The notes under the pieces: model-generated
Database searches by the model: none
Seen by the model: only the letters and a program-made list of their open reading frames with translations
Told to the model about the DNA's origin: nothing
Shown: piece by piece, positions 1-24,000 of the stretch
Numbering within the stretch: position 1 is the stretch's first letter
Layout: each line of letters starts with the position of its first letter
Position numbers and translations under genes: made by a program
NCBI GenBank assembly: GCA_964540445.1
Contig: CAZIMF010000006.1
Span: 1 to 24,000 of the forward strand
DNA: 24,000 nucleotides
Source of the DNA: an uncultured Candidatus Saccharibacteria bacterium
GTDB lineage: Bacteria > Patescibacteriota > Saccharimonadia > Saccharimonadales > 2-12-FULL-41-12
Direction: 5' to 3'

Positions 1-55
1 CTCAAAATCTTGTGTCCTTCGGGACGTGCCGGTTCAAGTCCGGCCCGCGGTACCA
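1..55 (+). tRNA. 3' portion of a class II (long variable arm) tRNA, probably tRNA-Leu(CAA). The 5' half lies outside the window.
   Basis: Anticodon loop CTCAAAA at 1-7 (anticodon CAA). Variable arm GTCC-TTCG-GGAC. T arm GCCGG-TTCAAGT-CCGGC at 28-44. Acceptor 3' strand CCGCGGT, discriminator A, and encoded CCA at 53-55. Confidence 0.7.
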
Positions 56-80
56 GATAATAGACACAGTTTGTTGCATA

Positions 81-116
81 GTAAAACGGGGCCTGGCTAA
101 CCCCGTTTTACTTATT
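81..116. terminator. Intrinsic terminator hairpin between tRNA-Leu (+) and the 115-aa gene (-)
   Basis: Perfect 11-bp stem GTAAAACGGGG (81-91) / CCCCGTTTTAC (101-111) with a 9-nt loop, followed by TTATTT on the + strand. It sits between the convergent 3' ends. Confidence 0.6.
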
Positions 117-133
117 TAATTACACTAGTTTAT

Positions 134-481
134 TTAGTTATATATACCGATCCAGGTATTGTTACTAGAGTAATTTGTCGCACTACCGGTAGTGGCGCTT
201 CCTCCAAAAGTATTGAAGAAAACTAAGGCACTTCCGGTTGTGGCATTCTGAAAGTTTAGACTACTAACCCCTACCAGGTTAACATTCGTTTTTGTAACGG
301 TCTTGGTGTACGATTGGTTAATTTGATTAAATGAACCTGGCCCCGTAAATGTTATTGAGGCTGCTGAAGCCGGAGTGCTAGCGGCACCAGCAATTGCAAT
401 CGATGCCGATAATGCCAGTAACAACCCAACTACTTTTTGCAAAACATTGTTTTTAGTGTGTGTAAAAAATGCATTTTTCAT
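134..481 (-). CDS. Small secreted Asn/Thr/Gly-rich protein with one 'TGPGSxN' repeat unit. Paralog of the repeats in the 18021-19055 gene.
   Basis: 115-aa ORF. Signal-peptide-like N-terminus (KVVGLLLALSASIAIAGAASTPASA). Strong SD GGGGGTGGAG (reverse complement of 483-492). The mature part ITFTGPGSFNQINQS..TNVNL..LNFQNATTGSA..GGSATTGSATN aligns with the repeat unit of the 344-aa protein. Confidence 0.8.
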   Translation of the reverse strand: MKNAFFTHTKNNVLQKVVGLLLALSASIAIAGAASTPASAASITFTGPGSFNQINQSYTKTVTKTNVNLVGVSSLNFQNATTGSALVFFNTFGGSATTGSATNYSSNNTWIGIYN

Positions 482-500
482 GCTCCACCCCCTGCTTTAC

Positions 501-529
501 CTTATAAAATGAGCGTTAATAACGCGTAA
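501..529 (-). promoter_or_regulatory. Candidate sigma70-type promoter of the 115-aa gene, overlapped by a 13-bp palindrome
   Basis: Read on the - strand: TTACGC (524-529), 17 nt, TATAAG (501-506), then about a 13-nt leader carrying the SD. The perfect palindrome GCGTTAATAACGC at 513-525 overlaps the spacer and -35. Confidence 0.4.
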
Positions 530-646
530 CTATATATAATAAAATTCTTATGGCAGGATCATCTATCTAAATTTTTACAGATACCCATGGGAGATAAGCC
601 TATAATGTTTAGCTTGATGTTTTAAACATACTAAGTCTTCCGCCGC

Positions 647-1087
647 CTAAAGAGCTACCGGTGTAATCGGAAAGCCTTTTTTAAAAGCTTCGATCATGGC
701 TTTTTGTAGCTGGATAGTGCTAAACGGAAGTCGTTCAAAGTGTTTGATGTCTACCCACATCGGTGTATGAGTGTTTGCACCAAGCCGGTTAAGCTGGGCC
801 TCTTCTGAGGCATCTTGGATAGCGACAGATTCATGTGGGGCTACTTCACAAACAAAAATGAATTGGTCGTTGTACGGCGCTGGGTGTTTTTCGGTAAAAA
901 CTAACGTAAACTTGGTGACTTGTAGCCCTGTTTCTTCCGCCACTTCTCGCACCACTGCCTGCTCTGGAGTCTCGTCATCATTTAAACGGCCACCAACAAG
1001 CGTGTAGTATTGTGCCCCATGTCGATTGCGATGCATCACGAGCAGTTTGTTGTTTTCGATAATAATTGCGCGAGCTGCTGTTGCCAT
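647..1087 (-). CDS. Nudix hydrolase
   Basis: Nudix box GGRLNDDETPEQAVVREVAEETGL (GX5EX7REUXEEXGU). Start placed at M9 (MATAARAIIIENNKLLV) because a TATACT box lies 7 nt upstream. The ORF track start at 1111 is the alternative. Confidence 0.85.
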   Translation of the reverse strand: MATAARAIIIENNKLLVMHRNRHGAQYYTLVGGRLNDDETPEQAVVREVAEETGLQVTKFTLVFTEKHPAPYNDQFIFVCEVAPHESVAIQDASEEAQLNRLGANTHTPMWVDIKHFERLPFSTIQLQKAMIEAFKKGFPITPVAL

Positions 1088-1094
1088 ACCATGT

Positions 1095-1100
1095 AGTATA
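1095..1100 (-). promoter_or_regulatory. -10 box placed for a leaderless Nudix mRNA
   Basis: On the - strand: TATACT, 7 nt (ACATGGT), ATG (1087). No SD. Confidence 0.45.
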
Positions 1101-1133
1101 CACAGTATCACCCCACAGTTAACTCTCTGTATT

Positions 1134-1142
1134 TGGTATGAT
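1134..1142 (+). promoter_or_regulatory. Extended -10 box placed for a leaderless mRNA of the small membrane protein
   Basis: TGgTATGAT, 6 nt (TGCTGT), ATG at 1149. No SD. Confidence 0.5.
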
Positions 1143-1148
1143 TGCTGT

Positions 1149-1427
1149 ATGACTGCTAAAAAGGCAACTCTGCTAAAAAAATTCTTTGCTGATAAAGATG
1201 GACAGATAGTTACCTGGCAATCTCCTAATGCCTTGCTGTGTATCTGGGTAATTATAAAATTATTATCAGCTATGCTCTCAGATAGTGAATTTAGAGGTGG
1301 ATTAGTGATGCTTGCTTCTGCGGTTCTTTTTTGCTGGGCTTATCTGGAGTTTACGCAAGGCGTCACTTATTTTCGAAGATTTCTTGGTGCGGCTGTTCTC
1401 GCTGTTACTATTTTAGGTTTTTTCTAA
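1149..1427 (+). CDS. Small hydrophobic membrane protein, unknown function
   Basis: 92-aa ORF from the internal ATG of track ORF 1026-1427. Predicted TM segments LLCIWVIIKLLSAML, LVMLASAVLFCWAYL and FLGAAVLAVTILGFF. The upstream part of the track ORF overlaps the Nudix gene on the other strand. Confidence 0.55.
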   Translation: MTAKKATLLKKFFADKDGQIVTWQSPNALLCIWVIIKLLSAMLSDSEFRGGLVMLASAVLFCWAYLEFTQGVTYFRRFLGAAVLAVTILGFF

Positions 1428-1436
1428 GAAAAGTTT

Positions 1437-1445
1437 TGATATAGT
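1437..1445 (+). promoter_or_regulatory. Extended -10 box placed for a leaderless cfa mRNA
   Basis: TGaTATAGT, 6 nt (AACAAT), ATG at 1452. No SD. Confidence 0.5.
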
Positions 1446-1451
1446 AACAAT

Positions 1452-2567
1452 ATGAATAAGTCGAAGGTGTTTGTTCAGCGTTTACTGAGCTCAGCCAGCA
1501 TCACGGTTGATGGGCCTCAACCATTTGATATTCAGGTCCACGACGACAGGTTTTATAAGCGAGTCATTGCTGACCGAGAACTAGGTTTTGGCGAAAGTTA
1601 CATGGACGGTTGGTGGTCAAGCCAACGACTTGATCAAACAATAGCAACATTACTGGCAGGTAACCTCCGTGATGCAGTAAAGCCTTCTCCGGCAGCTGCT
1701 AAAACGGTGATTGTGGCAACAATTACCAACCCTCAAAAGAAAAACAAGGCCTACAAAAATGCCTCAGCTCATTACGACATAGGCAATGACTTATATCAGC
1801 GTATGCTTGATCCGCGCATGGTTTATAGCTGTGCCTTTTGGAAAAATGCCAAAACACTCGAGGAGGCGCAAGTTGCGAAGCTTGATCGAATATGTAAAAA
1901 ACTCCACCTCAAGAAAGGTATGACGCTGCTAGATATTGGTTGCGGCTGGGGCGGCTTTAGCAAATATGCCGCTGAAACCTATGGCGTTATTGTCACGGGT
2001 ATTTCGCCTGCCGCCGAACAAGTAAAATTGGCACGTGAGCGGACAAAGGGCTTAGAGGTAACCATATTGCAGCAAGATTTTCGCGAAGCAACTGGCTCAT
2101 ATGACAGAATTGTATCCGTTGGCATGCTTGAACATGTTGGTCCGAAAAACTATAAAAAATTCTTTGAACACTGCGACAAATTACTTAAAGATGATGGCAT
2201 TATGCTGCACCATACCATTGGCAACATTCGTACTGTTAAGACTGTGGACCCGTGGATTAATAAATACATTTTCCCGGGTGGTGTTATCCCATCGCTGACC
2301 CAGCTCATGCGAGCATCTGAGGGTAAATTTATCGTAGAAGATGTTGAAAATTTTGGTCCTGATTATGACAAAACCCTGATGGCATGGTTTGCCAACTTTA
2401 AAAAGCACTATCCAGAAATTAGCGATCAATACGACAAACGATTTTACAAAATGTGGGAGTATTATTTGTTGTCGTGTGCCGGCGCCTTTCGTGCCCGGCG
2501 CCTGCAGCTCTGGCAAATTGTATTTAGAAAAATTCAACCTTCTGAAACCTACGTCCCCCATCGTTAA
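1452..2567 (+). CDS. cfa: Cyclopropane-fatty-acyl-phospholipid synthase family SAM-dependent methyltransferase
   Basis: 371 aa. The N-terminal region FYKRVIADRELGFGESYMDGWWSSQRLD and the SAM motif LLDIGCGWGGF match the Cfa/mycolic acid cyclopropane synthase family pattern along the full length. Confidence 0.88.
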   Translation: MNKSKVFVQRLLSSASITVDGPQPFDIQVHDDRFYKRVIADRELGFGESYMDGWWSSQRLDQTIATLLAGNLRDAVKPSPAAAKTVIVATITNPQKKNKAYKNASAHYDIGNDLYQRMLDPRMVYSCAFWKNAKTLEEAQVAKLDRICKKLHLKKGMTLLDIGCGWGGFSKYAAETYGVIVTGISPAAEQVKLARERTKGLEVTILQQDFREATGSYDRIVSVGMLEHVGPKNYKKFFEHCDKLLKDDGIMLHHTIGNIRTVKTVDPWINKYIFPGGVIPSLTQLMRASEGKFIVEDVENFGPDYDKTLMAWFANFKKHYPEISDQYDKRFYKMWEYYLLSCAGAFRARRLQLWQIVFRKIQPSETYVPHR

Positions 2568-2591
2568 TCTGATCTACATCTAATATAGGCT

Positions 2592-2620
2592 TTGACACGG
2601 CAGAGGAAGACTTCTAAAAT
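2592..2620 (+). promoter_or_regulatory. Near-consensus sigma70 promoter upstream of the Rpf-like gene
   Basis: TTGACA (2592-2597), exactly 17 nt, TAAAAT (2615-2620). This predicts a leader of about 125 nt before the start at 2753. Confidence 0.55.
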
Positions 2621-2752
2621 AGGTAGATAGTTAAGCACTAGTACTTACTCATTTGATTGAACGCGCAACCACCTTGCACCATAGAATCCAGTCAGCAATT
2701 ACTAAGTCTTAGCTCCTAATTACTAACCCCTTAAACAGATAAGGAGGTGCTT

Positions 2753-3235
2753 TTGAACGGATATCCAGAATCAAGAGCTACTAGTACACATATTAAAATG
2801 GGCGTAGCAGTTGCCTTAAGCGTGCTGGCCTGCGGCTCAGCCACAGCCAATGCAGCACAGAAATATAACGCAGCTCCCACGCCGACTGCCGAATCGCCAG
2901 CTGGCCCTATGCCTTCGGGGGTGGTAGAAATGGGGATTTTTGCTACCGCTCATGCCAATGATGTATATGCCACCAGAAATCTACCAAGAATACTCAAAAG
3001 AATTGGTGGCTGTGAGACCAAAAACTCGCCCGTAGCCCGAATTAACTATACAGCGCAAAACCCTACCACGAGTGCATCGGGTGGATTCCAGTTTATGTAT
3101 GAAACCTGGGATCATTTTATGGGTTATGATGAAGCGTGGAAGGCGCCCCACAGGGTACAAAATAAGAAAGCCATTATAACCCTCCGCAAATACGGCACGG
3201 CGCCGTGGGCCGCATCACATTGGTGCTGGGATTAA
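2753..3235 (+). CDS. Secreted Rpf-like (resuscitation-promoting-factor type, transglycosylase-like domain) muralytic protein
   Basis: SD AAGGAGG at 2741-2747, 5 nt before TTG 2753. The track start GTG 2747 overlaps the SD, and ATG 2798 is another alternative. Signal peptide MGVAVALSVLACGSATANA. The C-terminal domain has Rpf landmarks: C-E-T (catalytic Glu context), SGGFQF, ETW, and a second Cys in PWAASHWCW. Confidence 0.7.
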   Translation: MNGYPESRATSTHIKMGVAVALSVLACGSATANAAQKYNAAPTPTAESPAGPMPSGVVEMGIFATAHANDVYATRNLPRILKRIGGCETKNSPVARINYTAQNPTTSASGGFQFMYETWDHFMGYDEAWKAPHRVQNKKAIITLRKYGTAPWAASHWCWD

Positions 3236-4015
3236 TTAGACATAGACAGCAGTAGTTATAGCTTCAAAAAGTTTGTTTGGATTTTGAATACTCCAGACTG
3301 CTATGCCAGCTGCCTGCTGACCAAATGGCTTCATAGACTTTTTATTTGTAATAGCAACGTTTCCTGTTCGCGCCGTCCATATGGCGGAGCCATGCAGTAT
3401 AGTCAAGGAGATAGGATAGGTTGCAGTAAGTTCGTATAGAATTGCTGCAAGAACTGGTATGCCACTGTCTGAAGTTATCGGTGTTTTTAGCTCCAGCGAA
3501 ATACCAAACTTTTGAAATTCATCAAAAGTTACTACCAGTACGGTATTCTCTCTTTGGAATAAATCTTTTGCTGGTAACGTAATGCTTGCAAGAGCTGCGC
3601 TAGCAATAATTAAAACCCCATTAAAATCAGCAATAAATTGTTCTAGCATTAGATTTGTTTCGCTATTTTTGCCTAAATCGCCGGCCAACAATACGCCGTC
3701 TGCCCATTGGCTGGCATCAAGCAGTTCGGCGAGCGCACTCTTCGCAAAGCTGCCGCTGGCGTTACTGGGTGCATATTCGATGTTCGGCAGCATTTTAGTA
3801 AGCTTACGTGTACTCTCGGGCATAAGTACGCGCACTGTTCCGGCTCCAGCCTGCTCGGCAGCTGCAAAGCTTTCCGCAACATGAATAAACTCCTGCGCCT
3901 GACCTCCAATAATAAGAAGTTTCCCCGCGCTTTGCTTTGTTTCAGGTTTACTCCAGAGCATACTAGGAAACAGCGGCGCCTCTGCTTCCTGTGATTGCCA
4001 AAATGTATCGATCAT
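3236..4015 (-). CDS. YjeF C-terminal / carbohydrate-kinase-like protein (NAD(P)HX dehydratase family), apparently degenerate
   Basis: 259 aa. The N-terminal GKLLIIGGQAQEFIHVAESFAAAEQAGAGTVRVLMPES resembles the YjeF_C pattern (vlviGGs..y.GA..la..aAlr.GaG.v). The C-terminal GGxGD nucleotide-binding motif is not recognisable (PFGQQAAGIAV instead). There is a 4-nt ATGA overlap with pip. Confidence 0.5.
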   Translation of the reverse strand: MIDTFWQSQEAEAPLFPSMLWSKPETKQSAGKLLIIGGQAQEFIHVAESFAAAEQAGAGTVRVLMPESTRKLTKMLPNIEYAPSNASGSFAKSALAELLDASQWADGVLLAGDLGKNSETNLMLEQFIADFNGVLIIASAALASITLPAKDLFQRENTVLVVTFDEFQKFGISLELKTPITSDSGIPVLAAILYELTATYPISLTILHGSAIWTARTGNVAITNKKSMKPFGQQAAGIAVWSIQNPNKLFEAITTAVYV

Positions 4016-4935
4016 AGGGTTGAAAGTACGGCTTTAGTGGCATCAAAGGTATTTCGTTCCGAACCAGAATGACCGGCAACAGTCATAATAAGCGAGCTGT
4101 TCGGTAATGATTGGTGTAACTTGTGGGCAATTAATGGCCGGCAGACCATATCGTATCTCCCCTGGATAATTGTTATAGGCATGGTAAGAGACGAAACATT
4201 GTCGAGTATGTAGTTTTGGGGCAGATAACAGTGCTTATTGTCAGTAAAATATGACAAGTTAACCTTGGCTGACTCAGCATCAAATTCCTCATACGGAACT
4301 TCAGTAAGTCGGGTGTCTAGCTTCATGAGGGCCATATCGATTGCGTACAATGCGTACGTTGACTTTTTATATGCTTCGCCACTAGCTGGATTGCTTATTT
4401 GCTCAAAGTGGTAAATATGCGGAGCCTCATGATGCTCGGGCGGTGTTCGCGCCAGTAATCGTTCCCATATCTCCGGGAAAAAATCTTTATTGCCTCCCCC
4501 ATAAAACCAATCTAGCTCCTCTTGATTGCCAAGGAATATCCCGCGGAGCACCATACTCTGAACGTGGTTGCCATACTTGATGCCATAACACAGCGCTAAG
4601 GTTGAACCCCATGAGCCTCCGGTTATGACCCATGAATCAATGGCGAGCGTATTTCTAATTAGCTCTAAATCCTCAACTAAGTCTTGAGTTGTATTATTTT
4701 CAAGCGAAGCATGTGGCGTACTTTTACCGCTACCCCGTTGGTCAAGAAATATAACTCGGTGTTTTTTAGGATCAAATGGTTCCTTATGCCCGTCATCGCA
4801 GCCGACCCCGGGCCCACCATGCAGAAATATTATTGGTGTTCCAGAAGGATTCCCCCACTCCTGTACATATAAGCTGTGCAGCCCGTCTGCTGTTTTTATC
4901 ATGCGTTCATTGATGGTATAGCTATCAGGATTCAT
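4012..4935 (-). CDS. pip: Proline iminopeptidase (alpha/beta hydrolase)
   Basis: HGGPG oxyanion motif, DQRGSGKS, nucleophile elbow GGSWGSTLAL. 307 aa, a typical length. Confidence 0.88.
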   Translation of the reverse strand: MNPDSYTINERMIKTADGLHSLYVQEWGNPSGTPIIFLHGGPGVGCDDGHKEPFDPKKHRVIFLDQRGSGKSTPHASLENNTTQDLVEDLELIRNTLAIDSWVITGGSWGSTLALCYGIKYGNHVQSMVLRGIFLGNQEELDWFYGGGNKDFFPEIWERLLARTPPEHHEAPHIYHFEQISNPASGEAYKKSTYALYAIDMALMKLDTRLTEVPYEEFDAESAKVNLSYFTDNKHCYLPQNYILDNVSSLTMPITIIQGRYDMVCRPLIAHKLHQSLPNSSLIMTVAGHSGSERNTFDATKAVLSTL

Positions 4936-4941
4936 GCCACT

Positions 4942-4947
4942 ATTCTA
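4942..4947 (-). promoter_or_regulatory. -10 box placed for a leaderless pip mRNA
   Basis: On the - strand: TAGAAT, 6 nt (AGTGGC), ATG (4935). No SD. Confidence 0.45.
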
Positions 4948-4963
4948 ACCTATTAAAGTTTAA

Positions 4964-5761
4964 TCATATTACAAGCTCTATGCTCACCGGACAGTGATCG
5001 GAGCCCATGACGGCGCTATGAATCTGGGCAGACTTAATGTGCTCCTTGAGCTGCTTGGAAACAAGGAAGTAATCGATACGCCAGCCGACATTTCGTTCGC
5101 TGGCTTTGGCCCAGTGGGTCCACCAACTGTAGTGACCGTTGCCTTGCGTGAACATTCGAAAGGTGTCGACAAATCCGGCGTCTAGAAAATTTTGAAATCC
5201 GGCACGCTCTTCGTCTGTAAAGCCGTGCTTGCCAATATTTGGCCCGGGATTAGCTAAATCATCTTCTGTATGAGCAACATTTAAATCACCACAAAAAATT
5301 ACTGGCTTTTTTTGCTCAAGCAGCTTGGCATAATCTAAAAATGCTTTATCCCATTGCTCGTGACGTAATTTTAACCGGCTCAGGTCACCTTTTGAGTTTG
5401 GCGTATAAACTGTCAGTACGTAAAAGGTATCAAATTCAGCTGCTAACACTCTACCTTCATGTAATGGGTCGCCGTACGTATCGGCCATGGCCGTATAGTT
5501 ATTGGCAATCACCTCGGGGAATCCATAGAGCACCTCTATTGGTTTCGTTTTGGTAAAAATTGCCGTACCTGAGTAACCTTTTTTAACTGCAGAATTCCAG
5601 TATTCATGGTAGCCGGGTATATCTACTTCAGACTGTTCTTGCTGCGCCTTAGTCTCTTGTAGACATAAAATATCGGGATCGTGCTCTTCAATAAACTTCT
5701 GAAACATTCCTTTGTTCCAAACGGCTCGGATGCCATTTACATTCCACGAGTATATTTTCAT
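4964..5761 (-). CDS. xth: Exodeoxyribonuclease III (AP endonuclease)
   Basis: MKIYSWNVNGIRA, LCLQETK, GDLNVAH, and a C-terminal SDHCPV motif. 265 aa. Confidence 0.92.
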   Translation of the reverse strand: MKIYSWNVNGIRAVWNKGMFQKFIEEHDPDILCLQETKAQQEQSEVDIPGYHEYWNSAVKKGYSGTAIFTKTKPIEVLYGFPEVIANNYTAMADTYGDPLHEGRVLAAEFDTFYVLTVYTPNSKGDLSRLKLRHEQWDKAFLDYAKLLEQKKPVIFCGDLNVAHTEDDLANPGPNIGKHGFTDEERAGFQNFLDAGFVDTFRMFTQGNGHYSWWTHWAKASERNVGWRIDYFLVSKQLKEHIKSAQIHSAVMGSDHCPVSIELVI

Positions 5762-5768
5762 AGATAAC

Positions 5769-5774
5769 AGTATA
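5769..5774 (-). promoter_or_regulatory. -10 box placed for a leaderless xth mRNA
   Basis: On the - strand: TATACT, 7 nt (GTTATCT), ATG (5761). No SD. Confidence 0.45.
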
Positions 5775-5818
5775 GCGTCTAGAAAATGAAAAACCTATGT
5801 CTGCTTTTAGGTCACTTC

Positions 5819-5827
5819 TGTTATAAT
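5819..5827 (+). promoter_or_regulatory. Extended -10 box upstream of pyrH (leaderless or very short leader)
   Basis: TGtTATAAT, 9 nt (TTGCAACCA), ATG at 5837. No SD. Confidence 0.5.
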
Positions 5828-5836
5828 TTGCAACCA

Positions 5837-6544
5837 ATGGCATATAAACGAGTACTCTTAAAACTGTCCGGCGAAATGTTGTCTGGCCAATTTGAACATG
5901 GTATTGATCCGGAGTTGGCAAAGTGGTTTGCACGAGAGGTTCAAAAGGCTTCAGAAGCAGGCACCGAAATTGTAATTATGGTTGGTGGTGGTAACTTTGT
6001 ACGTGGCGCCCAAGTAGCTGGCCATGGTATCCGCCGCGTTACGGGAGATCATATGGGCATGTTAGGTACTATGATAAACGCACTGGCCTTAACAGATATC
6101 TTTGAAGATCAGGGTGTTAAAACGCGCTGCTTAACTAATATTTTTGCACAGCAGGTCGCTGAGCCATTTGTCTATCGCTTAGCAAATAAGCATCTTGAAA
6201 AAGGCCGCGTTGTAATCGCCGGCGGCGGCTTAGGTCGCCCCTATCTCACTACCGATACCGCAGCCGTTTCATTAGCGCTTGAAATGGACTGTGAAATTGT
6301 TCTAAAAGCTACCAAAGTAAATGGTGTGTATGATAAAGATCCACATCAACACGACGACGCAGTTCGCTATGAATCATTACAGTTCCAGCAAGCAGTTGAA
6401 AACGCTGAAATTAAAGTTATGGATAAAGCTGCAATGGGGCTTGCCATGGAACAAGGTATGCAGTTAGTTATCTTTAACCCCATGGACGAGGGTGCCATTG
6501 CCTCAGTTATCAGCGGCGATCCAGTCGGCACTAAAATTAGCTAG
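5837..6544 (+). CDS. pyrH: UMP kinase
   Basis: Starts MAYKRVLLKLSGE (canonical PyrH N-terminus), then VGGGNFVRG. The track start at 5786 adds 17 non-homologous residues. Confidence 0.92.
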   Translation: MAYKRVLLKLSGEMLSGQFEHGIDPELAKWFAREVQKASEAGTEIVIMVGGGNFVRGAQVAGHGIRRVTGDHMGMLGTMINALALTDIFEDQGVKTRCLTNIFAQQVAEPFVYRLANKHLEKGRVVIAGGGLGRPYLTTDTAAVSLALEMDCEIVLKATKVNGVYDKDPHQHDDAVRYESLQFQQAVENAEIKVMDKAAMGLAMEQGMQLVIFNPMDEGAIASVISGDPVGTKIS

Positions 6545-6549
6545 ATTTG

Positions 6550-6637
6550 TGGCGGAGGGAGAGGGATTCGAACCCTCGAGGACTTGCGCCCAACACGCTT
6601 TCCAAGCGTGCGCCATAGGCCACTAGGCGACCCCTCC
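6550..6637 (-). tRNA. tRNA-Ser(GGA), 88 nt with encoded CCA
   Basis: The reverse complement reads GGAGGGGTCGCCTAGTGGCCTATGGCGCACGCTTGGAAAGCGTGTTGGGCGCAAGTCCTCGAGGGTTCGAATCCCTCTCCCTCCGCCA. It has a 7-bp acceptor stem, anticodon loop TTGGAAA, a long variable arm, and a GGTTCGAATCC T-loop. Confidence 0.9.
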
Positions 6638-6663
6638 ATGACATGACAGTATAGCTTATAGCT

Positions 6664-6716
6664 TACTATACCTCCGCTTCATTAAATTTTAATAAAACGG
6701 AGGTATAGTACCTTTT
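6664..6716 (+). terminator. Long hairpin followed by a T-run; possible pyrH terminator
   Basis: Perfect 13-bp stem TACTATACCTCCG (6664-6676) / CGGAGGTATAGTA (6698-6710) with a 21-nt AT-rich loop, then CCTTTT. The large loop is atypical for an intrinsic terminator. Confidence 0.3.
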
Positions 6717-6825
6717 AATGTACCTTGTGCCCTATTCAGGCATAAAAATGCTAGAAAATGATTAAAAAGTAGTTATTGGCTTAAATTTTACTACAAAACC
6801 CCTGTTAAAGAAGTTAATTACAGCG

Positions 6826-6831
6826 TATTAT
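6826..6831 (+). promoter_or_regulatory. -10 box placed for a leaderless ABC-transporter mRNA
   Basis: TATTAT, 7 nt (AGACATA), ATG at 6839. No SD. Confidence 0.4.
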
Positions 6832-6838
6832 AGACATA

Positions 6839-7720
6839 ATGCCAATTATTGAGTTAAAAGACGTCAGTAAACTGTACGGCTTCGGCGATGCAACTACCAT
6901 TGCGCTCGAGGAAGTTAGTTTAAGCGTGGAAAAAGGTGAATTTGTGGCAATTATGGGCCCCAGCGGATCGGGCAAATCTACTCTTATGAATGTTATTGGT
7001 ATGCTAGACCGCCCAACGCACGGGGTATATCGCCTTGATGGCCGATCGGTGGAACGCTTACGGGCAAACGGCCGTGCCAAGGCACGCCGCGATAAAATTG
7101 GCTTTGTGTTTCAATCATCCAGTCTTATCGCTCGCTTAACAACGCTCGATAATGTTGCCCTGCCCCTCGCCTACAAAGGTAAGCGGGCTGGCAAGCGCAA
7201 TAAGCTTGCCCATGCCATGCTAGAGCGCGTCGGATTGAGTAATCGTGCATATTTCCTTCCTCATCAGTTGAGCGGGGGCCAGGTACAGCGAGCCACTATT
7301 GCCCGGGCACTTATTAATGAACCAAAAATCTTAATTGCCGATGAGCCGACTGGCAATCTCGATAGTGCTTCTTCTCGCTTAGTTATGGAATTGCTTAACG
7401 AAGTGCATCGTATGGGTAACACAATTCTAATGGTCACACATAATCCTGAACTAACTCGCTATGCCACTCGAGTGCTGTATATGTATGACGGTACAATCGT
7501 GCGCGACGAAAAAACTAAATTTGGCGAAGTAGCTAAAAGTGCCGAGCAAACGGTTGTTTTTGTCCCCAAAGATATTGACGAAGAAGAGCTAGCAGGCGTT
7601 TCGGCAATTATCAGTCACATTCCAAAACACGGCGATGATAAGCCGCGGATACGTAAAAGGACAGTCAAGAAAAAAGCCCGTCTACCAGTTAAACGTGCGC
7701 CTCGGAGAGCTAAGAAATGA
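6839..7720 (+). CDS. ABC transporter ATP-binding protein, MacB/LolD/FtsE-like, with a basic C-terminal tail
   Basis: Walker A GPSGSGKST, signature LSGGQ, Walker B ILIADEPT, H-loop VTHN. About 65 extra C-terminal residues end in KPRIRKRTVKKKARLPVKRAPRRAKK. Confidence 0.9.
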   Translation: MPIIELKDVSKLYGFGDATTIALEEVSLSVEKGEFVAIMGPSGSGKSTLMNVIGMLDRPTHGVYRLDGRSVERLRANGRAKARRDKIGFVFQSSSLIARLTTLDNVALPLAYKGKRAGKRNKLAHAMLERVGLSNRAYFLPHQLSGGQVQRATIARALINEPKILIADEPTGNLDSASSRLVMELLNEVHRMGNTILMVTHNPELTRYATRVLYMYDGTIVRDEKTKFGEVAKSAEQTVVFVPKDIDEEELAGVSAIISHIPKHGDDKPRIRKRTVKKKARLPVKRAPRRAKK

Positions 7721-8946
7721 TTTTTTCAGAATATATTCGTGTTGCCCTTGCCTCCATTCGGGCTGCTCGGTTTCGTAGTTTTCTTACTATGTTTGGAATT
7801 ATTATTGGTGTTGTAAGTGTTATTACCACGGTTAGTCTGGGCGAAGGCGTCAAGCATCAGATTTCAGGGCAAACCAATATTGTGGGCAATGATTTAGTCA
7901 CTGTTCGACCGGGTTCACTGGTTAAGCGTGATGGTGACGGTAAAATAACAGGCGTTAATATTCTGTCATTTTTATCATCAAGTAAAATTAGCGACAAAGA
8001 CTTGCAATCAATCCGTCAAAATCCTTCGGTTGAAACTGCTGTGCCGCTGAGTATTATTGGCGGCAGTGCTAGCGAGAACGACACTCATTTTAATGACGGC
8101 TTCATCGTTGCTACTTCCGAAAACCTTCCTGAAGTTCTTAACCATCAAATTGAATTTGGTAATTTTTTCAAAGAGAGTGACAAGACTCGTAAGGTTGCCG
8201 TAATTGGCGTGGGTATTGCCGAAAATTTGTTTAAAGAAAATGTTCCGATAGGTAAGACTTTTCAGGTTAGAGGCGAAGATTATATTGTTGGCGGAGTGTT
8301 TGAGCGCTTTCCTGCAAATCCCCTCAGTCCCGAGGCAGACTTTAACAACGGGGTATTTATCCCCTACGAGACAGGTAAGCAGCTACTTGGCACGGATCTA
8401 AATATTTACCAAGTGCTGGTTCGGCCAAAAGACAAGAATCAAATAGATCCAGCGAGCGCTGCCATTACCGCTAGCCTAAAAGAGAATCATCAAGGCCAAG
8501 AAGATTTTACTGTTTTACGCCAAGATGAGATGGCAACCCTTGCCGATAGCGTACTGGGGCTTATCACAAAAACAGTGACAATCATGGCTGCTATTTCCCT
8601 CTTTGTTGGGGGCATTGGCATTATGAACGTTATGCTAGTATCGGTTACCGAAAGAACTCGTGAAATCGGCATCAGAAAAGCGGTTGGTGCTACCAATCGG
8701 CAAATTCGGGCTCAGTTCTTGGTCGAAGCTATGGTTATTTCGGTGTGGGGTGCATTAGTCGGTGTATTCTTGGCAGGTTTTGCAAATTTGATGTTCAGGG
8801 TACTTACTGATATCGAACCAATTATTACCTGGCAATCGGTTTGTATAACAGCGGGTGTTGCTATCGCGATCGGTATCTTGTTCGGCATGATTCCGGCCAT
8901 ACAAGCGTCACGGAAAGATCCAATTGTGGCATTGCGTTCACAGTAG
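7717..8946 (+). CDS. ABC transporter permease, MacB-like (MacB periplasmic domain plus FtsX domain)
   Basis: 409 aa. One N-terminal TM, a large extracytoplasmic domain, and a C-terminal FtsX-type three-TM bundle containing ERTREIGIRKAVGA. 4-nt overlap with the ATPase gene. Confidence 0.88.
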   Translation: MIFSEYIRVALASIRAARFRSFLTMFGIIIGVVSVITTVSLGEGVKHQISGQTNIVGNDLVTVRPGSLVKRDGDGKITGVNILSFLSSSKISDKDLQSIRQNPSVETAVPLSIIGGSASENDTHFNDGFIVATSENLPEVLNHQIEFGNFFKESDKTRKVAVIGVGIAENLFKENVPIGKTFQVRGEDYIVGGVFERFPANPLSPEADFNNGVFIPYETGKQLLGTDLNIYQVLVRPKDKNQIDPASAAITASLKENHQGQEDFTVLRQDEMATLADSVLGLITKTVTIMAAISLFVGGIGIMNVMLVSVTERTREIGIRKAVGATNRQIRAQFLVEAMVISVWGALVGVFLAGFANLMFRVLTDIEPIITWQSVCITAGVAIAIGILFGMIPAIQASRKDPIVALRSQ

Positions 8947-8951
8947 CTTCT

Positions 8952-9386
8952 ATGAAAATTCTTTGCGTCGCTGTGGGTAAAAAACATGACCAAAACCTAG
9001 CAGCTGCTATTGCCGAGTATGAAAAACGGCTGACTAATTTTAGTTGGCAACTTATCCCGTCTTCAGATAAAACTCAAGAGTCGCAGTCTATTATAAATCA
9101 ACTTAAAGAAGACGACATAGTAATTCTACTTGATGAGCGCGGTAAAATGTGGGGCAATGAACGCTTAGCGTATGCTCTTGAAACACTCCAGAATCGTTCA
9201 ACGAAACGGCTGGTATTTATTATTGGTGGTGCATATGGCGTTGACGCAAATGTGCAACAACGTAGTAGTTACATTTTGGCTTTGTCTCCTCTAGTCTTCC
9301 CGCACCAAATAGTGAGACTATTATTGGTTGAGCAACTGTACCGAACATTCAGTATTCTTGCTGACGGCAAATATCACCACCAGTAG
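8952..9386 (+). CDS. rlmH: 23S rRNA (pseudouridine1915-N3)-methyltransferase RlmH (SPOUT family)
   Basis: Starts MKILCVAVGKK. The C-terminus LSPLVFPHQIVRLLLVEQLYRTFSILADGKYHH matches the RlmH signature. The track start at 8841 overlaps the permease gene. Confidence 0.85.
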   Translation: MKILCVAVGKKHDQNLAAAIAEYEKRLTNFSWQLIPSSDKTQESQSIINQLKEDDIVILLDERGKMWGNERLAYALETLQNRSTKRLVFIIGGAYGVDANVQQRSSYILALSPLVFPHQIVRLLLVEQLYRTFSILADGKYHHQ

Positions 9387-9387
9387 A

Positions 9388-12243
9388 TTATTGAGCTTTG
9401 CGGTGCTGTTGTCTGTAGACAGCAATAGCTGCGCCGGAGGCGAATGGTGCAATTATACCAAGTGCTGGGTGTAGTTTACTTAGTCCAACAACAAGCGCAA
9501 TAGTTAGTACAATCCAGAGAATACCAGTGCGTCGATTGATGTGGCTGCGCAAATACTCGGCTCCCAGATAGTAGTATGGGAAAACAGTAACGACTAAGAA
9601 TGTGCTTGATAGAAGCCCACAAATTAAAACGATTGCCAAACCTTCCCAGAATGGACTGGTAACAGCCAGTGGAATAAGTGACACCACGGCGGTGAGACTA
9701 GTCGCAATCAACGGTCGGAAACGCTCGGCCAAAGCTTCGTGAGCTGCATCAATTGCGTTTTTACCAGCCCTGCGTGACTGATTAGCATAGTCGGTTAATA
9801 GAATCGTATTCTTGATGCTTAGGCCGATTAGAGCAAAGAAGCCAAGCATGGAGAAGAAACTGAAGGGATTGTCGCTTAGGTAGAGACCAAGTGTTATGCC
9901 GAACAGGCTGAACGGAATAGCCATGAAGATGAGCAGTGGCTGCAGCATGCTCTTAAACTGGAAGGCTAGTAACACATAAATTGCAACCAGTAAGAATGGG
10001 AATGCAATTGCCAGGGTTTTAAAGCTATCTTGGTTTTCAGCTTCTTGTCCAAAGTCAAAACTGAGTGCATTTTGATCGACACCGTATGAGGCAACCCGGT
10101 CTTTTGGAAATTCTTTTTCAACGGCCGCCTGCGCAATGGTCACCAATGCACTTGTGTCATCATCGACAAATTGTGCTCCAGCCTGGATGTATTGTTTGTT
10201 ATCGTCACGGGTATATATGTTTGGATCAGGGGGAGTAACGCTGTCAATTTTAGCGACAGATCCATCGGTTCGTTTAAGCTCAGCAGTTTTTAGGAATCCG
10301 GCAATGTCGGTCGCTAAGCGGGTTGACCCTTCCCTGTTTTGACTTGAGTCAACACGCGCCACGAAAGCGGATGTTGGGGGTCCGTTACCAATCTGACCGG
10401 CTTTAACGGTAGCCTCTGTGTAGCCTTTGAGTTTTTCGTTCAATTGATCGACAATTTGGGGTGCTTTATCTTGGCGGTCTTTATAGTCGATAATATCAAT
10501 GCTTAGCATTGCGCTCTGAACATTTCCGGTGCCGTAATAATCGGCTTTAACCAAGTTAGGACCAAGACTGTCGGAAACAATTTTGTCGACATCATCAGTT
10601 ACCTGTTCGGCTTTATTAATGTCGGTGCCTGGTGCAAATGTTATAGCTACGCTTAGTTGATTGCTGTCTTTATCTGTCGGGAAAATACTAAATTTTACCG
10701 AGCGGAAGATATACCCCCCGGCTCCGATGAAGCCTAAGCCTATAAAGACAGCAGTTATACCGACAATGAAGAGTTTCTTTTTTGAATGTTGGGCCCACAG
10801 CATTGGGGCAGACAAAAAGCGGGCAATGCGTGCTTCGATAGCTGCTGCCGGTTCATGAACATTTTCTTTACCAAGTTGACCCTTGCCCAACAGTAAGAAG
10901 CGTGAGAAAAATGGTATGAACACTAATGCAACAAATAAACTTGATATAAGCGCGGCGATGATAGTCACCGGTATGGCTCGGATAAAGCTACCAAGTATAC
11001 CGCCAACAAACAACAATGGAGCAAAACTTAAAGCGGCAGTAGAAGTTGCCGCAATCATGGCCTGGCCTACTTTGCCAGTTGCAACCTTAACGACTTCTTT
11101 GGGATCTTTGAGTTTACGGCGTTGAGCATCAATTGCTTCAACCATAATAATGGTGTCATCAACAATTAGAGAAAGACCAAGCACAAGACCAAACAGAGTG
11201 ATGGTATTAAGACTGTAACCAAATATATAAAGCAGCCCATTAACGATAGCAATAACAGTAACCATTGAAATAACGGTGATTATTGATGCTCGAATAGCAA
11301 TAACGATTGAACCAATCACCAGGACAGCCAGTAAGCCTTCAAATAAGGTCGATTGAAGCTCATTAACCTGCATGTTGATGGATGGAGCATTGCTGGCACT
11401 AATTTCGGCGTGGTAGCCACTAAATTGGCTCTGATTGGCTATTGTGGCAACAGCTGACCGAACTTGCTTATCCAGCTCAAGTTCATCAGCCCCATCTTTG
11501 GCATTAACCCCAATAACAATCGAATTGTGAAAGTTATTGTTATTATTTTCGTCTCGTTTGCCGAAGCGGTCGAAACTCTTCTGGGTTGCCTCAGATAAAC
11601 CGGTGGCAGGGTTTATTGCAGTTTCATAGGGATTAATAATGGACACATCTTCTACTAGTGATAAGTTCTGAGACTTAATGAAATTAGCTGCATCCATCGC
11701 CTTTGCGGCTAAATCAGTAGTACCTATTGCATTATCGCTTGCGTAAAACGAGATAACTAAGCTATCACCGCGATCAGTAAAACCAAATTTAAATGCCTCA
11801 AGTTTGCCAGTGGCTTGCTCGGGAAGAATATGTTGTTGATCCATTTCTTTTTGAAGTTCGGCACTACGAGTCTCGGCGTTAACATTGTCGTTATAGGCAA
11901 CGGTAGCAACAAAGAAATTATTAAAACTTTGTGCTTGAACGGTCTTAACCCCTTCTTGCTTCAGGAGAAACTCGCTTAATGGTTTTGCTGCGTCACTGTC
12001 GACTTTTGCCGGATCGTTAACCAGGTATGTTCCTTTTGTGATTGCGAATGGAGTCTCAATTGCCGGAAAGCCTTCTCGTTTTAGCAGTGTTGTAAAGCTC
12101 AATGCGCCAAATAAGGCAATAACAAGCCAGATGATGGCAGTTTTACGAGGTCGTAAAAAGAAAAACAAACTTAGGCGTTGGAAACGGCTCAGTTTAGGTG
12201 ACTTGTGGATCGGTGACGTTTTTGATTTACGCTTAAGCGACAT
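9388..12243 (-). CDS. RND-family efflux transporter permease (AcrB/AcrD/AcrF type)
   Basis: 951 aa. Twelve-TM, two-large-loop architecture with typical RND TM4/TM10 regions. SD ACGGAG upstream. No membrane-fusion or outer-membrane partner gene is adjacent. Confidence 0.85.
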   Translation of the reverse strand: MSLKRKSKTSPIHKSPKLSRFQRLSLFFFLRPRKTAIIWLVIALFGALSFTTLLKREGFPAIETPFAITKGTYLVNDPAKVDSDAAKPLSEFLLKQEGVKTVQAQSFNNFFVATVAYNDNVNAETRSAELQKEMDQQHILPEQATGKLEAFKFGFTDRGDSLVISFYASDNAIGTTDLAAKAMDAANFIKSQNLSLVEDVSIINPYETAINPATGLSEATQKSFDRFGKRDENNNNNFHNSIVIGVNAKDGADELELDKQVRSAVATIANQSQFSGYHAEISASNAPSINMQVNELQSTLFEGLLAVLVIGSIVIAIRASIITVISMVTVIAIVNGLLYIFGYSLNTITLFGLVLGLSLIVDDTIIMVEAIDAQRRKLKDPKEVVKVATGKVGQAMIAATSTAALSFAPLLFVGGILGSFIRAIPVTIIAALISSLFVALVFIPFFSRFLLLGKGQLGKENVHEPAAAIEARIARFLSAPMLWAQHSKKKLFIVGITAVFIGLGFIGAGGYIFRSVKFSIFPTDKDSNQLSVAITFAPGTDINKAEQVTDDVDKIVSDSLGPNLVKADYYGTGNVQSAMLSIDIIDYKDRQDKAPQIVDQLNEKLKGYTEATVKAGQIGNGPPTSAFVARVDSSQNREGSTRLATDIAGFLKTAELKRTDGSVAKIDSVTPPDPNIYTRDDNKQYIQAGAQFVDDDTSALVTIAQAAVEKEFPKDRVASYGVDQNALSFDFGQEAENQDSFKTLAIAFPFLLVAIYVLLAFQFKSMLQPLLIFMAIPFSLFGITLGLYLSDNPFSFFSMLGFFALIGLSIKNTILLTDYANQSRRAGKNAIDAAHEALAERFRPLIATSLTAVVSLIPLAVTSPFWEGLAIVLICGLLSSTFLVVTVFPYYYLGAEYLRSHINRRTGILWIVLTIALVVGLSKLHPALGIIAPFASGAAIAVYRQQHRKAQ

Positions 12244-12312
12244 AGTGTACTCCGTTACGGCGGTTTATACCCTCAGCATACTGATCAACAGTTACTGTAG
12301 TCAAGCAATTGC

Positions 12313-13521
<1,209 letters not shown>

Positions 13522-13525
13522 TTAC

Positions 13526-13537
13526 TTAATAATACCA
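13526..13537 (-). promoter_or_regulatory. Extended -10 region upstream of tgt (leaderless or very short leader)
   Basis: The - strand reads TGGTATTATTAA. TATTAA lies 7 nt, or TGgTATTAT 10 nt, upstream of ATG (13518). No SD. Confidence 0.4.
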
Positions 13538-13568
13538 TTGTGTTCCCTGAAGGTAACCGCTAGGTTCA

Positions 13569-13592
13569 TTTGTGTAATAAATATTACACAAA
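13569..13592. promoter_or_regulatory. 24-bp near-perfect palindrome in the divergent tgt / histidine-kinase intergenic region; candidate operator
   Basis: TTTGTGTAATA-AA-TATTACACAAA, with 11-bp perfect arms. It lies about 20 nt upstream of a TATACT box (13610-13615) on the kinase side. Confidence 0.4.
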
Positions 13593-13631
13593 ACTAGTTT
13601 AAAACACCTTATACTACTGTGTCGGTGATCT

Positions 13632-15470
13632 GTGCTGTCTGCTATCCTAAACTGGAAGAGCACTAATAATTTGGTACGAATGAACATATCCGCCCTATAT
13701 AAACGCTATGCCCAGGCTATTCCGGGCATTAAAAGCTATGTATTAGCCAGTATATTTTTATTTATACTGGGAATAGTTATTACTACGTTGGCTTGGTATG
13801 TTGAACGACAGCGGGTTGATGCGCAAAAAAATCGGCAATTAACAGAACAAGCTTTCTCGCTTGAATCGAGCATTACCAATCGTCTTGACGCCTATGCTCA
13901 GATACTACGCGGTGCAAGTGGGCTGTTTAGCGCTTCAGACTTAGTAACAAAAGATGACTGGCGGCGCTACATCCAGGAATATAATCTATCAACTACGTAT
14001 CCGGGAATAAATTCGGTTACCTACATTCAGGTTGTCCCTGCAGCTTTACTGCCTGGCTTTATAGAGAGCGGACGAGCGCAAATTACACCCACCTTCATCG
14101 TGTACCCCGAGGGCTCGCGTGATGTGTATGCGCCAGTGACATATGTTGAGCCGCTAAATAAAGCAACTGAGTCAACGCTTGGCTTCGATATCTTGACTGA
14201 TCCGTCACGCTCTAAGCTTGCTGGAAAAGTACGAGATTCGGGTGCGGTAGGTGTTTCTGAAAAACTTACCCTCTTGAGTGATCGTGGAACGGCCAACGAC
14301 TCAAGCTTTAATATGTATACTGCGCTTTATAAAAAAGATACAAAACCACGAACCGTTGATGAACGGCGGCAAAACCTTGCTGGCTACATTGTGGCGGCTT
14401 CTCGCGCTCAAGATTTTTTTGATCAAGTTATCGATAAATCAACTTTTACGGCCTACACCGATGTGCAGGTTTTTGATGGAACAACCACCGACCCCGGTGC
14501 GCTTCTTTATCGTTCCGAAAATTTTAAAAATCTAGATCAAAATCATCTGAGCCAAACGTTTATTTCAAAAGTATTTGATCGCACTTGGACATTCCAGTTC
14601 GCAGGGCCAATCAATAATAATAGCGAAGACAGCCAGCGCGCTACAATGATATTAATTGGTGGGGCAACCATTAGCGTTGCTATTGCCGGATTTTTATTTC
14701 TCATAATGTTAACTCGTGCCCGTGCCATCGTATATAGCAAGCAGTACGAGACTCAGCAAGCAAAAGATGACTTATTGTCGCTGGCTTCACACCAACTTCG
14801 AACACCAGCCACAGCCGTTAAACAGTACCTGGGGATGATACTCGAAGGCTACACCGGTAAAGTAGATAAAAAGCAACTACCTGCTCTTCAAAAGGCCTAT
14901 GCTAGCAATGAACGCCAACTCGATACTATTAACCAAATCCTATATGTTGCAAAAGCCGATGCCGGTCGTTTAAGCATTAGTCGCCATTTATTTGACTTGA
15001 ATATGTTAGTTGACGACATTGTTCTTGATTTAAGCGATACGCTTGAAGAAAACGATCAATCCATTGTGTTTGAACGATCTCGCAGAAAGATAAAAGTTAA
15101 TGCTGACGAGTCAAGTATTCGTATGGTTGTCGAAAATCTTATTTCGAATGCCGGTAAATATAGCTACGAAGGCGGTCAAATAGTGGTAAAAACTGGCATT
15201 CGAGGCGAAGAAGTATTTGTATCGGTAACCGACCGTGGGGTTGGTATCGCTCCAGAAGATTTTGACAAACTATTTAAGAAATTCTCGCGAATTGATAATG
15301 ATCTTTCCCTGCAAGTTGGCGGTAGTGGCATTGGGCTGTACGTTGATAAAATGCTTATTGCGCTGCACGGCGGGAGGATTGATGTTATTAGTGAACCGGG
15401 TGTCGGCTCAACATTTACAATCTACCTCCCTAGGAATGGAGCGAATAATCATACAGTGAAAGGCAAGTGA
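13632..15470 (+). CDS. Sensor histidine kinase with an extracytoplasmic CHASE-like domain
   Basis: Two TM segments flank a domain of about 280 aa with a CHASE-like pattern (VYAPVTYVEPLNKATESTLGFDILTDPSRS..VRDSG). H-box SHQLRTPATAVKQYL. HATPase_c N/G boxes (NLISNAGKY, DRGVGI, GGSGIGL). Start is GTG 13632 or ATG 13680. Confidence 0.85.
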   Translation: MLSAILNWKSTNNLVRMNISALYKRYAQAIPGIKSYVLASIFLFILGIVITTLAWYVERQRVDAQKNRQLTEQAFSLESSITNRLDAYAQILRGASGLFSASDLVTKDDWRRYIQEYNLSTTYPGINSVTYIQVVPAALLPGFIESGRAQITPTFIVYPEGSRDVYAPVTYVEPLNKATESTLGFDILTDPSRSKLAGKVRDSGAVGVSEKLTLLSDRGTANDSSFNMYTALYKKDTKPRTVDERRQNLAGYIVAASRAQDFFDQVIDKSTFTAYTDVQVFDGTTTDPGALLYRSENFKNLDQNHLSQTFISKVFDRTWTFQFAGPINNNSEDSQRATMILIGGATISVAIAGFLFLIMLTRARAIVYSKQYETQQAKDDLLSLASHQLRTPATAVKQYLGMILEGYTGKVDKKQLPALQKAYASNERQLDTINQILYVAKADAGRLSISRHLFDLNMLVDDIVLDLSDTLEENDQSIVFERSRRKIKVNADESSIRMVVENLISNAGKYSYEGGQIVVKTGIRGEEVFVSVTDRGVGIAPEDFDKLFKKFSRIDNDLSLQVGGSGIGLYVDKMLIALHGGRIDVISEPGVGSTFTIYLPRNGANNHTVKGK

Positions 15471-15540
15471 ATGCTGTATTATAAATTAATTGACAATAGT
15501 TAAGTTAATAGAGAAACTACTTTAGAGGACATATACCCTG

Positions 15541-15924
15541 ATGAATAAACCCCAAAAAGCCCAAGTACTAATTGTTGAAGACGAAGTATTACTGAATGAA
15601 GCATACGAAACAGTATTAACTCACGAAGGCTACCAAGTTTTCAAAGCCTTTAACGGCGAAGAAGCTTTAGAGATTCTAAAGAAACATACACCAGACTTAA
15701 TTCTACTTGACCTTCGAATGCCCAAAATGGATGGCCTTACTTTCCTTGCAGAACTTCAGAAAAAAGATCATCCTAATTACAAGATTATTGTCTTTAGTAA
15801 TTACGACGTTCAAAAAGACATCGACAGTTCGTTTGATCTGGGCGCAACTCATTACGTGCTCAAAGCCTACGCATCCCCCAAAGAGCTGGTACGCATAGTC
15901 CGAAACAGCCTTATCGACGAATAA
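15541..15924 (+). CDS. Single-domain (CheY-like, receiver-only) response regulator
   Basis: 127 aa. VEDE acidic pocket, phospho-acceptor context LILLDLRMPKMDG, and a conserved Lys in YVLKA. No output domain. Confidence 0.88.
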   Translation: MNKPQKAQVLIVEDEVLLNEAYETVLTHEGYQVFKAFNGEEALEILKKHTPDLILLDLRMPKMDGLTFLAELQKKDHPNYKIIVFSNYDVQKDIDSSFDLGATHYVLKAYASPKELVRIVRNSLIDE

Positions 15925-16019
15925 AGATCGTCCAATTTACATTTAGTGACACAGAAACCGCCTACCGAGCGGTTTCTTGTTGCAGATAGCAAAGTCACTA
16001 AATGTAAGTTGGACGATCT
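15925..16019. repeat. Nested-hairpin element, copy A (three-helix structure)
   Basis: Outer 26-bp stem 15925-15950 / 15994-16019, with one T-G wobble when read as + strand RNA. Inner hairpin AGAAACCGC-CTACCGA-GCGGTTTCT (15953-15977). Second small hairpin TTGC-AGATA-GCAA (15980-15992). The element starts 1 nt after the response-regulator stop and overlaps the DUF1653 stop codon. Confidence 0.75.
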
Positions 16020-16287
16020 ACCGGCCAAGCAGAGTAAACCGATTAACTGTTTGGTCTTTGTATTTAATCGTACTTTGCCAGATATGTAGTGGTCTAACGA
16101 ACGTTAACTTGCTCCCATATTGAGCCTGATATACTACGCTAACTCCGTTATCAGCTTCGTTAATTACTAGGTTAATCACTCGGTATGTTTGGCCAGGATT
16201 TTTATAGTGAGAATATAGTTCACCTACCATAACGTGCCGTGCTGCATCATCCAATTTACCTTTAAGAATATTCTCTGATTGGTGCAT
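16018..16287 (-). CDS. DUF1653-family small protein
   Basis: 89 aa. The pattern YSHYKNPGQTYRVINLV..E....VVYQAQYG....FVRPL..W...........RF resembles the DUF1653 family consensus. Confidence 0.65.
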   Translation of the reverse strand: MHQSENILKGKLDDAARHVMVGELYSHYKNPGQTYRVINLVINEADNGVSVVYQAQYGSKLTFVRPLHIWQSTIKYKDQTVNRFTLLGR

Positions 16288-16293
16288 ATCGCT

Positions 16294-16302
16294 ATTGTAC
16301 CA
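16294..16302 (-). promoter_or_regulatory. Extended -10 box placed for a leaderless DUF1653 mRNA
   Basis: On the - strand: TGgTACAAT, 6 nt (AGCGAT), ATG (16287). No SD. Confidence 0.5.
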
Positions 16303-16326
16303 ACTACTGAATCTTAACGAGGTAAG

Positions 16327-16417
16327 TTTTTGTACTTTAAATAGATAGACACAGAAATTGTCTACCGAACAATTTCTTGCGCAATCTAAGCGAGTCTATC
16401 TATTTAAAGTACAAAAA
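16327..16417. repeat. Nested-hairpin element, copy B (same architecture as copy A)
   Basis: Perfect 24-bp outer stem 16327-16350 / 16394-16417. Inner hairpin AGAAATTGT-CTACCGA-ACAATTTCT (16353-16377). Second small hairpin CGC-AATCTAA-GCG (16380-16392). It ends 1 nt before the crp-family stop codon. Confidence 0.75.
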
Positions 16418-17092
16418 TTAGTATTTGAAGCTGAGGAATTCTTCAGAGCTTAGAAGTGAGCGCAACTGCTGGATATTTAATGAATAGTTTTGGTTAGCGT
16501 ATTCGACAATTCCCTTGCGGCGTAACTTATTAAGCTCTGTTGAGGTTGTTTCTCGGGTAAGCCCGGTCATATTGGCGAGATCTTGGTGGGTGATGCGTAG
16601 ATCGATCCGCTCCCAACCATCATTTGGATTTTTAAGGCTCGGGAAGCGCATGAGTAAGTACTGCAGCATATGAATAATCTTTTCGTTACCTTTTGATTGC
16701 TCAAGGGCATTTATTTCTAGCAGTGATCCTACGAAGGAAGAGGCATAGTGCTCGAACATGAAGTTTGTAATGCTGGGTGTGGTTTTGATTGCTTCAAGTA
16801 GTTCTTCTCGGGGTATACGATGAAAACTGCAGGGTGTAAATGCATCATAATAATAAAGACTTACCGGTGACTTTTTGAAAACCCAAGCCGGAGGCAATAA
16901 GTCTCCTATTGACATGAAGTTTATAATTTTTTCATCGCCGGCTCCACCAATATCATAAATTTTGACAATTCCCTCAGTTAGAATATATGCATGACGTGGT
17001 ACTTCACCTTGATAAAATATCGGTTCACCGGCATCTCGTTTTTGGACCGGGTGTTGTTTGCAGATAGTAAGTAATTCGTCGGGAATACGCAT
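16418..17092 (-). CDS. Crp/Fnr-family transcriptional regulator
   Basis: 224 aa. N-terminal cNMP-binding-like beta-roll (IFYQGEVPRHAYILTEGIVKIY). C-terminal HTH ITHQDLANMTGLTRETTSTELNKLRRKGIV. Confidence 0.85.
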   Translation of the reverse strand: MRIPDELLTICKQHPVQKRDAGEPIFYQGEVPRHAYILTEGIVKIYDIGGAGDEKIINFMSIGDLLPPAWVFKKSPVSLYYYDAFTPCSFHRIPREELLEAIKTTPSITNFMFEHYASSFVGSLLEINALEQSKGNEKIIHMLQYLLMRFPSLKNPNDGWERIDLRITHQDLANMTGLTRETTSTELNKLRRKGIVEYANQNYSLNIQQLRSLLSSEEFLSFKY

Positions 17093-17098
17093 GTAGAT

Positions 17099-17104
17099 TA
17101 TTCT
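17099..17104 (-). promoter_or_regulatory. Weak -10-like box 6 nt upstream of the crp-family ATG
   Basis: On the - strand: CAGAAT, 6 nt (AATCTA), ATG (17092). There is no SD within normal spacing. Confidence 0.25.
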
Positions 17105-17225
17105 GGTCTCCAGTTTACCCTTGCCTAAGTTTCAACGTAGCACGAAAATACTCGCGTCGTTCTACTTACTAGACTACCATGTTCTGGCTTATTTTTGTGA
17201 CCGGCTGTATTTTTTACACTGCGAG

Positions 17226-17420
17226 TTAGTCATCTAATGTATCTTTATTAGTTATCTCTGTTATTTCGTCGTTGTCCTCTGTATTTCGGCTAATCCAGGT
17301 GCTATCCCTGCTCTGCATATAGAGTGAGTGACGATACATAGACTTATCTACGTTGTTTGCTTTGGCGCTGTTACGTTTGCCTCCAAGTTGTATCCGAAAA
17401 TATTTAAAATTCTTAACCAT
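17226..17420 (-). CDS. Hypothetical small protein (64 aa) with a basic N-terminus and an acidic C-terminus
   Basis: ORF only. Weak SD AAAGG 6 nt upstream. No family recognised. A + strand terminator immediately upstream makes the coding status uncertain. Confidence 0.3.
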   Translation of the reverse strand: MVKNFKYFRIQLGGKRNSAKANNVDKSMYRHSLYMQSRDSTWISRNTEDNDEITEITNKDTLDD

Positions 17421-17445
17421 TAGTTACCTTTTTAATTTAATATGT

Positions 17446-17478
17446 GGCAAGCATAGTGTGCGCATGCTTGCCTTTTTT
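17446..17478 (+). terminator. Intrinsic terminator-like hairpin with a T6 tail, with no obvious + strand gene upstream
   Basis: GGCAAGCAT (17446-17454) / ATGCTTGCC (17464-17472), 9-nt loop, then TTTTTT (17473-17478). Confidence 0.5.
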
Positions 17479-17711
17479 ATCGACCGTTGCATTTACAGTG
17501 TCAATGAAAGACATGCCGTACTTTGAGCGCACAGTATGCACTCGGCTCGGGTAGACATATTTTGTTTGTTGTACGTGATTGATCATCGTACTTACCATTC
17601 TGGAGCTTTTGGTAGGTAAGCACTATGAGAAATCTAACAATAAAATACCTAAGGAGTTATTTATTTTTTTGTGAAATAAATTACAGTCGCCAATGCTCTT
17701 GAGGGGAGACA

Positions 17712-17888
17712 ATGATTATGCTTAGTAAAGCTAAAAAGGAGCCAACTAAAATGGGTAAAACACATAGAAAAGATCCATTACAAACCGAATACGATACTGA
17801 AGAAAAGTTAATGGAACTTTATGACAAACTAGCAAGCCAATGGGCACGTAAAGTCGAGGCTGCTAATAAGGGCAAAGCAAACGCTTAA
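17712..17888 (+). CDS. Hypothetical small Lys/Glu-rich protein (58 aa; 45 aa if started at the internal ATG)
   Basis: Below the ORF-track cutoff. Translation: MIMLSKAKKEPTKMGKTHRKDPLQTEYDTEEKLMELYDKLASQWARKVEAANKGKANA. SD GAGGGGAG ahead of ATG 17712, and AAGGAG ahead of the internal ATG 17751. It has its own downstream terminator. Confidence 0.45.
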   Translation: MIMLSKAKKEPTKMGKTHRKDPLQTEYDTEEKLMELYDKLASQWARKVEAANKGKANA

Positions 17889-17913
17889 AAAGCTTTCACT
17901 TTCTACGAAATTC

Positions 17914-17950
17914 AATCGACGCCATAAATAATTATGACGTCGATTTTTAT
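17914..17950 (+). terminator. Intrinsic terminator of the small + strand ORF
   Basis: AATCGACG (17914-17921) / CGTCGATT (17938-17945), followed by a T-run overlapping the stem end (TTTTTAT). Confidence 0.45.
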
Positions 17951-17970
17951 TCCCTGTTGCCATTACTCAA

Positions 17971-18003
17971 AATAAAAAAGAGATCCCGCATAGGGATCTC
18001 TTT
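17971..18003 (-). terminator. Intrinsic terminator of the 344-aa repeat-protein gene
   Basis: 11-bp stem AAAGAGATCCC (17977-17987) / GGGATCTCTTT (17993-18003) with loop GCATA. On the - strand it is followed by TTTTTTATT. It lies 18 nt past the stop codon. Confidence 0.7.
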
Positions 18004-18020
18004 AGTTGTCATTCAGCTAT

Positions 18021-19055
18021 CTAGTTTTGAACGTTGAATGAGGTGTTTGAATTCGCACCATTTGCTGCACTGCCCGTACCTGCACCACCAGCAGATGTAT
18101 TGTTAGCAGTAGTCGCAGATCCGCTGCTCGCAGTTTGGTTATTGATGTTGGTTGCGCTTAGGTTGTTCGTGTTAGTTACGTTTACATTACGAGTATTAGT
18201 ATTTGAAATCACATTGTTAGAGTTGGGTCCGGTTGTGTTGATTGAGGAGTTAGAGCCTCCACCAGCACCTGCACCGCCGCCACCGGCTCCACCAGCACCG
18301 CCAAATCCGCCGCTGTTGTTAAGCACGCCATTAACGCCGTTGCTGGAATTATTGCCCGCGTTGCCGCTGCCAGCGCCTCCTCCGAAGGTATTATTGCCAC
18401 TAAAGGCTCCTCCACTACCGGCTAGTTGGCCATTCACATTCAGTAATCCAATATTGTTAAGGTTTGCTTGATTAGCAGAAGAGCTGTTAGCGTTGGTAAT
18501 GGCATTGTTTGAACCAGGACCAGTATTGCCAATTGTGCTATTAGAGCCTCCGGCACCACCTAAGCAGGCTGCAGCTGCACTCCCTGCACCACCATTATTT
18601 ACATTGAAGCTCATATTGTTTGAGCTGTTATTGAAAGCGTTGCCGGTTGTAGCTCCGCCACCACCTGCTGCTACTGAGCCCCAAGCACCTTGTAGACCAG
18701 CTATGTAAGCATTAACAGCTGCTTGCCACTGAGCATATGTGTAGCCTTGGGCTTGCCATACTGCAGGGTCGTACGCTCCCCAGCCACCTCCAATTCCGCC
18801 GGCATTTGTATTATTTGCCACAGTGGCATTACCACTTATGGCTGATTGGTTATTCATATTTGTTGCATTAATTAAGTTAGTATTGCCCACCATACAATTT
18901 GAAGTGTCTGTATTTGTTATTACGTTGTTTGAACCCGGGCCTGTCGTTGCGATAGTTGCAACCTGAGCTGATGCCACGCTTGCGAACCCAAAAAAAGCAG
19001 TCAATAATGCTGCAATTGCCAGATTAAAGCCGCGTGAAATATGCGCTTTTGTCAT
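18021..19055 (-). CDS. Secreted Asn/Gly/Thr/Ala-rich repeat protein with three 'TGPGSNNxI(T/S)NT' units
   Basis: 344 aa. Signal peptide ..AALLTAFFGFASVASA-Q. Strong SD GGAGGAG. Three repeat units of roughly 50-70 aa (about residues 35-86, 176-240 and 272-344) are separated by poly-Gly/Ala linkers and a Trp/Tyr/Gln-rich segment (GGWGAYDPAVWQAQGYTYAQWQAAVNAYIAGLQGAWG). No sortase or lipobox signal. Confidence 0.85.
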   Translation of the reverse strand: MTKAHISRGFNLAIAALLTAFFGFASVASAQVATIATTGPGSNNVITNTDTSNCMVGNTNLINATNMNNQSAISGNATVANNTNAGGIGGGWGAYDPAVWQAQGYTYAQWQAAVNAYIAGLQGAWGSVAAGGGGATTGNAFNNSSNNMSFNVNNGGAGSAAAACLGGAGGSNSTIGNTGPGSNNAITNANSSSANQANLNNIGLLNVNGQLAGSGGAFSGNNTFGGGAGSGNAGNNSSNGVNGVLNNSGGFGGAGGAGGGGAGAGGGSNSSINTTGPNSNNVISNTNTRNVNVTNTNNLSATNINNQTASSGSATTANNTSAGGAGTGSAANGANSNTSFNVQN

Positions 19056-19176
19056 AAGTATTCTCCTCCACGTTATGCTTAAGTAATTACAATTTCAATA
19101 GTGGTACACTACCCTGTTATAAATCTGTGAATTATTTAACAATTTGTAAATTCAAACAAGAATTTGGTGCAATATA

Positions 19177-19845
19177 CTATGATTGAGCTGGACGGCGTTT
19201 ATTGGAACCCAGTTGATTGATGTAAGAAGCCGTTGAGTGAACGGCCAACAAAACAAAAAATATAAAGGATATATATGACAACGCAAATACACCACCCTTT
19301 ACTAGATGGGTTGCGCCGTCTCCACTTAACGTTCCATGGGATAAGTAGCTGACAATAGTGAACCAAGCAAGAAATGTTGCAAGCTTACCATACTGCGAAG
19401 GATGAATTACTAGTTTGCGGCTGCGTCCTATTAGTGAAGCAATGGCGTTAAGCAGGCTTTGCGCGATAATAGCGGCAACAAACAATGCCGGCAACAAATT
19501 AAAGGCAATAATGACGATGAGTCCAAAAAAGACAGTTGTTTTGTCGAGCGTTGTATCAATTATTTCGCCTAACGGGCTCTTGGTACCGGTATGATGCGCA
19601 ATATAACCATCAAAGACATCGGCCAAGCGCCCAATAACTATAAACAGTAACCCTGATAGTGTTACGCCATCACCGAATTTCAAAAAACCAATTATTACCA
19701 TGGCTGCACCGAGTAAACTAAGTATATTTGCAGGAGTTACTATGCCGTTCGTACGGGCAGCAACTTTTTGCCAATAGTTCCATTTTTCGGGCTTTATGAA
19801 TTGCCAGTCAGCCTTTTTGCCAGCAGTGTGCATATTAATAGCCAT
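19177..19845 (-). CDS. CDP-alcohol phosphatidyltransferase family protein (PgsA/PssA-type II-like)
   Basis: Signature D-x2-DG-x2-AR..G-x3-D-x3-D is present as DVFDGYIAHHTGTKSPLGEIIDTTLDK. Multiple TM segments. Start placed at the ATG at 19845 (MAINMHTAGKK), which removes the overlap with the divergent gene. The track start at 19953 is the alternative. Confidence 0.8.
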   Translation of the reverse strand: MAINMHTAGKKADWQFIKPEKWNYWQKVAARTNGIVTPANILSLLGAAMVIIGFLKFGDGVTLSGLLFIVIGRLADVFDGYIAHHTGTKSPLGEIIDTTLDKTTVFFGLIVIIAFNLLPALFVAAIIAQSLLNAIASLIGRSRKLVIHPSQYGKLATFLAWFTIVSYLSHGTLSGDGATHLVKGGVFALSYISFIFFVLLAVHSTASYINQLGSNKRRPAQS

Positions 19846-19851
19846 ATATAA

Positions 19852-19860
19852 ACGATAGCA
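19852..19860 (-). promoter_or_regulatory. Extended -10-like box placed for a leaderless phosphatidyltransferase mRNA
   Basis: On the - strand: TGcTATCGT, 6 nt (TTATAT), ATG (19845). Confidence 0.35.
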
Positions 19861-19871
19861 TGGATTAGGAA

Positions 19872-19880
19872 TGTTACAAT
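19872..19880 (+). promoter_or_regulatory. Extended -10 box placed for a leaderless CarS-like mRNA
   Basis: TGtTACAAT, 8 nt (TACAGGTG), ATG at 19889. Confidence 0.45.
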
Positions 19881-19888
19881 TACAGGTG

Positions 19889-20443
19889 ATGAACAGTATT
19901 CTATTTGCCCTATGGTTTTTTATTCCGGCTGGCGTTGCTAATATGGCGCCCATTATTGCAGCCCATCTCCCCTACTTGTCAAAATTCAATGCACCATTGG
20001 ATTACGGAATGAAGTATAGAGGTAAGCCTATTTTCGGAAAAAATAAAACATGGCGCGGACTGGTTAGCGGGATTGTGGCTGCTTCACTTGTGGTATATAT
20101 ACAACAACTTATTTGGCAAACTGGCGATATACATTTTTTAACTTCAGATTCAATGAATTATATCTATTATTCGCCACTCCTATTAGGCGCCCTGTTCGGC
20201 GCAGGAGCCTTACTGGGTGATGCGACCGAAAGTTTTTTTAAGCGGCAACGTGGCACACTGCCTGGTAAAAGCTGGTTCCCATTTGATCAGATTGATTATA
20301 TTATCGGCGGTTGTCTTGCTTTAGCGTTTGTGGCACGGTTAAGCATCCTGGAGTACCTATTGATCCTCTGGATTTGGTTTGTGATGCATCTATTTTTTAG
20401 TTACCTTGGCTATTTGCTGAAACTTAAATCTCAACCAATTTGA
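19889..20443 (+). CDS. CarS-like CDP-lipid synthase (CDP-archaeol synthase family, DUF46-type CTP-transferase)
   Basis: Family landmarks: IPAGVANMAP (archaeal PAYVANG.P), GKNKTWRG (GdgKTWRG), GALLGDATESFFKRQRG (GDl.gSFiKRR.G), FPFDQIDY (DQlDf). About 185 aa and polytopic. The alternative start at 19871 adds 6 aa. Confidence 0.7.
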   Translation: MNSILFALWFFIPAGVANMAPIIAAHLPYLSKFNAPLDYGMKYRGKPIFGKNKTWRGLVSGIVAASLVVYIQQLIWQTGDIHFLTSDSMNYIYYSPLLLGALFGAGALLGDATESFFKRQRGTLPGKSWFPFDQIDYIIGGCLALAFVARLSILEYLLILWIWFVMHLFFSYLGYLLKLKSQPI

Positions 20444-20446
20444 TTG

Positions 20447-21493
20447 TTATAGGGCTGTTATCCAGTTTCTGGCTGCTGCAATAAAGTCTTTTGAAGTGCT
20501 ATGGAGGGCCATTTCGGCTGTTCCCAAATCGACACCCATTTTTACAAAATTATGACTGCCAATAATAGCTTCTTTTTCACTGATTAAGATTTTTGCATGA
20601 AGATAGTCGCGGTCCATGTTTAGTTGGTTTTCAAAAACATTTTCAGGCAAGCGTTTTCGATTATAGGCAACGGTCCGCTTTTGAACGCCGCGAATTAAAC
20701 TATTATGTTGGTCGGGATGGTTATACGCTAAGTGCACGTTAACTCCGCGGTAGTGAGCCCGCGCTAATTCGGCAGGCGTACGGTTATTAGGAAAGTACTG
20801 ACAGGTCATATAAACACGATTCGTGGCGCTACTTATTAAGTCGAGTGCACGGTCGTAAATAAGTGACTGACGCTTGATACCTGCATCTATTAATAGCTCA
20901 GTTTGATCGTCGACCTTAAAGCTAATATCTTGTTTGAGGAGAGCTCTGCGGACACTTTTATGTTTGATAACATCATGAGTAAATTTGGTAAGGTAATCGG
21001 CTAAGCGCTTATTCTCGGTTCGTACCATCACATCTAGTAGCTCGGGATCGCTTAGGTTGCAGCCACCAATAAATATTTCGTTGTTAATTACGGCAAATTT
21101 TATATGTGCCCGTCCGCCAAACGGATTTTTAAGTGGTCGCGGTGGTTTATTAATAACAACGCAGCGAACACCACTGGCACGCAACGAATTGACTGCCTCA
21201 ACAACTGGCTTAAATTCGCCGTAACCCATTTTTGGATCCTTTTTTCTGAAAAAGAGCGGTCCCGGAACAGCCCCAACCTTGAGCATAAAAGAGTATGCAT
21301 CAACCAAGAATGTTACATCAGCTCCCTGTTTTGCGGCAGTACGCAGGCCAGCGAGTATCTCCTGAATTTTTTCTTTATCAGGCTGAAATTCCATTGTTGC
21401 TAAAATGATAGAATCACCTGTCTTAGCTGCGTTAAAGCTAGTTATGAGATGGTTGAAATACTGTTGCCTATTAACAAGTTTATAATTAATCAT
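20447..21493 (-). CDS. Phospholipase D superfamily protein with two HKD motifs (cardiolipin synthase / PssA-like)
   Basis: HKD-like motif 1 HIKFAVINNEIFIGGCN and motif 2 HAKILISEKEAIIGSHN. Start placed at ATG 21493 (MINYKLV), preceded by TACAAT. The track start at 21649 overlaps the upstream gene by 107 nt. Confidence 0.75.
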   Translation of the reverse strand: MINYKLVNRQQYFNHLITSFNAAKTGDSIILATMEFQPDKEKIQEILAGLRTAAKQGADVTFLVDAYSFMLKVGAVPGPLFFRKKDPKMGYGEFKPVVEAVNSLRASGVRCVVINKPPRPLKNPFGGRAHIKFAVINNEIFIGGCNLSDPELLDVMVRTENKRLADYLTKFTHDVIKHKSVRRALLKQDISFKVDDQTELLIDAGIKRQSLIYDRALDLISSATNRVYMTCQYFPNNRTPAELARAHYRGVNVHLAYNHPDQHNSLIRGVQKRTVAYNRKRLPENVFENQLNMDRDYLHAKILISEKEAIIGSHNFVKMGVDLGTAEMALHSTSKDFIAAARNWITAL

Positions 21494-21500
21494 TAGTTGT

Positions 21501-21506
21501 ATTGTA
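21501..21506 (-). promoter_or_regulatory. -10 box placed for a leaderless PLD-family mRNA
   Basis: On the - strand: TACAAT, 7 nt (ACAACTA), ATG (21493). No SD. Confidence 0.45.
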
Positions 21507-21542
21507 TTTCCTGTACAAAATCCTGTAAATATATTATTCGAC

Positions 21543-22460
21543 TCATTTGAATGTAGTGACCGTTTGTTCAGTAACTTGTTTGAATAATTTTTGCCCCATA
21601 GCATAGTCATACGATGGAGTGTACGACTTAGAGTAAATAACAATAACAAATGGTGCGCTACCGTTGTCGATTACTCCTACCTCGTGAACTCTGTCAGCAA
21701 GGTAGCCAGCTTTGTGATAGAGCACTGAACCTTGAGGCACCCCTGGCGGTATAAAGCGCTCCTCAGATGTATTTTGCATCCAGGATAGTAATAATTTCGT
21801 GTGGTCGTCGTTTATAAGTTTACGGTTATACAAAAGCGCCATAAGCTGAGCCATATCATTCGATGTAATGGTGTTCTGTTCGGGGTTGTAGCTCGCAATG
21901 CCGTGCTCTTTGGCATAGGCGGCCAAATCATTGCGGCCAAGATAGTTATTGAGCGCTAACCATGCATCATTATCGCTATCCTTAACTGCCAATCGTAACT
22001 GGTCTTCTGCTGTTTTCCCGCTGACTTGCGTAGCAAGACTAGTCTGGCCTAACTCAACTTGGTTTAAATAATATAAGGCGGTAAGTATTTTGGTAGTGCT
22101 GGCAGCGATGAATGGATAGCTATCACCCGTTTGTATAAGATTTCCGGAGTTTAGGTCAACCACCGAAACACTTGTGTCATAGGGGTACCTTTTGATTATA
22201 AGATTGAGGGATGCCTGCAACCCCGTAGTGTCTACCTGCCGCTTAGGAGGATCGGGTTTGCTGCTTGATGCAGATACTATGCTCGCCGAAGTATCATGAC
22301 CGTTCTGATTGAAAAAAATATTCTTAGTAATTAGCGTAATCGTGAGTATGCATATACAGATACAGCCTGCTGAAAGGAGTAATGTAGTTCTTTTCTTGCG
22401 ACGATTTACCGATAAGCGACGATCGAATTGGTATGAATGATTTCGTGAAAAAGTTTGCAT
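21543..22460 (-). CDS. Membrane-anchored class-A beta-lactamase-like serine hydrolase
   Basis: S-x-x-K (ASTTK), SDN (DSDND) and a KTG-like KAG (HKAGY) in the correct order and spacing. N-terminal TM LLLSAGCICICILTITLI. Start at ATG 22460, or TTG 22514 as in the ORF track. Confidence 0.7.
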   Translation of the reverse strand: MQTFSRNHSYQFDRRLSVNRRKKRTTLLLSAGCICICILTITLITKNIFFNQNGHDTSASIVSASSSKPDPPKRQVDTTGLQASLNLIIKRYPYDTSVSVVDLNSGNLIQTGDSYPFIAASTTKILTALYYLNQVELGQTSLATQVSGKTAEDQLRLAVKDSDNDAWLALNNYLGRNDLAAYAKEHGIASYNPEQNTITSNDMAQLMALLYNRKLINDDHTKLLLSWMQNTSEERFIPPGVPQGSVLYHKAGYLADRVHEVGVIDNGSAPFVIVIYSKSYTPSYDYAMGQKLFKQVTEQTVTTFK

Positions 22461-22526
22461 ATTTTTATTTACAACCGATTTCAAATGTACCTCGGCTACA
22501 CTTAATTTTAACAAATTTTGAACATG

Positions 22527-24000
22527 TTACCTATCGTCTGGCTTGACGAACTGATTTTTTCTCGTTGATAACGGCTCTCTGGGTAATGTGATTATGAACT
22601 CGGTTCCTTTCCGGTATTTAGAATGAACAGCAATAGTCCCCTGGTGGAGCTCGATTACTTTTTGCACCCAATATAGGCCCAGACCTGTACCACCGGCAGT
22701 GGTGGATAGCGGATTCTCGATTCTGGAAAATTTCTTAAATAGTTTTGGCATATCTTTTTTGTAAATGCCAATACCCTCATCTTTAATAGATATTTTTAGC
22801 GATCGGCGAGTCAGAGTTATTGTTATTCGGATGATTGTATTTGGAGATGAATATTTATGGGCATTATCAATCAGATTTTCAAATACCATTCTCATTCGTA
22901 AGCGATCTACGTTAGCACTGTTGCTTACTAGAGACGTCTTTAATAATACGGTCTGGTCATGATCTTCAAATTTATTGTCTTGTTCTTCGTTAACTTCTTT
23001 TATCAGCTTAGCTATGTCGGTCGGCTCTAATCTTAGTCGTATCTCATCCGCATCAGCTTGGGCAACTCGAAGTAAATCATTAACAATCATTAGCTGCCGC
23101 TCATTACTATGATATGCGGTGTTAATCATACGTAATTGACTGGGAGCGAGTGTTCCTGCATAGCCTTCGCGCAACATGCCTAGGTACTGCTTAACAGCAG
23201 TAGCGGGCGTTCGTAACTGGTGCGAAGCAATCGAAATGAACTCGTCTTTAGCCTTGTTTAGGGCTAATAGTTGTCGTTGCTCCGATATATCAAGCATGAA
23301 CGTTATACACCGGTCACCCGATCCGGGTATCATTACCGCCCCAGCTAATACTGGAACAATAGTCTGATCTTTGTGTTGGTACTCAGTCTCCATAGGATCA
23401 ACTTCGCCTTTTTTGCGTAACATCTGATAAAAACCTGAGATTATCCCCTTGGATTTTGATGGTGTAATCATGTGGGTGTAGAATCCTTTTTGCAGATCTT
23501 TTTTGGTATAACCAAACATGGTTAAGAAGCGCTCATTAGCCTCGTGCACTTTACCATCGAGAGTAATGACGGCAACACCGATGATACTGGACTCAAAAAG
23601 TGCGCTAAACATGCGCTCGCTACTTGCCAACTCCCGTTCAATCTCTTTGCGCTCAGTGATGTCGACAATTACCCCGGGGAGGCGGACCGGATTACCGGCT
23701 GAATCATCTTCTACTCGGCCGCGAATAATTACCCACTTTGTGGATCCATCACGAGTTATGGTGCGGCACTCAATTTCCAATAATTTCGTTTTTTTAACAG
23801 TCTGTTGAATTTTTTTAATGACATCTGCTCGATCATCTGGGTGAATGGAATCAGTGAAGTCTGAAAATGGCATGCCGCTCACGGCTTCGTCATGATCTAT
23901 CCCAAAACGATAGGCTAAGTTTTGATCGGCAATTACTTTGTTTTCGGGAATGTCCCACATCCAGATACCGATTGAACCAGTAGACAGGGCAGTATGGAGT
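22527..24000 (-). CDS. Cytoplasmic PAS-PAS histidine kinase; the N-terminus lies outside the window
   Basis: The reading frame stays open upstream of the track Met to the window edge (..LHTALSTGSIGIW-MWDI), so the gene is truncated by the window. Two PAS-like modules, H-box SHQLRTPATAVKQYL, and HATPase_c boxes (NLIDNAHKY, DEGIGI, GGTGLGL). Confidence 0.85.
   Translation of the reverse strand, partial: LHTALSTGSIGIWMWDIPENKVIADQNLAYRFGIDHDEAVSGMPFSDFTDSIHPDDRADVIKKIQQTVKKTKLLEIECRTITRDGSTKWVIIRGRVEDDSAGNPVRLPGVIVDITERKEIERELASSERMFSALFESSIIGVAVITLDGKVHEANERFLTMFGYTKKDLQKGFYTHMITPSKSKGIISGFYQMLRKKGEVDPMETEYQHKDQTIVPVLAGAVMIPGSGDRCITFMLDISEQRQLLALNKAKDEFISIASHQLRTPATAVKQYLGMLREGYAGTLAPSQLRMINTAYHSNERQLMIVNDLLRVAQADADEIRLRLEPTDIAKLIKEVNEEQDNKFEDHDQTVLLKTSLVSNSANVDRLRMRMVFENLIDNAHKYSSPNTIIRITITLTRRSLKISIKDEGIGIYKKDMPKLFKKFSRIENPLSTTAGGTGLGLYWVQKVIELHQGTIAVHSKYRKGTEFIITLPREPLSTRKNQFVKPDDR

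Follow-up and report, generated by a model that had tools for sequence, protein, structure and literature searches.

Two nested-hairpin elements at a convergent gene junction

The window, that is, the whole 24-kb (24,000-nt) stretch of DNA analysed here, comes from an uncultured Candidatus Saccharibacteria bacterium and contains a CHASE histidine kinase gene (13632-15470) that precedes the gene for a stand-alone receiver-domain response regulator (RR; 15541-15924, plus strand; Pfam Response_reg, 4.2e-28). A gene for a Crp/Fnr-family regulator (crp; 16418-17092, minus strand; Pfam cNMP_binding and HTH_Crp_2) converges on it, and between them lies an 89-aa DUF1653 gene (16018-16287, minus strand; Pfam PF07866, E 2.2e-13); these assignments match the identities that the initial annotation had given to the three genes. 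The remaining space is occupied by two elements, A (15925-16019, 95 nt; inverted repeat I1, folding z -12.9) and B (16327-16417, 91 nt; inverted repeat I2, folding z -9.1), both in the plus orientation, which we take as canonical. Scored with covariance model R1, they reached 87.5 bits for A (15939-16005, plus strand) versus 18 bits on the minus strand, and 83.8 bits for B (16339-16405, plus strand) versus 20 bits.

Both elements share one architecture. The outer stem of A pairs two 26-nt arms (15925-15950 and 15994-16019) that are 96% complementary, with a single T.G, and that of B pairs two 24-nt arms (16327-16350 and 16394-16417) that are 100% complementary. Each stem encloses a 43-nt core (15951-15993 in A, inverted repeat I13; 16351-16393 in B), which reads AC, hairpin 1, TG, hairpin 2 and A. 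Hairpin 1 (15953-15977 in A, with arms at 15953-15961 and 15969-15977; 16353-16377 in B) has the identical loop CTACCGA in both elements, while its stem arms, AGAAACCGC/GCGGTTTCT in A and AGAAATTGT/ACAATTTCT in B, are separated by three C-G to T-A double changes. Hairpin 2 is TTGC-AGATA-GCAA in A (15980-15992) and CGC-AATCTAA-GCG in B (16380-16392), and the junction bases GAC-AC-AGAAA...TTTCT-TG...A-GTC are common to the two. The arms, hairpins, loop and junction bases are thus all present where the initial annotation had located them.

Its claim of an exact placement is likewise confirmed by the coordinates. The RR stop codon (15922-15924) is directly followed by the first base of A (15925), the final two bases of A, at the end of its right arm, overlap the DUF1653 stop codon (16018-16020, minus strand), and the right arm of B ends (16417) directly before the crp stop codon (16418-16420). 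The elements therefore lie 0-2 nt from all three stop codons, as they do in three related loci (L053, L054 and L066).

Chance falls far short of accounting for the A/B pair. Two matches to the core pattern lie in the 24-kb window, against none in 100 shuffles, and the same 24 kb contains no more than four long close inverted repeats. Folding z-scores range from -9 to -13 as RNA and from -10.6 to -14.9 as DNA, none of 200 shuffles folds as well, and both strands of the elements fold equally well. A 17/19 match between an arm of A and the DUF1653 coding region (D1) fell inside the range of shuffled arms, and we discarded it as chance.

Distribution and subtypes of the elements

Five further copies were found at the same RR/Crp junction in four related Candidatus Saccharimonadales genomes, so that the family totals seven copies of 91-111 nt in five genomes, all at one junction. 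They fall into two paralogous subtypes: alpha, which adjoins the RR gene and includes A, and beta, which adjoins crp and includes B. For instance, in the hairpin 2 part, A is identical to element 1 of L053 and to the copy in L055 at 11-13 of 14 positions, and B to element 2 of L053 and to the L054 copy at 9-11 of 14, versus 3-4 of 14 when B is compared with alpha copies. The alignments show A and B as old paralogous subtypes, the pair predating the split of this genome and L053. In L053, one element follows the RR stop codon and the other lies between the stop codons of the cargo gene and crp; together with the positions in the window, this indicates exactly one element per gene end at the junction.

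Orthologous junctions carry zero, one or two elements, and the empty sites are clean: in L064, L065 and L067-L075, the stop codons of RR and crp are 2-9 bp apart with no element between them. Presence and absence are patchy on a rough RR+Crp tree, and the comparison shows that elements have often been lost cleanly. Orientation also varies, with the beta core on the plus strand in the window and on the minus strand in L053 and L054, and the pair of elements oriented + + in the window versus + - in L053. The loop CTACCGA of the window copies has changed from CTAACGA in both of them, with differing adjacent stem bases; a YUNR-like CUAA is present in the 7-nt loop of three copies, and the loop is replaced by AAAATTA in L054 and by GTA in L066. 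In L054, the palindrome takes in both stop codons and the Crp C-terminus is FKLQ* instead of FKY*. A 67-nt spacer in L055 showed no significant similarity to the compared sequences, and we dropped the idea that it is a remnant.

A covariance-model scan, as proposed in the initial annotation, recovered the junction copies and retrieved nothing else from ca. 133 kb of related Saccharimonadales DNA, with filters either on or off. The family therefore appears tied to one locus, the junction between a convergent CHASE-kinase/RR operon and crp, in one Candidatus Saccharimonadales clade.

Covariation and selection

Among the six alignable copies, 17 of the 24 modelled pairs show double compensatory changes and none shows a one-sided change. 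Paired cells amount to 97.9%, versus 33-44% in slid controls, and the covariation is reached by none of 500 shuffles; RNAalifold independently gives the same three-way junction. Almost all pairs are Watson-Crick (229 of 233, the others being one G.T, two A.C and one of another kind), and the arms contain no bulges. Every orthologous copy keeps an outer stem of 24-34 bp with unrelated arm sequences. An absence of further copies or of covariation, or a loss of the outer stems, had been named in the initial annotation as grounds to abandon a selected fold, and what we found are five more copies, a majority of covarying pairs and stems that persist throughout.

Different parts of the element have evolved differently. 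Cores are 60-81% identical, and the six stem pairs next to the junction match at 4-6 of 6 positions; within hairpin 1, the family alignment shows sequence conservation of the lower 5 bp (AGAAA/TTTCT) and covariation of the upper 4 bp. Distal arms, in turn, are identical at 3-10 of 18 positions between copies, which is the random level, and are as diverged (ca. 36% identity) as the four-fold degenerate sites of the flanking genes, which are saturated (26-41% identity). We thus rejected the possibility of hypervariable arms. As judged from these levels of identity, the 43-nt core and ca. 6 bp of adjoining stem are shown to be under purifying selection, and the distal 18-28 bp of each arm to have drifted to saturation yet remained Watson-Crick perfect.

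The initial annotation had read a conserved fold with changing helix sequence as the signature of a selected RNA or single-stranded DNA. A shared, covarying fold stands, but the covariation alone is not proof of a selected RNA fold, because the pairs are almost all Watson-Crick and lack G-U intermediates, as expected from template switching at the DNA level between the arms of a palindrome (PMC8794818, PMC5941160). This process has been described as creating and repairing perfect stems, homogenising arms and inverting spacers (PMC8794818, PMC5941160, PMC8604942).

Variable cargo between the elements

The DUF1653 gene behaves as variable cargo: none of the other eight orthologous junction types that we examined has it here, and in a word search of 5.8 billion proteins its product matched only itself, with no close homologue on record. 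The cargo of L053 is an unrelated 205-aa gene on the plus strand, bracketed by the same two subtypes, which lends some support to the earlier suggestion that the elements are cassette boundaries. Homologues of the 205-aa gene (38-43% identity) were found in two other contexts with no elements beside them; we rejected that the cargo travels with the element in view of these element-free homologues, and the DUF1653 gene has no close homologue to compare. Neither cargo gene matched PHROG, PADLOC or NCBIfam, and in both loci (n=2) the element at the 3' end of the cargo gene is antisense to it.

A putative extended -10 promoter (TGGTACAAT; 16294-16302, minus strand), read from the sequence, lies six nt before the DUF1653 ATG and was not picked up by a two-hexamer consensus promoter scan; its position would imply a leaderless DUF1653 mRNA.

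Searches for related sequences and known families

The pattern AGAAA-N4-CTACCGA-N4-TTTCT had 51 exact matches in 185,579 species genomes and one in IMG/VR, all attributable to chance because none has a complementary stem. Likewise, the loop-agnostic pattern GACMCRGAAA-N15-TTYCYTS-N13-AGTC had seven matches in 241 M metagenome records and one in IMG/VR, none of which has outer stems and which are thus not copies. These scans were exact and would miss diverged copies, and the first pattern held the loop specific to the window. The miniature repeat family that had been considered initially thus finds no backing, as no copy was seen outside the junction in either the related DNA or these large public collections. 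Exact arm matches were absent from IMG/VR, blastn with the whole 493-nt segment retrieved nothing from PLSDB plasmids or INPHARED phages, and when the arms were considered as guides or 'spacers' taken from another place, nothing within 20 kb of an element matched them better than it matched shuffled controls.

The elements had not been recognised as any named repeat or RNA family, and Rfam 15 is in agreement: at the gathering threshold they had no match, the only hit in the window being a tRNA (6553-6637), and at E<=10 the sole matches were to microRNA-precursor models, below threshold and of a kind that fits any long hairpin. Retron msr/msd, which adjoin a reverse transcriptase and have a long msd stem inside a1/a2 repeats, were discarded because the window contains no reverse transcriptase domain, the element is only 91-111 nt and it has no inner long stem; hammerhead, twister, tRNA-like, 6S, Y RNA and ssoA were discarded because their defining core sequences or partner genes are absent.

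Signatures of mobility were also sought. Pfam searches of all large ORFs of the 24-kb window yielded no recombinase, integrase or transposase, and the gene tables of the L053 and L054 flanks list none either. There are no direct repeats flanking the elements that could represent target-site duplications, and a regular expression for RYYYAAC-N40-130-GTTRRRY had no match on either strand of 15801-16550. A terminator consensus scan of 15400-17300 found no terminator-like sites, and no T-rich sequence flanks the outer stems. The core has no conserved promoter, the one promoter-like match, in B, having no counterpart in A, and TCGGTAG, the reverse complement of the loop, does not occur in the 24-kb window. 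A literature search on Saccharibacteria with attC or inverted repeats returned nothing relevant.

Possible roles of the elements

The element is real, under selection and undescribed; what it does we can only infer. Tentatively, and with a probability of about 0.4, we favour selected hairpins at transcript 3' boundaries that serve as insulators or processing sites, with arms kept perfect by replication template switching. Folded into single-strand hairpins, the elements would work at the 3' boundaries of transcription units, most likely in RNA, with RR, the cargo gene and crp each ending in a long stable stem. Such a terminal stem would stop read-through and 3' exonucleases, and/or offer RNase III a duplex of at least 24 bp, and would insulate convergent or tandem transcripts both ways. 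A sequence-specific partner would probably read the conserved core. Arm length would be kept by selection for a long helix, and perfection by template switching during replication, which would copy one arm onto the other and could invert the spacer; we propose that this explains why G-U pairs are almost absent and why cores are flipped.

Several known systems resemble this arrangement. Bidirectional intrinsic terminators and 3'-UTR hairpins also lie exactly at gene 3' ends and fold on both strands, and hairpin 1 has their A-tract/stem/T-tract form; unlike in intrinsic terminators, however, there is no U-tract after a GC-rich stem of 5 or more bp with a short loop, a 24-34-bp stem with a three-way junction is far oversized, the core sequence is conserved, and other convergent pairs in this genome window have nothing comparable. 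RNase III stems, such as those between phage T7 cistrons or around 16S/23S rRNA, are likewise duplexes of more than two helical turns around a structured insert, placed between cistrons. The continuous, near-perfect duplex of 24-34 bp reaches the length required by RNase III (ca. 20 bp or more) on either strand, only if transcribed, but known sites usually contain internal loops or antideterminants, and strict Watson-Crick pairing without G-U is atypical for a constraint acting on RNA only. Quasipalindrome correction (PMC8794818, PMC5941160, PMC8604942) shares with the family the long-lived perfect arms, multi-base 'compensatory' changes that involve no G-U intermediates, lengthening of the arms and inversion of the spacer. 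It is, however, a mutational mechanism rather than a function, and it leaves unexplained a conserved 43-nt core and arms of at least 24 bp in a streamlined genome.

Other observations weigh against insulators. There is neither a U-tract nor a consensus terminator in 15400-17300, and a general need for insulation is not evident, because other convergent pairs in the window (3235/3236, 9386/9388 and 20443/20447) are 0-3 bp apart with no hairpin, and the RR/crp junction of L064, L065 and L067-L075 manages with 2-9 bp and no element. A simple terminator or stabiliser leaves the conserved loop, the conserved junction bases and the constant 43-nt core unaccounted for, and a perfect duplex of 24-34 bp is unusual for a helix selected purely as RNA. 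Finally, the presence of n+1 elements for n genes fits equally well a model of recombination sites.

That model is the main rival, although we consider it unlikely. Alpha and beta would be structure-specific recombination sites acting as folded single strands, with a recombinase encoded elsewhere, and would delimit a gene-cassette slot for insertion, exchange or loss; by analogy, they would be integron attC sites with an inverted logic, the apex being conserved and the stem free. As with attC, and with CALIN arrays lacking an integrase, the fold is conserved and the sequence imperfectly so; attC sites are palindromes of ca. 60-140 nt recognised as folded single strands, as the elements would be; and sites outnumber genes by one, the cargo is small, and relatives differ in the sites and cargo that they carry. 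Two unrelated genes, DUF1653 on the minus strand and the 205-aa gene on the plus strand in L053, lie between the same two subtypes, and both are small and have no functional assignment from domain searches. Relatives display every state, with zero, one or two elements and clean empty sites. Strict Watson-Crick pairing suits a DNA substrate, the conserved core implies sequence-specific recognition, and the same loop change, CTAACGA to CTACCGA, in A and B hints at a shared trans partner. Unlike attC, however, which has an inverse core site RYYYAAC (R'') and a core site GTTRRRY (R') at its outer ends, extrahelical bases, an unpaired central spacer and a variable apex, the elements have free ends, perfect stems and a conserved apex. 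They lack RYYYAAC...GTTRRRY core sites, extrahelical bases and target-site duplications, and genes for an integrase, transposase or recombinase are missing from both the 24-kb window and the L053/L054 flanks. The attC sites of an array point the same way, each at the 3' end of its cassette ORF; the orientation of the elements is mixed (+ + in the window, + - in L053), and DUF1653 seems to have its own putative promoter, unlike attC cassettes. The outer ends are not conserved, even though crossover would be needed there for each element to stay self-complementary. In addition, the homologues of the 205-aa gene occur elsewhere without elements, the family is at no other locus in ca. 133 kb of related DNA, and differing cargo could also be explained by differential loss from an ancestor with both genes. 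The bolder form of this idea strikes us as doubtful: a new class of recombination sites in CPR (Patescibacteria), made of folded three-way-junction hairpins, with a conserved apex and a free, self-correcting stem, that delimit a cassette slot in the chromosome and are served by a recombinase encoded elsewhere, which would amount to integron-like capture without integron signatures.

IS200/IS605-derived PATE are also comparable, in that the window has two similar hairpins in the same orientation around a passenger gene and lacks both terminal inverted repeats and a target duplication. They differ in that here there is no TnpA (Y1 HUH), the hairpins lie inside long outer stems, the L053 copies are inverted, and there are solo elements and no dispersed copies.

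It is improbable that hairpin 1 alone matters, as an ordinary bidirectional intrinsic terminator, with the outer stem and hairpin 2 being functionless by-products of palindrome growth. The conserved AGAAA/TTTCT and the covarying upper 4 bp do resemble A/U tracts around a free stem, located at gene 3' ends. Nevertheless, that free stem comprises just 4 bp, which in B are AT-rich (TTGT/ACAA), and its loop has 7 nt; the consensus scan found no terminator there, and most convergent pairs in the window do without one. Moreover, a streamlined genome has retained the outer stem and hairpin 2, together with the 43-nt spacing and the GAC/GTC closure, despite divergence that has reached saturation, which argues for selection on them.

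We give little credence to a selfish, MITE- or REPIN-like mobile palindrome inserting between stop codons and repeatedly gained and lost. Patchy presence on the rough tree, clean empty sites and palindromic form are what it predicts, and REP/BIME, REPIN, ERIC, Correia and MITEs are also intergenic palindromes of ca. 100 nt, present or absent at orthologous sites and often in 3' UTRs. These, however, are multi-copy, with conserved arms and variable centres, whereas here a single locus holds a conserved centre and unrelated arms. The arms, as the would-be terminal inverted repeats, have nothing in common between copies beyond ca. 6 bp, and there are no target duplications and no transposase. No second locus appeared in ca. 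133 kb of related DNA, nor did the exact core patterns have any true match in the species genomes, metagenome records or IMG/VR, and the orthology of the alpha lineage and of the beta lineage across genomes indicates vertical descent.

Comparably slim are the chances that RNase III enters at the long stem and that the released three-way junction, of ca. 60-70 nt, is a trans-acting small RNA or protein-binding decoy. The perfect duplexes of at least 24 bp, the conserved core and 7-nt loop with its YUNR-like CUAA in three copies, and the parallel loop change in A and B would suit it. Against it, the loop is replaced in L054 and L066, the orientation of the core relative to the flanking genes is not fixed, and the absence of TCGGTAG from the 24-kb window means that no local pairing target is visible. 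A miniature invertible switch, whose 43-bp core would flip between the inverted arms and alter read-through or promoter activity, is very improbable: the beta core is indeed on opposite strands in the window and in L053 and L054 and is flanked by perfect inverted repeats, but 43 bp is very short for recombinase-mediated inversion given the limits of DNA looping, there is no invertase in the 24-kb window, the promoter-like match of B is not shared by A, and rare template-switch inversion accounts just as well for the flips between species.

Implications for Saccharibacteria

The family constitutes an undescribed, strongly covarying structured motif without an Rfam counterpart in the Saccharibacteria/CPR, whose non-coding repertoire is, to our knowledge, almost unexplored. 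It also illustrates that covariation alone can mislead, as the double substitutions occur with virtually no G-U pairs and the cores are flipped; the scarcity of G-U pairs and the flipped cores point to selection combined with template switching at the DNA level. Should the elements be 3'-end insulators, they would reveal how one particular junction is insulated in a genome that has hardly any intergenic space, and would be usable for studying the maintenance of long helices. If they are recombination sites, they would give an ultra-small genome a novel means of capturing genes. Accessory genes can naturally be sought in the variable slot that the two elements enclose, which may also serve as a neutral insertion site for Saccharibacteria genetics.

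Architecture and placement of the hairpin elements

Reading of positions 15600-16800, together with an inverted-repeat listing, reproduced the nested-hairpin architecture described in the initial annotation for two elements of ca. 90 nt, A (15925-16019) and B (16327-16417), which bracket the DUF1653 gene (16018-16287, minus strand). In that listing, the outer-stem arms of A (15925-15950 and 15994-16019) have 26 nt each and a single T.G pair, and those of B (16327-16350 and 16394-16417) are perfect arms of 24 nt; the gap between arms is exactly 43 nt in both elements. This core contains, in order, AC, a 9-bp hairpin with loop CTACCGA (hairpin 1), TG, a 3-4-bp hairpin (hairpin 2) and A, and is closed in both by GAC...GTC; three double substitutions, C-G to T-A, separate the hairpin 1 stems of A and B. 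The placement is likewise as exact as described: A begins at the base following the stop codon (15922-15924) of a stand-alone receiver-domain response regulator gene (15541-15924, plus strand), its final two bases fall within the DUF1653 stop codon, and the final base of B directly precedes the stop of a Crp/Fnr-family regulator gene (crp; 16418-17092, minus strand). Pfam confirmed the identity of the three genes.

These features are not due to chance, because the core pattern occurs twice in the window and in none of 100 shuffles, the whole 24 kb contains no more than four long inverted repeats with closely spaced arms, and A and B fold with z-scores between -9 and -15, whether as RNA or as DNA and on either strand. 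Other convergent ORF pairs of the window (3235/3236, 9386/9388 and 20443/20447) have 0-3 bp between stop codons and no hairpin; the junction between the response regulator gene and crp is thus exceptional within the window, and the hairpins are not the ordinary gene ending of this genome. An apparent extended -10 box (TGGTACAAT; 16288-16302, minus strand) lies only six nt before the DUF1653 ATG, suggesting a leaderless mRNA that would start just past element B.

Distribution among related genomes

Exact protein look-ups placed the window in Candidatus Saccharimonadales. We fetched from other genomes the same junction, a CHASE kinase and the response regulator followed by a convergent crp on the other strand. 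Two elements flank an unrelated gene of 205 aa and unknown function in L053 (a 1.19-Mb contig), so that copies do bracket another small gene, and loci L054, L055 and L066 contain one element each and no extra gene. The remaining loci have none: 9 bp separate the stop codons in L064 and 3 bp in L065, called genes are separated by 2-3 bp in L067-L075, and L076 has an unrelated, AT-rich spacer of 76 nt (879-954) and a Crp extended to 231 aa. This spacer carries an inverted repeat, CATTTCA...TGAAATG, reminiscent of the hairpin 1 stem and undetected by the covariance model. In L055, an extra spacer of 67 nt (1556-1622), without similarity to any sequence compared, separates the regulator stop from the element.

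Six copies, which themselves score 79-89 bits, were used to build a covariance model; it detected the diverged L066 copy unaided (36 bits, E 8e-7), and the best score in 447 kb of unrelated control loci was 20 bits. The further copies anticipated in relatives therefore exist, all at the same junction, and no other was found over ca. 133 kb of Saccharimonadales DNA, also with filters off, which does not fit the miniature repeat family proposed initially. Orientation can be called safely, given that true copies reach no more than 16-20 bits on their opposite strand. In a rough tree of the response regulator and Crp, genomes with and without elements are interleaved, which implies several clean losses.

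In agreement with the initial annotation, neither element matches an Rfam family. We found no attC core sites or extrahelical bases in the elements, no consensus terminator, no target duplications, and no integrase, transposase, invertase or reverse transcriptase in the 24-kb window. The arms have no above-chance match nearby or in IMG/VR, and the 493-nt segment from A to B shows no similarity to plasmids or phages. Exact core patterns, which would miss diverged copies, gave chance matches only in 185,579 species genomes, 241 M metagenome records and IMG/VR. In all, the elements form a genuine family that has not been described before, apparently restricted to a single locus within one clade.

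Another palindrome family, unrelated to this one (TACTATAC...TTCATTAAA / TTTAATGAA...GTATAGTA), has arms of 22-27 nt, a spacer of 1-3 nt, conserved ends and centre, and a covarying middle. Its copy in the window (6664-6710) adjoins a tRNA (6553-6637), upstream of an ABC transporter; two copies bracket an ABC/FtsX operon in L053 (1016-1062 and 3352-3406), and another occurs in L054 (3841-3887).

Two subtypes and a variable gene slot

By the half of the core that contains hairpin 2, the copies fall into subtypes alpha (A, L053 element 1 and L055; 10-13/14 mutual identity) and beta (B, L053 element 2 and L054; 9-12/14), with only 3-7/14 identity between them. In both two-element loci, alpha adjoins the regulator gene and beta adjoins crp, an arrangement indicating that the pair is older than the split of the two genomes. 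The single alpha element of L055 adjoins crp.

The gene between the elements differs: the window has DUF1653 on the minus strand, and L053 has the 205-aa gene on the plus strand. No close relative of DUF1653 is on record; the 205-aa gene has homologues, at 38-43% identity, in two other contexts that lack elements, and neither protein has a PHROGs, PADLOC or NCBIfam match. Locus L078 (1-8359) contains two paralogues of the 205-aa protein (212 and 206 aa) beside AIPR (abortive-infection), DNA methylase and DUF2779 genes and, judging by these neighbours, is defence-island-like. The window also encodes a 344-aa Asn/Gly/Ser/Thr-rich low-complexity protein without Pfam match (18021-19055, minus strand). 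L066 has a gene of 344 aa at the same relative position and L053 has none; this may be another variable gene near crp.

Conservation of fold and core

In the alignment, which comprised the six copies that could be aligned, paired cells made up 97.9% and 17 of the 24 modelled pairs show double-sided changes, supporting all three helices; none of 500 shuffles reached this level, and slid controls were 33-44% paired. RNAalifold independently predicted the same three-way junction, bearing out the conserved fold with covariation. The core is 43 nt in all copies except that of L066 (40), and 13 nt separate hairpin 1 from the closing AGTC in every copy.

At the DNA level, flanking genes share only 70-81% identity between genomes, and their four-fold degenerate sites are saturated (26-41% identity). 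The distal 18 bp of the arms match at 3-10/18 positions, the same level as four-fold sites; we thus rejected hypervariability of the arms, which have merely drifted distally. The six junction-adjacent stem pairs match at 4-6/6 and cores are 60-81% identical, comparable to coding DNA. Such core identity, while four-fold sites and distal arms are saturated, shows purifying selection on the core and on the presence, though not the sequence, of a helix 24 bp or longer.

Loop CTACCGA is present in both window copies (15962-15968 and 16362-16368), and CTAACGA in L055, the closest relative, and both L053 copies. A short conversion tract is unlikely, since A and B have different stem bases next to the loop; either the change is parallel or both copies track a common partner. 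This hint of a trans-acting partner is suggestive only, because L054 and L066 carry two further loop variants.

Maintenance of the arms

Constraint on RNA only normally leaves many G-U pairs. Across full arms and both hairpins, 229 of 233 pairs are Watson-Crick (the rest being one G.T, two A.C and one other), and none has changed on one side only. The beta core is in plus orientation in the window and minus in L053 and L054; alpha is plus in all three copies. In L054 (10380-10490), arms reach 34 bp and the palindrome takes in both stop codons (AGTAG...CTACT); its Crp (225 aa) ends in FKLQ* in place of FKY*, as though the growing arm had run into the end of the gene. In quasipalindromes, template switching during replication is known to give rise to perfect stems and to repair them, to make the arms more alike and longer, and to invert the spacer (PMC8794818, PMC5941160, PMC8604942). 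This process would explain why the arms stay perfect, and leaves unexplained the conservation of the core and the retention of arms in a streamlined genome. Of the selected-fold signature proposed initially, conservation of the fold therefore stands, and the covariation partly reflects a DNA-level mechanism.

Possible role

The conserved fold, where it is placed, its division into two subtypes, the varying cargo and the loss of elements are observed; we infer the molecule, strand, activity and partner. The elements may be single-strand hairpins under selection that sit at the 3' limits of the junction's transcription units, a tentative reading with a probability of about 0.4. They would act most probably in RNA, on both convergent transcripts, as a read-through block, an exonuclease stop and/or an RNase III entry; the core would be recognised by a sequence-specific partner, and the arms would remain perfect through template switching combined with selection for a long helix.

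A pair of structure-specific recombination sites bounding a gene slot would account for the changing cargo and for loci with zero, one or two elements; however, with no recombinase in the 24-kb window, no conserved crossover points and no second locus in ca. 133 kb of Saccharimonadales DNA, we consider it unlikely, although it is the main rival. Minor alternatives are a simple terminator, a selfish palindrome, a small RNA released by processing, and an invertible switch.

The elements are a previously undescribed variant among intergenic structured palindromes; their significance would be high if they were recombination sites, and is otherwise moderate.

What the first reader, a model, noticed from the sequence alone, without database searches (positions are those of the whole stretch)
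19871..20443. Archaeal-type CDP-archaeol synthase (CarS)-like gene in a bacterial context
The 185-190 aa polytopic protein carries the CarS/DUF46 landmarks: PAGVANMAP, GKNKTWRG, GDATESFFKRQRG and FDQIDY. It does not carry those of the bacterial CdsA (CTP_transf_1) family.

CarS activates the lipid phosphate with CTP in archaeal ether-lipid synthesis. Bacterial homologs have been noted in comparative surveys, mainly in uncultivated lineages, but their substrate is, as far as I know, not experimentally established. It could be phosphatidate from scavenged host lipid, or an isoprenoid glycerol phosphate.

Here the gene sits head-to-head with the enzyme that would consume its CDP-activated product.
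Basis: partly seen in the sequence, partly recalled or inferred. Interest (0 to 1): 0.6.

Follow-up and report, generated by a model that had tools for sequence, protein, structure and literature searches.

The report
CarS-type lipid activator in Saccharibacteria
A tiny, lipid-dependent Saccharibacteria bacterium that has no normal bacterial CdsA carries a small membrane enzyme of the archaeal CarS family, which most likely re-activates scavenged fatty-acyl lipid with CTP so that neighbouring enzymes can attach new head groups.

Summary
The ORF at 19871-20443 (+) encodes a 190-aa protein, or 184 aa from M7. It matches Pfam CarS-like end to end (82.5 bits) and CdsA only locally (32.7 bits). Its model (pLDDT 94.3, five helices) matches A. 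pernix CarS (5GUF) best.

The genome is a ~1.0 Mb Saccharimonadia MAG, 92.7% complete. This gene is its only CTP_transf_1-superfamily member. No CdsA, PlsC, PlsY, ketoacyl synthase, GGGPS or G1PDH-type gene was found, and its one UbiA is heme o synthase. No true CdsA was found in 30 genomes of its family.

In the phylum sample, CarS-like occurs in 66 of 351 genomes and true CdsA in 8.

The gene sits head-to-head with the genome's only CDP-alcohol phosphatidyltransferase and tail-to-tail with a two-HKD PLD-like gene. In relatives a DAGK_cat lipid kinase joins the cassette.

Most likely it makes CDP-diacylglycerol from salvaged phosphatidate. The substrate is inferred, not shown.

This scan already found the related CDPOH-PHP-CarS operon about eight times on other DNA. 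Here a minority layout pairs the gene with a different, Arg-less transferase subfamily. I rate it a new variant of a known kind, of moderate interest.

The parts
19871..20443 (+). CarS-like (PF01864) five-helix membrane cytidylyltransferase, 190 aa. An alternative start at 19889 (M7) gives the 184 aa typical of homologues.
   Evidence: Pfam and NCBIfam scores. It is the only PF01864/PF01148 match in the genome. AF2 model pLDDT 94.3 with 5 helices. The best PDB fold match is 5GUF, E 5.6e-6, TM 0.77 by target. 19 columns are invariant across 79 homologues, including D117, S121, K124, R125, D139, Q140 and D142.
19177..19845 (-). CDP-alcohol phosphatidyltransferase, 'type 2' subfamily, 222 aa, transcribed divergently from the CarS-like gene. 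It is the only PF01066 gene in the genome.
   Evidence: PF01066 67.5 bits and a single genome match. The best NCBIfam hit is pgsA, 49.7 bits, below its cut-off. The best PDB hit is S. aureus PgsA 7DRJ, E 8e-5. Its motif reads DxxDGxxA[H], lacking the family's Arg in all 7 subfamily members aligned, while the four Asp are kept. It is 39-44% identical to the divergent neighbour of CarS in relatives.
19846..19870 (.). 25-bp divergent spacer between the two start codons (43 bp if CarS starts at 19889). It contains TATAAA.
   Evidence: Sequence read. The consensus promoter scan found nothing here, and the whole region scored no better than shuffles: 8 sites against 7.3 expected.
20447..21493 (-). 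PLD-superfamily protein with two HKD-type motifs (HIKFAVIN..GGCN and HAKILISE..GSHN), 348 aa from M53. It is convergent with the CarS-like gene, with 3 bp between the stop codons. It could be a cardiolipin/phosphatidyl-transfer enzyme or a phospholipase D.
   Evidence: PLDc_2 in two stretches, 72.1 bits. There are weak hits to ClsB and bacterial cardiolipin synthase, 37.6 and 31.6 bits, far below cut-offs. Orthologues of 347-357 aa occupy the same position in relatives. A promoter-like TTTACA-17-TACAAT ends 7 nt before 21493.

Best explanation
The gene encodes a five-helix integral-membrane CTP:lipid-phosphate cytidylyltransferase of the CarS family. In this fatty-acid- and phospholipid-auxotrophic Saccharimonadia bacterium it does the job of the missing CdsA.

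Proposed pathway:
1. Phosphatidate is made from scavenged host diacyl lipid. A DAGK_cat lipid kinase acting on diacylglycerol, and/or the adjacent PLD-type enzyme, would supply it.
2. The phosphate of phosphatidate attacks the alpha-phosphate of CTP, giving CDP-diacylglycerol and PPi.
3. The divergently transcribed CDP-alcohol phosphatidyltransferase uses the CDP-lipid to attach a phosphorylated alcohol. It is PgsA-like and lacks the motif Arg.
4. The PLD-like enzyme may then interconvert head groups or make cardiolipin.

Shown here: family, fold, a conserved catalytic core, absence of CdsA and of de novo and archaeal lipid genes among those searched, and conserved gene linkage.

Inferred: the diacyl substrate, the identity of the head group, and the role of the PLD-like protein.
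For: Family and fold:
- PF01864 matches full length at 82.5 bits, against a local 32.7-bit PF01148 match.
- 5GUF is the only PDB sequence hit, E 8e-8, with PA..AN..P, PxDxG, KT..G, GD...SF.KR and DQxD conserved.
- The AF2 model has pLDDT 94.3 and five helices. Foldseek ranks 5GUF first (TM 0.77 by target) and TmCdsA 4Q2E/4Q2G next (TMq 0.44-0.49).
- 19 residues are invariant over 79 homologues.

It stands in for CdsA:
- It is the only CTP_transf_1-superfamily gene in the genome.
- No true CdsA was found in 30 genomes of the same family, several of them 98-99% complete.
- In 201 Saccharimonadia genomes about 23 have CarS-like, about 20 have true CdsA, and only one (G189) has both.
- In 351 Patescibacteria genomes 66 match CarS-like and 8 have true CdsA. 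None of the strong CarS-like genomes has a true CdsA.

Coupling to a CDP-lipid consumer:
- A CDP-OH transferase lies next to CarS in about 68 of 80 related loci.
- It is also there in 7 of 8 loci examined in the window's own clade.
- All 23 CarS-like genomes in the class sample have PF01066.

Acyl rather than isoprenoid lipid:
- No PcrB/GGGPS and no Fe-ADH_2/G1PDH.
- The only UbiA is heme o synthase, 299 bits against a cut-off of 285.
- A CMAS (cyclopropane-fatty-acyl-phospholipid synthase family) gene lies at 1452-2567, 306 bits.
- A DAGK_cat lipid kinase is co-operonic with the type-2 transferase in 4 clade relatives.
- The window genome's own kinase, on contig C2, is 62-63% identical to the kinase lying directly after the CarS operon in two congeners.

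No de novo route to phosphatidate:
- No PlsC, PlsY or ketoacyl synthase.

A published metabolic reconstruction of a soil Saccharibacterium proposes the same salvage logic (PMC6031116).
Against: - Characterised archaeal CarS (A. fulgidus) strongly prefers DGGGP over phosphatidate and does not complement an E. coli cdsA mutant (review PMC9385802). Activity on phosphatidate therefore needs a change of specificity, and nothing here demonstrates one.
- The protein scores below the CarS equivalog cut-off (115.7 against 148), so its exact activity is open.
- The genome is 92.7% complete in 110 contigs, so absences are provisional.
- About 70 of 201 class genomes have a CDP-OH transferase but neither CarS-like nor CdsA. 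These transferases therefore do not strictly need either enzyme.
- One congener, 98% complete in 2 contigs, has no CarS-like gene, so the function is dispensable in close relatives.
- In this genome the kinase is unlinked to the cassette.
- The partner transferase lacks the Arg of the family motif, so its reaction is uncertain.
Confidence: 0.62

Rival explanations
1. It is a cytidylyltransferase, but its physiological substrate is another lipid phosphate or a broad range of them. Candidates are lysophosphatidate, alkyl/alkenyl (ether) glycerol phosphates taken from the host, or a polyprenyl phosphate. On this reading it is not a CdsA equivalent.
For: - ApCarS has wide, open lipid grooves rather than tunnels (PMC9385802).
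- The protein falls below the CarS equivalog cut-off.
- The partner transferase belongs to an atypical Arg-less subfamily.
- The organism can only use whatever lipid its host supplies.
Against: - The linked DAGK_cat kinase and PLD-type enzyme both point to diacylglycerol/phosphatidate chemistry.
- The CMAS gene indicates acyl phospholipids.
- The near-exclusive distribution against CdsA fits functional replacement.
Confidence: 0.15
2. It is a CTP-dependent lipid kinase rather than a cytidylyltransferase. Some members of the same superfamily work this way: yeast Dgk1, dolichol kinase and phytol kinase (from my own knowledge). It would phosphorylate diacylglycerol or a polyprenol.
For: - The superfamily is known to include CTP-dependent kinases (established knowledge, not tested here).
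- The genome has no DgkA-type kinase, PF01219.
- The protein fails the CarS equivalog cut-off.
Against: - The full-length best match and the fold are CarS, and the residues shared with ApCarS are conserved.
- A separate ATP-type DAGK_cat kinase is repeatedly linked to it, which would make a second kinase redundant.
- The conserved neighbour is a CDP-alcohol phosphatidyltransferase, which needs a CDP-activated donor.
Confidence: 0.07
3. It is a genuine CDP-archaeol synthase acting on isoprenoid ether lipid (DGGGP or archaetidate). The bacterium would make or take up archaeal-type lipid.
For: - The best family and fold match is archaeal CarS.
- Source databases auto-annotate homologues as CDP-2,3-bis-(O-geranylgeranyl)-sn-glycerol synthase.
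- In relatives the operon's transferase scores best against archaetidylinositol-phosphate synthase (93.8 bits, below cut-off).
- An ESM Atlas neighbour cluster is mostly DPANN archaea.
Against: - No GGGPS and no G1PDH-type gene.
- The only UbiA is heme o synthase.
- A CMAS acyl-chain methyltransferase is present.
- The family is spread over 66 of 351 Patescibacteria genomes.
- Known Saccharibacteria hosts are bacteria (established knowledge).
Confidence: 0.05

Closest known systems
Archaeal CDP-archaeol synthase CarS (A. pernix ApCarS, PDB 5GUF; A. fulgidus AF1740; EC 2.7.7.67)
   Same: It is in the same Pfam family (PF01864), with the same size and five-helix fold. It shares PxDxG, KT..G, GD...SFxKR and DQxD. 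The presumed chemistry is the same: CTP plus lipid phosphate gives CDP-lipid plus PPi.
   Different: The host is bacterial and has no G1PDH, GGGPS or DGGGPS. The score is below the equivalog cut-off. Identity to ApCarS is 24%. The bacterial clade has its own invariant residues (R62, W135-F136-P137) where ApCarS differs. The likely substrate is diacyl phosphatidate, which AfCarS handles poorly (PMC9385802).
Bacterial CDP-diacylglycerol synthase CdsA (T. maritima 4Q2E/4Q2G; EC 2.7.7.41)
   Same: It has the proposed cellular role, supplying CDP-DAG to CDP-alcohol phosphatidyltransferases. It belongs to the same superfamily and shares the C-terminal catalytic core (PF01148 positions 169-229). It is the second-best structural match.
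   Different: It is about 100 residues shorter and has five helices, where PF01148 is a 264-position profile. It lacks the N-terminal part of the CdsA profile. The CdsA equivalog scores 19.8 bits against a cut-off of 385. TM-scores are only 0.33-0.49.
CDPOH-PHP-CarS operon of Patescibacteria
   Same: It is the same CarS-like orthologue family (41-60% identity). The CarS gene is linked to a CDP-alcohol phosphatidyltransferase in the same way, and the DAGK_cat kinase recurs as a neighbour.
   Different: Here there is no PHP phosphatase or PIG-L gene anywhere in the genome. The partner transferase is divergent and belongs to a different, Arg-less, PgsA-like subfamily. BLAST between the two transferase types gives E 0.024, and the operon type looks like an AIP/PIP synthase. 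A PLD-like gene is convergent. Loci L096/L097 carry both transferase types around CarS and look like an intermediate layout.
Lipid-salvage reconstruction for the soil Saccharibacterium 'T. rhizospherense' (Starr et al. 2018, PMC6031116)
   Same: The logic is the same. Scavenged phospholipid or phosphatidate, a phospholipase D, a 'putative phosphatidate cytidylyltransferase', then PGP, cardiolipin and PI branches, with no fatty-acid synthesis.
   Different: That paper does not say the cytidylyltransferase is of the CarS type. It gives no distribution, no structure and no linkage analysis. Whether its gene is an orthologue was not checked here.

Membership tests
CarS / CDP-archaeol synthase family (Pfam PF01864) | Full-length match above the Pfam gathering score | tested here: met
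   82.5 bits against a cut-off of 22, covering profile positions 2-172 of 175. The whole-genome scan gives the same result.
CarS / CDP-archaeol synthase family (Pfam PF01864) | Five-transmembrane-helix fold of ApCarS (5GUF) | tested here: met
   AF2 model with pLDDT 94.3 and helices 2-32, 61-83, 102-126, 138-151 and 159-182. Foldseek top hit is 5GUF, E 5.6e-6, TM 0.65 by query and 0.77 by target.
CarS / CDP-archaeol synthase family (Pfam PF01864) | Conserved polar-cavity motifs shared with ApCarS (PxDxG, KT..G, GD...SFxKR, DQxD) | tested here: met
   HMMER alignment to 5guf_A. The same residues are invariant in 79 bacterial homologues. The role of each residue was not checked against the primary structure paper, which is not held.
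CDP-archaeol synthase equivalog (NCBIfam NF003114, EC 2.7.7.67) | Score at or above the curated equivalog cut-off | tested here: not met
   115.7 bits against a cut-off of 148.
CDP-archaeol synthase equivalog (NCBIfam NF003114, EC 2.7.7.67) | Pathway context that supplies DGGGP (G1PDH, GGGPS, DGGGPS) | tested here: not met
   No PF01884 match and no PF13685 match. The only PF01040 gene is heme o synthase. The genome is 92.7% complete.
CDP-archaeol synthase equivalog (NCBIfam NF003114, EC 2.7.7.67) | Catalysis: CTP plus lipid phosphate gives CDP-lipid plus PPi, with preference for DGGGP | not testable with these tools
   This needs an enzyme assay.
CdsA / phosphatidate cytidylyltransferase (PF01148, NF008635) | Full-length match and the roughly 260-285-aa architecture | tested here: not met
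   Only residues 58-128 match profile positions 169-229 of 264, at 32.7 bits. NF008635 scores 19.8 bits against a cut-off of 385. The protein has 184-190 aa and five helices.
CdsA / phosphatidate cytidylyltransferase (PF01148, NF008635) | Function: it supplies CDP-diacylglycerol to CDP-alcohol phosphatidyltransferases | not testable with these tools
   Only inferred, from three observations: it is the sole superfamily member in the genome, its distribution is nearly exclusive with CdsA, and it is linked to PF01066 genes.
CDP-alcohol phosphatidyltransferase (PF01066), for the head-to-head neighbour | Signature D(x)2DG(x)2AR(x)8G(x)3D(x)3D | tested here: inconclusive
   PF01066 scores 67.5 bits. 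All four Asp and both Gly are present. The Arg is replaced by H here and by D, Q, A or E in six orthologues. The consequence is unknown.

The most novel reading that the evidence does not exclude
CarS-family enzymes, not CdsA, are the main CDP-lipid synthases of Patescibacteria, and they work on ordinary diacyl phosphatidate. If so, the CarS/CdsA split does not track the archaeal/bacterial lipid divide.

On this reading the enzyme is the hub of a modular salvage system: a DAG kinase and/or PLD, then CarS, then interchangeable head-group transferases. The Arg-less type-2 transferase paired with it here would make a head group or use an acceptor not yet described. The family may have been exchanged with DPANN archaea.
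Probability: 0.35. Interest if true: 0.7.

Novelty: new variant of a known kind. Interest (0 to 1): 0.5.

Why it matters
Patescibacteria/CPR cannot make fatty acids or phospholipids, and how they build and tailor their membranes is an open question.

If this small CarS-type enzyme accepts diacyl phosphatidate, two things follow:
- It identifies the entry point of head-group remodelling in the fifth of sampled Patescibacteria genomes that carry it.
- It shows that the CarS family is not diagnostic of archaeal ether lipids. That matters for 'lipid divide' arguments and for automatic annotation, which now labels these genes as geranylgeranyl-glycerol enzymes.

The claim is directly testable, by cdsA complementation and by an in vitro CTP-transferase assay.

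Tried and rejected
- tblastn of the window's neighbours against 80 related loci found the window-type transferase in only 2. At first this suggested the pairing was not conserved. Clustering the ORFs showed that a different PF01066 subfamily occupies the position, so that reading was dropped.
- No archaeal-versus-bacterial tree of CarS could be made. No claim about origin or transfer is made. The midpoint-rooted tree of bacterial sequences is used only to define the window's clade.
- The primary ApCarS structure paper (Ren et al. 2017) is not held. Roles of individual residues are therefore not asserted.
- The promoter/terminator scan of 19000-21700 did no better than shuffles, so no promoter is claimed in the 25-bp spacer.
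- phmmer against the PDB found nothing for the PLD-like protein or the lipid kinase.
- Literature searches combining CarS or CDP-archaeol synthase with Patescibacteria, CPR or Saccharibacteria found no paper describing this family in these bacteria. The outgroup-free-rooting study of lipid genes does not mention CarS.
- DGGGPS was considered for the genome's UbiA gene and rejected: it is heme o synthase.
- The G630 PlsC-type acyltransferase lies 5 kb from that genome's CarS operon and is separated from it by unrelated small ORFs, so it is not counted as linked.

Full report
**The thing itself**

The window holds an ORF at 19871-20443 (+) of 190 aa. Pfam places it in CarS-like PF01864 along its whole length (E 4.8e-23, 82.5 bits, profile positions 2-172 of 175). 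CTP_transf_1 PF01148, the CdsA family, matches only residues 58-128 at 32.7 bits.

NCBIfam agrees in direction. The CarS equivalog NF003114 gives 115.7 bits, below its cut-off of 148. The CdsA equivalog gives 19.8 bits against a cut-off of 385. The only PDB chain found by sequence is A. pernix CarS 5GUF (E 8e-8), with PA..AN..P, PxDxG, KT..G, GD...SFxKR and DQxD aligned.

An AlphaFold2 model built on 79 homologues has pLDDT 94.3 and five long helices. Foldseek ranks 5GUF first (E 5.6e-6, TM 0.77 by target) and T. maritima CdsA next (TMq 0.44-0.49). Nineteen columns are invariant over the 79 sequences, including D117, S121, K124, R125, D139, Q140, D142 and H173.

Most of the 2600 database homologues are 184 aa, so M7 (19889) may be the real start.

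**The organism**

The window is contig C6 of a 1.01 Mb assembly in 110 contigs, 92.7% complete and 4.3% contaminated. The 200 relatives of the protein found in species-representative genomes are almost all Saccharimonadia/Saccharibacteria MAGs. A few are Levyi-, Roizman- and Paceibacteria. Neighbouring genes are syntenic with those MAGs, so the contig is not a contaminant.

**Lipid genes in the genome**

The CarS-like gene is the only match to PF01148 or PF01864. Searches of the whole assembly gave these results:

| Searched for | Result |
|---|---|
| PlsC (PF01553) | none |
| PlsY (PF02660) | none |
| Ketoacyl synthase (PF00109) | none |
| DgkA-type kinase (PF01219) | none |
| PcrB/GGGPS (PF01884) | none |
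| Fe-ADH_2/G1PDH type (PF13685) | none |
| Inositol-1-phosphate synthase (PF01658) | none |
| UbiA (PF01040) | one gene: heme o synthase, 299 bits against a cut-off of 285 |
| CDP-OH_P_transf (PF01066) | one gene, the head-to-head neighbour |
| DAGK_cat lipid kinase (PF00781) | one gene, on contig C2, with no lipid genes around it |
| Polyprenyl synthase (PF00348) | one gene, split over two contig ends |

The same window carries a CMAS-family gene (cyclopropane-fatty-acyl-phospholipid synthase family, 306 bits) at 1452-2567. That family modifies acyl chains already in phospholipids, which argues for a fatty-acyl membrane.

The assembly is incomplete, so I checked relatives. None of 30 genomes of the same family, several 98-99% complete, has a true CdsA. 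Thirteen show the short CarS-type cross-match.

**Distribution**

In 201 Saccharimonadia genomes about 23 have a strong CarS-like gene and about 20 a true CdsA. Only one (G189) has both, and about 159 have neither.

In 351 Patescibacteria genomes 66 match PF01864 and only 8 have a true CdsA. None of the strong CarS-like genomes has a true CdsA. In this phylum the CarS type is therefore the commoner of the two by several fold.

This near-exclusive pattern is what functional replacement predicts. Related genomes are not independent samples, so no statistic is attached.

**Neighbourhood here**

The PF01066 gene is transcribed divergently. Orthologues of 214-225 aa place its start at 19845, which leaves a 25-bp spacer.

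Downstream, a two-HKD PLD-superfamily gene (20447-21493, 348 aa from M53) converges on the CarS gene, with 3 bp between the stops. Then come a Beta-lactamase2 gene and a PAS histidine kinase.

**Neighbourhood in relatives**

In the 80 related loci the usual layout is different. A co-directional operon runs CDP-OH transferase, PHP-domain protein, CarS-like. PHP is present in 67 of 80 loci and a transferase in 68 of 80. The operon is often followed by convergent PIG-L and PGI genes.

That operon's transferase looks like an archaetidylinositol-phosphate or PIP synthase (93.8 and 85.5 bits, both below cut-off). This scan has reported that operon about eight times on other DNA. I found it here independently, before consulting those notes.

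**The window's own clade**

The window's CarS belongs to a well-supported clade (SH-aLRT 97; 41 sequences). Eight loci of this clade were examined:

| Feature at the CarS locus | Loci with it |
|---|---|
| Type-2 transferase divergent from CarS | 7 of 8 |
| PLD-like gene beside or near CarS | 6 of 8 |
| DAGK_cat lipid kinase overlapping the 3' end of the transferase gene | 4 of 8 |

The type-2 transferase is unrelated by BLAST to the operon type (E 0.024). Its best matches are PgsA. Throughout the subfamily it lacks the Arg of the DxxDGxxAR signature while keeping all four Asp. No PHP or PIG-L homologue of the operon type exists in this genome.

Two loci from another genus of the same family (L096, L097) have the type-2 transferase divergent from a type-1-transferase-CarS pair. 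This looks like an intermediate layout.

In two congeners with the operon layout, the gene directly after CarS is a kinase 62-63% identical to this genome's unlinked C2 kinase. Kinase homologues also flank CarS strongly in 6 of the 80 loci. CarS-like therefore behaves as a hub shared by two kinds of head-group transferase and repeatedly joined by a lipid kinase.

**Mechanism proposed**

Steps 2 and 3 rest on family chemistry. The diacyl nature of the substrate and the head group are inferences from context.

1. Scavenged host lipid is converted to phosphatidate, by the DAGK_cat kinase acting on diacylglycerol and/or by PLD-type cleavage.
2. The CarS-like enzyme makes the CDP-activated lipid from CTP.
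3. The type-2 transferase attaches a phosphorylated alcohol, possibly glycerol-3-phosphate.
4. The PLD-like enzyme may make cardiolipin or exchange head groups.

The same scheme was proposed from annotation for a soil Saccharibacterium, without recognising the CarS type (PMC6031116).

**Evidence against and caveats**

- A. fulgidus CarS prefers DGGGP and does not rescue an E. coli cdsA mutant (PMC9385802). Use of phosphatidate by the bacterial clade is a real, untested claim.
- About 70 class genomes have a PF01066 gene with neither CarS-like nor CdsA.
- One congener lacks CarS-like.
- The kinase is unlinked in this genome.
- The rivals, in order of weight, are a different or broader lipid-phosphate substrate, a CTP-dependent lipid kinase, and a genuine archaeal-type substrate.

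**Comparison and verdict**

The protein is a member of Pfam CarS-like by sequence, fold and motifs. It fails the CarS equivalog threshold and lacks the archaeal pathway context. It is not a CdsA by architecture, but it probably works like one.

No paper in the held library describes CarS-type enzymes in Patescibacteria. An ESM Atlas look-up lists neighbouring CarS-like clusters whose known members are mainly Saccharimonadota, Minisyncoccota, DPANN (Nanobdellota) and Bacillota. That is only a lead on origin, and no rooted tree could be built here.

I rate it a new variant of a known kind, of moderate interest. The local twist is the Arg-less type-2 transferase and the PLD partner in place of the PIP-synthase/PHP pair.

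Noticed in passing
window 1452-2567 (+): A full-length CMAS-family (cyclopropane-fatty-acyl-phospholipid / mycolic acid cyclopropane synthase) methyltransferase, 306 bits. It lies in a genome with no fatty-acid synthesis genes found, which implies modification of scavenged acyl chains.
   Followed up: partly
window 19177-19845 (-); A2: The type-2 CDP-alcohol phosphatidyltransferase subfamily replaces the signature Arg (DxxDGxxAR) with H, D, Q, A or E in all 7 members aligned. It also has a conserved N-terminal LNLH..ADWE..RNxWQ..TPAN extension. Its acceptor and donor are unknown.
   Followed up: partly
class sample: About 70 of 201 Saccharimonadia genomes carry a CDP-OH_P_transf gene (often 250-300 aa) but no CarS-like and no CdsA. 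Either a third kind of CDP-lipid synthase exists, or these transferases use CDP-alcohol donors.
   Followed up: no
window 18021-19055 (-): A 344-aa Gly/Asn/Ala-rich protein with a signal peptide and three copies of a TGPGSNN(V/A)I(T/S)N motif, with no Pfam match. It occupies the slot downstream of the transferase where relatives have the lipid kinase. Homologues lie near the cassette in L090 and L091 (35-48% identity).
   Followed up: partly
window 17226-17420 (-); L005:5375-5635: A small ORF of 64 aa (MVKNFKYFRIQ...YMQSRDS.W) between the CRP-family regulator and the cassette. It is conserved in L005 (86 aa), and 64-aa genes are called at the same place in L088 and the P0021 contig. It has no family.
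   Followed up: no
window 6839-12243: A MacB-type ABC pair (ABC_tran, then MacB_PCD/FtsX) and a 951-aa RND/MMPL-like transporter (ACR_tran 290 bits, plus an MMPL match), with an alpha/beta hydrolase at 4012-4935. These are possible lipid uptake or export and lipase functions in the same window.
   Followed up: no
window 21501-21529 (-): A promoter-like TTTACA-17-TACAAT (10 of 12) ends 7 nt before the M53 start of the PLD-like gene. This fits a leaderless transcript and the 348-aa gene length seen in relatives.
   Followed up: partly
genus sample: Within one GTDB genus the CarS locus takes three forms: the operon type with a convergent kinase (G630, G628; CarS 48-49% identical to the window's), the window type (G000, G627), and no CarS at all (G629). 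This suggests replacement or differential loss of two CarS lineages.
   Followed up: partly
L034, L040, L055, L071, L077, L081 (about 5090-6010 in most): In the loci with a divergent transferase (mostly Levyibacteriota), the ~300-aa gene directly upstream of CarS clustered with the PHP genes but also gives weak hits (24-28 bits) to my kinase HMM. Its domain make-up was not resolved.
   Followed up: no
G000 contigs C14:6-599, C23:13136-13669, C53:5968-6198: The heme o synthase gene and a trans-polyprenyl diphosphate synthase gene are both cut by contig ends. The latter is split across two contigs.
   Followed up: partly
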